Part shown: positions 1 through 64,000 of the stretch, piece after piece
Layout of the letters: every line of letters starts with the position of its first letter
Numbering within the stretch: the stretch's first letter is position 1
Sequence record: NC_048747.1
DNA length: 64,000 bases
Direction: 5' to 3' (one strand)
Position numbers and translations under genes: made by a program
The notes under the pieces: generated by a model
The model's database searches: none
Told to the model about the DNA's origin: nothing
Seen by the model: only the letters and a program-made list of their open reading frames with translations

Positions 1-23
1 AAAAAAAAATAAGATTGTAGAAA

Positions 24-50
24 CTACCCTACCCATGACGGGTAGGGTAG
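24..50 (-). terminator. Intrinsic terminator hairpin
   Basis: ctaccctaccc-atgac-gggtagggtag 11-bp stem; T-rich tail on the minus strand; just after the stop of ORF 56-463. Confidence 0.8.
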
Positions 51-55
51 GAAGT

Positions 56-463
56 TTACTCTTTATCACTGATGGTGTAAGTCGCACCTAAAGAAGTTAA
101 TAGATCTTCGATAGGGTCATTAAACCAAGCTGACCAGTTAGAGATAGTAATTACCTTGGACTGAACGTTCACTACTTTCAATGAGTTCTTTACAATCCAT
201 GGTTCGCCAATCGCTTCGACTTTACCATTGAGGTGTTTAACCAAAAGGTATTTGTAGTCAGAAGGATTGATGGCGTTAGGGTAGTCGCCTTTAAAGTACG
301 CACGCAGGTTCTGGTGTTTGATGTTGATGTCTTTGGTTAGCTGTAAAGCTACAGCGTAAGATACAGTCCCTTGATAAGTTACCCCTTCAAAGGAACTGTT
401 CATCAAACCAGATTCAACGATACGGAAACTAATGCGATCTTCATCACCTATGTTGTAGATCAC
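56..463 (-). CDS. Hypothetical protein (135 aa, GTG start)
   Basis: Last ORF of a co-oriented minus-strand run, followed by a terminator; no recognisable motif. Confidence 0.75.
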   Translation of the reverse strand: MIYNIGDEDRISFRIVESGLMNSSFEGVTYQGTVSYAVALQLTKDINIKHQNLRAYFKGDYPNAINPSDYKYLLVKHLNGKVEAIGEPWIVKNSLKVVNVQSKVITISNWSAWFNDPIEDLLTSLGATYTISDKE

Positions 464-492
464 GCTTAAACTCCTATAGTCTGGTTAGGCGG

Positions 493-819
493 TTATCGCC
501 TATAGAAATGATCGTAATGTGCACGGTGGACCAACATGATCATAGGACAGGAACAAGAAACACCTTCATCGATATCCAGCACCGCAGCGGTGTGATCTTT
601 CATAACCGGGACGAAAGAATTGTACAAAGTTTCGTCTGGGAAAATGATTTGTGTGAGGGTAGGGTCTGGGTCTTCGTTCCCGTTCAAATGATAGAAGTGG
701 TCATTCAGGTGAGTTCCTAGCATGTCAGAACTTAGTACCCACGCATCTGGGTCGTACAATGAATTCACGTAACGAGCCATGAGCGGGTAATCGACATCAG
801 CTAATAGAAATAAATTCAT
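493..819 (-). CDS. Hypothetical protein (108 aa)
   Basis: Tightly packed co-oriented ORF. Confidence 0.7.
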   Translation of the reverse strand: MNLFLLADVDYPLMARYVNSLYDPDAWVLSSDMLGTHLNDHFYHLNGNEDPDPTLTQIIFPDETLYNSFVPVMKDHTAAVLDIDEGVSCSCPMIMLVHRAHYDHFYRR

Positions 820-1123
820 TAGATCTATCCCCGGACACTTTAAATACGATCATGACTGTTAGTCCAGCCATTTTCGCATCGGTCACTTCCACTGAACTGT
901 ACTGTGACTTCAAACCACTGATCAGTTCATTCAGACGATATGCTTCCTGCATCAACTGTCGTTTAGATTCCTCGATTGGATGATCTAGCTCAACAGTCTG
1001 TAAGGTTTGAATACCGTTTGGTACTTGGTGGGCGTTTAACAAACCACCAACGAACGTCATCAAAGCTTCGATGTCCGTTGCGGGTGGGATGTTGAACGAA
1101 TGGTTAATGGTGTTAACATTCAT
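797..1123 (-). CDS. Hypothetical protein (108 aa)
   Basis: Overlaps neighbours in operon fashion. Confidence 0.7.
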   Translation of the reverse strand: MNVNTINHSFNIPPATDIEALMTFVGGLLNAHQVPNGIQTLQTVELDHPIEESKRQLMQEAYRLNELISGLKSQYSSVEVTDAKMAGLTVMIVFKVSGDRSNEFISIS

Positions 1124-1496
1124 GAGTGAGCTCCAGCATCATTGAATTTGGTTTTTCAACATTAGGTAAAGGGTTGTAGGCGGTGAGTTCATGTAATTGT
1201 AACATGTCATCAATGTCCTCTACCATGTTCGTCCCGATAGCACTTAACTCCATTTCCGCCAGTATCCAAGGGAAGTCATTAAAACACTCCCCATGAATCA
1301 GACCACGGAGCACATTGGTTAACATACCGGATTGTGCTTGTAGGACTGCTTGCTCCCTTCCCCAACACACAACGGTTTCGTATGCTGTGTAGAAAAAGGC
1401 GTGCAATAAGTCAGCTTGACTAAGTGTCGTAAAGTCCGTCAAACATCGTCTCTGAATGAAGTCCGCCATCGGTTGCATCTGATATATCGTCAGCAT
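1113..1496 (-). CDS. Hypothetical protein (127 aa)
   Basis: Co-oriented ORF in operon. Confidence 0.7.
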   Translation of the reverse strand: MLTIYQMQPMADFIQRRCLTDFTTLSQADLLHAFFYTAYETVVCWGREQAVLQAQSGMLTNVLRGLIHGECFNDFPWILAEMELSAIGTNMVEDIDDMLQLHELTAYNPLPNVEKPNSMMLELTHEC

Positions 1497-2004
1497 CGCT
1501 TTCCTCTAAGTCGTCTTCGTGTACAGTGACTACCAAGAATTCGGTGTGCGGTACGGTTACCGTCACGACATGGTCAAAATAAGTATTCGGGGTCACACTG
1601 TACAAAAGTTGTAAGACACCGAATTGTATTTCCGATGTAATCTCATCTAACACTTCACTGGTATAATAACGATTCAAATAAGATATGTCATATTCCGGGT
1701 ACAGTGTTACTATTTCAAAGTCTTCTTGTTCGGCTGTTTTGTCATAAAAATACAAAGCTTCGTATTTAACTGGTTCAGAGGGCGTACGTTCCAATTTGAA
1801 TTTTGGATGGTCACATGCCCGCTTTATACCCAAGTACAACAAACCTGCCTGAACATCGGCAGTTTTCTCTAAAGGAATGGGTCTGATGTCATTGTCGTAC
1901 ATCAGCTCCCAAGTTAAAGCTTTAACTTGCTCTAGACTCAGAGCTAGCAATTTCATCTTCGATAACTTTTGCGAGATCGTCCTGGCTAGGGTTATCACTG
2001 ACAA
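1420..2004 (-). CDS. Hypothetical protein with acidic C-terminus (true start possibly ATG at 1956)
   Basis: ORF with D/E-rich tail; start uncertain. Confidence 0.7.
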   Translation of the reverse strand: MSVITLARTISQKLSKMKLLALSLEQVKALTWELMYDNDIRPIPLEKTADVQAGLLYLGIKRACDHPKFKLERTPSEPVKYEALYFYDKTAEQEDFEIVTLYPEYDISYLNRYYTSEVLDEITSEIQFGVLQLLYSVTPNTYFDHVVTVTVPHTEFLVVTVHEDDLEESDADDISDATDGGLHSETMFDGLYDT

Positions 2005-2410
2005 GTTCTCCTAAAGAAGTGGTTGAATCTGTTTCCACTAACATTTTCTCAAAGGTGGCGTCAAGGTCCATGATAATCAAGATCTGTTGAATGATACCTC
2101 TTCGATCTTTGATGCTTTTGTCTTCACAAATCTTAACACGAATGCGTGGATCCCATCCGGCTTGACGAGTGTACTTACGAAGATTATCGAGTTGATCCAT
2201 ATAAATGGTTTCAACCGCCGGGTTATTCCCTAGTATCGTAGTTAGGTGCCCGATGCGATCGTAAGCTTGGTCGAAGTCTTTAGAGTTAAAAACTCGAATC
2301 ACGTCTTCCACCAGGGCATGGGTATAACCATGGATTAGGACTTCATCAAAATCTAACTTATCGAACGTGAGTAGATCTCGCATAATCTGACCCGTGTTGA
2401 TAACGTACAT
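1922..2410 (-). CDS. Hypothetical protein (162 aa)
   Basis: ORF with AGGGG RBS-like sequence upstream. Confidence 0.7.
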   Translation of the reverse strand: MYVINTGQIMRDLLTFDKLDFDEVLIHGYTHALVEDVIRVFNSKDFDQAYDRIGHLTTILGNNPAVETIYMDQLDNLRKYTRQAGWDPRIRVKICEDKSIKDRRGIIQQILIIMDLDATFEKMLVETDSTTSLGELVSDNPSQDDLAKVIEDEIASSESRAS

Positions 2411-2419
2411 AATAACCCC

Positions 2420-2713
2420 TTATTTGAAAAACATAACAGCGTAGCACCCAGGGTTCGCCGGTCTTACCATAACGTTGACGTTAGTAGGTATTCCATTGGT
2501 TTGCCCCTCTAGTGCGGTTTTAATGAAAAGTTTGACTGGATAAAGCGTGGCTTCATCTCCAGTTGTTAAGTGACGATTTGTGACATGGTATCCCAAATCA
2601 GTCAGAGTTTCTTGGACGAGTGCAATTCCATTAAAAACGGAATGTTCGCCATTCATGAACTCTGTAAATTCGTTAAGAGCCACGGAAATGACTCGAATAC
2701 AAGTTTTACTCAT
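2420..2713 (-). CDS. Hypothetical protein (97 aa)
   Basis: ORF with GGGAAG RBS-like sequence upstream. Confidence 0.7.
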   Translation of the reverse strand: MSKTCIRVISVALNEFTEFMNGEHSVFNGIALVQETLTDLGYHVTNRHLTTGDEATLYPVKLFIKTALEGQTNGIPTNVNVMVRPANPGCYAVMFFK

Positions 2714-2758
2714 CTATCTTCCCGTTTTTAATAAAACTAAAAAATAATAAATATTAAA

Positions 2759-2785
2759 CGTATGGCACCTAGAAGATGCCATACG
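2759..2785 (-). terminator. Terminator after phuZ
   Basis: cgtatggca/tgccatacg stem followed by AT/T-rich tail on minus strand. Confidence 0.75.
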
Positions 2786-2806
2786 CAGTTAAGACTTACT
2801 TAGGTA

Positions 2807-3772
2807 TTACCAACACATTGAATCGCCATCAGCGTCCTCTGTGAGGTCTTTAGCACGGGTTTTATGGAATTGTGCTTGACGTTCCGCTGCTTGTTGCTCA
2901 GAACGCTGTAGGTCTTCGATAAGTTGATCCGTAACACTATCGTACTCTAGCATCATGTGTAGTTCACCCGTTTTGTTAGGGGTAATGGTGTCTGGATGCA
3001 TGACACCAGTAACGCGATAACCTTTACCGATTTGTACTGAGCGGATATCGTTACGGTGAGAGTATAGAGAGAAACTCGCCACTGCGACACCGGTACGCTG
3101 GTCGATAGTTTGACCGTCGTAGTACTCGATGCGAGTTAGTGCAGGCGGGATATCAATTGCACTAGAGTAGTTCAGTAAGTGACGAACGTCTTCGTAGTCC
3201 GACTCTTCATGGATGTCAGTTAAGAACAAGCTAAGTAGATTCAAACGCTCTACCGCAAGTTCATTCATTTGACCACGATTCATTCGCTCATTGTTTTCTA
3301 GGACATCTAGTACTACCGGTTGGTTAAAGTACTTACGCTGACCATCCAAAGAACGAAGTGTGGCTAGTGTGTTTTCAAACTCGATGTCTGTGGTTTGGTC
3401 TAGGACTAAGAAAGAAACCACGGGAACACCTGCTTCCATAAGAGCACGAACCAAGTAAGGACCGATAGTAGAACCCGACGCACCCGCACCACTGTAGATA
3501 ACAACGTTGAAATCACCTGGACGGTGTTTGATCAACATTTGTTTCACGAAGTCTGGGATAAGGTCGCGGTTAAGCGTACGTTTCTTACCACCACCTCGGG
3601 TGTTAGCTGGTGATTCGACAGTGAAAGCGTCATCATCAGGACGGTTGTTCATGGACGTATCTAAGCCAATGAAATCCACTTGTGCTAAAGGTAGATTTCT
3701 TAGTGATTTGTTCCATGCCGAGCCAATGTTGATACCCGCACCACCAACACACCATGCACGTAATGTAGACAT
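2807..3772 (-). CDS. phuZ: PhuZ phage tubulin (spindle protein)
   Basis: N-terminal GGAGINIG loop, RGGGKKR loop, tubulin-signature variant SGAGASGSTIG, coiled C-terminal helix with acidic tail; ~320 aa; AAGGAG RBS. Confidence 0.93.
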   Translation of the reverse strand: MSTLRAWCVGGAGINIGSAWNKSLRNLPLAQVDFIGLDTSMNNRPDDDAFTVESPANTRGGGKKRTLNRDLIPDFVKQMLIKHRPGDFNVVIYSGAGASGSTIGPYLVRALMEAGVPVVSFLVLDQTTDIEFENTLATLRSLDGQRKYFNQPVVLDVLENNERMNRGQMNELAVERLNLLSLFLTDIHEESDYEDVRHLLNYSSAIDIPPALTRIEYYDGQTIDQRTGVAVASFSLYSHRNDIRSVQIGKGYRVTGVMHPDTITPNKTGELHMMLEYDSVTDQLIEDLQRSEQQAAERQAQFHKTRAKDLTEDADGDSMCW

Positions 3773-3811
3773 AATAAACTCCTTTAAAGTTTAGCTAAAA
3801 TATTTAAAATG

Positions 3812-4382
3812 CAAAAAAGTACCATCCCGGATTTCGGGATGGTCAAAGCAGTGTTTCACAGTACCTCGCTGAAAGTACCCGAACTGGATTCTCAAAGACA
3901 TTTGTCTTTTGCGGTCGAAAACCCAGCCGGCTAGCCTCGGCGTAGCATCCCTTTATTGGAGCGTTGGAGCTGGCTGAAAACGCTCTCCTTTTTTATAGCG
4001 GTCAAGGGGTTTACCGCTGGGGACCGAGGAGTTAAAGGCAACTCGGTCCAACAAACAGAAGGCTCGGCTTCCGCTTGATCATTTGATCCAATGGTAATGG
4101 TTGTGCAGGGCACGGAGAAAAAACCATTTGGAGGCATCAGATCAAATAGGGTTCAGTCCAGAACAAGTAACTAACATCGATGACTAGGGACATGGCTCGT
4201 CATTCTGGACTGAAAATAGTGATCGCCATGGGGGTGGCGATCGGCGCTTTATACTCGTAACACGATATGAGTAAGCTGTGAGCGGTTGTAATGAAGGAAT
4301 AACTTCCTAGGTCGGACTCGCGGTATACACCTTTTCTTTTCGGACACGCTAGTCTAGCTAATCCTAATCTTGTACCGCTCAC
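3812..4382 (-). ncRNA. Putative ~570-nt structured non-coding RNA of unknown family
   Basis: No credible ORF; GC-richer than flanks; at least 8 inverted-repeat helices (e.g. 12-bp 4152-4163/4203-4214; 10-bp 4277-4286/4374-4383); TATG at 4382-4385 and terminator at 3821-3843. Confidence 0.7.
3821..3843 (-). terminator. Intrinsic terminator closing the putative ncRNA
   Basis: accatcccg-gattt-cgggatggt stem followed on minus strand by ACTTTTTTGCATTTT. Confidence 0.85.
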
Positions 4383-4410
4383 ATACAATGTACACTGAGT
4401 TAGGAATTAA

Positions 4411-5112
4411 TTACAACCTTGACAGTTGACGGAATCGCTTTGGACCCATCCCATATTTATTCTCGAACTTAACCACAAAATAGTTAAAGTCACGAAACCC
4501 TAATTTAAGTGCAAGTTCTTTAATAGGTTTGAGATGATTAGGGAGTCTACCGTGGGCCTGGTTTAATCGGAAGTTTAACAAGTGAGTTTTGAAATCTTCA
4601 CCGGTATGGTGTTTGATAATCAACTCAATTTCTTGATGGGTTAAACGAAAGCGGTCCGCAAGGACGTGGACGGATACCTCTGGGTCATTGTAATGTTTCT
4701 TGACATAGTCCAACAAATAAGTTTGTCGTTGAACTGTGAGTTTAGGATGCTTTTTAAATAACTTCCAAGCATGGTCTTCCGTCTTAGGTCTATGGCGGTA
4801 ATCCACAGGAGTTATGCCAAATAACTTAACAAAGTTTTCCCGCAGTGATTTGGGTTTGGTGTAACCGACAGCCCTGGAGATGGCGGTTATCTCCAGGTCC
4901 GTAGTGTCGATAAGTTTCTTCGCCTCTAACATCCTCAACAAAGTGATGTAATCATAAAGACTGCCTTCATTTGCATCACGAAGCATTTTAAGGACTTTAG
5001 TGCGACTAAACCCAGTCTTCTTCAATACCAACTCGGTCGCATCTGTCTCCAGGCAATATTTCTTAGCCGCGTCTTTGAGCTTCTTAAGTTCTCTGGATTT
5101 CTTATCAAACAC
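4411..5112 (-). CDS. Protein made of two tandem AraC-type HTH DNA-binding domains, no sensor domain
   Basis: Two AraC C-terminal signatures: ITAISRAVGY...FVKLFGITPVDYR and IKELALKLGF...FENKYGMGPKRFR. Confidence 0.85.
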   Translation of the reverse strand: MFDKKSRELKKLKDAAKKYCLETDATELVLKKTGFSRTKVLKMLRDANEGSLYDYITLLRMLEAKKLIDTTDLEITAISRAVGYTKPKSLRENFVKLFGITPVDYRHRPKTEDHAWKLFKKHPKLTVQRQTYLLDYVKKHYNDPEVSVHVLADRFRLTHQEIELIIKHHTGEDFKTHLLNFRLNQAHGRLPNHLKPIKELALKLGFRDFNYFVVKFENKYGMGPKRFRQLSRL

Positions 5113-5830
5113 GAACGCCTCTCAGAGTTTCCCGAAGTTCGACAATGTTAACTCCATAGACTTCCTGATATTGCTTACGTAAATAAGTAGCACTACAAGA
5201 ACCTACGGTAGTCGCCAGGTCAGTGATTTTAATACTTGGATTTTTGTGGAGTAACTCCTTAGCTAATTTCATCCTAGTATCCTTTCTCCATTCACGATAG
5301 GGTTTACCATAATAGTGCTCAAACATTTCACTTAGGCTACGATCTGGTAAACCAAACTTCTTTTCCACATCAGCGTAATTAAGATTCACTTTGATGTTTT
5401 TACACAAATAACTCAATATCTTCTCACGCAACTCACTAGGATAATATCGGTCCATAGTTTCTTTAGAATAAGAATCCATGGTCGGTACCTCAAGGGAATC
5501 CACGTAGTCTTCACGAGGATGGCGTTTAAAGAAAGCTTTGTACTCTTTGGTGAAAGATTGGTAGTGAGAATAACCAACATGGGCTCCTGCTAACGTTGGT
5601 CTGATTCCGGATTCCAATAGAGACTTGGCTTTAACTAAGCGTTTACGTCGAAGGTATTCGCCAGGAGTTGTACTGCGTTGTTCAGCAAACAAACGGTATA
5701 CATCTGGGATGAAGACTCCCAGTTGGTGACTTAAGTCTTTAACGGTGACTTTTTCCAAGTAATGTTCACTTATCCATTTGTCCAGATCATCCATTAATCG
5801 AGTTCTGGATTCTTTATCTACAGGGTACAT
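5105..5830 (-). CDS. Protein with two tandem AraC-type HTH domains
   Basis: TPGEYLRRKRLVKAKSLL...VGYSHYQSFTKEYKAFF and KPYREWRKDTRMKLAKELL...ITDLATTVG...YQEVYG. Confidence 0.85.
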   Translation of the reverse strand: MYPVDKESRTRLMDDLDKWISEHYLEKVTVKDLSHQLGVFIPDVYRLFAEQRSTTPGEYLRRKRLVKAKSLLESGIRPTLAGAHVGYSHYQSFTKEYKAFFKRHPREDYVDSLEVPTMDSYSKETMDRYYPSELREKILSYLCKNIKVNLNYADVEKKFGLPDRSLSEMFEHYYGKPYREWRKDTRMKLAKELLHKNPSIKITDLATTVGSCSATYLRKQYQEVYGVNIVELRETLRGVRV

Positions 5831-6996
5831 GGTTCTGTTACCTCTATCTTACCTAAACGTATGTCATCTTCTCTGATGCATAAGTCAGCATTAGTTTTAA
5901 CGAAACGGATGAATTGTTCAGTATTGTAACGACGCGTAAGGGGACCTTTAAGCTTGCGGATTTCTACTGGAGTTAATCCGTAGTTCTCGGTTAACTGCCT
6001 TCTAACATCGTATTCATAATCCGAACCAACTTTTCTCAGGATCTTAGTGAACTTCCAACGAGTGTTTTGTAGAAAGTAAACAATGAGTTCCAGACGGATA
6101 CACTGACGCACCTTACTTGGAAGCATGCCCGTGTAGAGGGTAAACATTCGTTCCCAAGAGTGTGAATTGAGACCGTAGAACTCTCTTAGTTGATAGAGGT
6201 TAAGGCGGTCGTCCAGCAAGTTCTCGGTAACGTTATCTAGAATCTCATCCATAAGAGAAGGCATTACCCAAACGTTTTCACCATGAACCTTGGCCCACGT
6301 ACCAATCGACAAAGACTCGCCGTAATCACTAGTCGTCATACCGTACTTTGCTTTGAAAGCCTTGTTGAGTCCGGTAGGAGCATTATGCATGGTCATGCCC
6401 ATTAAACGAGCTTCTTTATAGCCGTGAGTCTTTATTTGGTCTGCAACGTATTCTAGTTGTCGATCCAATAAATGAGCTCGAGGTGTCTTGCCGTACATTT
6501 CAATAAACTTACGTTTAATGTAAACGTTGCTGTAACCGTGTTCTTCCATGAGTTCGGTGACGTCTTTGTAAAAGTTTGGATTGAGGTCGATCTTTGTAGC
6601 AATAGATTTAGCGATGGCGTCGATCACACCTGAGCTTGGAGTCTTAGACTTAAGACCCATTCGTGCTCGCACCTTAGTAGGACGCTCTCCAAAAACTGAC
6701 TGGTACCAAACGTAGAAATTCATCGTCTTATCGTAACCGAGAGTTTCTGCGATTTCACTTAGTGAGAGCTTACCTTCGGTGACTAAAGTTTTAGCTAACT
6801 CTTTACGTAACTCTTTCAAATAGTGCGTCGGAGTTTCAAAACCTTGGTTTTCAAAACGTTTGGTAATTGCGTTGGGACAGGTCTTTTGTAATTTAGCGAT
6901 GTCGGTAAACTTTCGCTTTTCTTTATAGTACTTTTCTATGTTCTTAAAAGTTAATGCTGTGATTGGATCTTCAGCGATAGGCAACTCGATGGACAT
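5818..6996 (-). CDS. Protein with about three tandem AraC-type HTH domains
   Basis: LSLSEIAETLGY...FGERPTKVR; FIEMYGKTPRAHLL...FKAKYGMTTSDY; YTGMLPSKVR...NYGLTPVEIR. Confidence 0.8.
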   Translation of the reverse strand: MSIELPIAEDPITALTFKNIEKYYKEKRKFTDIAKLQKTCPNAITKRFENQGFETPTHYLKELRKELAKTLVTEGKLSLSEIAETLGYDKTMNFYVWYQSVFGERPTKVRARMGLKSKTPSSGVIDAIAKSIATKIDLNPNFYKDVTELMEEHGYSNVYIKRKFIEMYGKTPRAHLLDRQLEYVADQIKTHGYKEARLMGMTMHNAPTGLNKAFKAKYGMTTSDYGESLSIGTWAKVHGENVWVMPSLMDEILDNVTENLLDDRLNLYQLREFYGLNSHSWERMFTLYTGMLPSKVRQCIRLELIVYFLQNTRWKFTKILRKVGSDYEYDVRRQLTENYGLTPVEIRKLKGPLTRRYNTEQFIRFVKTNADLCIREDDIRLGKIEVTEPCTL

Positions 6997-7036
6997 AATT
7001 AATCCTTAATGATTTATATTGAGTTTGTAAAAATAA

Positions 7037-7062
7037 CCCTACTTGCCGTTAAGCAAGTAGGG
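7037..7062 (-). terminator. Intrinsic terminator
   Basis: ccctacttgc/gcaagtaggg stem plus GTTATTTTT tail on minus strand. Confidence 0.85.
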
Positions 7063-7069
7063 AATGAGA

Positions 7070-7849
7070 TTAGGAAGCCATGCGACCTTCCCAGGGAACA
7101 GTTTCAAATCCAGCTCGACGATAAGCTTGTAAGAAAGCTTCAGTAACCGTTTTAGGTTTCACTTCGATTCTGACCAACATGTTGTCTTTGTCAGCTTGCT
7201 TCAGTGCGGTAACGTGATGAGGTTCGGAGATGTCCTTAGGATCGATCTCCACCCACCCGTCTTCTAACGCGACTTCTGCTCGACGATTAACCACTCGCTT
7301 AGCGTAGTAGTCACTTAGATCGTCTCCAGTGACTACAGATGACTTTAACAAATAAATAATGTCATCGGTACTGACTTCTAACATATCTCCGTCGATACTG
7401 TTGATTAAATCATAACACTGGTTTTGGTTAGGATAGATCTCAGCCCAGTACCATTGCTTAGCTCGTTCGTCTACGTACAGTTCGTAGATCTTCCCGTCTT
7501 CCGCTACCGCGTTCCCTAAGAACCCTGGTAAGATGTATAAGTTCAATCCTTCCCAGCTAATCACCTTAGTCACGTAAGGAGCGTACACCACGTAATCTTC
7601 GTAAGTCGGCAGTAAGATTTCTTTGAAATGAAATTCCTCCGCTTGATCTACTAGATGGATAGGGAACCCTTCTCGTAGTTTAGTTAAATGTTCTAACCAA
7701 AATTGAGCTCGAGTTAAACGTACTTGTTTAGTCCCCTTTACCGTGAACGTAATGTTGTTTTGACGATAAGGCTTACCTTTAGCTGTAACGATCATCCCGT
7801 GTAGATGATGTAAGCTGGTATTCTTTATCTGTTGAATTCTTTTACTCAT
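7070..7849 (-). CDS. Hypothetical protein; central part weakly resembles NUMOD4-type domains
   Basis: LYILPGFLGNAVAEDGKIY loosely resembles NUMOD4 IPGYEGxYxVSxxGxV; no HNH catalytic motif seen. Confidence 0.75.
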   Translation of the reverse strand: MSKRIQQIKNTSLHHLHGMIVTAKGKPYRQNNITFTVKGTKQVRLTRAQFWLEHLTKLREGFPIHLVDQAEEFHFKEILLPTYEDYVVYAPYVTKVISWEGLNLYILPGFLGNAVAEDGKIYELYVDERAKQWYWAEIYPNQNQCYDLINSIDGDMLEVSTDDIIYLLKSSVVTGDDLSDYYAKRVVNRRAEVALEDGWVEIDPKDISEPHHVTALKQADKDNMLVRIEVKPKTVTEAFLQAYRRAGFETVPWEGRMAS

Positions 7850-7915
7850 GTCCTAATCACTCCTACTAACGTTATTTACTAATAACTTACATGACTCAGT
7901 TTTATTTACCCTAAA

Positions 7916-7928
7916 GTAATATAGAACT
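7916..7928 (-). promoter_or_regulatory. Early-promoter-like motif AGTTCTATATTAC
   Basis: Contains TATATTAC, the phiKZ early promoter core; identical 13-mer at 15783-15795; both lie upstream of minus-strand genes. Confidence 0.6.
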
Positions 7929-8185
7929 AAAATTCTTTTCTACTGAATCATTTCCCTATTACATGGACTCACTGGCATCACTACTCGTTATACGTAGTAC
8001 ACTCCTTTTATCGTGTTTACGTACTTCGTACTACAACACTCACCGTGACTATTCGTACCTCATAGATCACTCTAAGGAGTACTACTATAACTCGTATGCA
8101 AAAATAACCCTTTCCCATCCTTTCTAGGGGGTCTTCGACGGTTTTAGTTTAGTACATATAATATATTATCCGTTAGAAAATAACT

Positions 8186-8944
8186 TTAGAATATGAAATG
8201 AGTTTTAAGTCCACTGAGTTCGTTGTAAGTTCCACGTAAAGTAACCACTTCTCGTCTTAGGGGGACACGAGTAATAATCAACTCGGTAGTCATGCAATCA
8301 GAATTGACAACTGAAGGGTGGGTGATGATGTGTTCAGATGAAAACCAGTTGAACTTAGCACGAACCTTCACCATGCGCAAGAAAGCTTCAAGTTCCTTAT
8401 CTGTTTTAGAAGGATCTAACCACATGTGCTGAGTAATGGTTTGTACCATGGCTTTGATACCCGGTTCAGTCAACGTATTGAATTTGAAGTTGAAGTGACG
8501 TTTATGAAACCAATCTTCATTTTTACGGTTCTTGAATAAACCCCAAGGAAGTTCCCAGGTGAGTTCATACCCATTACCTTCTCTGAATTCTAACTTGAAT
8601 AAAAAGTCAGGGTTCAGTTTATTGTAAGATTCCGTTATCGTAATGCTGCTACGTTTACGATTATGGTGTTCGATTGAGAACTGTCGGTTATCATAATTTG
8701 CAGGGGATATACGGAAGTGGTTTTTGTAAGCAAGGTCCCAGGATTGAGCACGATCTTGGTGAAGTTGATTAGAGACATCAGTGATCCATTTGAACGCGTC
8801 ATCGAAACTACGGTAAGCGTACGCCAATTTGGTCATCATCTCTAAACGAGATTCAAAAGTATGGAAGTTTGAAGGTGGGTGAGGAATAGGCATGCCGTGT
8901 CGGTTATAACCCATGTGTAAAGTGAAAGGACATTGTTCGTTCAT
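8186..8944 (-). CDS. Hypothetical protein (252 aa)
   Basis: Long ORF with AAGGA RBS. Confidence 0.8.
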   Translation of the reverse strand: MNEQCPFTLHMGYNRHGMPIPHPPSNFHTFESRLEMMTKLAYAYRSFDDAFKWITDVSNQLHQDRAQSWDLAYKNHFRISPANYDNRQFSIEHHNRKRSSITITESYNKLNPDFLFKLEFREGNGYELTWELPWGLFKNRKNEDWFHKRHFNFKFNTLTEPGIKAMVQTITQHMWLDPSKTDKELEAFLRMVKVRAKFNWFSSEHIITHPSVVNSDCMTTELIITRVPLRREVVTLRGTYNELSGLKTHFIF

Positions 8945-9010
8945 AATACGTTCCTTAAGGCTCTAAGAGCTTAATTAAAAAGAGGTTGGTATGATTTATC
9001 AGATGAAGTA

Positions 9011-9037
9011 CTAGGAGGTCCTCAGGGGACCTCCTAG
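9011..9037 (-). terminator. Hairpin (terminator-like)
   Basis: ctaggaggtcc/ggacctcctag 11-bp stem after ORF stop at 9045. Confidence 0.7.
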
Positions 9038-9044
9038 GAGCTTA

Positions 9045-9995
9045 TTAGACCATGAAAGAGATCTCACGAGTACTTTCACTTCCCCACGGCATTAATGACT
9101 GATTAATGGTCATCGCCCAAACGTTATCATGGGGTGTTGGTTTGAAAGTTAACAGATCATTGTTCGTGTTATAGTAGTGCTCCTTTAACACACGACAAAT
9201 TGGAGCATGATCGAAAGATTCTAATTCTTCGTAAACAATCTCCGTGATGTGCTTGTACCACTCTACGCGATCTTCTTGAGATGCAGGAACCAGGTAGGTC
9301 AGATCATCACCAGAAGGCAAAGGGATTACAAATCGTAGGGTGGGGTTACCGTATTGTCTTAATCCCATTTGCAAGCGGTCACCTTGGATGTGAGGGAAAT
9401 CCAGCAGAGGTTTACCTAGTTCATTTAGATGCGCTTGAGTAGCAATCTCATGTTCCACGTATTTCTCTAGATCTCCAAGTGCTACCTTCACCAACAACAA
9501 GTAAAGTTTTTCTTTTACAGACACTAACAGTTTGTGGGGTTCATACACCAAGCTTGGATTAGGTTCAAATGACAAACTAGGAACCAAAGGACACGACATC
9601 GAATAACGAATGTATTTTCCTTCCGCGTCCTTAGTTAGTCGTGTATCGAAATTGTAAGTTTCCGCCGCTTTTAGGAAATTGCGTATAATCCCACCGGAAA
9701 CTCGTTTATTCCATGGATACGGGATGAGCTTTTCAAAGTCATGACCGTATTTCGGATTATAGTCAAATGTAAAATCCCTTTGCTTGATGCGAGTCATTCC
9801 TTTAGTGGTGATCGTGATCGTATCACCTTCTTTCCAATAAAACGACAGCGACACCCAAATGCCGTCAGGCATCTTTACCGAGTAAAGTTCATGCTCCATG
9901 GCTTTCGAGTAGTCACTTTTGATAATGGTAGGGATTGAGTGTAAAGCGTGTTGAAATAAACTCTTTAAACCCAGATTAACCAATTTGGTATTCAT
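9045..9995 (-). CDS. Hypothetical protein, member of local paralog family (start corrected to ATG 9995)
   Basis: ATGA overlap with upstream stop at 9992-9994; protein starts MNTKLVNLGL. Confidence 0.8.
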   Translation of the reverse strand: MNTKLVNLGLKSLFQHALHSIPTIIKSDYSKAMEHELYSVKMPDGIWVSLSFYWKEGDTITITTKGMTRIKQRDFTFDYNPKYGHDFEKLIPYPWNKRVSGGIIRNFLKAAETYNFDTRLTKDAEGKYIRYSMSCPLVPSLSFEPNPSLVYEPHKLLVSVKEKLYLLLVKVALGDLEKYVEHEIATQAHLNELGKPLLDFPHIQGDRLQMGLRQYGNPTLRFVIPLPSGDDLTYLVPASQEDRVEWYKHITEIVYEELESFDHAPICRVLKEHYYNTNNDLLTFKPTPHDNVWAMTINQSLMPWGSESTREISFMV

Positions 9996-10336
9996 GCTGC
10001 TTTCCTGTTTACTAAGTAGTTGTGGACGAAGCGTTTGATGGGATCTAACCAAAACGTTCCGCGTTCTAAATCGAATAGAACCTGAGCTTCGTGTTCTAAG
10101 TCAGGTTCCTTTAATGTTAAGGTAAGTACTCGTTCGATGGAACCTGCCAGACCCTTACGGTCCAGCAGGCGTAACCCATTATAACGGTGTACGATTTCGT
10201 TGACGATGAGGAGGAGGTCGTTACCTTCTAATGTTAGGGTAACTTTACCTTCATGTGTTAATACCTCACCTTTACCTTCGCTAATAGTTTGTTCTACTAA
10301 CGACAAAGCCATTTCTTGGTAATTATGTTTTTCCAT
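9992..10336 (-). CDS. Hypothetical protein (114 aa)
   Basis: AAGGA RBS; translationally coupled to the next gene. Confidence 0.75.
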   Translation of the reverse strand: MEKHNYQEMALSLVEQTISEGKGEVLTHEGKVTLTLEGNDLLLIVNEIVHRYNGLRLLDRKGLAGSIERVLTLTLKEPDLEHEAQVLFDLERGTFWLDPIKRFVHNYLVNRKAA

Positions 10337-10372
10337 TTTCCTTGGTCCAACTGACGTTTAATTTAGTTTATG

Positions 10373-11392
10373 TTATTCGCCCGGTACCAGCAGTACTCGG
10401 ATTTCTTTTGTAAAGATATCTTTATCCAACATCACGTCGATCTCACCTGTTTGAGTATTTTTAGCCATGCGGCCGTAGTGGGTTGGTTGACTTCGAACCG
10501 TGTTGTAGAACCCACTAATAAGTTGGAACTCATGCTCGGTAACACGACACATCCCACGAATCCACTCGCTGATCTCATAGAGTTGACTCATACGGTCAGA
10601 GTAATTAAGAGAAAGTTTAAATGCTTCACGATAACCATCAACCAGATTAACGTATAGCTTAAACTGAGATCCGTCGTGGTCCACTACGACTGAGAACCCG
10701 GAGTTTTGACACACAGGAACATTAACCAAGACCACTGGACGGAAACGATCGTCCCCAAACATGATTTGATTCTTCATCAAAGTTTGCTCAACTTCGTAAG
10801 GAAGATAGCGTGCTATTTCAGCAGAGATAATACTAGCGATTGCACTTCGTGTCTCCAAAGCTGCATCGTCGTAAGTCATCTCACGTGGTATAACTTTTGC
10901 TTGTTTGGTAATGGTCAGTGGGCGACCAGATCCACTATAATGGACGTTATACTTAAATGAACCTGAGCCATCTAACGTACTACCACTTTCAAAGATACTG
11001 ATTCCTATTTCTGCTAAACCACCCGGCATAGCCTCGGTCAAACTCAGCAACTCACGTTCACCGAAGGAAGTCGAGGAATCTATAACCTCATTGATCTCTG
11101 GGATTCGTTGTGTTGCTAAGCTAACGTGTTTATGGACTTCGACTTCCCAATCCCCGTTCAAGAAGGGGATGTTTTTGGCCTTCATCAAATAATGATCTGG
11201 CTTACCCTCGATAGGTTCTATGCCGATCAAGATATCTTGGTTTCTGTAACCACATATGCCGATAGCTAACTTATCATTAAATTTAGATTCTTTAGCGATC
11301 CAGTGCGCTTCTAGTATCCAGTGTTTTACCAAAGGACGAACGATGAAGTTAAGTTTACCTTGAGGTAGTTTTTCTGGTGCTTTGTTGAACAT
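10373..11392 (-). CDS. Hypothetical protein, paralog family (339 aa)
   Basis: Two-module architecture resembling 11424-12467. Confidence 0.8.
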   Translation of the reverse strand: MFNKAPEKLPQGKLNFIVRPLVKHWILEAHWIAKESKFNDKLAIGICGYRNQDILIGIEPIEGKPDHYLMKAKNIPFLNGDWEVEVHKHVSLATQRIPEINEVIDSSTSFGERELLSLTEAMPGGLAEIGISIFESGSTLDGSGSFKYNVHYSGSGRPLTITKQAKVIPREMTYDDAALETRSAIASIISAEIARYLPYEVEQTLMKNQIMFGDDRFRPVVLVNVPVCQNSGFSVVVDHDGSQFKLYVNLVDGYREAFKLSLNYSDRMSQLYEISEWIRGMCRVTEHEFQLISGFYNTVRSQPTHYGRMAKNTQTGEIDVMLDKDIFTKEIRVLLVPGE

Positions 11393-11423
11393 GATTGGGT
11401 TTCCTTCTATTGGTGTGGTTGGA

Positions 11424-12467
11424 TTAAAGTGCAGGTGCTTCGCCTACGATCTTAGTGGTGAATTCAAAGACACGGTTTTGGTGGTATGGTAGTAAATGCT
11501 CGTGTACGTTCACTAGAGCTGCTTTATCTCGTTCATTGACCGATGTACTGCCGTAATCGTTTTTAAGGGTTTCTAGCTCCTTACAGTGACGGTAAGCCTC
11601 TTTTAAATCAACGTGATCACTAAGTAGGAAAGTAAGTTTCAAGTGAGTTACTAAATCCCTTGCCCAGCTTTTCCGTACAGTGTATTCTCGTGGAACTAAA
11701 AATTCCATTAGACCTTCACCGGTATCGACGACTAAGTAAATTAGATTACCACGGTACTCCAAGTAAAGGGCATACTGAGTAACATTACTTACTGGTAGTT
11801 GGATGATGTACTCTCGTTTAGATGTTAATCGAACACCCGGCAACGGTTTTAGTAATAAACGTTCTAAGATGTCTGGGAGCTCACCTAACGCTTTGTTGAA
11901 CAGAGTCTTACCCAAACATTCTCGTTGTATTAAGACTTGACCATGTACACTATAGTCTTCTCTACCTCGTGTCATGTGTGAATCCAAAGAAGTTCTAAAT
12001 GTACACTCCCCTCCTTTGGTTCCGATCTTTATTTCATTATCACAATGTTCTAAAGTGATGTCAGCTATCTCCAGTTTATTTTCACTGATTAGCTCCATGA
12101 GTGTGTGTCGGTGCAGATCTCCAACCAACTCCATGTTTTCTTGATAAGAGTCATCACAAACAGTAAATGCTGTTTGCTTTTTCCAACCATCATTAAGGTC
12201 ACTGGATATAGGAGCGTAAACCACTCTACCGGAAACGTTAACGAGATTCAGATGACGCAGACCTTCGGTTACGATCGTACAACCTTCAGTATCTCGATTG
12301 ATGGCCTTGATGGTAGCGTGATCGTCTCGCCAAGGAAGTTTAAACTTAGCGATGACCAAGTCCTCTCCCAATGGTTTAAGGGCACTGAATTTAGGAGCCA
12401 GTTCTAACCAACCTTTTACTAATGACGCTAAAGCTAATTGTAATTTAGATTTTTCTACTAAGTTCAT
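11424..12467 (-). CDS. Hypothetical protein, paralog family (347 aa)
   Basis: N-terminus LVKGWLEL...FKLPW...IKAI...EGL matches 12471-12941. Confidence 0.8.
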   Translation of the reverse strand: MNLVEKSKLQLALASLVKGWLELAPKFSALKPLGEDLVIAKFKLPWRDDHATIKAINRDTEGCTIVTEGLRHLNLVNVSGRVVYAPISSDLNDGWKKQTAFTVCDDSYQENMELVGDLHRHTLMELISENKLEIADITLEHCDNEIKIGTKGGECTFRTSLDSHMTRGREDYSVHGQVLIQRECLGKTLFNKALGELPDILERLLLKPLPGVRLTSKREYIIQLPVSNVTQYALYLEYRGNLIYLVVDTGEGLMEFLVPREYTVRKSWARDLVTHLKLTFLLSDHVDLKEAYRHCKELETLKNDYGSTSVNERDKAALVNVHEHLLPYHQNRVFEFTTKIVGEAPAL

Positions 12468-12470
12468 GAT

Positions 12471-12941
12471 TTAAATCTCACCGTATTTGTTAGGAATGAA
12501 AGCGACACCCACGTCTGAAATAGAACTATGTTTAACGGTAAAGTGTCTGTGTGTTATATTAAAGGTAAATTCTGGTAATAGTTCTGGTTCTTCCTTAGCT
12601 AAGTGATATAGATCGTTAACACGACGATAGGCTTGTCTCCTTAGATCTTCTAAATCTTCGTTGTACTGTACGTCTTCACCCAGTAAGTTTATACAAAGGT
12701 CATTTAAACCTAGGTAGTATAATCCACTCACCACTACCGTAAAGTTTACGTCATCCACCGATACCGCTTTTATGCTGATCTGTTTTTCTGCATCCCACGG
12801 TAGTGTAAAGGTGATTATATCTTTACGTCCTTGGTGCTTGGTCTTAAGCTCCTTAGCATCCGTAAAGGTAGCGAGTTCTATCCAACCATTGATAACAGGT
12901 AGTAGTGCGTTACTTACTTTAGATCTGCTTTTTACATCCAT
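12471..12941 (-). CDS. Hypothetical protein, paralog family (156 aa)
   Basis: VINGWIEL...FTLPW...IKAV...SGL matches N-module of 11424-12467. Confidence 0.8.
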   Translation of the reverse strand: MDVKSRSKVSNALLPVINGWIELATFTDAKELKTKHQGRKDIITFTLPWDAEKQISIKAVSVDDVNFTVVVSGLYYLGLNDLCINLLGEDVQYNEDLEDLRRQAYRRVNDLYHLAKEEPELLPEFTFNITHRHFTVKHSSISDVGVAFIPNKYGEI

Positions 12942-12959
12942 GATCTTTACTCCTAGGTT

Positions 12960-13352
12960 TTATAACTTAATAGGTTGTACATTGTAGTGTAAGATTAATT
13001 CATTGTTATGAATAATAGGTAAATCGATAAAGTCTAACGCTCTTTCACTTATGAAACCAACTAAGCTCTCTTTGGTTAAATCTCCAAAGGTATTTAAGTC
13101 CACTCGTTCCCCTAAACCATAGTCTAACGTAAGGTTACTATACCCTAGTTCAACTAACCCTACGGTACGTAACTTATAACGCTCTCCTATTCGCTCTAGG
13201 TGAACCTCTAAGTGATAACCTACTGACTTTAACTTATTACGAACCTCGTAAGTCTTAAGTAGTACCTTGTGTTCTCCGTCTTCTAGTACTAACCCTACTC
13301 CTACGTGTAACGCTCTACTTACTAACCCTGCTAATACTTCTTTTTCATTCAT
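12960..13352 (-). CDS. Hypothetical protein, low-complexity L/V/G/E-rich (130 aa)
   Basis: ORF with TAAGG RBS; strongly skewed codon usage. Confidence 0.65.
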   Translation of the reverse strand: MNEKEVLAGLVSRALHVGVGLVLEDGEHKVLLKTYEVRNKLKSVGYHLEVHLERIGERYKLRTVGLVELGYSNLTLDYGLGERVDLNTFGDLTKESLVGFISERALDFIDLPIIHNNELILHYNVQPIKL

Positions 13353-13574
13353 GGTCTAATAACCTTAATTAACTACTAAATATTCAAAATGCAGTATAAA
13401 CCCTAGTAGGACTCCTTAACGGACATCCTACTATGTATCTATACCTTTAACGTATGACTCTTTACCTTAACCACTTCACTCGTGATACTCGTTACGTTGT
13501 AAGGAAGTCATACTCTATAGTTAGATATATTAATATATTAATATTAATTATCTTGGGCTTTGCCCGAATCTTTT

Positions 13575-13662
13575 AACTAACTTGAACCAACTAACCTTGA
13601 CACCCACTCAACCTTGACACCCCTATCACCTTGCCCCTATCACCTTGCCCCTCTTTCTCCCC
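13575..13662. repeat. Tandem imperfect direct repeats (iteron-like) with four C4 runs
   Basis: accttgacacccactca / accttgacacccctatc / accttgcccctatc / accttgcccctc at 13594, 13611, 13628, 13642; aactaac(c)ttga at 13575 and 13589; CCCC at 13620, 13634, 13648, 13659. Confidence 0.9.
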
Positions 13663-13801
13663 ATCGCCTTTCACTTTTAGGGGTGAAAATAACGATGAAA
13701 AAACAGGTAAAATAACAAGATTTTAGAGTACAAAGTAACCGTTCAATAAAAATGGGGTAAAAAGGTTTTGTAACATATAATACATGTCACTTAGTTTTTA
13801 A

Positions 13802-14593
13802 TTATCTTTTAGGTTTCTTTAACCAACCTTTGAATCGATTAGATTGGTTTTTAATTAATAACCTATCATCGACTTCACTCTTATCGATTACCTCCACTTT
13901 ACAGTTATTGCAAGTTTTATTTTCATCTTTAGCCGCTAAATAAGCATGAGTCATCCGGTACTTCTTACAATCAACTTCACCTGAAATGATGAATTTGTGG
14001 TTGAGGAATTGACCCCCTTTAACAACTTCACAAAGGTAATAAACCCGAGGAACAGAGAAGCTACCTAGTTCATCTATAGCGTGGTGAGTGTTACCTTTTT
14101 GAGTACACCACTCGAGGTTAGCAAAGAAATTATGTTGTTTATCTAGGTCTTTATGATTGACCAGCAACTTAGTTAAAGGTTTGTTTGTATAGTTACCTAC
14201 AAACATGCATGCGACGGCACGATGGATGCGAATGTTCCTACCTGAAATAGTATCGTTATGTCTCAAGTAATCACCTTTACCTCCTTTCGTCGACCCTTTG
14301 AGAAAGTTACCACTCTTTGAGTTATACACTCTACCGTGACTACTTATAAACAGATGAGGGGATTCAAAGAAACCTTGACCTCTTTTACCCTTTTTGATAA
14401 AATCCCACTGATAGTGACGCTCCCACAGTTCAAAATCCGGATCTTCCTTTATCTTAGATAGAAGAATTGGATATAGAAACGTGGGCCGACTATAGTGAGG
14501 AAGGCTCTGATAAAGATCGAACATATCTTTGTTGAGAAGATCTCCCACCAAATTATGTTGATCAATAAATTCATCTAAGTCCATATAACTCAC
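13802..14593 (-). CDS. Free-standing HNH homing endonuclease (HNH_3 type with NUMOD4-like N-region)
   Basis: ISSHGRVYN...GDYLR; IHRAVACMF; VNHKDLDKQHNFFANLEWCTQKGN. Confidence 0.88.
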   Translation of the reverse strand: MSYMDLDEFIDQHNLVGDLLNKDMFDLYQSLPHYSRPTFLYPILLSKIKEDPDFELWERHYQWDFIKKGKRGQGFFESPHLFISSHGRVYNSKSGNFLKGSTKGGKGDYLRHNDTISGRNIRIHRAVACMFVGNYTNKPLTKLLVNHKDLDKQHNFFANLEWCTQKGNTHHAIDELGSFSVPRVYYLCEVVKGGQFLNHKFIISGEVDCKKYRMTHAYLAAKDENKTCNNCKVEVIDKSEVDDRLLIKNQSNRFKGWLKKPKR

Positions 14594-14600
14594 CCTTTAC

Positions 14601-15224
14601 TTAATCTAAGACTCTAGGACAAGGTAATACTTCTTTGGTTTGTTTACCCAACAATGAAGTTCTCAGTATGTGGTAGTAACACCTACCTTTACCTCTACCT
14701 CTTCGTATTAGAACTTGTTCAATACACAAATAAGAGTCTAAGTAAAAGAATCCCACTACTTGTTCTTTACTAAGCCAACTACGACTACGGAACATTCCGG
14801 TTTCCTTCATAGCTCCAATTCGAGTGAAGAACAATTCGTTAGCCTTTTCCTGAACTTTACGTGTTAAGTACTTATCAAAGTAAGGACTCAGTAATTCACG
14901 TAGCAAGTCTTGGACTTCAGAGACTTCTTCTTTGTTGTTAGCGTTAAAACGATAAACCACACCTTCCTGGACATTATCCTCAAGCAAAGCGTGCAACCCA
15001 TATAACGTTAACGTTACTTCATCCCCGAAGTTGTAGAACGTACACTGGCACTCTCTATCACCGATTCTCACATTGAATAACGGGTAAGCTTCCGTAGCAA
15101 CTCCGGTGTCTAGTCGACGTTTTAATACCGCCCCAAGCTTTAAGGTTAACTCCTTCAACAAAGTTAACGCATGGTGCTTGTAAGCAAGTTCCAAGTCTGG
15201 ACCTCTAGATCGCCCATCACACAT
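14601..15224 (-). CDS. Hypothetical protein (207 aa)
   Basis: Co-oriented ORF. Confidence 0.75.
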   Translation of the reverse strand: MCDGRSRGPDLELAYKHHALTLLKELTLKLGAVLKRRLDTGVATEAYPLFNVRIGDRECQCTFYNFGDEVTLTLYGLHALLEDNVQEGVVYRFNANNKEEVSEVQDLLRELLSPYFDKYLTRKVQEKANELFFTRIGAMKETGMFRSRSWLSKEQVVGFFYLDSYLCIEQVLIRRGRGKGRCYYHILRTSLLGKQTKEVLPCPRVLD

Positions 15225-15742
15225 TCTGTATACCCTCCTAACGCATTTTGAAAACTAAAGATTAATTCATAAACCACACCACCCAATTCCAGTACACGAG
15301 GTTGCACGTATGCTGAGAACGGTGTACCTAGATTCCCCTGGACTGGTTCGTAGTGTTTTAAAGTCCCAGATTCCATTGACCGTTTAATAGCTTCCGGGAT
15401 GTTGTACTTTACTATGGCAGTGAGTTTACCCTTAGCGTCTTTAACTCGTTTCTTACTTACATGCTCTTTAAATGTATCTTTGAAGAAACCAACCGCTAAC
15501 GGTTCGTCTTTATGGAAATCAAACACCATTCCGTAAGCTCGGTGTTGTAACCAATCCACGTGAACTCTTACCACACCATGACGAGTGATTTGGTAAGTGA
15601 CGTCCAATTCATTAAACCGAACGACTTGACCACAAGGTTGTTCGACTAACCCTTCTTCAATAGCTTTAAAACGTAAAGCCAACCATTGATCCAGGTTATC
15701 GTAAAACTGTTGAAATAAAAGTGTTTCAATAAAGTGGTTCAT
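15164..15742 (-). CDS. Hypothetical protein (start corrected to ATG 15742, MNHFIETLLF)
   Basis: CAGGAG RBS precedes 15742; promoter-like motif at 15783-15795; longer ORF would cross a terminator. Confidence 0.75.
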   Translation of the reverse strand: MNHFIETLLFQQFYDNLDQWLALRFKAIEEGLVEQPCGQVVRFNELDVTYQITRHGVVRVHVDWLQHRAYGMVFDFHKDEPLAVGFFKDTFKEHVSKKRVKDAKGKLTAIVKYNIPEAIKRSMESGTLKHYEPVQGNLGTPFSAYVQPRVLELGGVVYELIFSFQNALGGYTECVMGDLEVQTWNLLTSTMR

Positions 15743-15782
15743 AATAAGCTCCTGACGTGATACACAGACATCCTTCCCCTTA

Positions 15783-15795
15783 GTAATATAGAACT
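15783..15795 (-). promoter_or_regulatory. Early-promoter-like motif AGTTCTATATTAC
   Basis: Exact copy of 7916-7928; TATATTAC core about 40 nt upstream of a start codon. Confidence 0.6.
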
Positions 15796-15854
15796 GATTT
15801 ATTATAAAACTGAAAAAAAAGATGGTGGGTTTCCCCACCACCACAAGACCTACG

Positions 15855-16448
15855 TTACTTTAGGACTTCCTTCACACCACCAAACAGATGAACATGAATT
15901 CCAACTTCACTGGTGCCTTCAAACCACTTCCATTTAGTTTCATGAACCAGTGTCAATCCTGGTAGTCCGGTCTTATCGATTTGACCATTGTAGTTATATT
16001 GGTCGGTCCCCAGCATTCGTGAAAACCACCCGGGGATAACGACTTCCACATCTTTACTGGCAAACTCCAATACGTGCCGTGTCAGTAAAGATTTCTTTTT
16101 AGCGTAAGTCGAATCACCTAAGAAGGCATTAAGCCGAGCACCCACATCGTTCATAACCCGGTGGTTAACTAGATTCTTGCCCCGACCTAAAGTGACGGTG
16201 AAATCCCGTTCCCCTAAAGGGAATGGTACGTTCAAGAAATCTAAATGATATCGAGCCTTAGTGTCCCGACGCATGATCACTTGGAAATTACCTTGTGCTG
16301 GACCAAAGTAGATAATGTGTGTTTCCACTCCACCATTTCGAACGAGTTCTCGGTGACCGGCGTGAACGATGGTACTGAAGTTGTCGTAAATCATACGGAG
16401 CAATACAAATTGCAACGCGGCTACGACGTCTTTATAAGGAAAAGACAT
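15855..16448 (-). CDS. Hypothetical protein (197 aa)
   Basis: AGGAG RBS; followed by ggtgg/ccacc hairpin and T8 tail. Confidence 0.8.
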   Translation of the reverse strand: MSFPYKDVVAALQFVLLRMIYDNFSTIVHAGHRELVRNGGVETHIIYFGPAQGNFQVIMRRDTKARYHLDFLNVPFPLGERDFTVTLGRGKNLVNHRVMNDVGARLNAFLGDSTYAKKKSLLTRHVLEFASKDVEVVIPGWFSRMLGTDQYNYNGQIDKTGLPGLTLVHETKWKWFEGTSEVGIHVHLFGGVKEVLK

Positions 16449-16652
16449 TGTCGTTACTCCTATTATAAGTTATTGAAATCTGACATTAAATATAGAATCC
16501 CAGTTAAAGAAACTATACATTAAATCCTAAAACCTATTATATAGCAAGGTAACTCTTAAACGATAGACGCTGTGGTTGGTTGTCTTTCGATGGTCATTTG
16601 ACTCAGAATGTCTTGCGATTGGGTTTCAATATCTAGGTTGATCTTAAGGTTC

Positions 16653-16674
16653 GGTAGGGGTCCCATCCCCTACC
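16653..16674 (+). terminator. Terminator-like hairpin with plus-strand tail
   Basis: ggtagggg-tcccat-cccctacc followed by CCTTATTTTTGCATTTT. Confidence 0.7.
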
Positions 16675-16742
16675 CCTTATTTTTGCATTTTGGAATTTTA
16701 TTGAACCACATACCGACCATCCAACTCATAAGGTAACGTATT

Positions 16743-17588
16743 ATGAACTGCGTAGATTATGCAATCAACGAAGTAGTAGAAGGCGGGGACATCTCAAGCT
16801 ACGTGCTGGAGTTAGCGTTTGCTAACCCTAACCAGAACGTGGTGGATAACTGGTTATCAGAACCGATCAACTATAGTGTTGAGCAGGGTCTACGAGAACG
16901 CGTTATCCACGGAGTAGTCCTCAAGCAATGTAACGTCCAAGGCGGCGTAACAGAATTAATCGATCTGACTGGATCTAGTATCATTCAGTTAGGTCACGGT
17001 AAAATCCAAGTGCAGGTCCCAGACTTTGTAACTGGTGGACGTAAGATCGTCTCGGTTGCGGAAGTATATCAAGGTTCTATTGGTGCTTCCAGCGGCGCGC
17101 TTTCTATGGCCGCTCAAAACGTGGGATGTGGTGAAGGTGCTTTGAATGACATGACCGCAGGGATGTTAAACGGATTACGTTCTAACCGCGCCATTCCTCA
17201 AACGTTCACCAACATTCAAGTTATTGGTAATAACACGTTCATCATCAGTAACTGTCCGTCGGGCATCTTCTCGATGACCGCTCGTATGGTGTTAGAGTCT
17301 GACGACGCGCTATCCCATATCAATCCGAGAGCTTACCCTTATTTCGCTACGCTAGTCGAACACGCGACCAAAGCCCACATTTACAAAAACGTACGTAACA
17401 AAATTAACGAAGGTGTGGTCCGTGGTGGTGTTAACGTGGACTCCGTTCGAGATGAAGTTTACGGATACCAAGATGCGTGGAAAGATTACAAAGAGTACTT
17501 TGAAAACGAATGGCTCAAGTTTATGTCTTACTCTGATACTCAGCGTAAAGCAGAGATGATTCGTAAGACTGTTCCTGGGAGAATGTAA
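16743..17588 (+). CDS. Conserved phiKZ-like protein, probably virion-associated
   Basis: TAATG coupling to the gp32-like gene; N-terminus MNxxxYAINEV resembles proteins recalled from phiKZ-like phages (unverified). Confidence 0.7.
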   Translation: MNCVDYAINEVVEGGDISSYVLELAFANPNQNVVDNWLSEPINYSVEQGLRERVIHGVVLKQCNVQGGVTELIDLTGSSIIQLGHGKIQVQVPDFVTGGRKIVSVAEVYQGSIGASSGALSMAAQNVGCGEGALNDMTAGMLNGLRSNRAIPQTFTNIQVIGNNTFIISNCPSGIFSMTARMVLESDDALSHINPRAYPYFATLVEHATKAHIYKNVRNKINEGVVRGGVNVDSVRDEVYGYQDAWKDYKEYFENEWLKFMSYSDTQRKAEMIRKTVPGRM

Positions 17589-18958
17589 TGCTTTTAGAAC
17601 ACGATGTGTTTGGTGGGGAAAGTTTCTACGAACCCACCGTATCTTTATTCAACGATCAACCGTACCAGTCCCAGGATGAATTCCTGATCGACGGTATGGA
17701 ATCCTTGATTCCTAACTTTAACTATAAACGTGACAACGCTATCCTGGACGTTTGTGAGCACTTTGGTCGTGACCTAGTTATCGACGTTAAGTGGGCGACT
17801 CGTCTTAAACGTTACATGTTTAACTTCACTACTCGTAAAGTCGGGATTACCGACTACGGGGATTTCTTTGGATCTCCTTATCTCGGATTGCAAAAGATCA
17901 CATTCACTACTGCTGACCGCAACGAATGGTTTACGGACATTTGGGATGTGGACGAAGAAGAGTTAAAAGAGAGTCTCCATGAATGTAAGTGGGTGAACAA
18001 AGACTGGGCCGTAACCGGTGACGTCTTTAACTTAACCATCCCTTATTTGCTTTGGAAGATCCAATACTCTAAACAACTCCCAGCCGGTATGAAACGTGAA
18101 GCACAAATCATGGTTCTCTTTATGTACCATTGTAAGTGTATCACTTCTATGATTCATAACGATTATAAGTACCTGGCGAAGCCTGAGATCGTTTATGAGA
18201 CGTATAACCGCCTTAGCCTGAAGTACGACATTAAAAAGTATGAAAGCTGGCGAGCGTTGTTCCTAGCGCGTGCTGAGTACATCCTCAGTCCAACCACTGG
18301 GATACACTACAAAACGTTCATGAACATGAATGACGATAAGAAAATCATTTACATGGTAGGTGATATTCAAGACCGTCTTCGTGGTTTGGTGAACGATATC
18401 AACAAAGTGTTCCATGACGTGAAAAACCGAACTAACATCATGCAGCTTGATAAAGCTCAAGTCAACATGGAAGAAGGGATGACCGTCAAGGAGATCACTA
18501 AGCAGGTTAACGTTTATAAGAACTACGCCAAAACCGTCCTTACCGCACCTACTGGTTTCTATAAAGAAGAGTTGGCAGACGTCATCACCAAAAAGATCGA
18601 CAATGCTCCTAAGGATAAGTTAGAACGTATTCTTAAAGAGTTCCCGGGTAACTACCAAGCTCGTAATAAGCGCGGTGAGTATTATCAGGAATTCGTTGAC
18701 GAAGTACTAACTCACTTATTTGAGTACTTAAACTCCAACCGTATTCGTCAAACAAACCTTCGTGAGGTTATTACTCGTATGGCGGGAACTTACGCTTCAC
18801 CTCGTAACCAGAATGAATCTATTCTGAAAATGCGAGCCATGGGTGACGACATCGTTCAGGACCTTACAGGCATCCGTACTCGTGTGACTTACTCTGCGTT
18901 ACGTACTGCTCTGATGTTGTACATCGTACTGCGTGTGTTAACCAAAGACCGTGTTTAA
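17588..18958 (+). CDS. phiKZ gp32-like virion structural protein
   Basis: LVIDVKWATRLKRY...FFGSPYLGLQKITFTTADRNEWFTDI resembles the recalled gp32 family pattern. Confidence 0.65.
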   Translation: MLLEHDVFGGESFYEPTVSLFNDQPYQSQDEFLIDGMESLIPNFNYKRDNAILDVCEHFGRDLVIDVKWATRLKRYMFNFTTRKVGITDYGDFFGSPYLGLQKITFTTADRNEWFTDIWDVDEEELKESLHECKWVNKDWAVTGDVFNLTIPYLLWKIQYSKQLPAGMKREAQIMVLFMYHCKCITSMIHNDYKYLAKPEIVYETYNRLSLKYDIKKYESWRALFLARAEYILSPTTGIHYKTFMNMNDDKKIIYMVGDIQDRLRGLVNDINKVFHDVKNRTNIMQLDKAQVNMEEGMTVKEITKQVNVYKNYAKTVLTAPTGFYKEELADVITKKIDNAPKDKLERILKEFPGNYQARNKRGEYYQEFVDEVLTHLFEYLNSNRIRQTNLREVITRMAGTYASPRNQNESILKMRAMGDDIVQDLTGIRTRVTYSALRTALMLYIVLRVLTKDRV

Positions 18959-18967
18959 TTTTACTAT

Positions 18968-18993
18968 CGTAGGGAGTCTATAGACTCCCTACG
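18968..18993 (+). terminator. Terminator (perfect 26-bp palindrome)
   Basis: cgtagggagtctatagactccctacg followed by TTTTATT. Confidence 0.8.
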
Positions 18994-19016
18994 TTTTATT
19001 AAGGATTTTTTAAGTT

Positions 19017-19640
19017 GTGAATAAAGTAATTGCATTCGAAGGTTTGGACTACGCTGGCAAATCGACTATGATCGAAAAGATCTTAGGGAAGATGAAGGCG
19101 GATGGTCTACATCGCCCTGTGTTGCTCGCAGAGCCTCGTAAAGACTCTGAGGAATGGAAGACTATTCGTAAGATGGTTATCTCTCCTACGATCCCTAAAG
19201 TGGCTCAGATCCACATGAGTGTTGCTCAACGTGCTGCTCTGTATCAAGAAGTTGTTAATCCAGCTTTAAAACAAGGTCAGCGTGTCATTACTGATCGTTG
19301 CTTGTTAACGTCCATGGTTTACCAGCAAGATGAAAACCATTGTGCTAATGACATTTTGTTTGCTAACGTACAAGCCGGTCGTCACCTAACGAAAAACGTA
19401 GTTCCGGACATCATCGTTTATTTAGAAATCGATCACCCGACTTACATGGAACGATTGGGTAAAGACCGTGAAGAAACAGAAGCGATTGAAACACACATCA
19501 GTGACCCTCATGTATTCCGTAAGTTCCAAGACGACTACCAAAGTGGTCTACGTCTATTGAGATTAACTTCGAATGTCAAAGTGATCCAGTCTAACGACCC
19601 AGACGAAGTTTACAAAGAACTAAAACGTTACGGTATGTAA
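19017..19640 (+). CDS. tmk: Thymidylate (dTMP) kinase
   Basis: P-loop FEGLDYAGKST, EP motif, ITDRCLLTSMVYQ lid motif, PDIIVYL. Confidence 0.92.
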   Translation: MNKVIAFEGLDYAGKSTMIEKILGKMKADGLHRPVLLAEPRKDSEEWKTIRKMVISPTIPKVAQIHMSVAQRAALYQEVVNPALKQGQRVITDRCLLTSMVYQQDENHCANDILFANVQAGRHLTKNVVPDIIVYLEIDHPTYMERLGKDREETEAIETHISDPHVFRKFQDDYQSGLRLLRLTSNVKVIQSNDPDEVYKELKRYGM

Positions 19641-19776
19641 ACTTTTACTCGAGTGTTTCATTATATGTGCGAACAAGGTTTGGAAAGTGTAGCACATGAT
19701 AACTCCTCTTTTTGGTAAGGTAGTCTTGTGTTAAGTTATTTGGCGGTAACTTAAGCTCCAGCAAGACAACAAAAGT

Positions 19777-19812
19777 TATAACTCCTACCTCCCTAGGGAG
19801 GTAGGAGTTATA
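19777..19812. terminator. Bidirectional terminator, perfect 36-bp palindrome
   Basis: tataactcctacctccct|agggaggtaggagttata between convergent tmk and terL. Confidence 0.85.
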
Positions 19813-19824
19813 TTTGCATTTTAC

Positions 19825-22800
19825 TTAACGACGATATCCCTTGCGTTTATTTTCCAGTGTGCGTTTATTGCGTTCTGCCTCGGCTTGACGTTTAATGTCA
19901 TCGATCGTAATCGATTTACGAACGTCATCTGGCACCATGTCACGTAAACGCTCTAACGCTACCTCAAGACGAGCGACGATAATAGGGTCGTCACACTCCA
20001 TCAGCTTAGCACTGACCTCATCGATTTTTTGTCGATAGAAGGCGATACGTTTTTGTTTCACTGGATCAGACAGTTCCTTCTTAGTCTCACCAAGACGTAA
20101 CATATTTACGTTACTCAAAGCAATACCTGGAGGTATGTCGTATTCGTTCTTGTTCTCACCCAACTTAATGAACCAGTAAGTTAGCAACCAGCTGATTACG
20201 ATATCATCGTGATTACCAGCTTCGTGATCAATACGTCCATTCTTAATCTTCAAGTTAGTTAACTCGTCGATCAGTTTGGTGTAGTTGGTGCAAGACCCTG
20301 TCAAACTTACCGCTTCTTCTAAGAACCCGTACATGGTTTCACGTGACTTAGCGCCAGTATTGAAACCAAAGAACTCTTTGTATTTCAAATAGAACACGTC
20401 GTTACGGTTACCAAACGCTCGTGCTTTAATATCACGATAGTGGTTTTGGTACTTCATTGGGTCTTGGTAGATACGGTTGTAGATCTTCTTAAATGGATCC
20501 AGTCCCATGGCAGGTAATGATTGCAGTAACTGATCGATCATGTGGTGAGCGTAGTTACGTTCTGGTATCAATAACGAGTTAGGAAGCTCCATGAGCAACG
20601 TTTGGACCACCATTCCTACCTCGGTTAGGAAAGCACGTTGATAACGCCCTACGCCCGCTACAGAGCCGTCTCGGATGTCTCGCACCACAATAGTACAAGC
20701 ATCTCGACCTACCGCACCAGAAGTATCCAAACCAATTAAGTAGAAAGTGGAGTTTTTACCACCGCTCATGATCTCGGCATGTTCTTCTTCACTAATGAAC
20801 CAGTCAAAGAACAAAGATGTTCCGGAGATTTGCTGACTCCAGCTACGACCACGTTTGGCGTCGTTCAGAGCATCTCGAGTTTCATCGTCGAATAGTTTAC
20901 CTTTGCCGTTATCGTCCCACATCAACAGCAAGTCGATCTTAGCCTCACTGAGTGATAGCTTAAGTTCATCGATGGTTTTCTTAACCCAGTCTTTGTTCTT
21001 ACCAAGCTGTAGATAGTTGAAGACCATCCCTACTGAAGGACTGGTAGTTGCTTTAGGTGCGTTTTTCAACAACACATCGTACAAGTGAGATTCCCCGTAA
21101 GTATCGAAATAGTTTTCACGCCATTCCGTAGACTCCATGAGGATGTTGTACATGTACTGTCCGGACTCTGTTAAGATACTGGCAGGTGTTGTGATAAACC
21201 CTGTGGCGTAAGGTTCATTTAATCGTCGAGCATTCTCACGAGCTGTCAACGTAGATGGACCAGCACCGTTGAGGATTTCTTCCATCCACTTAATGTACGC
21301 AGGCTCATCTATGAAACGAGACTTGATGGTTAAACCACGACCAACGTTCCGTGCAGCTTCTTGACCAATCTGAGGAACCGAGATAGTCAGTTTGTTTTTA
21401 ACCTCGTCACCAAACGCCGAATACGTTAACGAGTTACCCGCATCTTTATCTCGGTAAGTGACGTTAGTCATCCAAGCCGGGATGTTGTTTCGGATACCTT
21501 TAATCGCATCAACGAATTGTTGTCGGTTATCGTCTTTCAGTGTGATGAGGTGAGACTCGTAAGCACGCCCAGAGATATACGTTAACCAGAAGAAGATACA
21601 TTGTGCGGTAACGGTATTGTGGGTCACAATGTAATCGTCAGTGACATACAAATGACTCGGGTGATCGATCTCTATACAAAGAGCTTCTTCATCACAAGCG
21701 TATTCGATGGAAGTGATCTCTAATTGGGTAGGTCTTGCCACACCTTTAGAGTTGTGTCTCAACATCGTTTTCTTATGTTGAACAGAAACTAACAAATCCA
21801 AAGCCGGGTCATTAATCTCTAGACATGTGCCGTCTTCACTCGTATAAACCACACCACCTACTGAACGAATGAGTTCAGTCAGGCGAACGTTGAATTCTAC
21901 GTCGTCATTTACCCACAACAGATTACCGGTAGGAGTCACTTCCCCGTGAGCGTCCATTAAACCCTGTACAAGCTCCACACGCTGTACATAGGAAGCAGTG
22001 AGGTATTCGTCCGGGATTGTTTTGCCGGTCACGATAGGTTTGTCGTGGAGACTCAGGATGTGGTCTAGTTTCTGACGAACTATCGGGTCTTGGTTACCAA
22101 TCTTAGTTAACGCCCCAGTTATTCCATTACCACCCAAGATCATTCCTAACAACCAAGGATGAACTGGTAGTTTAACGTCGGTCTTATGTTCTGGGTAAGC
22201 GATAGGGATACTACATTTACGACCTTTACATAAATCGGCAATCAGTTCCCGAGTACTAACGATCTTCCAACTACTCTTACCCCAATCAAACACTTTCCAT
22301 AAATGATCGAGCCCTGCTTTAACTTTCCGACCATCTTCCATCGTCACCCAATATAGGGACTTCACCCCTTGAGGATAAACCCCTTTAACTTTTACTGGGT
22401 CACCGTTTGAAGCTAAAACGATGTCACCTGGTTTAAGATCACCATTCCTAACCCATCCATCCATGGTTTTTACTTTAGCGTCAACTGATAACTCTTTACC
22501 TTGCTGACGAGGAAGGATTAACATAGTGGTCAGATGGTTCAACCAACACCATGCGAAAGAGATGTTAGCACGGTTAGCACGGAAACGAATACCACCGTTT
22601 AGGTGACACACCTCTCTCAGGAAATACCAGAAGTTCTCTTGCATTTCTTTCATGATCATCAGACGTTGATCGTCAGTCAAGTCTGGAGAACGAGGATCCA
22701 CTCCAACCAACATTGGGTTATTAAGCTGTAAGTGGAAAGCACAGTTCTTGATCCCCATACGACGGAATACATCCATGGTACGGATAAAGGATTTATTGGA

Positions 22801-23037
22801 AGTCGTTAAATCTGGTCTGGCACGGTATCGTTCAAAGTCCTTCATGAATCGCACAGTCTTTAAAGAACTCAAGGAATCTTCTTCCCAGTGTGCCTTCAAT
22901 AACTCTTCCCAGTTACGTTCTGGTACATCGTCCGAAGGTTCATCCACTAACTGAGTAGGGAGTGTTTCTTTTTCTATACTTAGGTATTTTAAAACTTGTT
23001 CTTGTTCGTTGAAATTAAATTCTAATTTGGCACCCAT
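19825..23037 (-). CDS. terL: Terminase large subunit containing an intein
   Basis: FWYFLRE...PRQQGK|TVT Walker A split by intein; GRGLT...FIDEPAY Walker B; ITTPAS; IGLDTSGAVGRD and HDDIVISWL RuvC-like nuclease motifs. Confidence 0.93.
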   Translation of the reverse strand: MGAKLEFNFNEQEQVLKYLSIEKETLPTQLVDEPSDDVPERNWEELLKAHWEEDSLSSLKTVRFMKDFERYRARPDLTTSNKSFIRTMDVFRRMGIKNCAFHLQLNNPMLVGVDPRSPDLTDDQRLMIMKEMQENFWYFLREVCHLNGGIRFRANRANISFAWCWLNHLTTMLILPRQQGKELSVDAKVKTMDGWVRNGDLKPGDIVLASNGDPVKVKGVYPQGVKSLYWVTMEDGRKVKAGLDHLWKVFDWGKSSWKIVSTRELIADLCKGRKCSIPIAYPEHKTDVKLPVHPWLLGMILGGNGITGALTKIGNQDPIVRQKLDHILSLHDKPIVTGKTIPDEYLTASYVQRVELVQGLMDAHGEVTPTGNLLWVNDDVEFNVRLTELIRSVGGVVYTSEDGTCLEINDPALDLLVSVQHKKTMLRHNSKGVARPTQLEITSIEYACDEEALCIEIDHPSHLYVTDDYIVTHNTVTAQCIFFWLTYISGRAYESHLITLKDDNRQQFVDAIKGIRNNIPAWMTNVTYRDKDAGNSLTYSAFGDEVKNKLTISVPQIGQEAARNVGRGLTIKSRFIDEPAYIKWMEEILNGAGPSTLTARENARRLNEPYATGFITTPASILTESGQYMYNILMESTEWRENYFDTYGESHLYDVLLKNAPKATTSPSVGMVFNYLQLGKNKDWVKKTIDELKLSLSEAKIDLLLMWDDNGKGKLFDDETRDALNDAKRGRSWSQQISGTSLFFDWFISEEEHAEIMSGGKNSTFYLIGLDTSGAVGRDACTIVVRDIRDGSVAGVGRYQRAFLTEVGMVVQTLLMELPNSLLIPERNYAHHMIDQLLQSLPAMGLDPFKKIYNRIYQDPMKYQNHYRDIKARAFGNRNDVFYLKYKEFFGFNTGAKSRETMYGFLEEAVSLTGSCTNYTKLIDELTNLKIKNGRIDHEAGNHDDIVISWLLTYWFIKLGENKNEYDIPPGIALSNVNMLRLGETKKELSDPVKQKRIAFYRQKIDEVSAKLMECDDPIIVARLEVALERLRDMVPDDVRKSITIDDIKRQAEAERNKRTLENKRKGYRR
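21616..22494 (-). mobile_element. Intein (293 aa, class 3-like) with degenerate LAGLIDADG domain, in terL Walker A
   Basis: Starts ELSVDAKVKTMDGW, block B AGLDHLW, block F ALCIEI, ends YIVTHN|T; LAGLIDADG remnants LGMILGGNG and GLMDAHG. Confidence 0.9.
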
Positions 23038-23080
23038 GATAACTCCTTGCTTAATGGCTAGGGTCTATACGATGCATAAA

Positions 23081-23112
23081 TAACCGAGTAGGGCGTGAGC
23101 CCTACTCGGTTA
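23081..23112 (-). terminator. Terminator after 2549-aa gene
   Basis: taaccgagtagggc/gccctactcggtta stem. Confidence 0.85.
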
Positions 23113-23125
23113 TAGTTAGTTATAA

Positions 23126-26100
23126 TTAAGTGATAGTGATTTGTTTCACTTCGTACCCAGTCAATGTGAAGAACACAATTTCGTGTGTACCTGGTGATAG
23201 ATCACCAATGATGTTCAGATAATGGTCACCAGACGCTGAGAACAGATACACGAACTTCTGGTTGGCCTTAACATACACACCACCATGAGGAGCCTTCCAG
23301 CTATCCATAGTGTCCGGCGTATCGTCTTGGTTCACAAACGTTGCTGAGAACTCCAACGTAGAACCTGCTGGTAGTGTCGTTGGAACTGTCAATACACTGA
23401 ACTTACTTGGAGTTGGTTTCTTAGCCCAAACAACAGGAATCTTCAGTTCATGACCGTTCGATTCTGCGTACAACCAAGTGCGGTTAACGCCTTCAGGTTG
23501 AGGGATGTCAAACTCAGCAATACCGTAAGTGCCAGTGGTAACTTCGTAATGAGAAGTACCAGACTTCTCACCCAACCACACTTTAACTACGGCACCATTG
23601 ATCGGAGTAAACGCGTCGTCTGTTAGACCAAACGCCACCTTCAAGTTCTGACCATCCAGACCCTTACCTTGAGCGTAAGCCAAAGTACGTAGTCCAGTAG
23701 CATTACCAGAGAAGATGTTAAACGTTTCACCTACCGCACCCGCAGACATACCAATTAAGTGTTTGCCCTTAGTAAAGTAAGCTGGTCTCACATACTCACC
23801 GTCGATGTTGTACCAGTAGTTCATTTGAGGATCATCAAAGTCCTTAACCGAAATACCTTCCACACCGTTACTCACTACGTCGCCGTTCTGGTCAATCACT
23901 TCAGCCTTGAATGCTTGGTACTCTTCCTCAGTCCATACGGTTGGGAAGAATGTTTCACCAAAGCTTTCGCCTAACACCATATCAGCGGCCACCCAATGGA
24001 AGTCGAACGGCACTTGATTACCGTCGTATTCCACTATGTAGTGGTAAACCCCCGGTGTTGTTTGTGCCGGTAAGTCGAACGCAGCTAATCCCTTATCATC
24101 AGTGACTAGGGTCTGTTTAACCCCTTCCTTACCAACTTCCCAAACGTTAAGTGTTTTACCAACAGTAGGGGTCATGTTAGCAGCTGAATAACAACCGAAC
24201 ATCGCAACCGCTGTTTGATCTACTCGGTTAACCACAGTAGAGCCCGGTACCAAGTTCAATACATCGTCGCCTTCCACAATGAAGGTTGATACAGTGCCAA
24301 GTTCTTTGTAGTTAGCAAACACACGCCAAGTATGTAAACCTGGGTCGAGTGGACGAGATATTTCAACCTGATGTACTTCACCCTCTGTTCTAGTACCGAG
24401 TAGTTCTTTATTGGTAGCGTCATAAATAGTTGTCATACCGGTCGCGTTCCAATCACGGTATTGGTCGTCAACCACACGGAGACCCGTTTTAACATTCATG
24501 TCTGACGTCACCGCAAGACCACCATTACTCATGGTCGGAGATAGTACTATCTGTGTAGGTACTATCAACTCAAAAGGATCACTTTCGGTCACCTCTACTA
24601 CCTTAGCAATTTGGTAGTAATCCATGTAAGCGTCAGTGTACTGCATAAAGCGATGTCTGCCAGCTGGCGGGTTAAGGTTATAGATGAAGTTGGTATTATC
24701 CAACATACCCGGTTTCAGGTCGTACGTCTCCCTAGTCACGAGGTCGTAGATACCAATCTTCACATTACTAACGTCAGCGATCGGTTGACCGTTAAAGTCA
24801 GTTAACTTAACCAAACCATTTATTCCCCGATCGACACTGGTTGAGCTTGGGTAATAGACGTCAGTTAATTTAGCACCCACTGGGTCGCTAGTTCTGACGA
24901 TGGTATGCTGGGTTGTTAACCCTTCAGCTCTAATACGCAGCTCGATAGTAGTGCTGTTACGAAGCTGAATACGAACATCAACGTGACCATCTGCATCTGT
25001 ACGATCCAACGAACCATAGTTCCAACGTGTGTCGGCATCTCCCTTGTATTCGAAGTTGATTGACACATTAGGCATCGGGTTACCTTCCTCATCCAACAAG
25101 TAGTATAACACTCGTGTATGATTCTGTCCCTCAGGAATGTAATCGTGTGTAGGTGGGGCAAACGCCAAAGTCTTAAACTTAGGAGGACCTGCCCAAAGCG
25201 CCACATGATCACAACCGTTACTAAACTCGTCTTCCAGCCAAACATCAAACTTAACTTCTTTATTCGGTGTTGGGATGTCGACTGTCCAAGTGCCATCTGG
25301 GGAAACTGTGAACTCTTTCACTCCTATTTCCACACCTTCAGAATGGACACGTGCTTTCAGTTTAACTACCTCGTCGCCTACCACAATCATCTCACCGTAA
25401 GTGTCCTTCACAGTACCAGAAAGTGTGATAGTTGAGTCGTAAGGGATTCCCTCAGTGAAGTTAGGTTGATTAAACTTAATGTCACCCGCCTTGAACTTAG
25501 TGCCCATGTTCCACTTAGGAGCAATCTCAGTGAACTTACCACGGAACCCAAATAGGTCTTTTCGGTTAGGGTCAAATCGCTCAGGACCACTACCCACTTT
25601 AAAGTTACCGAAAGAGTCCGTAAAGGTCTGAGTTCTGAACCCGGTGTTAGGACGGTAGTATGTCACCATTTCCCCTGCGATCGGATTGCCGTGTTGGTCC
25701 AACACTTTACCCATAAAGACTGCTTCCATCTCTGGGTGAAGGAACGACGGATAGTTGTGCCACGCGAACGTTGAAACTACTGGTGTCGTATCCCCAGACT
25801 CGGCTGGGTAGATCGGGCTAGAGTCTGAAGCGTCAGTGGTAACACAGTAAAGCGAATTGTGCCCACGCGCTTGTTCCCACGTTACTTCAGCCCAAGCATG
25901 TCCCTTCTCGTTAGTGACTGCACTATCTATCAGTTCGCCGTCCGCACTGTCAAATCGGAATTCAACAGTCGCACCTTCAACTGGTCTACCGTACATATCA
26001 GTGTAGAAAGCCGACATGCGACCACTTTGGTACTCGTGGATTTTCTGGATAGTGAGGTTGCTCATAGACAACAGAGGTGTGGTTTTACACATAACTTCTG

Positions 26101-29100
26101 CGCTATCAAAACCCGTACCGTTGACTGCAATCAGTTTAACCAAACCTGGGTACAACCAAGGACTTACTGAGAACGTACCATCCGGACCTGTGTCAACGTA
26201 ATCTTCCTGATAGTACGGACTATTAGGTGTTTGGTAATACACGTAAACCGTCACACCAGGAATGCCGTTCCCTTCACCATCCACAACTTTACCAGTGACA
26301 GGATAACCTTCGTCTTCTGTAGCCTCGTTAGTTAATGTGTCCAGAACAACAGTGCCTAGGTTAGCCCTACCGTCATCACTCCAGTCCACGGATTGATTAC
26401 TACTTACAGCATTACCGCAACTTACTTGGAATTTCAAATAAGTGTCTACCGGCTGCCCAGGAATAACCACTTTACCCACACCATTCGCGTCCGTCTTGTA
26501 GACCTCATTGAATTCAAATCCTTCAGTGACACTCTCCACACGGAACTCGATGTTAGGGATAGGACTATCGTTAAAGTCTTGCGCAGTTACCAGCATGATT
26601 GCCGAGTCGCCTGACTTAACCCAATCATTGACATGGAATACGTCAACAGACTTAACAGCCACATGTTCGGACGAAGTGGTGTTGATTGCCTTAGACATGT
26701 CTTCACTTGCCAAAACATATGACTCCGGACCAACCCCTTTACTAAACCAAGGGACAGTAACCAACCCAGTTGGACCAATTAAGTTGTCACGATGTTGGTA
26801 ACGTCCGCTTTGAGCAAGTACGTGAACAACTTCACCATCATTAGGTGTGTAGTTGCTACCGTCAGCTTCCTTCAATTGATAAGTGACCTCGGGGCTACCA
26901 TCAAACGCTAACGTTTCACTGTACCCACTTACAATCTCAGCAGACGCCGGCATCTTCTTGTATTCAACTACATGTTTGGCTAAACCGTTGGCACTGTAAA
27001 CAATGATCGGGTTCTTGCCAAGTTGGATGTCACTCAACCAAGGTTCAATGCGGCCGTCTGACTTACTGGTTCCACCAACACGCTGACGATTACGAACATC
27101 ATAAACGTAGTAAGAGACACTATTAGCCGGTGTTCCGTTTTGGTCATACATCATGCCGTTCATGAACACCGAGGCATCGGAATCCACAGTTGCCGGTGGA
27201 TCGATGAATCTCAGATCGATGTAGCGGGACACTGAGGTATCCACCCAAGGACCAGTATGGTAAGTGGTGCTTTGACCACATCGTGGTCTGACGAATAGGT
27301 GTGACTCAGTGCCAACACGCTCATACATCGCATCAAAGAAACCAAACTCATCCGTCTCACCTTCAGCGTAAACATTACCGTGGCCGTCTTCTAAGGTAAC
27401 GTAGATGCCTGAAACGATTCCATCCTTAGCTTCGTTCTCTACTAACGCGCCAGTTAATACAGGATAGCCGATAACCGGATTACTTAGTGTGTAAGGAGCT
27501 ACTGAAACTTGAGGGTTGACAACAAGATCAGCCGTCATTGAGAACAACACGTCGCTACCGATACGGAACTCATAAGTTTCAGTCGGTTTAGGTACACCCC
27601 AGCTAGTCTCCCAACGAATATTCGCGGTACCATCAATATCAACAAACCCACTACCCACGCTTTGACCACCTGAGTTGTAAACCACGACCTTATGGGATTT
27701 GGTAATTTGTGTGATAGGACCATTAGCGTCATTCAAGGACACTGATGAGTAAAGAAGTGCCCCCGCCGGGTATTTCTTAGCTTGGAAGCTATCGTAGTTC
27801 AGTTCAGTTGGAACCACTGGTGTGACTGCTCCCCACGTGATGGTGAATTCGTGGCGAGCGTTCTGAGTGTAGATTACTGCGTTATAAGTGCCGTCAGGTA
27901 ACGCTTCTTCAATCACACCAACTGAACGACCCTTGTAGAAGTCGGACATTGTGTAAAGTGTACGGTTTAACTCTTTAACGTAGATCTCTAAGTATCGGTT
28001 ACTGTCTGAGATCTCTTCCTCAGTCTCACTGACGTTTTCCCAAACTTCAGTGGAGTAAGCTGAGTATTCACCACTTTCCGTAACAGGTATGGACTTAAAG
28101 TCTCTCAGACTAGTTACGATGGCGTCACGCCAATGAACATAGATCTTAGCTTCCCCAACCGCGTCTTTAGGACCCGGGTTAACACGAGTAGCACCCCAAC
28201 CGTGGGTACCGGTTCCGGCAGGTGTGGTAACTGGATATTCCACAATACCGAATTCATCTGTAACTAATGTTGCGATGACTTCGTCAGACCCACCTTCGTA
28301 AACCCTAACCCAGGAGTTACCGATTAGTTTATCGACTTCTAAACCTAAGTAGCGAATCTCAACAGTTTCACCAGGAACACCTAAGTTATTTTCATCGACA
28401 ACGTTGAAGGCAACCAATGCATCTGATTCAGGGAATGCATTTGAAGAAGAGTAAGGGACTCGTTCTACATTTCGAGTAGGTCGTTTAACCGCGTTTACGG
28501 TAAACTCTTTGAAACCAGCTTCAGTGTAGATAACGTAATCTTGCTCACCTTCCTCAACACCCGTAGTGATGTTAAGCTCCCCAGTACGGTCCATCCCAAG
28601 CGGGATGATTTCACCGGTACTCTTGCGATAAGCCATGACGTTAAGACCGTATCGTCCCAAAGCATAAAGCTGAGGAGATTCCTCGTTAACTTCATTACCC
28701 ATCTGATCAAGCGTGCGAACATTAAACGTTGTTTGTTCCTCTGTCGCCACAAAGTCAGGAATTCCGACTGTAATGTCACAACCGGCTTGCTTCTCAGTCC
28801 ACATTAGTTCTAACACATGCTCCTGGTCACCAGACTGAGCATAAGCTTTACGAACTAAGTTCCCTTCTTCGTAAGGTGCGGTGAAATGCACGATGCCGTA
28901 TTTGTCAGTGGTTAGGTTGAAATCAGCATTACCTGTTTTATCATCCAGCCAGACCTGAACGATAGAACCAACCACTGGGTTAAGTTCCGCGTCCAGTAAA
29001 CGCCAGCCACTGACTAAAGAACGACCAGCCACACTAGTACCCTGGGCGTAAGGAAGTGGATTTAACCCTTCTACCTTACCAACGACCACTTCTTTTTCAG

Positions 29101-30775
29101 TATGGAAGTGGTCACAAGCCAAACCGATAGTGAGTTTCACGTTTTCAGAGGTGGAGTCCGATAAAGCCAAACGGTAGTCGTAAGTTCCATCACTCGCCGA
29201 ACTGACGTAAGAACGCAGGTACCAGTTCTCTAAACACTGAACCACGATTCCTTCATACATCATGTTGTCGTTTAACGGCAGCGGAGTGCCGTTCTTATCG
29301 ATACCGTTCAACTTAAACGTCAACGCACGATCAGGTTCAATGAACGCAGGAATAAACGGCGTATTCACTGTCTCAGCTAATGGTACTGTTTCAGGGACCC
29401 AGTCGTTGTAATAACCAAGAACCAATTCACCTACTTCAGCACGCCAGTATTGACGTGAAACTTCAGCTTCAGCAGGAATAGTGATTTCAGCCACACCAAG
29501 GTTATCGGTTACCGCTTCACCAAACGCAGTGGTTTCATCACCTTTAAAGAACTTGACAGTCACACCCACTTTAGGGTTACCCAAGTCGTCCACTAGACCA
29601 ACACGGTTAACCGCTTCTCGACCTACATGAACAAAGTTCTTAGTGCCTACGATCAAGTTTAACATGTCACCCAACGTACTGTAGCGTGTGATGTCATCCC
29701 CTAACAGTCGACCACGACAAGTCGCAGTACATGACTTAGATCCATCACGACTACCCACCCAGCTTTCAAATGCCCAGTCACTGTTCATGTACACGTCGTC
29801 ACTGTAAGGTGAGTTGTTGTAGTCATGTAAGACTAGATAGTCAGTTGTAACATTTGGAGTTTCGTAATCCTTGGTGTAGATTCGACCTGTCATTTCCCAA
29901 GAACCACTGTAATGTAAGTCTGGGTTATTGATCATAATGCTACGAACGGAAAGACGAAATAAAGCTGGAGCTTTTAAGTCAGTCACTATAGGTGGTGCGA
30001 TTTCAGTGTAACCGTTGTTTGTCAACAGAGTCACTTTTTGCTCAGGAACCTTAGCTTTAAACTTACCACCCCACTCTAGGTGATCACTTAGATCTTTAGT
30101 GTAAAGGGCGTTATCAGAGAAGTACCCAAGATAAGCATCAGTTTCGAAGTTAACGGCACCAGAACCGTATTTAGGGAATACACGACCAACCAGTTGGAGT
30201 TCTTCACCTACTGCAAGCTCTTTAGGTGCTAACGTATCTCCAAAGAACGTGGATAAGGATTGAGTGGTAAAATCATAAACGAACTCATCGTTTAGATCAC
30301 CGTAGCTCACTCGAATGTGTAGTTTCTGTGGGTCGGTCCCATTAGCGCTCCACATGGTACCAGCATAACCACCCTCTTCAGTAGTCACTGTGCTCGAAAC
30401 CCATTCGGTGACATCATCGTATTTGTATTCGTAAGTGACATCAACACCCACGATTGGGTCCATGTTAGCGTCGACTAAACGAAGGTGGAAACCATTCATG
30501 TATTCCGTGTTGAACTTGCCGGAAGCAGGCATGATCTCCAGTTCTTTAACGAAGTCAACTTCATGTGTTCCCAAGGGTTTACTTTTATCAAAGAAAGTAA
30601 AGAGCACTTTCTTTTTACTTGCCGATTCGACTGTAACTTCCCAATTACCCTGAGCGTCTGTAACCACTTCGGTATCGGGAAGACCGTCGTCTCGTTTCAA
30701 AGTGAGATTGACGGGTCCTTCAGGATTCACCGCAACATCACCGTTTAACAAGTTTCCTCTAATAACACCCGCCAT
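23126..30775 (-). CDS. Giant Ig-like/invasin-repeat virion fibre or adhesin (2549 aa)
   Basis: Recurring ~90-100 aa beta-sandwich units with DxxG, TDxxGxA and terminal W; N-terminus homologous to the 3908-aa protein. Confidence 0.85.
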   Translation of the reverse strand: MAGVIRGNLLNGDVAVNPEGPVNLTLKRDDGLPDTEVVTDAQGNWEVTVESASKKKVLFTFFDKSKPLGTHEVDFVKELEIMPASGKFNTEYMNGFHLRLVDANMDPIVGVDVTYEYKYDDVTEWVSSTVTTEEGGYAGTMWSANGTDPQKLHIRVSYGDLNDEFVYDFTTQSLSTFFGDTLAPKELAVGEELQLVGRVFPKYGSGAVNFETDAYLGYFSDNALYTKDLSDHLEWGGKFKAKVPEQKVTLLTNNGYTEIAPPIVTDLKAPALFRLSVRSIMINNPDLHYSGSWEMTGRIYTKDYETPNVTTDYLVLHDYNNSPYSDDVYMNSDWAFESWVGSRDGSKSCTATCRGRLLGDDITRYSTLGDMLNLIVGTKNFVHVGREAVNRVGLVDDLGNPKVGVTVKFFKGDETTAFGEAVTDNLGVAEITIPAEAEVSRQYWRAEVGELVLGYYNDWVPETVPLAETVNTPFIPAFIEPDRALTFKLNGIDKNGTPLPLNDNMMYEGIVVQCLENWYLRSYVSSASDGTYDYRLALSDSTSENVKLTIGLACDHFHTEKEVVVGKVEGLNPLPYAQGTSVAGRSLVSGWRLLDAELNPVVGSIVQVWLDDKTGNADFNLTTDKYGIVHFTAPYEEGNLVRKAYAQSGDQEHVLELMWTEKQAGCDITVGIPDFVATEEQTTFNVRTLDQMGNEVNEESPQLYALGRYGLNVMAYRKSTGEIIPLGMDRTGELNITTGVEEGEQDYVIYTEAGFKEFTVNAVKRPTRNVERVPYSSSNAFPESDALVAFNVVDENNLGVPGETVEIRYLGLEVDKLIGNSWVRVYEGGSDEVIATLVTDEFGIVEYPVTTPAGTGTHGWGATRVNPGPKDAVGEAKIYVHWRDAIVTSLRDFKSIPVTESGEYSAYSTEVWENVSETEEEISDSNRYLEIYVKELNRTLYTMSDFYKGRSVGVIEEALPDGTYNAVIYTQNARHEFTITWGAVTPVVPTELNYDSFQAKKYPAGALLYSSVSLNDANGPITQITKSHKVVVYNSGGQSVGSGFVDIDGTANIRWETSWGVPKPTETYEFRIGSDVLFSMTADLVVNPQVSVAPYTLSNPVIGYPVLTGALVENEAKDGIVSGIYVTLEDGHGNVYAEGETDEFGFFDAMYERVGTESHLFVRPRCGQSTTYHTGPWVDTSVSRYIDLRFIDPPATVDSDASVFMNGMMYDQNGTPANSVSYYVYDVRNRQRVGGTSKSDGRIEPWLSDIQLGKNPIIVYSANGLAKHVVEYKKMPASAEIVSGYSETLAFDGSPEVTYQLKEADGSNYTPNDGEVVHVLAQSGRYQHRDNLIGPTGLVTVPWFSKGVGPESYVLASEDMSKAINTTSSEHVAVKSVDVFHVNDWVKSGDSAIMLVTAQDFNDSPIPNIEFRVESVTEGFEFNEVYKTDANGVGKVVIPGQPVDTYLKFQVSCGNAVSSNQSVDWSDDGRANLGTVVLDTLTNEATEDEGYPVTGKVVDGEGNGIPGVTVYVYYQTPNSPYYQEDYVDTGPDGTFSVSPWLYPGLVKLIAVNGTGFDSAEVMCKTTPLLSMSNLTIQKIHEYQSGRMSAFYTDMYGRPVEGATVEFRFDSADGELIDSAVTNEKGHAWAEVTWEQARGHNSLYCVTTDASDSSPIYPAESGDTTPVVSTFAWHNYPSFLHPEMEAVFMGKVLDQHGNPIAGEMVTYYRPNTGFRTQTFTDSFGNFKVGSGPERFDPNRKDLFGFRGKFTEIAPKWNMGTKFKAGDIKFNQPNFTEGIPYDSTITLSGTVKDTYGEMIVVGDEVVKLKARVHSEGVEIGVKEFTVSPDGTWTVDIPTPNKEVKFDVWLEDEFSNGCDHVALWAGPPKFKTLAFAPPTHDYIPEGQNHTRVLYYLLDEEGNPMPNVSINFEYKGDADTRWNYGSLDRTDADGHVDVRIQLRNSTTIELRIRAEGLTTQHTIVRTSDPVGAKLTDVYYPSSTSVDRGINGLVKLTDFNGQPIADVSNVKIGIYDLVTRETYDLKPGMLDNTNFIYNLNPPAGRHRFMQYTDAYMDYYQIAKVVEVTESDPFELIVPTQIVLSPTMSNGGLAVTSDMNVKTGLRVVDDQYRDWNATGMTTIYDATNKELLGTRTEGEVHQVEISRPLDPGLHTWRVFANYKELGTVSTFIVEGDDVLNLVPGSTVVNRVDQTAVAMFGCYSAANMTPTVGKTLNVWEVGKEGVKQTLVTDDKGLAAFDLPAQTTPGVYHYIVEYDGNQVPFDFHWVAADMVLGESFGETFFPTVWTEEEYQAFKAEVIDQNGDVVSNGVEGISVKDFDDPQMNYWYNIDGEYVRPAYFTKGKHLIGMSAGAVGETFNIFSGNATGLRTLAYAQGKGLDGQNLKVAFGLTDDAFTPINGAVVKVWLGEKSGTSHYEVTTGTYGIAEFDIPQPEGVNRTWLYAESNGHELKIPVVWAKKPTPSKFSVLTVPTTLPAGSTLEFSATFVNQDDTPDTMDSWKAPHGGVYVKANQKFVYLFSASGDHYLNIIGDLSPGTHEIVFFTLTGYEVKQITIT

Positions 30776-30880
30776 TAGTATCTTCCTTTGTTTGTTTTAC
30801 ATACTAAGTCCTATACTTAGTCACCAGTTTGATTCAATAAAATTCTCATGGTGGTATAGTTCCACTGATTAAAAGTAAAG

Positions 30881-30913
30881 ATAACTCGGGTAGGTTAGAC
30901 CTACCCGAGTTAT
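30881..30913 (-). terminator. Terminator after 3908-aa gene
   Basis: ataactcgggtagg/cctacccgagttat 14-bp stem. Confidence 0.85.
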
Positions 30914-30925
30914 TGTCTTTATAGT

Positions 30926-33900
30926 TTACACGTTAAAATCGTGAACGTATTCATCCGCAACCAACATTAGTGTGGTTAGATCAATTGCTGTTGAAGTTGT
31001 AAGTTCGAAACCGGTGGCATCGTTCTTAGTCACTTCAAACGGAATTGGGATGTTCTTACTAGTGTCGTACAAACGATATTTACCGTTCATCACCACTTCA
31101 CCAGAACCGTCCACTAATTTACCAGTAACAGTAGATGTCGTGTCAATGACCGTAGCCAAATCCACTACATTCGTACCGACCGATGCACTGCTATGGTGGC
31201 GTTCCAACTTCCAGCTGAATTCTCTTCCATTCACTACACCAATGACGGTTTCCACGGTTGGGTATTGGTCCGCGGTCAGTTCCGATGTAGCCGCAGGGAC
31301 AGTAGCTTTCGCCACACCTGCTGCATCAGACGTTACTGTTGCAAACGGTTCACCCGTGGTATCGCCTAGGTAGAAGGTCACTGACTCATTAGCTACGACC
31401 TTATGGTTTTCATTCAGTGAAAGCATCGTGACCGGAGCGGTACTTAGAGCGTAAGCACGTTCCAAGCTAGGTTCCCCGATATGAACTCGGTTACCTGTAG
31501 CAAACATCACTGTGTGCTCACCCACAACGTTACCATCGTAAGTAAAGGTGTAAGTGACCGCTTCACCATCTGTGCCGTGAATCACGTTAACACTCCAGTA
31601 ACCCTCAGCGTCCAAAGCAACTTCGTAGTTCGTAGCGTCAGACGTACGAGTAATGCGAAGTACTTCACTACCAACCGGGATGTAAGGACTGCCGTTTTGA
31701 TCCAAGACTCGACCGTTAAGAGTTAAGATACGACTAGGGTATTCCGTTTGACGTTCAAATACATCAATGCCGGCATCCGTCAGAAACACTGGTTCTTCAA
31801 TCACGCTGAAGTTCCAAGTTCCAAGGTCGGTACCTGCACTGCTTAACGCATAGGTGAAGTCACCCGTCACACTCGGTGTGAAGTCGTAAGAGAACTTACC
31901 GTCCGTTCCAACATCAAAGTTGAATGTGTCACCAGTAGCCGTTGCAGTTACTGTAACAGGTTCAGTAGGAGTAAATAGTGTTCCGTACTGATCATTCAAC
32001 TGACCTGTAAGGGTCGTGGTTTTGTTTACGTAAACTCCATCAGCATGCGAGTCATCCAATGTCAATTCGGTCATTGTTGGTGCGTCACCAAAACGAACCG
32101 TGAATCGGAGTAACTCGGTAGTGTTTCGCATAACCTTGTAAGTCTGCTCACCCACTTCTGTTTCATTTACTACAAACGCCCACTCACCGTCAGGCATCGC
32201 CACCATGTTAGATATCGTCGTAGTTTCACCACGCATCGATCTCAAGTTCAAGATAGTCGTTGGTCGGAACTCTTCACCATTTAGATCCAACACCTTACCT
32301 TTAATAAGCAGGTCTTGACCAAGTGGATTGTAATCAGGGATTACACTGGTCACCTTAGCACTTACAGGTTCGATCGGATCAATATCACTACTCCATCTGA
32401 TTGGCATCACGATGCGATCGTTTTCTGTACTAATCATCATCTCAGTGATGACTGTTGATCCCGCATTGCCTTGGAAGACAATCTCATCACCTGGGTAGTC
32501 CAGGATAGTAAGTGGGCGTTCAACACGAGACTTAGGATCGTACAGAGCAACACGAGGATTAGTAATCACATCACCGTTTTGGTCATGGACTGTCATGCGA
32601 CCTAGGAATTTCTCTAAGTACACCACATCCTGCATGTTGTCAAAGTTCACGATCGTTTGACCGATCAATTCACCGTCAACCCATTCCACGTTCCAAGTAG
32701 CTGACTTACCACCAACACTCACGTAGACAGTATGAACGCCAATGCGATCGACACCACCATCAGTGCCTGGTAGGGTGTAGGTCACGACGCCTTGGTCATC
32801 TGTGTTGAGTTTAGCAATAACCTCACCTGTCGCATTACCCCATCGAGCGGTAACTGGTACGTCTTTGATTCTTGCACCGTTAGACGCTAGTACTGTGAAA
32901 CTAGCGCTAGCATCAACACCTGTTGGCGCTTTAGTAGAAGACAGTGACATTGTTTCTATCTCACCAATCGGTGGGATTTCCACGTCCCAAGTAATCTCCT
33001 CATAACGCTCGGCGTTGCCAACGTAAAGAATCAAACGATGTGTTCCCGTAGGCAGAGGTCCCACATTTAACTCAAACCCAGTTTCATCGTTCTTAACAAC
33101 TGTAGAGTCTAGGATGGCACTGCCGTTTAAGTGGTACACTTGGAGGTTGCGGCCCGGCAATACGTTACTGTTTTGATCCAACAGTTTACCAGTGATAGTA
33201 GCTGGTTGACCGTAGTCAACAGGGTCAGTAGTAACGATATCCGCAAAGGTCCGTCCCACCAATTCATCCACAGGTTTCCAGTTAACTGCCGCATCCAGTA
33301 CCGATGTGCCGTTCTTGAAGTAAACCGTTGTAATACCAGCCTCAGCAGGAGCAGGGACTAACATAGCGGCAATACCCAGTTCATCGGTTGTTGCCGTAAC
33401 CACAGCTGGACTGTTAGGATCACCCAAGTGTGCAGTGACTTCAGTACCTGCCACAAACGAGTCGGTTTGATCAGTAACACGGACAGCCATTGTCGCCGGC
33501 TGACCAATCGTTGCCACATTCGCTGAGTATGGCATTTCAGCCAAGATGTTATCCGGAGTAACAATCAGTGAATGGGTAGCTAAGTAACCACCATCAGAAC
33601 CAACAATGTCGATTTCGTACGTTCGGAACTCAGAGAAGTAAACTTCCACAGAGAACGTGCCATTAGTACTGATGGATCCACTGAAGGTGTCACCGTAGTT
33701 ACTGTAGGCTGTACAAGACGTGTTAGAAGAAGGATTAACTGGGTTGTTGTCGCTATCCAAGAAAGTACCATGGATAGTTACGCGACCACCACCGCGTGTC
33801 ATTCGCTCCACACTGTCATCGATCACACCACGTTTGATATCACGGTTGCTAACACTCCAAACCAACAACTTAGTAACCACCCCGCCATCAGTAAAGATGT

Positions 33901-36900
33901 AAGTATTGTAGTTACCGTCTGCGGCTGGACCGTATTCGAACTCAAATGAGCCGTCAGGTTGAAGTGCCGAGATGTAGTCGATGTTATCCAAGTTGTTGCC
34001 ATTGAACACACCCAACGTCGTCGCCGTTGTAATCGGATCCCCGTTTTGGTCAACCAATTGACCACGAATGGTTGTTGATTTCCCTGAAGCAGGACGAGTG
34101 TCGACGTAAAGACGATCAAACCCGGCAGCAAACTTAGTAGTTGATTCCACCCAAGTTAATTCCAGAGTCTCAGTCAGACCCTCGTAAGACGCCACAATAG
34201 TGCGGACGTTGTTACCTGCTTCATAAGCCACATAGTGACTTGCCGTGCCACGGCTCCCGGTCTTAATAGTAGCTAGTGTTGCACCACTATCTTGATCGGT
34301 TAGTACGATGCTCGCGTTCTCTACACCCAATCCATCTTCATCTTTAACGAACAGTTCAACTCGAGATGAATCACCTTGTGGTTGAACTATCTTAGATGTA
34401 CCTGCAAAACTCATGGTGTGTGTTACCAAGATTATCCAGTTGATGGTGAGCTCTTTAACAGGAATGTCGTCATTACCGCCGAAGCTGTAAACAACTGGGC
34501 CATCCGTGTTGTTAGTTACTTGTACAGAGAACGTGCCATCTCCGGAGGTAGTTAGTGGTGCTTGTATCTCACCACCTATAGACCATTGTAAAGACCCATT
34601 AGGGAAGACTTCCCCATATTGGTCATAGCCCGTACCACTCACGGTTAAAACTTCGCTCGAGTTCCCCTCCGTAGGATTACTCTCGTCCAGCTCTACCGTA
34701 CTAAGCTTTGGGGTAGTGCGCTCCACTACCGTTATCTCGCGTGCTTCACGTTTACCGTTAATACAGAAGTAGAAGCTGTTCACACCAATGTCGAACGGAC
34801 CAATGTCAAAGCTGAACGTACCGTCTGCTTGAACTTCCGTTGAATGACTGGTGTAAGTCAACATATCACGGTGGTAGACATCAAACTTAGTTGTCGCGAT
34901 ACCTTCACCAGATTGGTTAACAATCTTACCTGTGATAGTTGCTACCTCTAGGTCGTAAATCTCACTCGGAACGGTTAACGTTTCAAATGAAACATCAGAC
35001 GGTTCGTTACTTGGTTTCCATGCAACAGTTACAGTAGAAGTCACAGAGTTAACCTCAGCAACCACATCTACCGTCGTAACACCTAACACGTGCGGGATGG
35101 AGAACAACGCAATACCGTCTTCATCTGCTTTAGTGATACCACGAGGTTCGCTTTCACCAACCACACTCCATGTTACCATCACGCCTGGGATGCTGTTACC
35201 GCTACCATCCTTAACAACTACACCTACTTCCGCAGGCTCGTAGACTTTAGGTGCCGTTACACTCAAGACGTCCATATCGCTGAACGTTACCGTATCAACG
35301 TGTTTGAAGATCTTAGTTGCTATGACTACATCATCCACTTTAAAGGTATATGTACCTTGACCCTCGACCGTAGGACGAATCATTGCAGAGAACGCACCAG
35401 TGTCTTGATCTACCGCTAGGTTAGATTCAACACCATCCACGGTCACTGTCGCTTTAACGTAACTGTTCAGCTTAGTAACCGGAGTACCAGCTACGGTGAA
35501 TCGACCACTGATTTCAGCCCATTCATTAATTACCACCGCATCAGGAGAATCCGCGTCAAACGTCACCCCGTCTGGAGTGATCTTGGCTGAATCATCCCAC
35601 GTCACACTGAAGTTCATGCGACCTGCGTCTGTAACCAATACGTAGTCTTTAGCCCCGCTACCAGCGAAGTCCAAGATGAAGGATTTGCTTTCACCTGTAC
35701 TAACTTTGTTGAATGCAATTTGATCCAGAGTGGTGCGATCAAATATACCAACAGAAGCCAGAGGTAACACCAATCCATCTTTGTTAACGGTTTGAACACT
35801 TACTGATGCGCGCTCACCGTTAGGAACTGGAGAAGTTACGCTAAAGTTAGCGAACCCAGTAGCTGTCGCAGTTGCATCATTAGCCCACCATTGACGACGC
35901 TCTTTAACCACGCTGTCGTATTTGGCGTAAACCAAACGAGAACTATCTGTGCCTTTCTGAGGAATGTTGAATTCCGCAATACCATCTGCGTCTGTTACTA
36001 CAGTAGCTAATTCAGGACCATCCGTTGTATCTAGGTGGACTGTGATAGGTACACCCGCAATACCTTGACCTTCAGCATTTACTGCGGCGAACGAAGCAAA
36101 CGCGTCTTGACCTGGAACTGCGTTAGAGTCAGAATAACGAAGTGACTCAATACTAGAAACAGGAAGTTTCCAAACGACGGTATGACCAATGCGAGGTACA
36201 CCTGGCTCCCAACCAAATTCGTAAAGTACAGGACCCGCTTCGTTAGAAGTGTAATCCAGACTCCAAGAACCACCAGGAGGGGAACGGAACGCGTTTTGAG
36301 GTTCACCGTTAATGAATGGACGTACTGAGACACCTTCAATTGGATCACCGTATTGGTCTAAACTAACCGCAGTTAGTTTCACTGGTTCTCCTACCATGCC
36401 TTCCGCAGGTTGCTCACCTACCCACTCAATAGAAGTGAACTGAGGTGGAGCTGCTTCAACGGCAATAGTGATAGAACCCAAGTACTTACCTTCGTAAGTG
36501 TGGAAGTCGAACAATACGTCTCCCGCATTACTAAAGGTGTAAGCAAACGACCATGTTCCGTCTGGTGTTACGGTGAACTCGTAAGTACTACTTTCACTAC
36601 TGTTCACGTAAACCGTAATGCTTTCAGCCGGAGCAATAACACTTCCCAAACTATCTAAGATAGTACCTTGTAAAGTGTGTGTACTTGCCACATTGACCTG
36701 AGTAGGAACACTTGCATCCAACTTAACCGTTTTAAGGTCTTCATTAGCTGCGTCCCAAGTCAAACCACCGATCAAACCAACATTACCTTCAGTAACAAGA
36801 CTGTAGTTGTAGGTCCCGTCTGGTTGAGCCGGAAGTTCAATGTCGAACGTACCGTCTGCTTGAACTTGTGCAGAGTAATCCGTTAGGTCAGATGACCCTT

Positions 36901-39900
36901 GATCAAAGACCTTCAGCATCTGAGGGCCAGCCAATGGCAATCCATCCTGATCAACTACCGTACCACGTAATGTGGACGTTGTGCCAGATGCAGGTTTCTT
37001 ATCTACCACGTAACCAACTAGTGTGGTCTTACGACCAAAGCCAGCTGCGATCTTAGGTTCATTGCCAACCCAAGTCAGTGTCATGGTAGTTTCACGTTCA
37101 CCCAGTTTAGCGATGATAGTGACGTCACCTTCAACTGTAGCTTCCGCAGGCCAGTAACCTATATAAGAGTTGCTGGTAATTTCTTCAGCGTAAAGTGGTG
37201 TCCCAGAAGTGTCACCTTCGTAGAACTCAATCTCACGACCTTCAGGTGCAATACCGTTTTCATCCACTACCTTGATGCTTACGTAAGCGTCATCGCCCAC
37301 TACCGCTTTAGGTTGAGAATCCCCATTAAAGGACAACGTTAGAGTTTCACACCAACGGACGTCCACGGTCTCATAATCCGTTTCCAGATATTCGAACGTG
37401 TAAGTCTTAGTTTCCACCACATCATTAGTGACCACCACACTGAATGTACCGTCAGTATGGATGGTGCCTAAGAAGTCAGTTGTTTCATCTAGACGTAGTG
37501 TAAACGCTTCTTCACTGATTGGTTTGTACAACTCATTGCTGGTGTTGAACACCTTACCAGTTAAGGTGAAGGTCTCATCAAGCGAAGCGGTTTTAGGACT
37601 TGAACCAAAGTCAAAGTTACGCAAAGTACCCGCGCCAACAAAGAACTCAACCGAGTGGGTCGCTAGTGCAGTCTCACCATCTTTAAACGTGTAAGTAATG
37701 GTCTCTTCCACATCGTGAGATGCGTTAAAGTTCCAGTTACTCATTCCGTCAATCACCACCGGTAATACTTCGTCGTTCTTGTCGTTAGTTACACTCAAAG
37801 CGTAACTACCTTCATCAGGAATGAACGGAGTACCGATTGTGTCAGTTGATGTACCGAAGATAGCTACCGTGTCCCCAAGGAGACCGCGTGTGCCACTTTC
37901 CGGATCGATTGTAATGCTAGCCAGGATTCCACTACCACCCCATACGGTCGTACGACGGTCCACGTTACCACGAGTCGCAAAGATTAACTCGTAAGCGTTG
38001 AATGGGTAAGGACCTAATTCAGTAGAGAACGTACCATCCGGCTGGATGGCTGTGGTGAGGTCTGTCGACGTCATAGTGATTTTGTTGTAAACCAACAATT
38101 CACCGTTAGCGTAAGGATTACCTTCTTGATCTAAGATCTTACCAGTAATCGTCGCTTTGTTATCACCAACTACCTTCTCAGGCACAACCAGTGTTTCGAA
38201 ACTGTCACCAGTGAGTTCAGGAGATTCGACCCAACGTAATAGTTGTGTTTCCCCGTTACGTTTACCGTTACAACCAGTAATTAACGTAAACTCTGGATAA
38301 GCTTCGTCGTACTCCCATGTCATCTCAACAGACCCGTTAAAGTCACTATTGAGGTTGACTAAGTGTTCGTAAGTAATACGTGCCCCCGGAGTAAGAGTCA
38401 CACACGCATCTGGAACTACTCGACCACTACCATCTTTAACTACCGCAGCCACAGTTGCCGCTTTACCCTTAACTGGGTTAGGGGTGGTGTAAGGTAGTAG
38501 TGTCACGTTAAGACTATCGTAGAACGTGATGGTCTTCGTATCCACGACTGCACCATCGACTTTAAAGTCATACGAGTGAACACCTTCAGAACGAGGCTCG
38601 CTTAGTTTAGTAACAAAGCGTCCTTTAGGTGTAATCCAAACTGGGTGTTCTTGTGCACCAGCCATTACTGGCTCCACATAACCCGTCAGTTCAAAGGTAG
38701 GACCCGACGTAGATTGAACATCACCATCCAACCATTGGTTTGTGTCGTTCTGTACAAACGCCGTTGTAATGCTGTTTGTCAATGTGAAACGATCTGGCTT
38801 CGCTAGTTCGGTTTCAGCGTCCCAAGTCATGGTTGCAGTTTCGATTGTGTTGTCTGAGTAAACAACTAGATCATAGAAACCATCTGGGAGTGCGTCGACT
38901 GTGTAGATGTCAAACTTCTCACCACCTACATTAACGTCCGCATTCACACGGTTATGTGGAACCGCACTCAACGTAACTTTATCAAAGACGTTAATTGTAG
39001 CACCACGGACATGTGACATAGTCTCCCAAGGTGTTAACTTACCATTAGGGTCTTGTGCAAACGAACCTGAGTCGTAAACAAGTTTACTCAAAGGACTCAG
39101 TTTGATCACACCCTTGGCACCACTACTAACTAGTCCAGTTGCTTCGAACCCACCTAGAGATTCAATCACAACCCCAGTTTCGCCCCAAGACACAATCGAT
39201 TGAGCTGAGAACCCACCACTCACAGCAACGTAGGTAACATCGCCAGTATTTGGTGTAGTTTCGTTATCTAGGATAGTGAATTCCGCGATACCGTATTGAT
39301 CAGTCACCACAGAGTCCAACAGGATGCCTGTATCGCTCGCTAAGCGTAGTTCTACAGTTTCACCCACCATTCCCTTGTCTAGAGAGTTAATAGCAGCAAA
39401 GGCAAGCGTAGCGCTTCCAGCAGACTTAACCTTAGTTGTTGAGTAAGGGAGTGTGCGGAGTTCTTTAAGGACGATAGGAGCTTCTGTAACTTCTAACGAA
39501 ATAGGAGTGGTGTAACTGTTGGTTGCAATAACCAATTGGTTAAGACCCATAGGGTAAGGACCCACTTCGATCTCAAACGTGCCGTCCAGCATGATGTTGT
39601 TATTGAACATCTTACTTTCCAGCGTTGTCTTGTTAAAGACTGTTAACCACATCCAAGCGTTATCGTTCGTACCCAATGAACCGATCAACCTACCAGTGAT
39701 GGTAGCGGTGGTACCTTCGTACACATCCGAGTCCACCACCAAGTCAATGATTTCAATTGCGGAGTTTTCATCATCACCTGCCCAACGAACAGTAACGTCA
39801 TCAGAGATAGTGTCGCTAATATGAGCAACAACATAATCCTGTTCTACTGTAGGGGAAACGATGGTCTCTAGGTTAAACGGAATAGTGAATTCCGCGATAC

Positions 39901-42652
39901 CAAACTCATCAGTGATTACTGAACCGTAGTGAGTGTCATCGTTCTTGTACTCCACCAACATCCCTGGAATGCCGTTACCATCCACATCCTTAACCACAGT
40001 AGCTAACATCGCCTCGTGAGTCTTAGCGACTTTGTCACCAGTGTAGTCGGTGAAAGTAACCGTAGGAGTTTCATGGAAATCGATCTGATGAACATAGAGG
40101 TTTGTTCCGCTATGCAGGATGTTGTAAGACTTAGTCTTAGCGATGGTGGAGTTCGCAGCGAATGACCAAGACCCATCAGGTTTAACCCTAACGTGGATTT
40201 CTGAGCCAGTTTCATCACGAACAGTTAAACGCATTCCAGCGGTAGGTCGGATCACACTACCGTTCTCATCCACAATCTTACCCGACACAATAGCGTCACT
40301 TCCTACTACACCAGAGGTAGGTGATAGGAAGTCAAGTAGTACTGAGGTAGGGTTGATTACCGGATACGCACCCCAAGTCAATGACATGCGTTCCTGAGCG
40401 TTTCCTGAATGGAATACAACGTCGTAAGTCCCGTCTTCCATTGTTGGGAATTCCGCAGTGTAGGACCCGTCAGCATTTTCATAAATGGTAGCATTGTAAG
40501 CACCAATCTGGAAATGATCTATCGGAGTCACGTAAACGCCACGGTCCGCCATTGGTTGGCCGTCTTGGTTTAAAGGACGGTAGGTGTAAACCAGTTCACC
40601 ACCAGTATTAATGGTCGGGTTGTAATCCAAGTCACTAAACCCTGATATTACATCAGAACCTTCCAACCAAGTAATGTCAGTTCTAACTACGTTAGGGCCG
40701 ACCACCATCGTGATGGCGTAGTTGCCGTTTAAGGTAGTTTCATTGACTGAAGCCGGGATGTTGAATTCCGCAATACCGTTAGCGTCAGTTAACTTAGTTT
40801 CCAGTTCAACGTCGGTCACACCAGGGCCATTGATGTAAGCTGTCGCAGGAACACCGACAACAGGAACCAGTAACCCGTCTTCTACGATACTTGCACGGAC
40901 TGCCACAATAGCGTCGTCACCAACATAAGCGTTAGGGTATGTGGAGTAGTTCATGCGTTCGGTGCGAAGACCATCAGGGAAACCAATGGACCAATGTGTG
41001 CGTTTCTCAGAGATGATACCTGAAGAACCTAAGACGAGGTCGTGTTGACCTTGTGACAAAGGACCATACTCAAAAGAGAACGTACCGTCACTTCCGATAA
41101 GAGAAGCGTCGAATGCTTGATGTGTTAAGCTCTGTTTATCAAACACACCCAATCGAGGTGGTTTAAATGCACTTCCACCTTGGTCGTAGACTTGCCCTGT
41201 TACAGTGATAGGAGTCTCAGTATCACCTTGTGTTGGGATATCCAAGTTACGGAACTCAGAAGCCACAGGAGCGCCAGTGAAGGTAACTTTGTGATTCACA
41301 CTAGCAAACCCACCGATACTACACAACACGAATGTTTCATTCTCACCTGAAGCACGACTTACTTCTACTTCAACGATACCAAATTCGTCAGTAACCTCAA
41401 CTTGTTCAGATGCATTGGTTCCAGGGTTAACGAGAGTAAACCCGCCAGTCACTGGCTTCTCTTCATCATCAACAATAGCGAACGCAACTGTGCCCTTGCC
41501 CAAGGTAGGGAGGGTATCCACTGAGTATTCACAAAGTTTTACACTACCATCAACGACGTAAGCCGGATGCTCTGCCAGAACTTCCGCGTCACCGTTCTTA
41601 ATGGTGTATTGGTAGACGTCACCGTTTTTACCAGAAACAGGATAACCGAATTTACCATTAGGCCAAACCAAAGATTGTATCGAATCTTCGTTTCTCTCAA
41701 CGGTCATGTAAACTACGCCGTGAGGCTTATAGTCCACACCATCCACTTGAACTGTCGCTTCCAGCGTTGACCACATGTTTACAAAAAACTTGGTCGCTGT
41801 CGGGTAATGGCGCTTTACTGTGTTAATGGTTTCTTCTTGGAAGTCCCCACATTCAACAACAAACTCACGGTATTCGGATTCCATTGCAAACACAAAGTTG
41901 TGATTACCTTCAGATAACCCCGCGACTGTTAGGAATACGTTGTTGGTTAAGTCATCAGAGATCTCGGTGTAAGTGACCTCAGTCAGAGTGTCTTTATTAA
42001 AAAGAACTTTAGGTGGGTTGTAAATTAACGATCCCCAAGGGTCATTACCACCGCCCATGACTAATAGTTCATTACCCAAACCTAATTGCTCAGTGTAATG
42101 GAAGTTAGCCATTGAAATAGCAAACTCTTCTTCCCCATCTTCGTACTGAACACCCCAAAACGCAGTAGTGCCTCCAGACTTAGCCCAGAACCCCACACGT
42201 TCATAAACGTTGTGAGGCGGAACCGTATAAGTGACGATACCAAATTGGTCAGTCCTTAGAGTTGTCACTGGTTCAGAAGTTTCTTCACCACGGTGGATAG
42301 TGACGTCAGCATAAGGGATGCCATTTCCATCAGGGTCTTTAACGGCAAATGCAATAGAAGCACTCTTGTCCATCAAGACTCTTGAGTTAGAATAAGGAAG
42401 TGCTACTGTTTCAGCAGTCTCGTAGAAACGAACCGCATGCGCACCTACATCAACCCCATTGTAAATAAAAGTGAAGTCGACCGTTGAGTCGACTTCAGCG
42501 TTAACTTCGAATGACCATTCGCCATCGGCGTTGGTCGTGATAGTCACATCAGGTAGGCCGTCCGATCGGACGGCCTTTAATGTGACGGGTTTACCCGGAA
42601 CCACTAGATCACCATTGGCATCTAGGAGAGTTCCCTTGATAATACCTGCCAT
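30926..42652 (-). CDS. Giant Ig-like/invasin-repeat virion fibre or adhesin (3908 aa)
   Basis: Roughly 40 beta-sandwich units in recurring A-B-C order (GxxxDxxG; TDxFGIAxF; DGTFSxxxGP). Confidence 0.87.
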   Translation of the reverse strand: MAGIIKGTLLDANGDLVVPGKPVTLKAVRSDGLPDVTITTNADGEWSFEVNAEVDSTVDFTFIYNGVDVGAHAVRFYETAETVALPYSNSRVLMDKSASIAFAVKDPDGNGIPYADVTIHRGEETSEPVTTLRTDQFGIVTYTVPPHNVYERVGFWAKSGGTTAFWGVQYEDGEEEFAISMANFHYTEQLGLGNELLVMGGGNDPWGSLIYNPPKVLFNKDTLTEVTYTEISDDLTNNVFLTVAGLSEGNHNFVFAMESEYREFVVECGDFQEETINTVKRHYPTATKFFVNMWSTLEATVQVDGVDYKPHGVVYMTVERNEDSIQSLVWPNGKFGYPVSGKNGDVYQYTIKNGDAEVLAEHPAYVVDGSVKLCEYSVDTLPTLGKGTVAFAIVDDEEKPVTGGFTLVNPGTNASEQVEVTDEFGIVEVEVSRASGENETFVLCSIGGFASVNHKVTFTGAPVASEFRNLDIPTQGDTETPITVTGQVYDQGGSAFKPPRLGVFDKQSLTHQAFDASLIGSDGTFSFEYGPLSQGQHDLVLGSSGIISEKRTHWSIGFPDGLRTERMNYSTYPNAYVGDDAIVAVRASIVEDGLLVPVVGVPATAYINGPGVTDVELETKLTDANGIAEFNIPASVNETTLNGNYAITMVVGPNVVRTDITWLEGSDVISGFSDLDYNPTINTGGELVYTYRPLNQDGQPMADRGVYVTPIDHFQIGAYNATIYENADGSYTAEFPTMEDGTYDVVFHSGNAQERMSLTWGAYPVINPTSVLLDFLSPTSGVVGSDAIVSGKIVDENGSVIRPTAGMRLTVRDETGSEIHVRVKPDGSWSFAANSTIAKTKSYNILHSGTNLYVHQIDFHETPTVTFTDYTGDKVAKTHEAMLATVVKDVDGNGIPGMLVEYKNDDTHYGSVITDEFGIAEFTIPFNLETIVSPTVEQDYVVAHISDTISDDVTVRWAGDDENSAIEIIDLVVDSDVYEGTTATITGRLIGSLGTNDNAWMWLTVFNKTTLESKMFNNNIMLDGTFEIEVGPYPMGLNQLVIATNSYTTPISLEVTEAPIVLKELRTLPYSTTKVKSAGSATLAFAAINSLDKGMVGETVELRLASDTGILLDSVVTDQYGIAEFTILDNETTPNTGDVTYVAVSGGFSAQSIVSWGETGVVIESLGGFEATGLVSSGAKGVIKLSPLSKLVYDSGSFAQDPNGKLTPWETMSHVRGATINVFDKVTLSAVPHNRVNADVNVGGEKFDIYTVDALPDGFYDLVVYSDNTIETATMTWDAETELAKPDRFTLTNSITTAFVQNDTNQWLDGDVQSTSGPTFELTGYVEPVMAGAQEHPVWITPKGRFVTKLSEPRSEGVHSYDFKVDGAVVDTKTITFYDSLNVTLLPYTTPNPVKGKAATVAAVVKDGSGRVVPDACVTLTPGARITYEHLVNLNSDFNGSVEMTWEYDEAYPEFTLITGCNGKRNGETQLLRWVESPELTGDSFETLVVPEKVVGDNKATITGKILDQEGNPYANGELLVYNKITMTSTDLTTAIQPDGTFSTELGPYPFNAYELIFATRGNVDRRTTVWGGSGILASITIDPESGTRGLLGDTVAIFGTSTDTIGTPFIPDEGSYALSVTNDKNDEVLPVVIDGMSNWNFNASHDVEETITYTFKDGETALATHSVEFFVGAGTLRNFDFGSSPKTASLDETFTLTGKVFNTSNELYKPISEEAFTLRLDETTDFLGTIHTDGTFSVVVTNDVVETKTYTFEYLETDYETVDVRWCETLTLSFNGDSQPKAVVGDDAYVSIKVVDENGIAPEGREIEFYEGDTSGTPLYAEEITSNSYIGYWPAEATVEGDVTIIAKLGERETTMTLTWVGNEPKIAAGFGRKTTLVGYVVDKKPASGTTSTLRGTVVDQDGLPLAGPQMLKVFDQGSSDLTDYSAQVQADGTFDIELPAQPDGTYNYSLVTEGNVGLIGGLTWDAANEDLKTVKLDASVPTQVNVASTHTLQGTILDSLGSVIAPAESITVYVNSSESSTYEFTVTPDGTWSFAYTFSNAGDVLFDFHTYEGKYLGSITIAVEAAPPQFTSIEWVGEQPAEGMVGEPVKLTAVSLDQYGDPIEGVSVRPFINGEPQNAFRSPPGGSWSLDYTSNEAGPVLYEFGWEPGVPRIGHTVVWKLPVSSIESLRYSDSNAVPGQDAFASFAAVNAEGQGIAGVPITVHLDTTDGPELATVVTDADGIAEFNIPQKGTDSSRLVYAKYDSVVKERRQWWANDATATATGFANFSVTSPVPNGERASVSVQTVNKDGLVLPLASVGIFDRTTLDQIAFNKVSTGESKSFILDFAGSGAKDYVLVTDAGRMNFSVTWDDSAKITPDGVTFDADSPDAVVINEWAEISGRFTVAGTPVTKLNSYVKATVTVDGVESNLAVDQDTGAFSAMIRPTVEGQGTYTFKVDDVVIATKIFKHVDTVTFSDMDVLSVTAPKVYEPAEVGVVVKDGSGNSIPGVMVTWSVVGESEPRGITKADEDGIALFSIPHVLGVTTVDVVAEVNSVTSTVTVAWKPSNEPSDVSFETLTVPSEIYDLEVATITGKIVNQSGEGIATTKFDVYHRDMLTYTSHSTEVQADGTFSFDIGPFDIGVNSFYFCINGKREAREITVVERTTPKLSTVELDESNPTEGNSSEVLTVSGTGYDQYGEVFPNGSLQWSIGGEIQAPLTTSGDGTFSVQVTNNTDGPVVYSFGGNDDIPVKELTINWIILVTHTMSFAGTSKIVQPQGDSSRVELFVKDEDGLGVENASIVLTDQDSGATLATIKTGSRGTASHYVAYEAGNNVRTIVASYEGLTETLELTWVESTTKFAAGFDRLYVDTRPASGKSTTIRGQLVDQNGDPITTATTLGVFNGNNLDNIDYISALQPDGSFEFEYGPAADGNYNTYIFTDGGVVTKLLVWSVSNRDIKRGVIDDSVERMTRGGGRVTIHGTFLDSDNNPVNPSSNTSCTAYSNYGDTFSGSISTNGTFSVEVYFSEFRTYEIDIVGSDGGYLATHSLIVTPDNILAEMPYSANVATIGQPATMAVRVTDQTDSFVAGTEVTAHLGDPNSPAVVTATTDELGIAAMLVPAPAEAGITTVYFKNGTSVLDAAVNWKPVDELVGRTFADIVTTDPVDYGQPATITGKLLDQNSNVLPGRNLQVYHLNGSAILDSTVVKNDETGFELNVGPLPTGTHRLILYVGNAERYEEITWDVEIPPIGEIETMSLSSTKAPTGVDASASFTVLASNGARIKDVPVTARWGNATGEVIAKLNTDDQGVVTYTLPGTDGGVDRIGVHTVYVSVGGKSATWNVEWVDGELIGQTIVNFDNMQDVVYLEKFLGRMTVHDQNGDVITNPRVALYDPKSRVERPLTILDYPGDEIVFQGNAGSTVITEMMISTENDRIVMPIRWSSDIDPIEPVSAKVTSVIPDYNPLGQDLLIKGKVLDLNGEEFRPTTILNLRSMRGETTTISNMVAMPDGEWAFVVNETEVGEQTYKVMRNTTELLRFTVRFGDAPTMTELTLDDSHADGVYVNKTTTLTGQLNDQYGTLFTPTEPVTVTATATGDTFNFDVGTDGKFSYDFTPSVTGDFTYALSSAGTDLGTWNFSVIEEPVFLTDAGIDVFERQTEYPSRILTLNGRVLDQNGSPYIPVGSEVLRITRTSDATNYEVALDAEGYWSVNVIHGTDGEAVTYTFTYDGNVVGEHTVMFATGNRVHIGEPSLERAYALSTAPVTMLSLNENHKVVANESVTFYLGDTTGEPFATVTSDAAGVAKATVPAATSELTADQYPTVETVIGVVNGREFSWKLERHHSSASVGTNVVDLATVIDTTSTVTGKLVDGSGEVVMNGKYRLYDTSKNIPIPFEVTKNDATGFELTTSTAIDLTTLMLVADEYVHDFNV

Positions 42653-42662
42653 TTAATATTTC

Positions 42663-45600
42663 CTATTTCGTGATTAAAGCCACACGGTTGGAACTTTCAT
42701 CGATTCCTACCGAAGTGAAACTAACGAAGTCAGGATCCCAAGTCACGGCGTGCTCGGAGATTTCTGCGCCAGCATACACTACTAAATGATGGACACCTTG
42801 GTCAAGAGGACCGAGCTGCACACTAAAAGTACCGTCTGCGTTAACAGCGTTTTGGTGGAAAGTATGAGTGGACTTATCGTAGATACCCACCTCATTGTAA
42901 TTGGTGAGGGCACCTGATTTGTCGAGTGTATCACCCACAACTTCAACTGCATCCGCTAGAGCTACCTTGTCAGGCACTTCTAGATTACGGAATGTAGTTG
43001 CCACTTTAACACCGTCTTCTACCCAAGTCAGGTTGTGTGCCGCAATAGGAACGGTTTCACCCAGTATACCGGTGACTGCATCTTGACTTACCTCTGCACT
43101 GTACGGAAGTGTTAGATGAACAATACCAAATTCATCCGTTGTCAACTTCCTAGGTGGGTTATCAAGACCAGGGTTGCCGACACCCACTAACACATCACGA
43201 TACTGAATAGGTTGATCGCCGTCTTGTTTGTAAACCAACCAAACCTCACCAGATTCACCTTGCGGCACTTCACTGTATGAGTATGGGGTGAATCCCACAG
43301 ACGCTTGTTCTACCCATTCGATCTCAAGAGAGTCATCGATGGTTGCCGCAGGGTCACGGTACAATGAGTAAGTCAGCACACCTCTTGATGCATTAGTGAT
43401 CTCTAACATCACTGTACCATCTTGGTAGATGTTTGCATCCGCATGAGGACCTTCATCCGTCGTCACAGAAAGTGTCTCTGGAGCACGCGGTGTATATAGC
43501 TCACCATTAGCTTGGTAGATCTTACCTCGGAACGGGAAAGTTTCACCAGCAACTAACACACTAGGTGAACTTGAAAGATCCCACTCAATGTACGCACCGG
43601 TAATATCTGGGGCAGCCCATTCGACCGTATGAAGTTCGTTGTTCACTTCGTTGTAAAGCACGATGTCTTTAGTAACGAAAGTCTCGCTGGTCATGTACGC
43701 TGTGAACTCGCCCGTAATAGGGTCTAGTCCGCGGATAGAAACAGGGATGTGTTCGAACGTGTTGCGATCGTAACCACCCAGTCTAATGCCCGTGTTAACG
43801 TCATCTGGAATTAACGGGTCACCGTTTTCATCCAGCATTACACCAGTGAATAACAACTCTCTTCCGTAGGTAATCGTAGGTACAGACATTTGCGTCATGG
43901 TGACACTGATACCAGTCTCATCACTCCAATCCACAACGACTTGAGCTTCTTTCAGACCTAGTGAGGCAAAGAATGCGCCGTGCTTCTCGTCTTCTAAGTA
44001 AGGAGCTTCATAAGTCGCAATACCAAACTCATCCGTAACGATGGTTCCTAGTTGACGTTCAGGTGAATAGATGGTTGCCATTTGACGAACATCTAACTCC
44101 ACGCCCGGTTTACCTTTACCCGCTTCATCCAACACGTACCAACCAATGATGCGGTTCATACCGTAAGGAACACGGAACAGAACGTTATCAGAAGGAAGTG
44201 CGGACAATGTAATCTCGCCAGTGAAGTTAATGGTGTAAGAACCCACAGCACGGTTGTTCGCAGAGAACGTGTAAGTAGTGCTACCCGTTTTCTCACCAAC
44301 AGCACGGTAAGTCCATGTGCCATCGCCTGGAGATTGAGCTTTGTCTGTTTTACCAGCATACTCAACGTCGAACTCAAACGGTACTCCCGGAAGGTAAGCT
44401 TCACCATGTTGGTCGACAGTATTACCGCTAAGCGTCAGAGGAATACCCACTTCACCATCTACCGGCAAACCTTCATCGAAAGTCAGCTGAGCTAGTCGAG
44501 GTGGTTCACCCATCCAACGAATCATGTGACTGCCTTGGTTGCCGTTTTCTAGACGGAACACAAACGTGGTTTCTTCCCAGTCACCGTAAGGACCTACTTC
44601 AGCTTCAAAGCGTCCGTCGAATCCTGCGTAGATGATCGTTTCTTCGGCGTCATTCAACTCTTTCATGTAAACCGGGGTACGGCTTTCACTAGTGAAGTTG
44701 TTACCTTCTTCATCAACCAATTGGCCCGCAATACGAACACTAGTGCCGGCTGGTGCCTCTGGTGCGTTATCCGGACTCATGACAATGTCAAAAGCTACCT
44801 TAGGCGCTTCAGACCATTCCACTGTACCGAATGAGAAATCGTTCTCAGTCCAGACCACCACTTGGTAACTCATCCCCGGTTCTTTAGGAGAACCCGTTAA
44901 CTCGTACTTGCCGTTCTCAACCGATAGCGTATCCGCGTAAGCAGCCCACAAAGGACCGTAACCAACTTTAACTGGCACACCAACTACTAAGTCACCGTAT
45001 TGATCGTAAACACGACCTGTGACCGATAGAGGTTCTTCACCAACGAAAGCCATGTCTTCCACATCAAGCATGACACGGTCACCATACGGTTCCGTCTCTA
45101 CCCAACGCAGTAGATGTTCTTTACGACCGCCCATGGTTGCGATATGGAACGTAGTACGATCTTGACCTTCCTTACGGATACGAGTAAGTAGGAACTTACC
45201 TTGTTCATCCGTAGTTTCACGACGAATGGAATCCAAGTCGTTGTCAACAAAAGAGAAGAACTCAGTGTCTCGCAGTGGAGTGCCTTCTTCATCCAGTAAT
45301 TGACCGTACGCTCGACCCGCTTTGTTGATGCTCGCCTTAGTTGGTGTATAAGGGAAGAACTCACCAATTTGTTGTTCAGGGTTAGTCGTGATACGAATGT
45401 CTTTACTTAGGAAGTATTCTGGTTCCTCACCCGCTACTTCAAAATCAAATTCAAAGGTCTCAGTAGAACCACTAACACGTTCAGACCATGTGAAGAAACG
45501 GAACGTACCATCTAAACCAATGTCGACTTTACGAGGTGCTGAATCGTAGATCACACCACCTTTAACCAACATCTTAGTCAGACCGTCTGTTACCAACGCA

Positions 45601-47447
45601 CCTTTCTGGTCGTAGACACGTCCAGAGAACTCGATGATTTGCATTTCACCGATGCTGTTAGGTACCGAACTGTCAAACTCGATAGTAGTTGGAACTGGTG
45701 TTTCTGTATCTGGACCTTCGGTGACATCAATAGAGATACCGGTAGTAGCCAGAATCAAACGATCACCCTGAATGGATTCGTGAATCCATCGAACGTAGAT
45801 GGTACGACCTTGAGGCTCCTGGACATCCAAATACATTTTCTCAGCGTAACGACTGATTTCGTACTCGTACGTTTTACCCGAACTTGCCAATACTTCGAAG
45901 TGAGTAGGACGAATAGGACCTTTCTCACGCTGTGGGTTGAAACCCGGTTCGATGGCATTGTACGTTTGCTCTAACCAATCTTCCATGTCATCGTATTCAC
46001 CACCAAAGATGATTTCTTGACGACCGTCTGCTTGGTTAACCGCTTTAAACGTAGGGTCTGAGTAAGAAGCCTGGTCGTAAGAATAACGAACGTCAAACTT
46101 ACTACCTGGTTCTGTACCCGGTGTCTTCAACACGAATGTCGTAGACTGACGCATGATCATCGGTTTGAACGTAGGGACTACGTCACTTAAACGACAGTTC
46201 AGCTCCAGCGTTTGTTCCACACCATAAGTGGTAGGACGGAAAGCTGGTGACAGTTCGTTAATACGAACGTGATCGGTCGCATCGATCATGAAGTTGCGGT
46301 CTAAATCCGTTAGGAAGTGTTTCAGGATGTATTGACCGTTTACCCAAGTCGGATAAGAGTAAAGCTTAGGAGAGTAAGCGCCGTCAAATGGTACTGCCAG
46401 CATCCAGTAAGAATCACGGAACTGGTTAGGATTACCCGGTTGTGCTTCGTAGATGTACTCATCCGAATCCAAGTTGTAAACCAAAGTCAACGTACCGCGC
46501 TGACTAGGTGTAGATGGTTTGTGTTCGTTCAACCCAAGTAGTTGGATTTTTTGACCATCAATGCTCAACTCGTCTGACTTAGAACCATCACTGTAGTGTA
46601 CCACTGCACGGAACGCTAAGTTCTGTAACATGGTGTTGACTGGAACGTTCAGCGTTTTAGGGTCACTGGTGTTCAAGAACCAAGGAGCGACAAGTTCCAC
46701 ACGAGTGATGTAACGTTTACCAACTTGGTGGTCACGCATCATCGCGGTGTGCTGAACTGACAGTGTACGGGCTTTAGGAATCACGTTACCGTTGATATCG
46801 TGCCAAACCAAAGTACAACGGGCACCGTCTGGCAGTTCATCGGGGTTACGGTTCACAGAGAACGGCTGAGTAATCATGATCTCTTTATTGCTGAGCTCAT
46901 GGTACGCCGCTAGTGTAACCGGAACACGGTTCGATACCAACTGGTTGTTGTTAGAGTACACAACAGAGATAACTTTACCGTCATCCCCTACGGTGTTACC
47001 TTCGTACAACAACGCGTATGCTGCACCCGGAGCCATGACCTGACCATCGATTACAGCACGGTTAGGACGGACTGAATAGTCAATCGCAACAACGGCTTCA
47101 CCTTGGAATCCAGAAGGAAGTCCAAAGATACCATCCGCACCACCTTCACCTTCACCGTTATCGAAGATAGGTTCCAGTGTAGATTTTAAGTCTGATTCCC
47201 AGTTAACGTGAGTGACCACGTAGTTCTTTTCTGCGATAGGATCAATCACGACTTCTTTTTCTCGGGGAACTACATAACGATGCGCTTCACCCGGTTTCAC
47301 TGTATCTGGATCATAAATCTCCCAGATATAGTGCATACGCCCACGGTCACTATCATTAGGGAGCTGTGGACCAGCTCCCGGAATGACGGATGACTGAGAG
47401 GGACTTTTTAAATCTTTCTCAAACATGTTTAACCTCAAAGTGTCCAT
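42663..47447 (-). CDS. phiKZ gp26-like virion protein with C-terminal Ig-like repeat extension (1594 aa)
   Basis: Synteny terL-gp26-gp27-gp28 / sheath-tube; non-repetitive N-terminal ~580 aa then about 10 Ig-like units. Confidence 0.75.
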   Translation of the reverse strand: MDTLRLNMFEKDLKSPSQSSVIPGAGPQLPNDSDRGRMHYIWEIYDPDTVKPGEAHRYVVPREKEVVIDPIAEKNYVVTHVNWESDLKSTLEPIFDNGEGEGGADGIFGLPSGFQGEAVVAIDYSVRPNRAVIDGQVMAPGAAYALLYEGNTVGDDGKVISVVYSNNNQLVSNRVPVTLAAYHELSNKEIMITQPFSVNRNPDELPDGARCTLVWHDINGNVIPKARTLSVQHTAMMRDHQVGKRYITRVELVAPWFLNTSDPKTLNVPVNTMLQNLAFRAVVHYSDGSKSDELSIDGQKIQLLGLNEHKPSTPSQRGTLTLVYNLDSDEYIYEAQPGNPNQFRDSYWMLAVPFDGAYSPKLYSYPTWVNGQYILKHFLTDLDRNFMIDATDHVRINELSPAFRPTTYGVEQTLELNCRLSDVVPTFKPMIMRQSTTFVLKTPGTEPGSKFDVRYSYDQASYSDPTFKAVNQADGRQEIIFGGEYDDMEDWLEQTYNAIEPGFNPQREKGPIRPTHFEVLASSGKTYEYEISRYAEKMYLDVQEPQGRTIYVRWIHESIQGDRLILATTGISIDVTEGPDTETPVPTTIEFDSSVPNSIGEMQIIEFSGRVYDQKGALVTDGLTKMLVKGGVIYDSAPRKVDIGLDGTFRFFTWSERVSGSTETFEFDFEVAGEEPEYFLSKDIRITTNPEQQIGEFFPYTPTKASINKAGRAYGQLLDEEGTPLRDTEFFSFVDNDLDSIRRETTDEQGKFLLTRIRKEGQDRTTFHIATMGGRKEHLLRWVETEPYGDRVMLDVEDMAFVGEEPLSVTGRVYDQYGDLVVGVPVKVGYGPLWAAYADTLSVENGKYELTGSPKEPGMSYQVVVWTENDFSFGTVEWSEAPKVAFDIVMSPDNAPEAPAGTSVRIAGQLVDEEGNNFTSESRTPVYMKELNDAEETIIYAGFDGRFEAEVGPYGDWEETTFVFRLENGNQGSHMIRWMGEPPRLAQLTFDEGLPVDGEVGIPLTLSGNTVDQHGEAYLPGVPFEFDVEYAGKTDKAQSPGDGTWTYRAVGEKTGSTTYTFSANNRAVGSYTINFTGEITLSALPSDNVLFRVPYGMNRIIGWYVLDEAGKGKPGVELDVRQMATIYSPERQLGTIVTDEFGIATYEAPYLEDEKHGAFFASLGLKEAQVVVDWSDETGISVTMTQMSVPTITYGRELLFTGVMLDENGDPLIPDDVNTGIRLGGYDRNTFEHIPVSIRGLDPITGEFTAYMTSETFVTKDIVLYNEVNNELHTVEWAAPDITGAYIEWDLSSSPSVLVAGETFPFRGKIYQANGELYTPRAPETLSVTTDEGPHADANIYQDGTVMLEITNASRGVLTYSLYRDPAATIDDSLEIEWVEQASVGFTPYSYSEVPQGESGEVWLVYKQDGDQPIQYRDVLVGVGNPGLDNPPRKLTTDEFGIVHLTLPYSAEVSQDAVTGILGETVPIAAHNLTWVEDGVKVATTFRNLEVPDKVALADAVEVVGDTLDKSGALTNYNEVGIYDKSTHTFHQNAVNADGTFSVQLGPLDQGVHHLVVYAGAEISEHAVTWDPDFVSFTSVGIDESSNRVALITK

Positions 47448-50001
47448 TTATATTAACGCGGCTTTGCAGGAATACCTCATTAATACGTCGGATGAAGATG
47501 AGTTCCTTAGGAGTAACCGAAACCATCGTTTGTTGAACATAAGGGAATACGGCAAAGTACCGTCTATCGTAGTTGCGAGTAACGGGGTCGTGTTCTAACA
47601 ACCACTGGAACTCCGCTGTTTTACGCAATACATAGTCTTCCGAGTAAGATTCTCCCGGAGGTAGGTCATCCAGTTCGATTAAACCTAAAAGTATCTGGTT
47701 AACAATCGCATTCATAAAAGGACTGAATACTCGATACTTGTCCATCAAACTTGGAATTACTTCTGGCTCTGGTTTACGGGCAAACAACGTTAAGTAATCA
47801 CTCATACGTTTGTCTTGATCCCGGGCTTCTTCCCATCCCGCAGTCAGGTCATAAGGAACCCAATCACGAATTGGTAGATACCAGTGTTTCACACCATAAG
47901 GAAGACCATTGTACGGGTTTAATAACTCACTAGGAGCATGTAACTCCGCAGCAGGCACTTTCAGTGGATCCCAAACTCTACCACCTATAGTAGTGCGTGT
48001 TACACGGTCCTCTCGGATGTTGTAGCGGGTATTGTGACCAATCACCCCGCCCGTAACGTAGCCAAGCTCAGTTTGCTCTACAGGCTCTGTATCGCTAATA
48101 GGACTCCATTCGCTACAATAAAGTACGAAGTCGTTGCCGTCGGATTTCAGGTACTGGTGATTCACAATATAGATGTGAGGGAAACGGACCACGTAATCGA
48201 CGTTTTCAATTAACGAATGACGATTCATGATCACCATGATGTTAGCCGGAGCCACATCGGTGAGTAACCCGCCTTGCACCCATTCCTCGGTCACACTGAA
48301 AGACAACGAGTTATCGATATGGTCTAGAGTGAACTCTTTGTACAACGTTTGATCATTGTACAAGATCATCCCAATAAACATGGAACTAGGTAATCCCCAA
48401 TTCACCGCACCGGTTTCACGATCAAAGGTGTAGTGTTCACCTTCCACCGCGTAAAAACGTTCCCCAACCAAATTACCTTCAGTGGTTACCTTCTGGTAAT
48501 AAAAACGAGGGGTTGTGTTTTTATCCACCACCATGGTATCTCGACCGATATCCATGTGGATGCGTAAACCAGGTTTCCCAGGATAGAACTCAACCAAGTG
48601 TGCGTCAGGTGAAGGTAACACGTGTCGTATCTTAGAGAAGTCTCGCATTCTTAAGAACAACCCATCCACGTCATATTCAAATAACGTTAAGTGCTCTCGA
48701 CACGCTGGAGGAACGTCCAGTTCCATACCACTAGCCGGGTCGTAAGAAATAGGAGACCCACACAACACCTGAGTTGCTCGGTTATACCCAATCGCTTCGA
48801 CCGCTTGTTCGTGAGTCAACTCACCGTAAGGACGGTCTAAGTAAAGGTTAGTTTCAGCGTTCTCTAGGTTAGCTGCCTTCCACTCTTCCATCGTGGAATT
48901 AATCCCCACTAATGCCCCGACAATGTTTTGATCGTTCATGCGGTACAAATAACGAACCCCACTGGACTCGTACTGCATTTCTTGGGAATAGTCGTTTTTA
49001 CGATACACTAATCGCAAGTAACGTACTTCATCCTTTAACATGTCTTCCAAGTTACTCATGTCATCCACTAAAGTAGAATCCACAGCAAAGTCTCGGTGCG
49101 TTAACTGACGGAAGTTACTGGCTCGGTTTCTGTGTAAGTAAATCCCACGCCCTTTTCCTTCCACTAAGTAGAACGAAACGTCTGAGACGTAACGGTAAAG
49201 GAAATCCCCTTCTTCTTTCTTAGGGTGAACAATTAGTTTACGAGTTTCATCTCGGATGGAATAAAAGTTCTGTAGGGAGTCAATAGCGTAGGTTTCGGTT
49301 TTCCAGACACTAGGGTCGTTAGTGATCTCGATGGTTTCTGAACCGAGGAGTTGACTGTCACTAGGGAAACCGTTCCACAAATACCCGTTTAAATAAACAG
49401 AGGTCAATCCCGGCAGGTTTTTGTACTCGCTGTAAATGATCTTCATTCGATCTTTTTCTTCAGCACTGTTACCATTGTTAGAAGTAAAGCGAGGCCAATC
49501 TTTATTATCGGGATTGGTTACCGGGTCATACAAATCGGTTTGCACGGTATAGCAGTGCAGGTAGCGTGCTTGTTCCCAACCGTATTTGAAAGCCCTTAGT
49601 TTTTGGATAGCAAGAATGTGTTGTCCATCATAAGTAGACATCACCCAACATTTATCTCGAGGGTACAAACGACCGTCATCTCCATAGATGTCGATAATCA
49701 TCCCACGATCTTTACAGACCTTAGCTACGTTTATCCATTTGTTCACCGGGTCTACTCTGGTGAGTAAGTCTTTGAAGTTCCATGTCGAGCCGTCAAAGCC
49801 CGCCATGTTAAACATCAAAAAGTATTCTCGTTCGATCGGTGTCTTAATATAACGTCCCATAAACTGGAAGACGTTTATGTACCCAACGTCCGGGGAGACC
49901 TGCGTCAGCTGCAATTGAAACTGACGAGCCACCCCAGGGTTAGAGTACATCTCTTTAATGGCGTAACGCGCTAAGGGGCTGCTGTAGTTATTGGCTGTCA
50001 T
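47419..50001 (-). CDS. phiKZ gp27-like virion (tail/baseplate-associated) protein
   Basis: 860 aa, syntenic position; PxQxRQ-like N-terminus (NPGVARQF), GHNTRYNIREDR, YRVFSPFMNAI, FLQSRVNINGH C-terminus. Confidence 0.7.
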   Translation of the reverse strand: MTANNYSSPLARYAIKEMYSNPGVARQFQLQLTQVSPDVGYINVFQFMGRYIKTPIEREYFLMFNMAGFDGSTWNFKDLLTRVDPVNKWINVAKVCKDRGMIIDIYGDDGRLYPRDKCWVMSTYDGQHILAIQKLRAFKYGWEQARYLHCYTVQTDLYDPVTNPDNKDWPRFTSNNGNSAEEKDRMKIIYSEYKNLPGLTSVYLNGYLWNGFPSDSQLLGSETIEITNDPSVWKTETYAIDSLQNFYSIRDETRKLIVHPKKEEGDFLYRYVSDVSFYLVEGKGRGIYLHRNRASNFRQLTHRDFAVDSTLVDDMSNLEDMLKDEVRYLRLVYRKNDYSQEMQYESSGVRYLYRMNDQNIVGALVGINSTMEEWKAANLENAETNLYLDRPYGELTHEQAVEAIGYNRATQVLCGSPISYDPASGMELDVPPACREHLTLFEYDVDGLFLRMRDFSKIRHVLPSPDAHLVEFYPGKPGLRIHMDIGRDTMVVDKNTTPRFYYQKVTTEGNLVGERFYAVEGEHYTFDRETGAVNWGLPSSMFIGMILYNDQTLYKEFTLDHIDNSLSFSVTEEWVQGGLLTDVAPANIMVIMNRHSLIENVDYVVRFPHIYIVNHQYLKSDGNDFVLYCSEWSPISDTEPVEQTELGYVTGGVIGHNTRYNIREDRVTRTTIGGRVWDPLKVPAAELHAPSELLNPYNGLPYGVKHWYLPIRDWVPYDLTAGWEEARDQDKRMSDYLTLFARKPEPEVIPSLMDKYRVFSPFMNAIVNQILLGLIELDDLPPGESYSEDYVLRKTAEFQWLLEHDPVTRNYDRRYFAVFPYVQQTMVSVTPKELIFIRRINEVFLQSRVNINGHFEVKHV

Positions 50002-50025
50002 AAAGACCCCTTGGACGTGTGATAG

Positions 50026-50904
50026 TTAAAGAATGATAGGGTAAGAGTTAGTGATGGTCATCAATAACGAACGGTTACCTTTCTCATTGTACTTAGGATC
50101 CAGTTGCATTCCTAATGGTGTTTTGCCGTAAGCGTTTTTGTTAGCCACGGTTGCCGCACACATCCCGATTAATAGAGGGGGGTGTTCTAGACCCGCACCA
50201 ACAATCTGTTTACCTGTTGCCGAATACCAGATGCGTTGACCCAACGCAACCAAGTCTTTCAACTTAAGGTTCTTCAGTTTGAACATACCCGGGTAGTTAA
50301 CCAAAGTCTCATGCAGCTGAGGAAGTGTATTGATGTAACCAATTTGTTCTAGCACTTCAAGACTGCGGTTACGAGGGATACCCATCGCTTGTTGACACAT
50401 GTTTTGTGTAACAAAGATTAAGTCACCTTCATCTTTATTAATGAGACAGTTGTAGTAGTGCATTAGGATGACGTAAACGCTCAGTGCTTTCTCTTCTTCT
50501 AAACCTGCGGTACGAACGATCTGACTACCCCAAGCTCGGGAGACAGCTCGACCCACTACAGAAGAAGTAGAACGAATGGTACTCAGGTTACCTTCGATGA
50601 CGTCTTGTTGTACGAAAGCAGTAACCAACAAAGCAGTGCGCTCAGAGTTGTTGGTCACCAGACCGTTTTTGTTTGTGTAGGGGCGATCATCCATTACCGT
50701 AATTGGTTTACGGTTTAGACCCACCATAGAGAGAGGGAAGTTAAGGAAAGGGATACCTTGACCATTATTGTGGTTAATAGCGTGCACACCATCGCCCATG
50801 TCTACCAAGTCTTTCATTAACGCTAAACGTTTCAGCGTAGAAGGGACGTGGTCTAGGTGTGCTAATGGTTTACCCACGTATGTGTCGTAAGCATTAGAAA
50901 ACAT
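50026..50904 (-). CDS. phiKZ gp28-like virion protein
   Basis: 292 aa, divergent from the sheath gene as in phiKZ; GLEHPP motif. Confidence 0.65.
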   Translation of the reverse strand: MFSNAYDTYVGKPLAHLDHVPSTLKRLALMKDLVDMGDGVHAINHNNGQGIPFLNFPLSMVGLNRKPITVMDDRPYTNKNGLVTNNSERTALLVTAFVQQDVIEGNLSTIRSTSSVVGRAVSRAWGSQIVRTAGLEEEKALSVYVILMHYYNCLINKDEGDLIFVTQNMCQQAMGIPRNRSLEVLEQIGYINTLPQLHETLVNYPGMFKLKNLKLKDLVALGQRIWYSATGKQIVGAGLEHPPLLIGMCAATVANKNAYGKTPLGMQLDPKYNEKGNRSLLMTITNSYPIIL

Positions 50905-51049
50905 GATAAACTCCGTATTGAATCCTATGTAGAAACTTACTTTCTACGTTTCAGTTATAAGACAGTGTTTCCTGTCATACGATTGATGGGAAGTGAGTTT
51001 TTTGATCAAAAAACTTGTAGTTAACAAACAATAACCAACGGAGTTATTT

Positions 51050-53188
51050 ATGTCCTTTACAGCTATAGTTCCGGGACAAGTCCGTAACCAAGGTATCGGC
51101 GATGATTCACGTCCTATCGTGTCTCCTCAGCTCGCTTCCTACCCTTGTAACTTCCCAGTTATTAGTGCGGTTACTCCTAAAGGACCTCTCGGACAAAAGT
51201 ACATCAACATGGGTGACTTGGGCGATCTCTACGGAGATATCCAAGATACTGATGGTCCGTACTACAACCCAATCGCAGCACTGATCCAAACTCTAGCTAG
51301 TGGTGGTCAGGCTTCACTAGGTATTCGTCGTCTAACAGCAAACAACCAAATTGCTCGCGTAGCAGTGGGTGTTAAAGTTACTGCTGGTGACATTCAACAA
51401 TACCAACGTGATGCAGCTCAACAATTCGTCCTTGACGACAACGGAGCTCGTATTCCGGTAGAGTCGGGTGACGTAACTTTACCAGGTCGTAAAATCACTC
51501 CAATGCTACTTGATATCACTGATACTGAGTACAAAGGTCTGAAACCGATCACTGGTGAAGGTGCAGAAGGTGAACCTGGTTTCACTATCTACCCACTTTA
51601 CGAACTGCCAGCAGGCATCGGTGATATCTACAACCGCATGGGTCACTATGCAGGTATCTCTGGTTCAGCGGACTTCTCTCGTATTGCTGAGTTTGTATCT
51701 CAGTTCGGTGTCTTCCCGTTCAACATGAAGTTGTACGAGAAATCAATCTACGGCACACCTGTGATTGCTAAGACATTGATCAACACAGAAGAAGTACAGT
51801 TCACTCTGTTTGATACTCGTGCTAACAACGTTCGCTACGGTGTTAAAGAAGCGATCGGTGCTTACACAGGTGCAACGGCTAACCGTCCAATGACTCCACG
51901 CGCTGCTCCGTTCTACGAAGCTCACGTTTACCATGAGTCTATCGAAGCGCTTTGTAAAGACCTATTCAGCGTTGAAGAAGTGGCTAAACCTGATAACTTG
52001 GTTTACTTGGAAGGTGTTAAGCCTTACAAACAAATCAACCCGCTAACAGCTGTTAACCACGAAGGTATCCCTTACTACGCAATCGAAGTAGATGCGCCTA
52101 CTCGTTTGTTCAACATGGGTGCTCAGCTAGACGCTACAGGTGGTATCTCTCCATTCCTTACTAAAGATCGCACAGTCCCAGAAGGTGTAACACTTTCTCG
52201 TTCTTACAACTTCGATCCAGAACAAGGTCCGGTAGAAGAACTGAACCGTAAGGATGCGTGGCAGGTAACTCAAGCGTTGTATCTTGAAGATATCATGAAG
52301 TACCGCAAGTCTCTAGAGCTCTTGGACTGGACGCGTAACCGTCAATCTATCATCTTTGAAGTTGGCTTCAACTCAGAGATTGTTGACGAACTAATCCAAC
52401 TCCTTGCGTCTCGTAAAGACCACGTTGCGATCTTTGCTTCAGCGGAATGGCTTAAAGAAGCAACCATTGAAGAACACTACTCTCGTCAAACGTACATCAC
52501 TAACCGTCTTCGTCTGATCCCTGAATCAGAGAAATACGGCACTCCTGCATGTCGTGCGATGATTGCAATGTGGGAAATGGCTAAGATCAACGAAGAGTCT
52601 GGTGAGCGTTTCTCTCACGTGTTGGATCTTGCTTACGCCATGGCATTGTTCGGTGGTAACTCTCAAGGTCAGTTGCTAAAAGCGAATTCTCCAGATCACG
52701 CTAACAACCGTCTACTACGTACAATGTACGACCCAACAGTAGACCTGGAAGCGGATCCTAACGCAGCAAACAACTTCGACAGTGGTGCGTGTACCTTACG
52801 TCCGTACAACCAAGAACAACTTTACCGTCCTGCACTTCCAACTATTTACCCTCACCATGATTCAGTTCTTAAGGACTGGACTACAGTGTTCACTGCGGTA
52901 AACGTTGAGAAGATCATCGCAGATACGTGGACGTTGGTTTCTGGTGACACCACCATCACGGCAGAAGAATACGCGGCGATCGTTAAAGATCGTGCTGAAA
53001 CTAAATGTCGTGAAAACCTAGGAACAATGTTCGAAGATCTAGTGGTTGAACCTACGTACAACGAAGGTGCTGCGGATTCTCGTTCTGTTCTTTACGTAAC
53101 AGGTTATGTTGCTTTCCGTAAAGGTAAGTACATGATGGATATGTCTCTCGTTGCTCGCAACGAGCAAGACTTGGCAGCTGAGGGGTAA
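51050..53188 (+). CDS. Contractile tail sheath protein (phiKZ gp29-like)
   Basis: VPGQVRNQGIGDDS N-terminus, KGPL, PESEKYGTPACRAMI, LYRPALPTIYPHHDSVL; ~710 aa; highly biased codons. Confidence 0.88.
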   Translation: MSFTAIVPGQVRNQGIGDDSRPIVSPQLASYPCNFPVISAVTPKGPLGQKYINMGDLGDLYGDIQDTDGPYYNPIAALIQTLASGGQASLGIRRLTANNQIARVAVGVKVTAGDIQQYQRDAAQQFVLDDNGARIPVESGDVTLPGRKITPMLLDITDTEYKGLKPITGEGAEGEPGFTIYPLYELPAGIGDIYNRMGHYAGISGSADFSRIAEFVSQFGVFPFNMKLYEKSIYGTPVIAKTLINTEEVQFTLFDTRANNVRYGVKEAIGAYTGATANRPMTPRAAPFYEAHVYHESIEALCKDLFSVEEVAKPDNLVYLEGVKPYKQINPLTAVNHEGIPYYAIEVDAPTRLFNMGAQLDATGGISPFLTKDRTVPEGVTLSRSYNFDPEQGPVEELNRKDAWQVTQALYLEDIMKYRKSLELLDWTRNRQSIIFEVGFNSEIVDELIQLLASRKDHVAIFASAEWLKEATIEEHYSRQTYITNRLRLIPESEKYGTPACRAMIAMWEMAKINEESGERFSHVLDLAYAMALFGGNSQGQLLKANSPDHANNRLLRTMYDPTVDLEADPNAANNFDSGACTLRPYNQEQLYRPALPTIYPHHDSVLKDWTTVFTAVNVEKIIADTWTLVSGDTTITAEEYAAIVKDRAETKCRENLGTMFEDLVVEPTYNEGAADSRSVLYVTGYVAFRKGKYMMDMSLVARNEQDLAAEG

Positions 53189-53193
53189 TCTAG

Positions 53194-54093
53194 ATGGCAG
53201 CTTCTAACCAGCCGCATCGCGGCAATAAGACTATTCTGTCTAACTCGTCTGCCTTCTTTGCCAACACCGACAAAGGCGATCGCGCTACGTTGGACGGCAC
53301 TCAAGGTGGTCAATACGGTTTTGCACCGGATTCCTACGCTTACGTTAGTGAACATCCACATATTGACCAACAAGGTTGGTGTTTCGTGATGTCCACTCCT
53401 GCGCTATTCAGTCGTCTACCTGCGGGTAACTATCTGCATGCGTTGGCTAAAGCGTGGTTTGAAACACGCGCCCGTACATGGCAAGGTCCAACAGACCGTA
53501 CTGAACTAGAGTTCGGTGACGTTCGTTGGTCTGGTCGTACGTTGAGCGTACCTACTGGTGGTACTCGTACCCTAGGCCCTATCTCATTCCAAGGTAACGA
53601 CGTCGTAGGTGAGGTCTTCACTAACCTACACTCTATCTGGGTGAAGTGGTGTGGTCACGATACTGACATCGGTGCTCCGCGTGCTGTTGTTCTGAGTGAG
53701 CCGGGTGACCTGCTTATCGATGAACGTTCTGCGACACTACTGATGTTCAACACCACAGAAAACATGCGTGACATCGCTCACGCAGCAATGACTCTAGCAG
53801 TCATGCCTCGTTCTACTGTAGAAGTGGGCATTCGTCGTAACAAAGACGAAGCTGGTCAAATCCGTGAGATCAACATGGAATACACAGGTTTGACAGAGTT
53901 CGATACTTTGGCGGTACGTGAAGTTGCCCGTACTTTCTTGAAGAAACTGCCGTTGTATAACAACATCGGTTCCAGCATTCCGTCTGGCTTTAAAGATCGT
54001 ACAGCTGTGCTTGAGTCTCTTCGTGATACTGGTATCATGGAACAGATGAAAGACCGCGCTTCTAAAGTGAAGAACAAAAACGTGATGGTTTAA
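53194..54093 (+). CDS. Tail tube protein (phiKZ gp30-like)
   Basis: Directly follows sheath; GQYGFAPD, STPALF, REINMEYTGL motifs; ~300 aa. Confidence 0.85.
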   Translation: MAASNQPHRGNKTILSNSSAFFANTDKGDRATLDGTQGGQYGFAPDSYAYVSEHPHIDQQGWCFVMSTPALFSRLPAGNYLHALAKAWFETRARTWQGPTDRTELEFGDVRWSGRTLSVPTGGTRTLGPISFQGNDVVGEVFTNLHSIWVKWCGHDTDIGAPRAVVLSEPGDLLIDERSATLLMFNTTENMRDIAHAAMTLAVMPRSTVEVGIRRNKDEAGQIREINMEYTGLTEFDTLAVREVARTFLKKLPLYNNIGSSIPSGFKDRTAVLESLRDTGIMEQMKDRASKVKNKNVMV

Positions 54094-54127
54094 TAACCTA
54101 AACGAAAAAAAAATAAACTGAAAGGTT

Positions 54128-54156
54128 CCTCCTACTACCCAATGGGTAGTAGGAGG
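54128..54156. terminator. Bidirectional terminator
   Basis: cctcctactaccc-aat-gggtagtaggagg 13-bp stem between convergent genes, A/T runs on both sides. Confidence 0.88.
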
Positions 54157-54171
54157 TTTTCTGCATTCTGT

Positions 54172-54573
54172 TTATTTTAAGCGAGTCAGTGCTCGTTGTT
54201 CTTCAGTGATGTTCGTATAGAAATCGTCCAATGTTTTCACCTGACCGACCTGCTCACCTTTTAGGAATCGAGCTAAATGACGAGCATGTGAATAAATGGT
54301 AACTTCTTTACTAAGCTTAGAAGAAAGCTCTTTAGCAATCTCCAGAGCTTGCAAGGAATCAACCACATGAACAATCACACTTGAATAAATAGTCAAGTTA
54401 ATTTCAATATGGAGTTCTGTGTTGAACTCAGTTGGACGTTCTTCTGTAAGTTGAATAACATCGTTTTTGATCTTCTTTTCTACATCCCATTTACTGATAT
54501 AGATAGTGTGTTCACCAACGCTTGCTTTCACAAGGTCCATGTAGTTGATCCCATTGTAGATGAAGTTTTCCAT
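54172..54573 (-). CDS. Hypothetical protein (133 aa)
   Basis: AAGGA RBS, followed by terminator. Confidence 0.75.
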   Translation of the reverse strand: MENFIYNGINYMDLVKASVGEHTIYISKWDVEKKIKNDVIQLTEERPTEFNTELHIEINLTIYSSVIVHVVDSLQALEIAKELSSKLSKEVTIYSHARHLARFLKGEQVGQVKTLDDFYTNITEEQRALTRLK

Positions 54574-54593
54574 GACAGGTTCCTTTTAAAGAT

Positions 54594-54857
54594 TTATGAG
54601 AATAGGTTTCCAATGATAGTAGTAAGTGCAACACTACCTACGGTTTCCCAGATAGCGTTTTCACGAGCACTTAGACGACGGGTGTCTCTTTCTGAAGTGT
54701 TCATGACTGCCATTGTTGTGCCGGCTGCGGTACAAGCAAGTTTACCTACTGGAAGTTCCTCATTCATCGCAATTGAAACACCACCAATGGCTAGACCAGT
54801 GACAGCTTTAATTACACGAAGTTCATTTACGGTAGCTTTTTCTTTTAGAAAGTCCAT
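54594..54857 (-). CDS. Small hydrophobic, possibly membrane protein (87 aa)
   Basis: G/A-rich hydrophobic segments; AAGGA RBS. Confidence 0.7.
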   Translation of the reverse strand: MDFLKEKATVNELRVIKAVTGLAIGGVSIAMNEELPVGKLACTAAGTTMAVMNTSERDTRRLSARENAIWETVGSVALTTIIGNLFS

Positions 54858-54936
54858 GGTGATATTCCTTATTAAAGGTTAATGAAAGATAGTTTACTTA
54901 ACACCTAGGTTATATAGACTTGAGATCAACTGTATG

Positions 54937-55236
54937 TCAAATACCGATATAGAGACAAGTCCGTTCTCCGGTTGGGTACTCACCATACATAACACTCAAG
55001 TGACGCTCCTCCCCAATGATGAGATGTTCTTCTTCCCCAATCCGACATTGGAATAAATCCACTTCCGTTCGAATGAAGTAATCGTACTCAGAACCATCAA
55101 CTTTAAACACATCGGTAACATAACCTTCCACAATGAATATCTGGTAATTGACCGCACACCAAATTATGAACAACGACAGTGCAGTGATCAGGGAAGCAGA
55201 AACAGCTCGACACACCCAACTAGTACTGGTTTTCAT
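54937..55236 (-). CDS. N-terminally membrane-anchored protein (99 aa)
   Basis: TM-like segment AVSASLITALSLFIIWCAV then beta-rich domain. Confidence 0.7.
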   Translation of the reverse strand: MKTSTSWVCRAVSASLITALSLFIIWCAVNYQIFIVEGYVTDVFKVDGSEYDYFIRTEVDLFQCRIGEEEHLIIGEERHLSVMYGEYPTGERTCLYIGI

Positions 55237-55607
55237 TACACGTCCTCAGCAGGTTTCAAATTAATACAACTGTATTCACCGTTATCCATCATCTCATAAG
55301 TCATGCTGACGTAATTAGTTCCACCTAACAGCCCGTACTCTTTTTCTCTTAAGACACATGAGACGATCTTTCTGTCCATTAGGACTTCTATCTCGTAACG
55401 TACAAAGGAACGGCTTTCTGGCTCGATAAGTTTGGAATCTCCGACGGTTGGGAAGTTGATAGTATCGATCTGATGCACTTCCTCACGGATATTGACAATC
55501 TCACCTTCTGATTCATAAGTGCTAGGGATTAGACTCATAATTGCATGATAACCAATCGCTAACAATACCGCTATAACAAGAATCTTCAAGTTTTCCTTTT
55601 TAAACAT
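55236..55607 (-). CDS. N-terminally membrane-anchored protein (123 aa)
   Basis: ILVIAVLLAIGYHAIM TM-like segment; resembles 54937-55236 (EGxV/IxxV/I...C). Confidence 0.72.
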   Translation of the reverse strand: MFKKENLKILVIAVLLAIGYHAIMSLIPSTYESEGEIVNIREEVHQIDTINFPTVGDSKLIEPESRSFVRYEIEVLMDRKIVSCVLREKEYGLLGGTNYVSMTYEMMDNGEYSCINLKPAEDV

Positions 55608-55608
55608 C

Positions 55609-55815
55609 TTAGTTGTTCCTTCTAACGTAATAATAAAAGTGGTGGATGTTGTTCAGACTATTCGTTCCAACCGCATTAATCTTTAGAGGTGGTCTTCGAA
55701 CTTCAGTAGGTAGGAAGTCATAATCAAAACATTGTTCCCAATCACACTGTATTGCAAGTGCAGGTGGTGGTGATAAAGTAGCGGCCACCACAGCCGCTAT
55801 TGCTAGTTTATTCAT
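55609..55815 (-). CDS. Small exported protein (68 aa)
   Basis: Signal-peptide-like MNKLAIAAVVAATLSPPPALA; AAGGAG RBS. Confidence 0.65.
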   Translation of the reverse strand: MNKLAIAAVVAATLSPPPALAIQCDWEQCFDYDFLPTEVRRPPLKINAVGTNSLNNIHHFYYYVRRNN

Positions 55816-55836
55816 AGAGTCTCCTTACATACGATG

Positions 55837-57099
55837 TTATTCCTCGCTGTCGTCCGGAGCTCTGTTTAACCACGCTTCTCGGTCGTTAGTGTAGTTCACG
55901 TTACCCTCGTTATCTTCGACAGCAAAGAGCACACGCTTAGGGTCATCTTCCAGCTTATCCGGTGAACCCAATGTAAGCACTCTTTTAGGATCAAAGACTT
56001 CCCCGTCCTTTATTCTTTTGCAAGCCTCGTCGATTACCTTCCAGTGATGACATGTCAAGTTCAAAAGACCTGGGGCTTCAGACCGTGCATTCATGTAATG
56101 TTGATAACAAGCATCATCGTACATTTTGACGTTAGCAGAACAACCACGAGGGAAACTAGACTGTTGGTGTTTCTCATTCAAGTGCTGTGCTGCGTCTTCC
56201 AGTATTTTATCCACTTCCTCCGAAACCTCTAGGGGTCCCACAGGAGACTTCACTTCCATAGAAGCACTTAACTCGAGACCAGTGCTGGCACATACACCCC
56301 AAAGGTTGTCCCGCTTAAACCCCACTTCACCACCTGTACAGATGTCACTTAATCGACCCATCGCTTGAACATTAGGGGAGTCAAAGACATCGTCACCAAA
56401 GCAGCTCACCATTACTTCTTCGTAAGGTGGGTAAGTGGTTTTAATCACTTTCTTCACCCAATCTTCATATTTGACGACATCCAGTTCTACCGCCCAATCT
56501 TCCGGATAGGGAGTGAACTCTGCCATCCAACCTATCATGTATGTCTTCCATTCCACGTTACGGAACTTCCATGCTCGAAGGCGGTAACGTTTAACTTTAT
56601 GACGGTACTTGCCTAGGGTATGGTGGTAGAACTTACGAGTCGCTTTCTTATCATAAGTGGAACGGTCTTCAAAAGCCTCTATCATCTCCCAGTAAAACTT
56701 AGGTTGACTGATTCCTAGACGTTCTGTAACGTACTCTACCCAAGCTATGATAGTTGGGTCAGGGTTCACCATCGCACACTCTCCGAATGCCCAGTCGTCT
56801 AAAGAACTGCGACAACGAGCTTCTTCCATCCGCCACACTTTAGACGGATGCATTGGATAACCGACAGGGAACAACGTATCGTAGTAGATGCCATCGTACT
56901 CAAAGAAACAATGATGTGGATGAGACTTCAAGTTCACCGTGATGTCATACTTCTCTTTTAAGATATGTTGTGCGAATGTTGCTACTGCGTAACATTGTCC
57001 GGTGTTCAGATACTTCACCGCCTTGTGATGTTGTAGATTAGCGACAATTGAAAATGAATCGACCAGTTGGTACATTAATTCTTTAATTTGTTTACTCAT
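55837..57099 (-). CDS. Putative Cys-His-Asp (transglutaminase/papain-like) enzyme with C-terminal extension
   Basis: NTGQCYAVA...HPHHCFFEYDGIYYDTL triad pattern. Confidence 0.6.
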   Translation of the reverse strand: MSKQIKELMYQLVDSFSIVANLQHHKAVKYLNTGQCYAVATFAQHILKEKYDITVNLKSHPHHCFFEYDGIYYDTLFPVGYPMHPSKVWRMEEARCRSSLDDWAFGECAMVNPDPTIIAWVEYVTERLGISQPKFYWEMIEAFEDRSTYDKKATRKFYHHTLGKYRHKVKRYRLRAWKFRNVEWKTYMIGWMAEFTPYPEDWAVELDVVKYEDWVKKVIKTTYPPYEEVMVSCFGDDVFDSPNVQAMGRLSDICTGGEVGFKRDNLWGVCASTGLELSASMEVKSPVGPLEVSEEVDKILEDAAQHLNEKHQQSSFPRGCSANVKMYDDACYQHYMNARSEAPGLLNLTCHHWKVIDEACKRIKDGEVFDPKRVLTLGSPDKLEDDPKRVLFAVEDNEGNVNYTNDREAWLNRAPDDSEE

Positions 57100-57484
57100 T
57101 TGTTTTCTCCAGTTCTAAAACTTTAGTTAAATATCCGCTAAGTTTCTTACCACTTGATTTGATCTCTTCAATAGACATCCAATCTTGGTAAGGGTGTTTG
57201 GTTGGTTCCATGTTTTGAGGTTCTTCGTTTAATACCACTTCGTATAGAGCTTGATCGACAACACCTAAACCTTCGTAGGTTTGTCGCCACTTAGCTAAAC
57301 GCGCACCTATCCAGAGTTTACTTACTCCCAGTTCCTCTTTTAATTCCCGGGCCAACCCAACTACGTCACGTTCGTTTTCATCCAGTTTACCACTAGGTAT
57401 GGTCAGTCCGCCAATCTTTTTATGACCTTGGATTAACAACTTACCTTCCGCATTTTTAATTAACGCACCTACTGTGAACAACAT
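57092..57484 (-). CDS. Nudix hydrolase
   Basis: Exact Nudix box G-KLDEN-E-RDVVGLA-RE-L-K-EE-L-G. Confidence 0.92.
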   Translation of the reverse strand: MLFTVGALIKNAEGKLLIQGHKKIGGLTIPSGKLDENERDVVGLARELKEELGVSKLWIGARLAKWRQTYEGLGVVDQALYEVVLNEEPQNMEPTKHPYQDWMSIEEIKSSGKKLSGYLTKVLELEKTNE

Positions 57485-57486
57485 TC

Positions 57487-58056
57487 TTAATTACCTAGAT
57501 TCTTATCTTTAACTTTAACAACATGAACATGTTCGGTATCGAAAGCGGCTGAGACTTGATACTCCACATCTATATCCATGACTTCTAAACGATTTTGTTC
57601 TTCCACACTACTACTGATGGTAATGGGTTTAGGGTCACCAAAATCACAACCTTCAGTTCCCATAGGTTTTACACCATAGTGTCCACACACATGATGGACG
57701 ACCATATAGATATCTTCATCCCAAGGTTCCAAACGAAAATAATCCAAAGGTGATACTTCATTTCGATGTTTGCTTGACACACCATAAAACGGTAGACTTA
57801 ACACATTACCACCATTAAAGTTAAGCGTGTCGTAAACTTTCCCCTCATATATCAAAAACGTGTGATGTGGCGAACTTTGTATTTCTACTGTAAAGTCAAA
57901 CGCGTGTCTGAGCACATACGCTGTTAATTGAGCTATCCAGATGCAATCCCCGTTATTGGCTTCTAATAAGGTTTCCTCCCATACCTCGTTTCCGAGGTAT
58001 GAGTGGTACGCCTTAATCACATCCAGTAACACCAACTTAATGGTGTTTTCTTTCAT
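57487..58056 (-). CDS. Putative Cys-His-Asp (transglutaminase/papain-like) enzyme, paralog of 55837-57099
   Basis: NNGDCIWIA...SPHHTFLIYEGKVYDTL. Confidence 0.6.
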   Translation of the reverse strand: MKENTIKLVLLDVIKAYHSYLGNEVWEETLLEANNGDCIWIAQLTAYVLRHAFDFTVEIQSSPHHTFLIYEGKVYDTLNFNGGNVLSLPFYGVSSKHRNEVSPLDYFRLEPWDEDIYMVVHHVCGHYGVKPMGTEGCDFGDPKPITISSSVEEQNRLEVMDIDVEYQVSAAFDTEHVHVVKVKDKNLGN

Positions 58057-58058
58057 GA

Positions 58059-58775
58059 CTATTCCTCTTCGATTTTCTCTTCCTCGATCTCTTCCGGAAG
58101 TTCGTGACCACTTAACCCATAAAGGGTGTGTTTATAACGCTTTACTAAGTTCTCACGGTCTTCTTGCGTAATCTTAGGAAGTTCACTAAAAACCATATCC
58201 TTCCCGGCTAATAAATACTGGAAGTTTCCACCTACCGTTTCATCGACCCCAGACAACATCACTAATTTAAAGGTTGTGGCGAGTTCTTGACCCGTCACTC
58301 CTTTATCATTAAAGATCATTTTGGTTAAGACACGAAACGGACCCGACCCACTACCTATGACCGCGTAGTTGGTTAACTTGGTGATCTCCAGAGTTCGACC
58401 ATCGAACATCACAGTAAAGAATTTTTCACCGACACGGAACATGACCTTTAGACTAATGTCGATATTTAAGTTAAAGTTAATCAAAGACATAGTGTATACA
58501 CCCGGGATGAATTTCTCCAAACCAAATAATGATAACATGTCTGTAGGGTCTAACTTAAGCATCTCTACCGCGTTAGTATTTCCGGCAACTCCCATGAAGT
58601 CCGGTAAATGTTCTACTCCTTCGTCGTCCACATAAGGAGGGGTCAGGTTAGGTGCCGGCATGATCTTTAGATGATCTCTTGTGGCGACTTTAGGGCGACG
58701 TTCTAATTCATCAGCACAACTCACTGCTTTGGAATCAGCCATCATGTCGCCTAAAAATCCAACAACTAAAGTCAT
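58059..58775 (-). CDS. Ntn-hydrolase, HslV/proteasome beta-like peptidase (start corrected to ATG 58775, M-TLVV)
   Basis: Thr1 after Met, ADS, LKI, GVAG, AVIGSGS; AGGAG RBS and ATGA overlap support this start. Confidence 0.7.
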   Translation of the reverse strand: MTLVVGFLGDMMADSKAVSCADELERRPKVATRDHLKIMPAPNLTPPYVDDEGVEHLPDFMGVAGNTNAVEMLKLDPTDMLSLFGLEKFIPGVYTMSLINFNLNIDISLKVMFRVGEKFFTVMFDGRTLEITKLTNYAVIGSGSGPFRVLTKMIFNDKGVTGQELATTFKLVMLSGVDETVGGNFQYLLAGKDMVFSELPKITQEDRENLVKRYKHTLYGLSGHELPEEIEEEKIEEE

Positions 58776-59416
58776 ACTAATTCTCCTAGTTTTTCGTCCA
58801 GTGCCGCAACCCAACCATCTAACACTTTTGGTTCTGGATTCATGGACATAACAACACTTAAATCTCGGTCAGTAGAATAAACCTTAGCTAACTTAGGTGT
58901 TTCTTTTCTGAGACTAGCTAACATTCCCCATTGCAGGCTTTGGGTACTATCTATAACCCCAACAACTTCACTTGCAATTGGTATACCTTTTTCTTCATCA
59001 CTATCGATTAAAAAGGCACTGCCATCACTGACGTCATAAAACTTGATCTCCAAATTTCGGTCATTGAGTTTTAAGTTAACCAAAGTACCTTTGTCAGTCA
59101 ATCCAGCCCATTGGTGTTCTCCCATATTGCTGTGAACCATGAGTGGATGGCGAAGTGGGTACATGCCCTCTTCTAATTTGTCGACTTGGTACAACCACAT
59201 GATGTCGTAAAATTCATTAGAAGAGAAATCCTTCCCTTCGGCATCGTCGTAAGCTGCACCATAGAGAACGTACTCCAGGGTACCTTCTTCACGTTCAATA
59301 GGGAAGTCTTTACTCCAAACCGGACGGGCGGCAGAAGTGGTCATGCACCAAAACGAACCGCGTTCAGTAACCGCAGTCACCATCAAGCCACTTCTATCTA
59401 TGCTAATGATGGACAT
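58772..59416 (-). CDS. Hypothetical partner protein, paralog of 60127-60765
   Basis: TERGSFWC, LEEGMY, WAGLTDKG, LQWGML, PKLAKVY shared pattern. Confidence 0.75.
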   Translation of the reverse strand: MSIISIDRSGLMVTAVTERGSFWCMTTSAARPVWSKDFPIEREEGTLEYVLYGAAYDDAEGKDFSSNEFYDIMWLYQVDKLEEGMYPLRHPLMVHSNMGEHQWAGLTDKGTLVNLKLNDRNLEIKFYDVSDGSAFLIDSDEEKGIPIASEVVGVIDSTQSLQWGMLASLRKETPKLAKVYSTDRDLSVVMSMNPEPKVLDGWVAALDEKLGELV

Positions 59417-59419
59417 TAC

Positions 59420-60127
59420 TTAATCCTCTTTCTTTTCTTCAACAGGTAACGTGAGATTAGCCTTGGTGTACAGATTCTTACGATAATCCTCAACGAGTTT
59501 CTTTTTAGCCTTATCACTAAGATGAGGTGTTTTAGCTGTTATGTCGGTGGAGCCTTTATTCACCACCCATAAGTCCCCACCGATAGTTTCGTCTATACCC
59601 GATAACAATAAAAAGTTTAGCGCAACGAACTTCTTATTTAGCGAAGGATTAACCGTACCGAACAGGACCTTCAACACATAGTCGTACAGACCACACACAC
59701 TACCGATCATCCCAGTGTCTTTTAATTCCCCGATATGGAGTTTGTTCCCACTGTACTCTACTCGGAAGCATTGTTCTTCCACTCGGAATAAGAACCAACT
59801 TTCACGGTTACCGTTGACTTGCAAATTGCAGGTTTGGAGGTCGTAATCGCCAGGGACAAAGTTGGTCAAACCGAACGGAGCTAACAAATCGCTTAAGAAT
59901 AACGACACCACCTTAATGCCGAAAGTTGAACCTGCGGAACCCATGAGGTCTGGACTCTTCAAAGTCCCACTGCCGTCATCAAACTTAGGTGTGTCGTGAG
60001 GGACAGGACAAACTTTTAAATAAGATTTAGAAGAATTTCGGCCTCGGTGGTCGGCCTCCAACTCAGCCCCATGACGACTTAATGAGTCAGCCATGAAGGT
60101 CCCTTTATGAAAAACAACAATAGTCAT
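59420..60127 (-). CDS. Ntn-hydrolase, HslV/proteasome beta-like protein (M-TIVV)
   Basis: Thr1, ADS, LKV, GSAG, MIGSV (GSG variant); paralog of 58059-58775. Confidence 0.65.
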   Translation of the reverse strand: MTIVVFHKGTFMADSLSRHGAELEADHRGRNSSKSYLKVCPVPHDTPKFDDGSGTLKSPDLMGSAGSTFGIKVVSLFLSDLLAPFGLTNFVPGDYDLQTCNLQVNGNRESWFLFRVEEQCFRVEYSGNKLHIGELKDTGMIGSVCGLYDYVLKVLFGTVNPSLNKKFVALNFLLLSGIDETIGGDLWVVNKGSTDITAKTPHLSDKAKKKLVEDYRKNLYTKANLTLPVEEKKED

Positions 60128-60765
60128 TACAACCCCTCCAATTCTTTTTCAAACTTACCCACCCATTCTTCAATAAGACCTTCGGAGTAACTAACCGTGT
60201 GTATCGTGACAGAGTCATTCTCTCGAAAATAAGTTTTCAACATCTTAGGAACCTCGGGACGCATGTTAAGCAACATTCCCCAGACCAAAGTTTCCTCGGC
60301 GGAGAAAATACCAAAGGCTTCAGCCACACGAGTACCTTCGTTATTCGCATCAACAAAGTAATTCCCTTCCGTTCCATAGTCCTCTATGGTTAAGGTGGAG
60401 TCAGACAGACTTATTGAAATGATACGACCCTTTTCAGTGATACCATACCAATAAGTTAAATCCGCTTGATAGAAATAACACGAGGGAGCACTCATTTTGT
60501 ACACACCCTCTTTTAGTTCATCCAACCCAAAAGCTTTAGCAACGTCTAACATGTCACTGCTGGCAAGTTCCATAGGGTTTGAATAAAGGATACGGTTACC
60601 AAACATGACTCGTTCAGGTTCACCTTCTTCTGGACAGTATTTTAACTTGTCTCTCCATACTGGTTTTCCTCCCCTATTTTCACAGGTCCAAAAATTACCA
60701 CGGTCAGAAGTAAATTGAACACGGATGTGGTTGGGGTCCGCTTGCAGATAGTAATCTTTCATCAT
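60127..60765 (-). CDS. Hypothetical partner protein, paralog of 58772-59416
   Basis: SDRGNFWTC, LKEGVY, WYGITEKG, LVWGML, PKMLKTY. Confidence 0.75.
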   Translation of the reverse strand: MMKDYYLQADPNHIRVQFTSDRGNFWTCENRGGKPVWRDKLKYCPEEGEPERVMFGNRILYSNPMELASSDMLDVAKAFGLDELKEGVYKMSAPSCYFYQADLTYWYGITEKGRIISISLSDSTLTIEDYGTEGNYFVDANNEGTRVAEAFGIFSAEETLVWGMLLNMRPEVPKMLKTYFRENDSVTIHTVSYSEGLIEEWVGKFEKELEGL

Positions 60766-61221
60766 TTAACTCCATGAATAGAAGTGAGTCGGTTCGTCGG
60801 CACGGTAAGCTTCAATCCAACTCATGAAAATTTGAGAAACTTTATTAGCACTAGGTTTCGTGTAAATGTCACGACGGACAAAGAAAGTAACCACGTTCAG
60901 AGGGTCCTTATTGTTAGCAAGAGATCGCTTTCTCGCAAACTTCATTTCGACCACATTGGGTTCGTCAAAAGTAACCGTGAGCAGTTGATACAACTTAAGA
61001 AGTTTTTCAAACGCTTCCAAACCATAAACCATTTGGATGTGGTATACTACATTGTCGTTGGACTCATGTCCCTCACAACAAGACATTGTTCCCAAATAAC
61101 GACATCGGTTTAATGATTGAATGACTTCACGACACGAAACGTCACAACGCTCCAGAATGGATTTTTCATTTCTTTGATAATGAATCTTTTCTGATTCAAA
61201 CATCTTTGGTTCAGTTTGCAT
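60766..61221 (-). CDS. Hypothetical protein (151 aa) with SCCEGH motif
   Basis: First ORF of the operon; TAAGGA RBS. Confidence 0.75.
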   Translation of the reverse strand: MQTEPKMFESEKIHYQRNEKSILERCDVSCREVIQSLNRCRYLGTMSCCEGHESNDNVVYHIQMVYGLEAFEKLLKLYQLLTVTFDEPNVVEMKFARKRSLANNKDPLNVVTFFVRRDIYTKPSANKVSQIFMSWIEAYRADEPTHFYSWS

Positions 61222-61259
61222 GGAAATATCCTTAATGAATTTTTAAAGTGCAAAAAGGA

Positions 61260-61279
61260 GTGAGTCCCGAAGGACTCAC
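61260..61279 (-). terminator. Terminator after thyA
   Basis: gtgagtcc/ggactcac stem, loop TTCG on minus strand, then CTTTTTGCA. Confidence 0.85.
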
Positions 61280-61292
61280 CTAATTCAATTAA

Positions 61293-62201
61293 CTACACGG
61301 TAAACGGGTAGACGATTTTGTCGTGGTGTTTGTAGTCGATGAGTTTGAAGTCTTTAGGAGTTACCCAAGTACGGACGTCTTCCAGTGTTTTAATGTCTGG
61401 GTTAATCCACAACGTAGGAGCTTCTAAAGGTTCACGTTCCATTTCACCACGGAACAGATCAATTTGGTCTTCATACAAATGCACGTTAACCAGTTTATGA
61501 TAAGACTCTTTGGCATGATGACCTGTAATCTGTGCCATCAGCGCATTGCTCAAGAAAACTTGAATCATGTTGCTAGACATTCCGAGTCCAAGATCACACG
61601 ATCTTTGCGTTGAGTTCAAGTACATGTTGTCGTTTACCAGTGACCAGTGGTGGGAATACATGCAAGGACGTAAGCATCCTAAGTCAAACATCCCCGGATT
61701 CCAGAAGGTAAGAATCTCACCACGGTCATCCAGACCATCGCATAAGTCCGTATAGATCTTGTGCAGAATATCGATCTCACCAGAATGACGTAAGTCCAGA
61801 GTACCGTCATCCTTAATGCGTGCAGAACGATTCACAAACTCCATGATCGGCCAATGGTTAGCAACAGCGCCGTACACCACACCCATGTCATCTTCACCAA
61901 GACGGTTAGGGTTATTTAACCACGCTTTATTTTCGTTAGCATTAGCATCCCAAGACTTAGTCATCAAAGCACGGAAATCCGCTGCGTTCATTAACCCTTT
62001 CCAGTAACCCAACAACTCACCAACGCCTAAGTAGAAAGGTGATTGGCGAAGAGTGTTAGCGGGTACAGCACCTAGGTCGTTGTGATAAGTTAGGTCCGCG
62101 TTAATTACAGTAAGACAGTTTTTACCAGTGCGCTGGTTGTGAACCATCTCACCTTCATTAAGTACACGTTGACCCAGTTCTTTGAAGTTTGTATAAATCA
62201 C
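61293..62201 (-). CDS. thyA: Thymidylate synthase
   Basis: Catalytic LRPCMYSH, QRSCDLGLG...N, HLYEDQ, YKHHDKIVYPFTV C-terminus. Confidence 0.95.
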   Translation of the reverse strand: MIYTNFKELGQRVLNEGEMVHNQRTGKNCLTVINADLTYHNDLGAVPANTLRQSPFYLGVGELLGYWKGLMNAADFRALMTKSWDANANENKAWLNNPNRLGEDDMGVVYGAVANHWPIMEFVNRSARIKDDGTLDLRHSGEIDILHKIYTDLCDGLDDRGEILTFWNPGMFDLGCLRPCMYSHHWSLVNDNMYLNSTQRSCDLGLGMSSNMIQVFLSNALMAQITGHHAKESYHKLVNVHLYEDQIDLFRGEMEREPLEAPTLWINPDIKTLEDVRTWVTPKDFKLIDYKHHDKIVYPFTV

Positions 62202-62204
62202 TCT

Positions 62205-63026
62205 TTATCCCTTAAACCGTATCTTACGGTCATTGTTACGTTTACCCCACAACCCCATGTATTGCGTGTCTACATGTTCAACCGGTCGGATTAACCCAGT
62301 TCGGTTGTATTGTTCGGTGTAGGTGTTGACTAATGAATTTACGTTCTTACGTAAGAGGAGTCGATCAAACGTACGCCAGTCTTCGGCAAACAGTTCTAAT
62401 CCACTACTAGGATAGCTATCCCAGTTATAACCTTCCGTACGACCAAATTTTTCTAACAAGTGGTTGTAGATTTCATTGGTCATTTGACGTTGAGTTAGTT
62501 CCTCCTTACAACGGAACAAGAAACAACGCATTACGTATAAAGGGAAGTTTGGCTTACCTCGATCAGCTAAAGCCACTAAAGTGCTAAGCTCCGTAGTAGG
62601 ACCACCCTTATAACTACTACGATGTTCCAAACAACACAATCCTACTTGTGCTATTTGTTCTTCACTTAATTCTTTCCCACCAAACGAAGTCAATAGTTCT
62701 TCTGCTAAAATGGCGGACTCCACATGATGTGAAGCTCGATCCCAACGGCAGCCTAAATCGTGCATCAGACATCCGTAGTAGATGATTAGCATTTCTTTAG
62801 TGCCGTAGTATCCCTTCTTTATTCCTAGCTCCACCCCGAGCTTTACAACAGCTAACACGTGTTCTAGATTGTGTGCAGCGTCGTTCTTATTAATACTTGA
62901 TGTGCAAAACCCAACAATAGGTTTATTAACAGTAATTCCAGCTTGTTCAGCTAACCATAAAAACCTGGCTTGATATTTGTCGATGCGTTCTTTCATAGTT
63001 GCTTCCTTAAGAAAACTAAGTCTCAT
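62205..63026 (-). CDS. HD-domain metal-dependent phosphohydrolase
   Basis: AHNLEH...MHDLG...HHVESA...EHR...LADR. Confidence 0.88.
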   Translation of the reverse strand: MRLSFLKEATMKERIDKYQARFLWLAEQAGITVNKPIVGFCTSSINKNDAAHNLEHVLAVVKLGVELGIKKGYYGTKEMLIIYYGCLMHDLGCRWDRASHHVESAILAEELLTSFGGKELSEEQIAQVGLCCLEHRSSYKGGPTTELSTLVALADRGKPNFPLYVMRCFLFRCKEELTQRQMTNEIYNHLLEKFGRTEGYNWDSYPSSGLELFAEDWRTFDRLLLRKNVNSLVNTYTEQYNRTGLIRPVEHVDTQYMGLWGKRNNDRKIRFKG

Positions 63027-63128
63027 AACACTTTGATAATATAGATTTAATAATTTTTAGTAAAAAAATAAAGTGTAAAGAACAGAGAGGTGGATGACCC
63101 ACCTCCCTACATCAGCCTTTGTTTATAA

Positions 63129-63605
63129 TTATTTATCTAGCACAACCGCACGACATTCTTTTCTGAATGAGAAAAGTTCATTAGCCGCCATCCTGTTGTC
63201 GTTGGGGAAAGAAGTAATCTCCTTACCGTCCTTATCAGTAAACCATATGGTTTCGTATTGTGCGAAGAAATGAGCGAAGTCACCGTAGTTCCATTCACCT
63301 GGAGTGAAGCCCATGTTCTGGGCTAAGTCGTAGTACGAATCATACCCATACAACTTACCCAGATCTTTCTCTTCATATATACGTCCATCCAGTATTAATT
63401 TAAATTTCCCTTCACCCTGGATAGGGTCACAAAAGAAACTCAATTCCAACGAGCGATTAACTTGATAATTGAACTGGTAGGTGAAAGCGTCCTTACCTGG
63501 ATTGTACTCCCATTTTTGTGTGGAGGTTTGATCCAGTACAACGTAGTCCGCTGACACAGTCATGCTGATGCACATTAACAGTAAACAAGAGTATAGCTTT
63601 TTCAT
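63129..63605 (-). CDS. Exported/periplasmic protein (158 aa)
   Basis: Signal peptide MKKLYSCLLLMCISMTVSA|D; AAGGA RBS; terminator hairpin 63087-63105. Confidence 0.75.
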   Translation of the reverse strand: MKKLYSCLLLMCISMTVSADYVVLDQTSTQKWEYNPGKDAFTYQFNYQVNRSLELSFFCDPIQGEGKFKLILDGRIYEEKDLGKLYGYDSYYDLAQNMGFTPGEWNYGDFAHFFAQYETIWFTDKDGKEITSFPNDNRMAANELFSFRKECRAVVLDK

Positions 63606-63643
63606 TATTGATTCCTTTTTAATACACTAAACACCAGCGCTTA

Positions 63644-63928
63644 TTAAATAGCTAGACGAAGTGAACTCGCAAGATGTTCTTTTGCTGATTCACTGATCGA
63701 ATAATCTTCATAACAAGTATGACTGATGACGGGTTTCTGGTGAGTCAACACCAACATCAAGTTAAAGAAATGATCACTGACTGAAGAACGTTCCTCTTCA
63801 TTAAGTGAACTAAGGTGCTTAACTAAGTTCAAAGAGTCGCGTTCGAAGTTGTGAGTCAGGAACACCATTCTGTTCAACGAATCATAAGCCGGTTCAACAG
63901 AACTGCCCGGTTCACAACTTTCTTGCAC
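63644..63928 (-). CDS. Hypothetical protein (start uncertain)
   Basis: Co-oriented ORF. Confidence 0.55.
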   Translation of the reverse strand: MQESCEPGSSVEPAYDSLNRMVFLTHNFERDSLNLVKHLSSLNEEERSSVSDHFFNLMLVLTHQKPVISHTCYEDYSISESAKEHLASSLRLAI

Positions 63929-64000
63929 GTCTAGTTGATACTCAGTTTTTAGATTATGATCATAAATACAGAAACTAGTTACACCACGCTTACGAGTGGC

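Follow-up and report, generated by a model that had tools for sequence, protein, structure and literature searches.

What fills the largest gap in the tightly packed 242-kb genome of Vibrio phage 2 TSL-2019? This virus (NC_048747; Aphroditevirus, Gorgonvirinae) is a nucleus-forming jumbo phage, and the stretch that we analyzed, hereafter the window, is bases 1-64000 of its genome. The gap is 638 bp long (3773-4410). It lies between phuZ (2807-3772) and the last of three paralogous AraC-type HTH genes (4411-6996), and phuZ and the three paralogs are all encoded on the minus strand. According to Pfam, each paralog has two or three domains, every one of them an AraC-type HTH.

A previous reading of the sequence alone (the sequence-only reading) had proposed that the gap lacks a credible ORF and gives rise to a large structured RNA. 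The evidence bears out both proposals. The ORFs within the gap are at most 68 amino acids long, none of them has a match in Pfam, and their positions are not conserved, even among relatives that are 92–95% identical. The longest ORFs vary in both position and frame from lineage to lineage, and the alignment of homologs contains indels of 1–2 nt, which are not multiples of three. These comparisons of sequences show that the RNA from the gap does not have a coding function. As described below, the predicted RNA runs from 4382 to 3813 on the minus strand (570 nt), and it is present once in the genome of 2 TSL-2019.

Known RNA families and relatives of the RNA

The RNA does not resemble any family in Rfam. 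With Rfam 15 at the gathering threshold, we found no match in the 64-kb window. Within 3700–4500, the best matches had E > 5 and were to unrelated eukaryotic models, and the RNA regions of four homologs also had no match. The families tested include ROOL, GOLLD, OLE, HEARO, raiA, 6S, RNase P, tmRNA, group I and group II introns, and riboswitches, none of which reached the gathering threshold. ARAGORN did not identify any tRNA or tmRNA, either within the window or across the remainder of the 242-kb genome, which by that search has no tRNA genes. These results agree with the sequence-only reading, which could not match the RNA to tmRNA, RNase P, introns, or 6S and had named ROOL, GOLLD, and OLE as families to check.

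Homologs of 428–572 nt are present in ten related phages or contigs. A BLASTN search identified this gap in PDCC-1, phiKT1019, Aphrodite1, USC-1, and 5 TSL-2019. A search with the PhuZ protein, combined with contig look-ups, identified three divergent lineages of uncultured phages from SRA assemblies (L033, L034, and L035), whose PhuZ proteins are 61–65% identical; this search also returned partial or near-identical copies of the RNA. Synteny led to the sister genus Tidunavirus, where VP4B and pTD1 have homologs of 476 nt and 493 nt, respectively, directly 3' of the same three-gene HTH array.

The gene neighborhood is only partly conserved. In all ten lineages, the RNA lies directly 3' of the last AraC-like gene and in the same orientation, and the multi-HTH array is its sole constant neighbor. 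On the downstream side, Aphroditevirus has phuZ, whereas Tidunavirus has a gene of 96–97 amino acids. Tidunavirus phages do not have phuZ (PMC11724907), and the genome annotations of VP4B and pTD1 agree. Because these two phages keep the RNA without phuZ, a link to the spindle or a role as a leader for phuZ is unlikely. This disfavors an involvement with PhuZ and its spindle, which the sequence-only reading had raised as a possibility. The "5' UTR of p40" RNA of phiKZ was considered as a positional analog and set aside, as the paper shows no link to phuZ (PMC8545117).

A compensatory fold on the minus strand

The minus strand of this region is predicted to be far more structured than expected by chance. 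Its MFE is -203 kcal/mol, as compared to -155 ± 6.8 kcal/mol for dinucleotide shuffles (z = -7.05), and 0 of 100 shuffles did as well. The fold of the plus strand has a z-score of just -3.2. Eight inverted repeats had been listed in the sequence-only reading; all eight were recovered in place by inspecting the sequence and with a repeat finder, and all are used in the minus-strand MFE fold. Besides these helices, we identified a long irregular 3' hairpin, a pseudoknot, and a conserved core within the 5' domain.

The predicted RNA begins with a rod-like hairpin domain (D1, 4382-4277), which is closed by helix P1 (4382-4374 with 4286-4278). P1 forms in all ten lineages and occurs in six sequence versions. 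The register of P1a that suits the other lineages does not fit phiKT1019. Near the tip of D1 is an apical core (4345-4319) that reads GUCCGAA, 7 nt, and GGUGUAUACCGCG. The core is nearly invariant while the helices that flank it have diverged; in pTD1, the stem of its GGU/ACC mini-hairpin is kept and the loop has changed. RNAalifold, single-sequence folds, and our covariance model for D1 (R2) did not give a consistent answer for how the core folds internally. Because it is almost invariant, the core carries no covariation signal. R2 itself scored 135.7 bits against the window and 33.5 bits against L033.

Four variable hairpins follow. V1 (4276-4246) and V2 (4242-4221, with the loop ACCCCCAU) are both in the MFE fold. 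They are found in 2 TSL-2019, PDCC-1, and phiKT1019 and are missing from Aphrodite1 and USC-1. The stem of V3 (4214-4152) covaries within the Aphroditevirus genomes. V4 (4147-4081) is also missing from Aphrodite1 and USC-1, and the partial loss of V1–V4 accounts for the 428-nt version of the RNA in these two phages.

The center of the RNA is an array of four hairpins (4077-3958): H1 (4077-4052), H2 (4049-4021), H3 (4018-3997), and H4 (3988-3958). Their stems change and their loops stay conserved. Changes on both sides of the helix occur at 22 of 31 pairs in H1–H4, and 94–100% of the cells in the alignment of these helices are paired. The loop of H2 is GCCUUUAAC, the loop of H3 includes CCCCU, and the loop of H4 includes CAGCUCC. 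After the array comes a short junction (J, AAAGGGA, 3954-3948), and then the long irregular hairpin D3 (3947-3862), whose conserved core is CCGG-CUGRRYU ... ARRYYCAG-U-UCGG and whose tip varies. D3 is the most widely conserved part of the RNA, with double changes at 10 of 25 pairs. It is followed by a single-stranded tail (3861-3844), with CACUGCUU conserved in Aphroditevirus and CCACUGC in both Tidunavirus genomes, and by an intrinsic terminator (3843-3813).

To compare lineages, we used a covariance model of H1–H4, J, and D3 (R1). R1 matches all of the lineages, including L035, VP4B, and pTD1. It scored 73.5 bits for L033 and 45.8 bits for L034, and the D3 cores of L035, pTD1, and VP4B scored 14–20 bits. 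In a nine-sequence alignment to the covariance model, 97.6% of cells are in standard pairs. Changes on both sides were seen at 32 of 56 pairs, as compared to 2–10 if the partner is shifted by 1–3 columns, and 0 of 500 shuffles reached the observed value; an alignment that is fitted to the model's structure favors pairing, and there are only about eight independent lineages, but the margin is large. Covariation in related jumbo phages is what the sequence-only reading had put forward as a check on its proposal.

The loop of H3 and J form a duplex of 4–8 bp in every lineage that has H3, and the pairing is maintained by a compensatory series: CCCU/AGGG, CCCCU/AGGGG, UUCACCU/AGGUGAA, and GUUCGCC/GGCGAAC. 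On the basis of this series, the loop of H3 and J make up an H-type pseudoknot. RNAalifold suggested another closure of the central domain, CCCUA with AGGG, which we ruled out because Tidunavirus lacks CCCUA and because the loop of H3 covaries with J. We also rejected a long-range helix between the spacer in front of TATG and the tail, which was inconsistent across lineages.

Many of the conserved pairs are G-U pairs, which would be A-C mismatches on the opposite strand. This indicates that selection acts on the minus-strand transcript. Taken together, the comparisons across lineages show that the predicted fold (a 5' rod, peripheral hairpins, a central array with a pseudoknot, a 3' hairpin, and a terminator) is kept by compensatory changes, and on the minus strand only. 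As judged from these alignments, the RNA is real and is well supported as a structure.

How widespread is this RNA? We scanned IMG/VR three times, for a 15-mer, for the core of D1, and for the core of D3, and we scanned JGI metagenomes and GTDB genomes once each. Together, these five scans yielded only the known phage genomes and chance matches in coding regions. (To judge the hits from the 15-mer scan of IMG/VR and from the two D1-core scans, we used nhmmer and visual inspection; hits from the D3-pattern scans of IMG/VR and GTDB were judged with R1.) Searching IMG/VR for the locus by way of PhuZ returned just four known genomes. Among outgroup chimalliviruses, there was no covariance-model match in RisingSun, in the Logan contig L044, or at the Miami locus, and RisingSun and L044 were searched with filters off as well. 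RisingSun and L044 do have long gaps upstream of phuZ, with only modest structure (z of about -3). By eye, we saw resemblances of short words in the outgroup gaps, which we attribute to chance. As far as these collections show, the RNA is confined to the Gorgonvirinae, which are nucleus-forming jumbo phages that infect Vibrio or Photobacterium: that is, to Aphroditevirus, Tidunavirus, and a few uncultured relatives.

Putative signals for transcription and the 3' UTR alternative

If this RNA is a transcript in its own right, then it should have its own start and end. The late promoters of phiKZ have the motif TATG, with transcription starting at the G (PMC4666361; PMC7598289). The sequence-only reading had invoked this rule, correctly (PMC4666361), and had pointed out a TATG at 4385-4382 of the minus strand whose G opens the first helix. 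We found that this arrangement is conserved: none of the ten lineages departs from TATG, and P1 always starts at its G. The presumed +1 is thus G 4382, the first base of P1. The promoter-like segment (4399-4382) also includes a partly conserved upstream block, which is GTGTA-like. TATG and this block are conserved within a spacer of 15–25 nt after the stop codon that is otherwise variable. Elsewhere in the window, TATG is found 28–41 nt upstream of the terminase gene and of a gene for a large virion protein. It is a short motif, required in phiKZ but not sufficient there (PMC4666361).

At the other end, a terminator scan identified a 9-bp stem with six G-C pairs, followed by six U (3843-3813). 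This agrees with a U-tailed terminator that had been placed near 3812: the hairpin spans 3843-3821 and the run of U extends to about 3813, which is the presumed 3' end. The terminator is present in all ten lineages. Its stem covaries, and it retains a CCAUCC-type sequence. Its sequence resembles the other terminators of 2 TSL-2019, as was also reported for the terminators of phiKZ (PMC10914365).

These features resemble a late transcription unit of phiKZ, with TATG at the presumed start and, at the end, a G+C-rich hairpin with a phage-typical stem and a run of U (PMC4666361, PMC10914365). In contrast to those units, the product would be non-coding, and we deduce the use of the promoter from sequence. 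It is plausible, given these conserved signals, that the RNA is made as its own late transcript. The small RNAs of phiKZ, which were seen by ONT-cappable-seq and Grad-seq, are similar in that they come from the same virus family, are intergenic, and extend from a promoter to an intrinsic terminator (PMC10914365, PMC8545117). Comparing them by description only, they differ in that they are 70–200 nt long, have one or two stem-loops, and have not been reported to covary, while the RNA described here has 430–570 nt and more than 10 helices.

The strongest of the alternatives is that the RNA is mainly the structured 3' UTR of the AraC-like operon and has no promoter of its own. It would then be a cis element that stabilizes or localizes the mRNA, or else the source of a processed RNA. 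The RNA does lie directly after the last AraC-like gene in all ten lineages, including those without phuZ. Also, the terminator scan found no terminator in the spacer that leads from the stop codon at 4411 to the RNA, which implies that the sequence of the RNA also forms the 3' UTR of this operon. And phage RNAs that derive from UTRs have been documented in phiKZ and PAK_P3 (PMC10914365, PMC8545117). However, a 3' UTR would not need an invariant TATG and upstream block within a variable spacer, or a P1 that begins exactly at the G; these fit a primary 5' end. A pseudoknotted fold with several domains and 430–570 nt is more than is needed for protection from 3' exonucleases. Furthermore, in contig L156, identity to the nearest relatives is 95–97% for the RNA but only 68% for the AraC-like protein next to it, so the RNA and the AraC-like gene evolve separately. 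Overall, we consider it unlikely that the RNA is mainly a 3' UTR, although this reading has more in its favor than the alternatives discussed below, which become progressively less plausible: a catalytic or self-assembling RNA, a cis-acting leader, and an element that functions as DNA.

Candidate functions

We favor the view, to which we assign a probability of about one half, that this is a new orphan family: a large and probably independently transcribed RNA that would act in trans as a folded platform or as a decoy. The phage's non-virion RNA polymerase would make the RNA from a TATG-type late promoter, with the +1 G as its first paired base, and the intrinsic terminator would set the 3' end. 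With both of its ends in helices, the RNA is expected to be stable. In the early phase of infection, this sequence would also be present as the 3' end of the mRNA of the upstream AraC-like operon. Action in trans, as a folded platform or decoy for binding partners, is the weakest step of this model. The invariant single-stranded elements (the core of D1 and the internal loops of D3), as well as the C-rich loops (CCUUUAA, CCCCU, CUCC, and CCUCC), would bind protein or purine-rich segments of RNA. The three tandem-HTH proteins that are encoded upstream would be the first candidates for partners, as they are the only constant neighbors; the sequence-only reading had also named the multi-HTH proteins as possible partners.

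The composition of the loops is unusual. In each of four lineages, the hairpin loops are 34–46% C, as compared to 25–28% in shuffles, and this C content is matched by no more than 1 of 60 shuffles. Similarly, 50–75% of the loops contain CC, as compared to 26–32% in shuffles. The conserved loops include CCUUUAA, CCCCU, and CAGCUCC, and CCUCC is found at the tip of D3 in L034 and in both Tidunavirus copies. Purine-rich ribosome-binding sites occur throughout the window, and the C-rich loops are complementary to them. Hairpins with these loops are gained or lost between close relatives, so the number of candidate binding sites changes. It is this composition, with the invariant core, that suggests a binding platform.

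An array of hairpins with a shared bias in the loops, whose number varies among close relatives, is reminiscent of the CsrB/RsmZ sponges, which are also single-copy and end with a terminator. But the loops of the phage RNA are C-rich (CC, CUCC, CCUCC, or CCCCU) instead of bearing GGA. No GGA is conserved in the loops between lineages, and the predicted hairpin loops are 10–20% G. Also, the sponges lack the invariant core, the long-range helices, and the pseudoknot of the phage RNA.

We examined two specific pairings of the H2 loop and rejected both. Its match to the ribosome-binding site of phuZ is 7 nt, which is within chance (about 0.09, by our estimate), and is absent from L034. Its 9-nt complement in another gap (13353-13801) is not conserved in USC-1 or phiKT1019.

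Could the RNA instead be catalytic or self-assembling? It might be a ribozyme, or it might form a homo-oligomeric cage, as is reported for ROOL and GOLLD, with the pseudoknot and the cores of D1 and D3 as the active site or as an interface. The size, the pseudoknot, the invariant unpaired cores beside fast-evolving helices, and the variable periphery are the pattern of large ribozymes and ornate RNAs. Like ROOL and GOLLD, this RNA is phage-encoded, non-coding, defined by covariation, and several hundred nucleotides long, with multiple domains, and its core is kept while the peripheral hairpins vary. Unlike them, it is known from one subfamily, and its host genome is that of a strictly lytic, nucleus-forming Vibrio jumbo phage; there is no match to their covariance models even at E = 10. 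ROOL and GOLLD are usually near tRNA arrays. In contrast, the genome of 2 TSL-2019 does not have tRNA genes, and the constant neighbor is the AraC-HTH array. A preprint reports RNA-only assemblies that are formed by large phage-associated RNAs (bioRxiv 10.1101/2024.12.08.627333), and conserved palindromic stretches in D3 (of the AGCCGGCU type) and in the loop of D1 could support symmetric contacts. However, these palindromes are inside predicted intramolecular helices, and the one in D1 is lost in Aphrodite1 and USC-1. We did not see a likeness to any ribozyme or ornate model in Rfam, and neither a substrate nor a cleavage site is evident. The narrow distribution also speaks against a core enzymatic role. 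We consider a catalytic or self-assembling RNA to be doubtful, and about half as probable as a mere 3' UTR.

Another idea is that the RNA is a cis-regulatory leader, such as a riboswitch-like element or a protein-responsive attenuator, and that the terminator gates read-through into phuZ. The order of the elements (structured RNA, terminator, ribosome-binding site, gene) would fit, with the terminator about 45 nt from the start codon. Also, the 3' arm of the terminator recurs in J (as GGGAUG), which in some lineages could pair with the 5' arm of the terminator as a 6-bp antiterminator. However, this antiterminator would have just 4–5 bp in L034 and phiKT1019, and J is better paired with the loop of H3. 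The terminator's likeness to the phage's other terminators also argues against this idea. Moreover, the downstream gene is not conserved: the Tidunavirus copies precede a different small gene, without phuZ. Finally, a promoter-like motif, TGCATTTTAAATATTT (3813-3798, minus strand), lies between the terminator and phuZ, outside of the RNA, and would drive phuZ. The window contains three copies of this motif, as compared to 0.12 expected. Each copy is after a hairpin and 25–45 nt before a start codon, and one of them lies at the front of a divergent operon, which needs a promoter to itself. This recurrence at the starts of genes implies that phuZ probably has a separate promoter. A leader for phuZ thus seems improbable, somewhat more so than a catalytic RNA.

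The least plausible alternative, and a very improbable one, is a constraint on the DNA itself (an origin of replication, operators for the AraC-like proteins, or a site for partition by the tubulin): a large non-coding stretch with many inverted repeats beside genes for DNA-binding proteins and a relative of tubulin would suit it, but the gap has no tandem repeats and its direct repeats are two-copy and chance-sized, so iteron- or centromere-type (tubC-like) repeats are absent, the G-U pairs and the asymmetry of the z-scores show selection on one strand, sites for DNA binding would not explain conserved loops with covarying stems, and the link to tubulin is broken in Tidunavirus.

We also speculate that the RNA could represent a new functional class that is specific to nucleus-forming phages. 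We regard this proposal as tentative, and well below even odds. In one version, the RNA would be the compact, pseudoknotted core of an RNP, or an RNA-only assembly, made late in infection inside the phage nucleus, and its anti-Shine-Dalgarno-like loops (CUCC, CCUCC, and CCUUUAA) would capture purine-rich segments of RNA. In the other version, it would be a decoy against a host factor that targets RNA, possibly together with the adjacent all-HTH proteins.

To our knowledge, only a handful of RNAs over 400 nt from bacteria or phages have a well-supported structure and no known function. Large RNAs that have been solved or explained revealed new biochemistry. As far as our searches show, this RNA is the first candidate for a large structured orphan RNA in the Chimalliviridae. 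Its narrow distribution, with about ten sequences from one subfamily, limits the weight of this finding. These phages are under development for phage therapy in aquaculture, and annotators can now assign a name to what lies in the largest gap without annotation in their genomes. In the Chimalliviridae, genes are transcribed within a nucleus whose wall is made of protein, and RNA has to pass through this shell. If it is true that these phages make a stable non-coding RNA late in infection, then this raises questions about the localization of RNA, about RNA-protein complexes, and about how the host is taken over.

A second structured gap and promoter-like motifs

Besides the gap that holds the 570-nt structured RNA, Vibrio phage 2 TSL-2019 has a second long non-coding gap at window 13353–13801 (minus strand), between the gene for an HNH endonuclease and gp018. 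This gap begins with ATTATATGT and its predicted fold has a z-score of -5.7 relative to shuffled sequences. It contains iteron-like direct repeats (of the GGGTGTCAAGGTT type), which adjoin a very AT-rich stretch. In the Tidunavirus VP4B, a 176-nt part of the gap is conserved at 89% identity, and an HNH gene lies alongside it there too. This gap may be a replication origin or a mobile segment linked to the HNH gene.

Three copies of the promoter-like motif TGCATTTTNNAWWTTT are present in the window, as compared to 0.12 expected: at 3798–3813 and 13378–13393 on the minus strand, and at 16684–16699 on the plus strand. All three copies follow a hairpin and lie 25–45 nt upstream of a start codon. 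Three other genes are preceded by a second AT-rich motif (of the TTCTATATTAC type).

Other unannotated regions of 2 TSL-2019

RefSeq has no annotation for the gap that is occupied by a 194-amino-acid open reading frame at window 1420–2004 (minus strand). The equivalent gene is annotated in several related contigs, so this is probably a missed gene. A 336-nt gap at window 7850–8185 (minus strand) also has ATTATATGT at its start; its predicted structure is only weak (z = -2.2). Outside the window, a 415-nt gap at 76581–76995 of the genome (L157 26581–26995) adjoins split fragments of an RNA polymerase beta-like gene.

The phuZ side of the locus in other phages

VP4B (L162 8598–9538) and pTD1 (L163 2157–2812), both from the genus Tidunavirus, are phages that lack phuZ: it is missing at the site where the RNA's terminator is followed by the gp006-like gene. 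VP4B has an unannotated gp006-like open reading frame of about 97 codons that starts near L162 9238, as judged by eye from the sequence.

In two more distant chimalliviruses, phuZ is preceded by 650–935 nt of non-coding sequence with modest predicted structure (z of about -3). These stretches are in an uncultured contig (L044 3646–4580) and in Erwinia phage RisingSun (L030 3345–4000). We did not find homology to the RNA in either stretch.

The AraC-like array and possible constraint on the RNA

Three tandem paralogous genes lie at window 4411–6996 (minus strand). Each encodes a protein that has two or three AraC-type HTH domains and nothing else; a sensor domain is absent. This array is retained in both genera of Gorgonvirinae, and it is always directly upstream of the RNA. 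In L156, a relative that was assembled from SRA reads, the RNA region (3703–4341) is 95–97% identical to the copies in 2 TSL-2019 and PDCC-1, whereas the AraC-like protein encoded by the adjoining region (3001–3702) is just 68% identical. This contrast between neighboring sequences suggests either that the RNA marks a recombination boundary or that it is under much stronger constraint.

Follow-up and report, generated by a model that had tools for sequence, protein, structure and literature searches.

The boundary between a baseplate gene and the first of two giant fibre genes in Vibrio phage 2 TSL-2019 (TSL2), a phiKZ-like jumbo phage of the Gorgonvirinae, cuts through an Ig-like unit after strands A/A′ and ahead of strand B, and both giant fibres open with the same A/A′-less domain. 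Both statements are supported by analysis of 64,000 nucleotides of the genome (NC_048747.1; the window) and of related phages. From sequence and structural modelling, we propose, with a probability of about 0.5, that the fibres are plugged onto the virion by completing one Ig-like domain from two proteins.

The anchor, a homologue of the outer-baseplate protein gp26, is lengthened in the Gorgonvirinae by an arm of about ten Ig-like units. This arm ends in a free 23-residue segment of the type that, within arrays, is predicted to supply the following unit with its strands A and A′. A 77-residue domain with predicted strands B to G only opens each giant fibre. In the proposed mechanism, the anchor tail would lie on this N-domain as the missing A/A′ strands, making one domain of two polypeptides and fixing the fibre to the arm tip by non-covalent contacts. 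Fibre 1 would be translationally coupled to the anchor across the 10-nt gap, with a ribosome-binding motif over the stop codon. Fibre 2, probably in its own transcription unit after a terminator, carries the same socket and would therefore compete with fibre 1 for the same plug. The arrangement of the genes, their register, their conservation and the strand assignment in the models are what the analysis shows directly; binding in trans, its stoichiometry and the presence of both fibres in the virion are points that we infer. That the fibres are interchangeable on one anchor is plausible, because one donor type faces two acceptors in TSL2 and up to five in phiKT1028.

Features of the anchor–fibre locus in the window
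Feature	Position	Strand	Remarks
gp27-like DUF7193 protein	47419..50001	-	PF23823, 1062 bits
Anchor gene (gp26-like baseplate protein, C-terminal Ig array and tail)	42663..47426	-	1587 aa
gp26-like domain, common to phiKZ-like phages	45717..47426	-	anchor residues 1-570
Ig array, about ten Ig-like units	42735..45674	-	anchor residues ~585-1564; core HMM matches
C-terminal tail, 23 residues, proposed strand A + A′ donor	42666..42734	-	anchor residues 1565-1587
TAG stop and 10-nt spacer	42653..42665	-	AGGAAA Shine-Dalgarno-like motif over stop; in-frame TAA just before ATG
Fibre 1, giant Ig-repeat protein	30926..42652	-	3908 aa; Big_1 E=8.4e-29; also MG4, bMG3, CarboxypepD_reg
Fibre 1 N-terminal domain, proposed acceptor	42422..42652	-	residues 1-77; six predicted strands (B-G)
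Terminator-like hairpin between fibre 1 and fibre 2	30881..30913	-	15 pairs and a T run
Fibre 2	23126..30775	-	2549 aa; Big_1 E=7.4e-29
Fibre 2 N-terminal domain, paralogue of fibre 1 N-domain	30548..30775	-	residues 1-76

The anchor/fibre 1 junction

The anchor ORF (42663-47447, minus strand) ends in ...SVGIDESSNRVALITK, followed by TAG; after the 10-nt spacer GAAATATTAA, an ATG at 42652 opens a 3908-aa ORF beginning MAGIIKGTLLDANG.... The original prediction described a 1594-aa protein that ends mid-repeat, with the first strand of an A unit following a complete C unit. The boundary does fall inside an Ig-like unit, and the terminal segment corresponds in position and length to an A/A′ segment, but the ‘C unit’ label was not reproduced, and 1594 aa is the length of the longest ORF, which extends to 47447; the start at 47426 in relatives and in RefSeq gives 1587 aa. 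The other expectations for this junction held. The fibre 1 start coincides with core position 1, the beginning of strand B, and the 2549-aa fibre 2 protein shares this strand-less start (MAGVIRGNLL...; 41% identity to fibre 1 over the 77-aa domain). The D-to-G spacing, counted on the separate pieces, is 17 residues, as in internal units, the internal motif quoted for comparison being at residue 2651 of the 3908-aa protein. The N-domain in the BFVD model of the fibre 2 protein superposes at 1.3 Å over 76 columns.

The surrounding repeats belong to a recognizable family, for which 149 distinct Ig-like units were available. A core HMM finds 21 A-type cores in fibre 1 and places the last Ig unit of the anchor in the same family as a weak member. 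Fibre 1 (100 bits) and fibre 2 (100.1 bits) both exceed the gathering score of Pfam Big_1 (34.9), and the anchor alone, at 18 bits, lies under it. Fold matches are to S-layer Ig, MG and filamin domains; a PDB sequence search with two tandem units as the query returned no match.

Length and register place the anchor tail where an inter-core segment would be expected. Among 80 adjacent core pairs, the normalised inter-core gap spans 21-31 aa, with a mode of 24-25; the tail extends 23 aa past the last core of the anchor, and the fibre then starts at core position 1, an agreement that we count in favor of split-domain docking. Aligned to a unit profile of 104 positions, the tail covers positions 2-24, its final four residues would extend it to ~28, and the fibre begins at ~28. 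The tail resembles the internal pre-core profile only weakly (an equally high score is reached by 165 of 2000 shuffles; p about 0.08), and our case thus rests on position, length and conservation rather than on sequence similarity. Compared with PDCC-1, the tail codons show 10 synonymous and 4 nonsynonymous changes; within the last 12 codons, comparison with PDCC-1 and Aphrodite1 gives 4-5 synonymous changes and 0 nonsynonymous ones. Judged from these substitutions, purifying selection is acting on the tail peptide. Moreover, at least nine fibres in relatives stop 0-4 aa from a core end, so these proteins do not by default finish with a dangling segment. Counting against docking are the weak profile similarity of the tail, its rank in conservation (only 223rd among 985 windows of the Ig arm) and the lack of co-variation between tail and N-domain in their similarity to the same internal unit subtype (rho -0.06).

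Single-chain AlphaFold2 models are consistent with this assignment of strands. In a construct comprising the pre-core segment, the last core and the tail, the pre-core segment forms two strands (pLDDT 91-96) without the preceding domain, and the tail is an unpaired coil with no strand (pLDDT 65-80). Likewise, when residues 1-100 of fibre 1 are modelled, the N-domain has six strands (pLDDT 92-97), as compared with eight in a full unit, and the next inter-core segment is left unpaired (pLDDT 68-74). These models support assigning an inter-core segment to the core that follows it, where it forms strands A and A′, and not to the core before it.

The baseplate anchor and its relatives

Several lines of evidence identify the anchor as a gp26 homologue. 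PHIKZ026 in PDB 9xqd matches it with E=5.7e-46 (query 52-561 on chain 35-544), as do phrog_3430 (E=2.6e-140) and phrog_27497. A tblastn search with the gp26-like domain reaches 290 phage records, with 38-43% identity to EL, Miami and Aeromonas phages. The gp27-like DUF7193 gene lies directly upstream, and sheath and tube genes are on the opposite strand. In phiKZ, the gp27-like protein provides the core scaffold for the outer baseplate and has gp26 as a partner; gp26 occupies the same structure at five copies per star lobe and inserts its C-terminus into gp157, gp130 and gp139, cross-linking these partners (PMC13250141); the virion contains 30 gp26 copies. We count this insertion in favor of docking by the anchor tail. 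Homology to phiKZ gp26 covers the first ~560 residues of the anchor; the phiKZ protein has 552 residues and, unlike the anchor, no Ig arm. The array is confined to the Gorgonvirinae and is missing from the outgroups Miami and PS1, and the arm together with the giant fibres constitutes an insertion in this subfamily. In phiKZ, by contrast, fibres of the gp131 family dock via a six-helix bundle.

The split point is kept by relatives, a check that the original prediction had called for. All seven Aphroditevirus-like genomes that we read have the 10-nt gap and the same layout, even where fibre 1 is only 29% identical overall, and neither these nor three Tidunavirus genomes contain a fused ORF. None of 18 distinct fibre N-termini has a pre-core segment of its own. 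Within every fibre, conservation is highest in the N-domain, at 70-94% identity as compared with 24-57% for the rest.

Tidunaviruses complicate a simple plug model, as the homologue of the tail is internal in their anchors and is followed by about 38 further residues. The longer Tidunavirus anchor (2483 aa) is not a fusion of anchor and fibre 1: it matches the TSL2 anchor colinearly over 1454 aa before continuing into extra units of its own, and Tidunaviruses retain a separate fibre 1 with the same start. We also considered two split points with matching halves in this group, after A/A′ and after B, but the N-domain alignment favors a shortened hairpin after a retained first strand, and we do not use this as evidence.

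A 244-kb metagenome relative has a second boundary of the same kind, which we count in favor of docking. Its fibre 1 runs 23 aa past a core to TAATAA, and a ribosome-binding motif then precedes a second fibre that begins in the A-B loop of an ordinary unit. Overall, this second fibre matches the distal third of TSL2 fibre 1, although the repeats make exact colinearity of the junction with a continuous TSL2 unit ambiguous. Tails are also present on fibre 1 of VP4B and of pTD1, and these, with the second split, suggest that fibres could be joined end to end. In a wider version of the proposal, which we hold tentatively and at slightly less than even odds, an A/A′ plug on the gp26-like arm and on some fibres would complete the N-domains of two to five giant fibres, allowing mixed adhesins on one anchor type and possibly end-to-end joining. 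Searches of 5.8 billion proteins, of JGI metagenomes (with protein queries and with a DNA pattern for the junction) and of IMG/VR added no new relatives.

Alternative explanations

The most serious alternative is that the two genes meet, in the ordinary way, at the edge of a domain, with the N-domain a complete and self-sufficient six- or seven-stranded sandwich of the CarboxypepD_reg or transthyretin-like type that docks by another surface, and with the tail a leftover linker or a ligand for a different baseplate partner. We consider this a real possibility, although clearly short of even odds. The N-domain may be stable alone, as it matches CarboxypepD_reg from profile position 2 and the solved 85-residue SusC domain 9hfj_A begins at the residue equivalent to its start. 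The profile match is to positions 2-49 of 82 only and, at 20.9 bits, lies below the cut-off of 32.3; internal units of the whole protein score 48-51 bits. The confident model obtained without A/A′ strands (pLDDT >92) also counts against docking. At two positions where internal cores have hydrophobic residues, N-domains carry Thr, and they have an invariant R-x-D-G-x-x-D motif of their own; by sequence, these features could reflect adaptation to standing alone and a different binding surface, such as the loop bearing the motif. The weak resemblance of the tail to pre-core segments fits this reading too, as does the phiKZ precedent, in which the gp26 C-terminus enters three other baseplate proteins. 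Left unexplained, however, are the match of the tail in length and register to an inter-core segment, the maintenance by purifying selection of a useless 23-aa tail in every anchor when fibres that end a chain do without one, and the failure of any fibre to keep an A/A′ segment of its own. Moreover, the N-domain lacks the first 20-23 positions of the Big_1 and Invasin_D3 profiles, and the match of the fibre 1 N-domain to Big_1 covers positions 21-91 of 93 rather than the full-length domain.

Two further explanations would make the junction a broken or bypassed gene boundary. The genes are adjacent, 10 nt apart and built of homologous units, as expected if one giant gene had been split, whether by an artefact of assembly or by a recent nonsense or frameshift mutation. 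We find this very improbable, as the same boundary, with ATG, ribosome-binding motif and in-frame TAA, occurs in seven independently sequenced genomes, survives at 29% fibre 1 identity and has accumulated synonymous changes over the tail codons; in Tidunaviruses, the two genes lie about 125-130 nt apart. Equally hard to credit is programmed recoding, by readthrough or frameshifting, to yield an anchor–fibre fusion protein, for which the short gap and shared strand might speak. The anchor reading frame stops at the TAG, that of the fibre, +1 relative to it, stops at a TAA directly before the ATG, and all relatives have this layout. Because the two ORFs do not share a frame (they are offset by 13 nt) and the TAA is in frame with the fibre 1 ATG, neither readthrough nor a +1 shift can fuse the proteins, in line with the original prediction.

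Known joints and implications for jumbo phages

The proposed joint had been likened to pili or SpyTag. We find it to be a relative of neither, and both serve as analogues only, with no chaperone-usher or CnaB/isopeptide signature detected. In chaperone-usher pili, as proposed here, a second polypeptide contributes a strand to an Ig-like domain that is short of an edge element, giving a stable non-covalent joint between fibre subunits. Pilins lack the C-terminal G strand, which an N-terminal extension supplies in a process that involves a chaperone and an usher. Here, by contrast, the missing element would be the N-terminal A/A′ pair and the donor a C-terminal tail, and the joint is not homologous; strand G is present in the fibre 1 N-domain model (residues 67-76). 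Donation of an N-terminal element by a C-terminal tail would restore the native chain topology, as in a split protein. Among five window proteins scanned, no chaperone or usher Pfam family was found (CooC_C, at E=0.015, is at chance level). SpyTag/SpyCatcher similarly rebuilds a split beta-sandwich from a peptide and the remainder of the domain, but it is an engineered split CnaB2 with a covalent isopeptide bond; here, neither a Pfam CnaB match in the scanned proteins or the N-domain nor any sign of a covalent bond was seen.

Closer in setting are the DUF7941 fibres of chimalliviruses, which share the virus family and the peripheral baseplate location and are joined head to tail. In Goslar gp22/gp23 and phiKZ gp126/gp127, a flexible segment of one protomer is predicted to extend the beta-sheet of the N-terminal domain of the next (PMC13742148). 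Those fibres consist of small protomers in thousands of copies, whereas the proteins described here are giant Ig arrays and the joint lies exactly inside a repeat unit. No DUF7941 match was found in the anchor or fibres with our Pfam copy, whose newest models are from 2025 and which may not hold a DUF7941 model. The N-terminal adaptors of phage tail fibres and tailspikes also combine a conserved virion-binding module, common to paralogues, with a fast-changing distal part. In the present case, however, this module seems to be an Ig-like unit that is incomplete, its missing strands being carried by the partner.

More broadly, the proposal bears on how jumbo phages fix very large Ig-repeat proteins to their virions, and on the chimallivirus peripheral baseplate, which is still largely unmodelled. 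If the proposal is correct, the splitting of a domain between neighbouring genes would mark a physical joint in compact form, readable from sequence, and would reveal which protein holds which. It would also account for the single conserved 77-residue start that all fibre paralogues retain while the remainder changes fast, and would extend the known strand-complementation joints by a natural case of split-domain assembly.

The gene boundary between anchor and fibre 1

The window is identical (100%, with the same coordinates) to bases 1-64000 of MK368614.1 / NC_048747.1, the 242-kb genome of Vibrio phage 2 TSL-2019 (TSL2), a phiKZ-like jumbo phage of the Gorgonvirinae, genus Aphroditevirus. The anchor, a gp26-like baseplate protein with a C-terminal arm of Ig-like units, had been given a length of 1594 aa, but the start used in relatives and in RefSeq (47426) shortens it to 1587 aa. 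Its first ~570 residues match PHIKZ026 in PDB 9xqd (E=5.7e-46) as well as phrog_3430, and homologues of this part occur in 290 phage records, those of EL, Miami and Aeromonas phages among them; the gene upstream encodes a DUF7193, gp27-like protein. In the structural atlas of phiKZ, gp26 occupies the outer baseplate, with five copies per star lobe and 30 per virion, and its C-terminus inserts into partners and thereby cross-links them, while gp27 acts as a scaffold (PMC13250141).

The anchor ORF ends as originally predicted, with the residues quoted there followed by TAG, 10 bases and the ATG of the 3908-aa ORF (fibre 1). This ATG lies 13 nt past the T of the TAG, which places fibre 1 in the +1 frame relative to the anchor, and the triplet directly ahead of it in the fibre frame is TAA. 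Because this TAA immediately precedes the ATG, neither readthrough, already thought unlikely in the original prediction, nor frameshifting can fuse the two ORFs, and we regard recoding that joins anchor and fibre as highly improbable. An AGGAAA motif overlapping the anchor stop codon suggests that translation of the two proteins is coupled. The 10-nt gap, the TAA ahead of the ATG and a near-identical anchor tail recur in seven genomes (the window, PDCC-1, Aphrodite1, phiKT1019, USC-1, a Logan contig and a 244-kb metagenome contig), showing that relatives keep the split point. A fused ORF was seen in none of the relatives examined (these seven Aphroditevirus-like genomes and three Tidunaviruses), and an artefact behind the split is scarcely credible.

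Coordinates of features in the window and in related genomes
Feature	Genome	Location	Remarks
Anchor ORF	TSL2	window 42663-47426 (-)	gp26-like part, Ig-unit arm, 23-residue tail
Fibre 1	TSL2	window 30926-42652 (-)	3908 aa
Fibre 1 tip	TSL2	window 30926-32100 (-)	last ~380 aa
Hairpin	TSL2	window 30881-30913	fibre 1/fibre 2 spacer; 15-16 bp, perfect, T runs on both strands
Fibre 2	TSL2	window 23126-30775 (-)	2549 aa
1070-aa protein	TSL2	window 19825-23037 (-)	
Second within-unit gene boundary	244-kb metagenome relative	L016 21100-21200	
Anchor end	VP4B (Tidunavirus)	L005 14300-14480	internal homologue of Aphroditevirus tail motif
Anchor end	pTD1 (Tidunavirus)	L012 27300-27461	internal homologue of Aphroditevirus tail motif
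Outgroup locus	Klebsiella phage Miami	L018 14001-19198	
Outgroup locus	Aeromonas phage PS1	L017 6928-13827	

Register, predicted strands and conservation of the putative split unit

Starting from fibre 1 residues 1-80, an iterative profile search located 77-residue copies of an Ig-like core. Fibre 1 has 21 of them, the anchor six and fibre 2 four. Fibre 2, the 2549-aa ORF, opens, as had been proposed, with a domain paralogous to that of fibre 1 (41% identity over 77 residues). Segments linking one core end to the next core start span 21-31 residues, most commonly 24-25 (80 adjacent pairs, eight phages); the anchor runs 23 residues past its last core, and the fibres begin at core position 1. 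When anchor tail and fibre start were aligned separately to a 104-position profile of the whole unit, the tail occupied positions 2-24, from which its last four residues would extend to about 28, and the fibre started at about position 28. At least nine fibres of relatives terminate 0-4 residues from a core end, and all 18 distinct fibre N-termini lack an inter-core segment of their own. Together, these observations mark the anchor tail as an extra element, and the latter indicates that fibres consistently start short by the same element. No DNA-level tandem repeats were found in the fibre genes (window 23000-47500), so the Ig units represent old duplications visible only at the protein level.

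Two structure models, each built from alignments of 28 units from the window, bear on strand assignment. The first (pre-core segment, last anchor core and tail; 123 residues, mean pLDDT 89) contains eight strands, the first two of which (fragment residues 14-19 and 23-25, pLDDT 91-96) form from the pre-core segment without a preceding domain; strand G extends to residue 100, and the 23-residue tail has no strand (pLDDT 65-80). The second (fibre 1 residues 1-100; mean pLDDT 90) contains six strands, beginning at residue 2, and the inter-core segment after the core is again unpaired (pLDDT 68-74). This placement assigns the inter-core segment to the following core, as its predicted strands A/A', and not to the preceding one. 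As modeled, the anchor tail is without a partner inside the anchor itself and the fibre N-domain (its first ~77 residues) is short of exactly strands A and A'. Fold searches matched generic Ig-like domains (S-layer SbsC, intimin D00-D0, macroglobulin MG, filamin) and, among viral models, returned only paralogous fibres of Gorgonvirinae.

The 23 codons of the tail differ from those of PDCC-1 by 10 synonymous and 4 nonsynonymous changes, and the last 12 by 4-5 and 0, respectively; it is therefore the peptide, and not the DNA, that is conserved. Invariant columns across seven anchors make up 52% of the tail versus 32% and 24% of the two preceding stretches; among 985 windows of the Ig arm, the tail comes only 223rd. 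In every fibre compared, no 77-residue bin is better conserved than the N-domain, whose identity relative to that of the whole fibre in four comparisons is 94% versus 57%, 90% versus 24%, 70% versus 29% (first 77 residues of fibre 1 of the 244-kb relative) and 53% versus 16%. A conserved N-domain on a fast-changing fibre is typical of a virion-binding module.

Related loci and the origin of arm and fibres

In the three Tidunaviruses, an anchor of about 2480 aa is followed by about 125-130 nt of intergenic DNA and by three to five fibre genes, every one starting with the N-domain; the homologue of the tail motif is internal, with about 38 further residues after it. In VP4B and pTD1, the motif is followed by a short linker and then by a second pre-core-like segment, which passes into a motif resembling strand B ahead of the stop codon, and a similar segment ends fibre 1 of both phages. 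In phiKT1028 (loci L013/L015), five consecutive fibre genes (1636, 1657, 759, 853 and 1188 aa) all carry the N-domain and all finish at a core end; according to its isolation paper, host range in the set was broadest for phiKT1028 and phiKT1019 (PMC10587174).

The 244-kb relative has a second gene boundary within a unit, where 23 residues follow the last core of fibre 1 and precede TAATAA and a ribosome-binding motif. The next protein (1444 aa) has no N-domain; its start falls within an ordinary unit, in the A-B loop. It aligns with the distal third of fibre 1 of TSL2, tip included; jointly, the two proteins seem to be the counterpart of one TSL2 fibre, with repeats blurring the exact alignment of the junction. 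The TSL2 fibre 1 tip has no Pfam match and is missing from fibre 1 of PDCC-1, Aphrodite1 and phiKT1019, which stops at a core end; in the 244-kb relative, its match is the C-terminus of fibre 2. The hairpin between TSL2 fibres 1 and 2 is strong and resembles a terminator in both directions.

Miami and PS1, the outgroups, have a gp26-like gene for only 571-579 aa. A DarB-like gene comes immediately after it in Miami; in PS1, two small genes lie between them. By this comparison, gp26's arm of Ig units and every giant fibre gene form a Gorgonvirinae-specific insertion at this locus; the N-domain is confined to Gorgonvirinae among 50,697 phage records. The TSL2 1070-aa protein is labeled 'terminase large subunit' in RefSeq, and its orthologues are labeled 'DarB-like antirestriction' or 'ATP-dependent DNA helicase'; it has no Pfam match, and the terminase label therefore looks wrong. 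The window contains no tRNA genes and no Rfam families at gathering score.

Proposed docking of fibres to the anchor

The best-supported reading, to which we assign a probability of about 0.5 from sequence and models, is that anchor tail and fibre N-domain jointly form one Ig-like domain. A self-sufficient N-domain that docks by other means is a somewhat less likely but serious alternative. Several observations count against a jointly formed domain. The core resembles stand-alone CarboxypepD_reg domains (fibre 1 residues 5-75 match positions 2-49 of 82 in that Pfam profile, and positions 21-91 of 93 in Big_1), a solved SusC domain of 85 residues shares the starting point of the core, and similarity between the anchor tail and pre-core segments is not significant. 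N-domains also have features of their own, namely an R-x-D-G-x-x-D motif (unit-profile positions 56-62) that is invariant in 18 N-domains and variable in 68 internal cores, and Thr at two positions where internal cores have hydrophobic residues. What speaks for a jointly formed domain is the matching register of tail and fibre start, and the modeled lack of exactly strands A and A' in the N-domain.

The original comparison with donor-strand complementation holds in part. The proposed joint would work alike, but it does not belong to that family, as the element that is missing is N-terminal, the donor comes from a C-terminus and native topology would be restored; no chaperone, usher or CnaB signatures were found by Pfam in the five proteins scanned. 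The nearest idea described in chimalliviruses is that DUF7941 fibre proteins join head-to-tail via an intermolecular sheet (PMC13742148), although that joint uses a different domain from the Ig-like units of Gorgonvirinae. Our literature search, which was not aimed at split Ig domains as such, found no description of one in phage fibres.

If the jointly formed domain exists, the anchor tail would supply strands A/A' to strands B-G of the fibre N-domain, and the resulting two-chain domain would hold the fibre at the end of the gp26-like arm. Translation of fibre 1 is probably coupled to that of its anchor, and fibre 2, encoded behind the strong terminator-like hairpin, carries the same putative socket.

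Follow-up and report, generated by a model that had tools for sequence, protein, structure and literature searches.

Genomic organization of the locus

The window analysed here, a stretch of 64,000 nucleotides, comes from the nucleus-forming jumbo phage Vibrio phage 2 TSL-2019, whose genome comprises 242,446 bp. It contains four genes, A1, B1, A2 and B2, which correspond to HWC03_gp046 to HWC03_gp043 in RefSeq and are all annotated there as 'hypothetical protein' (Table 1). A first-pass annotation of the window had described them as coupled or abutting minus-strand genes in this order, and all four were indeed recovered with the coordinates it gave.

Table 1. Features of the A/B locus and its borders.
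Feature	Position	Strand	Length	Description
Terminator-like hairpin with T-run	61259..61280	-		Between thyA and gp047; consensus scan
gp047	60766..61221	-	151 aa	Cys/His-rich protein, directly 5' of A1
A1 (gp046)	60127..60765	-	212 aa	PHROG 33796; predicted dead paralogue of the B family, putative partner of B1
B1 (gp045)	59420..60127	-	235 aa	PHROG 25187; putative proteasome-like N-terminal-threonine (Ntn) subunit
A2 (gp044)	58772..59416	-	214 aa	PHROG 33796; predicted catalytically dead paralogue, putative partner of B2
B2 (gp043)	58059..58775	-	238 aa from ATG	Putative proteasome-like Thr1 subunit; acidic C-terminal tail
gp042	57487..58056	-	189 aa	Directly 3' of B2; PHROG 6870

The four genes are translationally coupled. 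A1 and B1 overlap by 1 nt (TAATG), B1 and A2 are separated by a 3-nt gap, and A2 and B2 overlap by 4 nt (ATGA); a GGAG-type ribosome-binding site is located 5' of each start. Upstream of its ATG at 58775, the mechanically derived reading frame of B2 extends as far as a TTG at 58814. The two A proteins are related as paralogues, with 27% identity (E 5e-31), and are, as had been claimed, of similar size; B1 and B2 are likewise paralogues (32% identity, E 5e-41). With dN/dS values of 0.05-0.16 (A1: 0.08-0.11; A2: 0.05-0.08), all four genes are under purifying selection.

The surrounding genes encode ThyA, an HD hydrolase, a NUDIX hydrolase and proteins without assigned function. Upstream, gp047 adjoins A1 as TAA-ATG and is probably the first gene of the A1-B1-A2-B2 transcript. 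The likely upstream boundary of this transcription unit is the hairpin between thyA and gp047, a pattern match with a 9-bp stem including 5 GC pairs, followed by CCTTTTTGCA. It is uncertain whether gp047 is part of the A/B system: its Pfam matches are weak only, and a homologue-sized gene is present at this position in USC-1, PDCC-1, pTD1, VP4B and L107 and absent from phiKT1019, phiKT1028 and L109. At the other end, a gene similar in size to gp042 follows B2 in Aphroditevirus, L106 and L109, and does not in pTD1; gp042 is a possible accessory gene. It shares a domain with a Cys...His-His...Asp motif with gp040 (BLASTP E 4e-11). For a role of gp040 and gp042 as transglutaminase-like partners, as known from Anbu operons, we found neither structural nor family support; what speaks for it is this shared motif and a sub-threshold, YunG-like Pfam match. 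In agreement with the first-pass annotation, which had reported no HslU or other AAA partner in the window, a local tblastn search detected no HslU-like AAA+ gene there, nor in the complete genome (best E 2.8). A function of B as the head maturation protease was rejected, since gp059 is separately annotated as such.

The B proteins start with Met-Thr and carry a catalytic signature

We collected 20 proteins of the B family with pairwise identities down to about 21%. All of them (20/20) start with Met-Thr. In 19 of the 20 genes an in-frame stop is located 6-14 codons upstream, with no alternative start in between; in B1 the stop lies 7 codons upstream, which leaves no room for a propeptide. Thr is thus obligatorily the second residue of B.

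Seven positions, T2, K37, G65, G92, G141, S142 and G183, are invariant in all 20 homologues, and two more are nearly so: D/E14 (19 D, 1 E) and G182, each kept in 19 of 20. This is in good agreement with the M-T-x-V-V start and the HslV/proteasome-beta pattern originally read from B1 (MTIVV...MADS...LKV...SAGST...IGSV) and B2 (MTLVV...MADS...LKI...VAGNT...IGSG). Since the motifs are invariant or nearly so in homologues this divergent, they go beyond chance. Judged from the alignment, B appears to bear the full proteasome-beta/HslV catalytic signature, in the correct order and after an obligatory Met-Thr. An equivalent of Asp166 is not conserved in the alignment of the B family. The B proteins comprise 231-262 residues and carry, relative to HslV, a conserved Pro-rich insertion of 14-16 residues between K37 and G65.

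The A proteins are catalytically dead homologues of B

A comparison of the A and B profiles by local hhalign yields a probability of 97.4% (E 1.3e-11, score 80), while the scores of the controls were 16 with a reversed profile and at most 20 and 37 after column and block shuffling, respectively. In global mode the probability is 98% (E 1.3e-12) over 208 columns. A weaker signal was obtained with HMMER within the genome, where the A model matches B2 at E 1.6e-8, and the structure model of B2 matches the BFVD model of A1 in Foldseek (E 3.8e-5). The A proteins have no Thr after Met and have neither the Lys, the Gly nor the Gly-Ser-Gly, such that every catalytic residue is gone. We considered Ser2 of A2 as an alternative nucleophile and rejected it, because this position is not conserved: the residue following Met is S, P, M, A, K, Q, F or G across the A family.

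A is therefore best described as a distant homologue of B that, as far as the alignments tell, has lost its catalytic residues. It is a recent sister of B within the phage family and not a relative of the proteasome alpha subunits. The earlier proposal of A as inactive alpha-like subunits holds in its first half, inactive paralogues of B (hhalign 97-98%, E 1e-11 to 1e-12). A is no closer to alpha subunits than B is, and 'alpha-like' can be used by analogy only. Since A is a sister of B and not an alpha orthologue, any alpha/beta-like architecture would have arisen independently. An alpha-type N-terminal gating helix gave no sign in the A model, which is unreliable.

Relationship of B to the proteasome family

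By sequence, B was not assigned to the proteasome family at any accepted threshold. Pfam and NCBIfam returned zero matches for the 14 members tested, PADLOC also gave nothing, and PDB searches with single sequences and three profiles found nothing. In PHROGs, only the unnamed families 25187 and 33796 were matched. We compared B directly with an HslV profile, built from matches of E. coli HslV (all at least 85% identical) and from HslV sequences in mislabelled 'plasmid' or 'phage' records. As this profile is shallow (Neff 2.1) and covers HslV alone among the proteasome homologues, the test is underpowered. The hhalign probabilities are 5-19% with this low-diversity profile. The local score of 24 compares with 22 for the best shuffled control; the global alignment, collinear over 168 columns, reaches a score of 22, while none of 60 block-shuffled controls exceeds 12.9. 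In it, MT stands opposite (M/V)T, ADS opposite GDG, K37 opposite K33, GxAGST opposite GFAGxT, and IGSG opposite IGSGG. The invariant residues of B are thereby collinear with the HslV landmarks Thr1, Asp17, Lys33, Gly45 and Ser124, an equivalence that stems from a low-probability alignment.

Structure models were built for B2 and A2 from 14 and 9 sequences, without the more diverse homologues of the exhaustive search described below. The AlphaFold model of B2 has a pLDDT of 68.5, and its first 35 residues, including Thr1 and Asp14, are unmodelled. The first-pass annotation had proposed Foldseek comparisons of both families; for B2, 35 of the top 50 PDB matches are 20S alpha or beta subunits, HslV or connectase, the latter at ranks 8, 10, 20 and 26. 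The probability reaches 0.92, with a best E of 7e-3 and TM scores of 0.3-0.37. The A2 model (pLDDT 56) retrieved noise, e.g., PCNA and WD40 proteins. The order of secondary structure elements in the B2 model fits the proteasome fold (as described in PMC8665760) with an S3-S4 insertion and a C-terminal helix. The insertion is modelled as a loop with short strands, and G65 is followed by helices. On this basis, an Ntn fold of B is predicted with moderate evidence; statistically, B is weakly linked to the proteasome family.

One may ask whether the resemblance is coincidental, and A and B form a phage-specific paralogous family of another fold with a non-catalytic, structural or regulatory role. 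The missing significant matches to proteasome-family models would fit, as would the weak Foldseek statistics, the mediocre B2 model with its unmodelled N-terminus, and a local hhalign score within reach of the shuffled controls. We nevertheless regard a coincidence as very improbable, given five invariant landmarks in proteasome order together with a Met-Thr start in 20/20 proteins, the predominance of proteasome-family chains among the structural matches, and a global profile alignment above all 60 shuffled controls. In addition, A has selectively lost exactly these residues, which is typical of enzyme/pseudoenzyme pairs.

Distribution and evolution of the A-B pair

An A gene stands immediately before each B gene seen, and the stop codon of the first usually overlaps the start codon of the second; this covers 9 phage genomes and 5 contigs from metagenomes. 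The A-B-A-B layout recurs in the divergent metagenomic phiKZ-like contigs L016, L106 and L109, and the duplication of the A-B unit must thus be old. Genes in the B1 position of divergent phages form an orthologous clade (support 92/89).

Outside this group no relatives were detected. Searched exhaustively with the profile HMM of B, 1.84 billion proteins yielded 13 clusters, all from this phage group. Searches of word-indexed protein collections and of contigs from viruses and metagenomes returned the same Gorgonvirinae phages only, or nothing, and tblastn with the most divergent member, the B protein of contig L015, found no homologues in other phage groups. A structural neighbour in BFVD belongs to Pseudomonas phage Noxifer; its gene was not found in the two genome segments searched. 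By these searches, the A/B family appears tiny and phage-only.

Proposed function

Our preferred reading, which we hold to be somewhat more probable than its alternatives taken together, is that the four genes represent two enzyme/pseudoenzyme pairs of a phage-restricted, proteasome-like Ntn branch and encode a heteromeric Thr1 peptidase with an active and a dead subunit. B1 and B2 would be translated without a propeptide, and the host methionine aminopeptidase would remove the initiator Met and thereby expose Thr1 as the nucleophile, as expected for Met-Thr from the known specificity of this enzyme. D14 and Lys37 would take the roles of Asp17 and Lys33 of proteasome beta subunits, Gly65 that of Gly47 in the oxyanion hole, and Gly-Ser-Gly 141-143 that of Ser129. 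A1 and A2, presumably descended from the ancestor of B with loss of the catalytic residues, would most likely serve as non-catalytic structural or regulatory partners, each for the B protein encoded immediately downstream, and translational coupling could match the amounts of both. The resulting hetero-oligomers would provide the infected cell with a self-made 'alpha/beta-like' peptidase that works without a phage-encoded AAA+ unfoldase, with each of the two ancient pairs supplying one version. We infer that A and B form a complex with peptidase activity, which would be independent of ATP and act in the cytoplasm on host or phage proteins.

The missing unfoldase could also be supplied by the host. 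B might replace or mimic host HslV and work with HslU, ClpX or another AAA+ unfoldase, such that ATP-dependent proteolysis is diverted, with A modulating the docking. The phage has no AAA+ partner of its own, HslVU is encoded by Vibrio and Photobacterium, the host genera, and HslV is the best-aligned known relative in the tests run. ATPases similar to HslU or ClpX are encoded by other jumbo phages (bioRxiv 10.1101/2023.02.24.529968), which thus exploit the HslU/ClpX axis. On the other hand, B resembles HslV only marginally, exceeds it in length by about 60 residues and has an insertion and a charged C-terminal tail, and HslVU contains nothing that corresponds to the obligate dead partner A. 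We therefore give this explanation very little credence.

Alternatively, the proteasome-fold protein B could be a specific processing enzyme, transpeptidase or ligase similar to connectase instead of a ring-forming degradative protease. A would then be an adaptor, a substrate-presenting pseudoenzyme or a regulator in a 1:1 heterodimer, and the active site would be shaped by the conserved Pro-rich S3-S4 insertion. The K37-G65 insertion of B lies at the site of the signature insertion of connectase, and many of the new proteasome homologues have features incompatible with stacked rings (PMC8665760). The connectase chains among the matches of B2 and the absence of an unfoldase from the genome point in the same direction. 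However, the model shows short strands and a loop at the insertion in place of the two-helix lid of connectase, 20S subunits precede connectase in Foldseek with better TM scores, and no candidate substrate was identified. A mixed particle explains two ancient paralogous pairs equally easily. On balance, we consider this alternative unlikely.

Returning to the heteromeric peptidase, a more far-reaching version may be put forward, tentatively and with more doubt than confidence. Nucleus-forming jumbo vibriophages may have independently re-invented the alpha/beta principle of the proteasome as a hetero-oligomeric, unfoldase-independent particle of Thr1 subunit and dead paralogue, in two anciently duplicated versions of distinct specificity, which would remodel the host or phage proteome during infection. 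It could, for example, remove proteins of host defence or stress from the cytoplasm that surrounds the phage nucleus.

Implications

To our knowledge, a proteasome-like pairing of an active with a dead gene has not yet been described for phages, and the characterised prokaryotic proteasome homologues other than 20S consist of one kind of subunit each: HslV, Anbu and BPH assemble into homo-oligomers, whereas connectase remains monomeric. If our reading is correct, the enzyme-plus-pseudoenzyme design would have originated a second time, independently, through the separate duplication that gave rise to the obligate active/inactive pair, and A/B would be a compact model for the evolution of the alpha/beta architecture. 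Nucleus-forming jumbo phages would also gain a protease that they make themselves and that works independently of ATP; their few known proteases comprise the enzyme for head maturation and, in certain lineages, ATPases of the HslU/ClpX type. Even if B turned out not to be a protease, it would be of interest to biotechnology as a Thr1 ligase or processing enzyme that comes with its own adaptor. Because the partner and the neighbourhood are fixed and the phage-host system is cultivable, the function of A/B is directly testable.

The novelty is narrower than first implied. The A-B pairing stands as new; proteasome homologues as such were already known from tailed phages, among them PPH, AAH, CPH, PMI-4 and DAH (Fuchs, Alva & Lupas 2021, PMC8665760).

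Comparison with known systems

Of the known relatives tested, the one that aligns best with B is HslV (ClpQ, MEROPS T01B), the peptidase of the bacterial HslVU protease. HslV has no long propeptide, starts with Met-Thr and uses Thr1 as its nucleophile, all of which is predicted for B as well. The two also have in common the order of landmarks (Thr1, an acidic residue, Lys, G-x-A-G-x-T and I-G-S-G) and a bacterial or phage setting. However, HslV is compact (about 175 residues) and free of insertions, whereas B, with 231-262 residues, is about 60 residues longer and shows the S3-S4 insertion, a long C-terminal helix and a charged tail; the similarity between them is below every standard threshold. 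HslV forms a homo-dodecamer, and its AAA+ ATPase HslU is usually encoded adjacently. B, in contrast, has no HslU partner in the genome and is always paired with a dead paralogue. This obligate neighbour argues against B as a homo-oligomer.

In its two homologous subunit types, one of Thr1 type and one inactive, the A/B system may be regarded as analogous to the 20S proteasome (MEROPS T01A, Pfam PF00227), whose subunits are also the best structural matches of the B2 model. The presence of two paralogous pairs recalls the subunit diversification of the eukaryotic 20S proteasome. The 20S particle consists of stacked heptameric rings (alpha7 beta7 beta7 alpha7), with a propeptide on beta and an N-terminal gate on alpha; B has no propeptide, and PF00227 is not matched.

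PPH, AAH, CPH, PMI-4 and DAH resemble B in that they are encoded by tailed phages and have no propeptide and no co-occurring AAA+ protein (PMC8665760). PPH, with about 140 residues and no helix H2, is much shorter than B (PMC8665760). The survey of 2021 reported no informative gene neighbourhoods for any of the new families (PMC8665760), whereas B has the dead paralogue A as its obligate neighbour. Since the HMM search retrieved only the 13 clusters of its own family, B is not a HMMER-detectable member of the PPH/AAH-type families.

The ligase connectase acts on MtrA. This archaeal, proteasome-fold protein shares with B the Thr1 and an S3-S4 insertion near the active site; it is monomeric, confined to methanogens, and has a two-helix lid and no helices H1 and H2 (PMC8665760). 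In the B2 model, by contrast, the helices after G65 appear to be retained, and the insertion is predicted as a loop with short strands.

The four genes and their phage

Megablast places the window at the start of Vibrio phage 2 TSL-2019 (NC_048747.1, 242,446 bp; Aphroditevirus, Gorgonvirinae), of which it covers the first 64 kb, with coordinates unchanged. This is a phiKZ-like, nucleus-forming phage with genes for a nuclear shell protein, split RNA polymerase subunits and a GroEL-like chaperonin. An ORF check confirmed all four minus-strand reading frames delimited in the first-pass annotation. In the order A1-B1-A2-B2 they correspond to gp046-gp043 of RefSeq, each annotated as 'hypothetical protein'; B denotes the putative proteasome-like Thr1 (Ntn) proteins and A the proteins encoded just before each of them. 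A1 and B1 meet at TAATG, B1 and A2 are 3 nt apart, and A2 and B2 overlap in ATGA; every start is preceded at 9-12 nt by a GGAG-type ribosome-binding site.

A terminator-like hairpin with a T-run separates thyA from gp047, the gene upstream of A1, so the four genes are probably among the first of a long transcription unit on the minus strand. The hairpin also suggests that gp047, A1, B1, A2, B2 and the downstream genes form a unit of their own. With pairwise dN/dS values of 0.05-0.16 among three phages, all four are real protein genes under constraint. A1 and A2 share 27% identity (E 5e-31), B1 and B2 32% (E 5e-41), while the similarity between A and B is invisible to BLASTP.

Coordinates of the features discussed
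Feature	Record	Position	Strand	Remark
A1 (gp046)	window	60127-60765	(-)	RefSeq start is the second of two tandem ATGs (60762/60765)
B1 (gp045)	window	59420-60127	(-)	C-terminal tail compared, 59420-59450
A2 (gp044)	window	58772-59416	(-)	
B2 (gp043)	window	58059-58775	(-)	C-terminal tail compared, 58059-58100
gp042	window	57487-58056	(-)	189 aa; ~45-residue domain in common with gp040 N-terminus
gp040	window	55837-57099	(-)	420 aa; gp042-like domain at N-terminus
Hairpin + T-run	window	61259-61280	(-)	terminator-like
GroEL-like chaperonin (gp110)	NC_048747.1	124597-126156		outside window
Chimallin, nuclear shell protein (gp214)	NC_048747.1	236365-238431		outside window
Split thymidylate synthase gene	phiKT1028 (L004)	1253-3294		homing-endonuclease-like ORF
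Split thymidylate synthase gene	L015	2023-3434		homing-endonuclease-like ORF
B gene	VP4B (L005)	4001-4768		annotation 12 nt short, Met-Thr start lost
A gene	Aphrodite1 (L006)	3360-4004		intact, absent from annotation

B as a likely proteasome-type hydrolase

In a set of 20 B proteins with pairwise identities as low as about 21%, the residues M1, T2, D/E14, K37, G65, G92, G141, S142, G182 and G183 are invariant or nearly so. An in-frame stop lies 6-14 codons 5' of the ATG-ACN start, with no alternative start in between, in 19 of the 20 genes; B must therefore start with Met-Thr, and a propeptide is impossible. This is in good agreement with the literature, in which all proteasome homologues apart from 20S beta subunits and HslV are reported to be propeptide-less (PMC8665760).

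Aligned with hhalign in greedy or global mode, the B profile is collinear with the HslV profile over the whole HslV length. MT pairs with the HslV start, ADS with GDG (Asp17), K37 with Lys33, G-x-A-G-S-T with G-F-A-G-x-T (Gly45/47 region) and I-G-S-G with I-G-S-G-G (Ser124/129). The hhalign scores bear on a lesser rival, namely that the resemblance to the proteasome is coincidental. No sequence or profile match places B in the proteasome family at membership level, and the local score of 24 barely exceeds its controls (maximum 22), with a probability of only 5-19% against an HslV profile of 15 sequences and little diversity. None of the 60 block-shuffled controls, on the other hand, reaches the global score of 22 (their maximum is 12.9).

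The AlphaFold2 model of B2 (pLDDT 68.5, residues 1-35 unmodelled) was built, like the prediction for A, on a shallow alignment, before the diverse homologues were included. The Foldseek comparison proposed in the first-pass annotation gave a divided answer: 20S alpha/beta subunits, HslV and connectase make up 35 of the top 50 PDB matches (probability up to 0.92), but the best E is 7e-3 and TM values are 0.3-0.37. Compared with HslV, B has a conserved, Pro-rich insertion of ~15 residues that separates strands S3 and S4, and at its C-terminus a long helix followed by a charged tail. The insertion occupies the same site as the signature insertion of connectase, which favours the main rival: the proteasome fold is kept, but B would be a connectase-like enzyme for specific processing or ligation. 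Weighing the conservation pattern, the Met-Thr start, the HslV alignment and the B2 model together, we consider B quite likely to be an Ntn hydrolase.

The low-complexity charged C-termini were compared in B1, B2 and loci L003, L004, L005, L015 and L106 from other phages and contigs. They are acidic (EEIEEEKIEEE) in Aphroditevirus B2 and lysine-rich (KKAKKK...) in Tidunavirus and metagenomic relatives. The B2 model also has a neighbour in the Pseudomonas jumbo phage Noxifer (BFVD A0A1Y0SVL6, 201 aa, E 8.7e-4, TM 0.42-0.48), and it matches proteins of 201phi2-1 and Erwinia phage Joad more weakly; judging from these models, related folds may occur elsewhere among jumbo phages. The gene for A0A1Y0SVL6 was not found in two genome segments (L115, L116).

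A as a pseudoenzyme paralogue of B

The clearest of the new findings concerns the relationship between A and B. Profile-profile comparison gave 94% probability with the first alignments and 97.4% with 19 and 20 sequences (E 1.3e-11, score 80, 187 columns); controls scored 16 when reversed, at most 20 when column-shuffled and at most 37 when block-shuffled. Global mode yielded 98% over 208 aligned columns. Within the genome, the HMMER A profile matches B2 (E 1.6e-8), and in an independent Foldseek comparison the B2 model matches the BFVD model of A1 (E 3.8e-5). Both families carry the motif F-G-L-x-x-(F/L)-x-(P/E)-G-x-Y, recognisable by eye, and the S3/S4 insertion, which is thus older than the A/B split.

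The A family is devoid of any catalytic residue: Met is followed by S, P, M, A, K, Q, F or G, and the Lys, Gly and Gly-Ser-Gly of B are substituted. Its own invariants are W23, P32, W34, D71, G84 and P174. Homology to B together with this loss makes A a pseudoenzyme paralogue of B. Of the earlier proposal of inactive alpha-like subunits, the inactive paralogue stands, whereas 'alpha-like' holds by analogy only.

Distribution, neighbourhood and age of the duplication

Neither A nor B has a match in Pfam, NCBIfam or PADLOC, and PHROGs holds them as unnamed families (33796 and 25187, respectively). Both are confined to Gorgonvirinae in a tblastn search of 50,697 phage records. Two A-B pairs are found in 2 TSL-2019, 5 TSL-2019, USC-1, PDCC-1 and phiKT1019, and one in Aphrodite1, pTD1, VP4B and phiKT1028. 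An exhaustive HMMER search of 1.84 billion representative proteins with the B profile returned 13 clusters only; the more distant of these lie on contigs that are fragments of phiKZ-like phages and share the neighbourhood of 2 TSL-2019.

The common gene order is DHFR, HD hydrolase, thyA, A-B or A-B-A-B, gp042-like gene, NUDIX and gp040-like gene, and A directly precedes B in 20 of 20 cases. Annotation irregularities are listed in the table, as are the thymidylate synthase genes beside the module that an inserted homing-endonuclease-like ORF divides in two. In the maximum-likelihood tree, first-position B genes (Aphroditevirus, phiKT1019 and contigs L106, L107, L109) form one clade (support 92/89); the A tree is less resolved and compatible with this grouping. 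The duplication into two pairs is therefore old. Pair 1 was most likely lost by the phages that now have a single pair, Aphrodite1 among them.

The domain common to gp042 and gp040 (BLASTP E 4e-11) has conserved Cys, Pro-His-His and Tyr-Asp-Thr and, from this motif, looks like a Cys/His/Asp hydrolase. Its sole Pfam match is sub-threshold (PF24591, YunG-like), and PDB, NCBIfam and PADLOC gave none. In several relatives B2 is followed by a gene like gp042, so a functional link may exist.

Proposed mechanism

The most economical reading of the data is a coupled A/B hetero-oligomer with Thr1 as nucleophile. Coupled translation would yield each A along with its downstream B, and the two would assemble. 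A host aminopeptidase would strip Met1 of B, exposing the predicted nucleophile Thr1, presumably supported by Asp14, Lys37, Gly65 and Ser142 (cf. proteasome beta subunits). The complex, its rings, activity and substrates, and an anti-defence role are matters that we infer.

The lack of an HslU or other AAA partner was previously noted for the window; in the whole 242,446-bp genome, too, no ATPase resembling HslU or ClpX could be detected. The putative enzyme would thus work without a dedicated unfoldase, as was proposed for several proteasome homologues (PMC8665760), or borrow one from the host; hijacking of host HslU is a lesser rival. Near-identical host hslV/hslU occur in short, unannotated, phage-named records (OR845448.1, OR851086.1, OR849164.1 and others), which look like host DNA and are best kept out of any count of phage-encoded HslV.

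Comparison with known systems

Proteasome homologues in phages are already known as such. Fuchs, Alva and Lupas reported 22 new families, of which several have members in phages, and termed PPH, of about 140 residues, the first truly viral member; informative gene context and AAA+ partners were found for none of these families (PMC8665760). For Gorgonvirinae and other nucleus-forming phages, full-text searches returned no paper that describes a proteasome-like system; the nearest item was an HslU-like protein of Erwinia phage RAY. Compared by description, A and B differ from the published families in size and insertions, and HMMER-level family models miss them. The chief distinction is that a member predicted to be active is obligately paired with a dead one, and that this pair was duplicated long ago.
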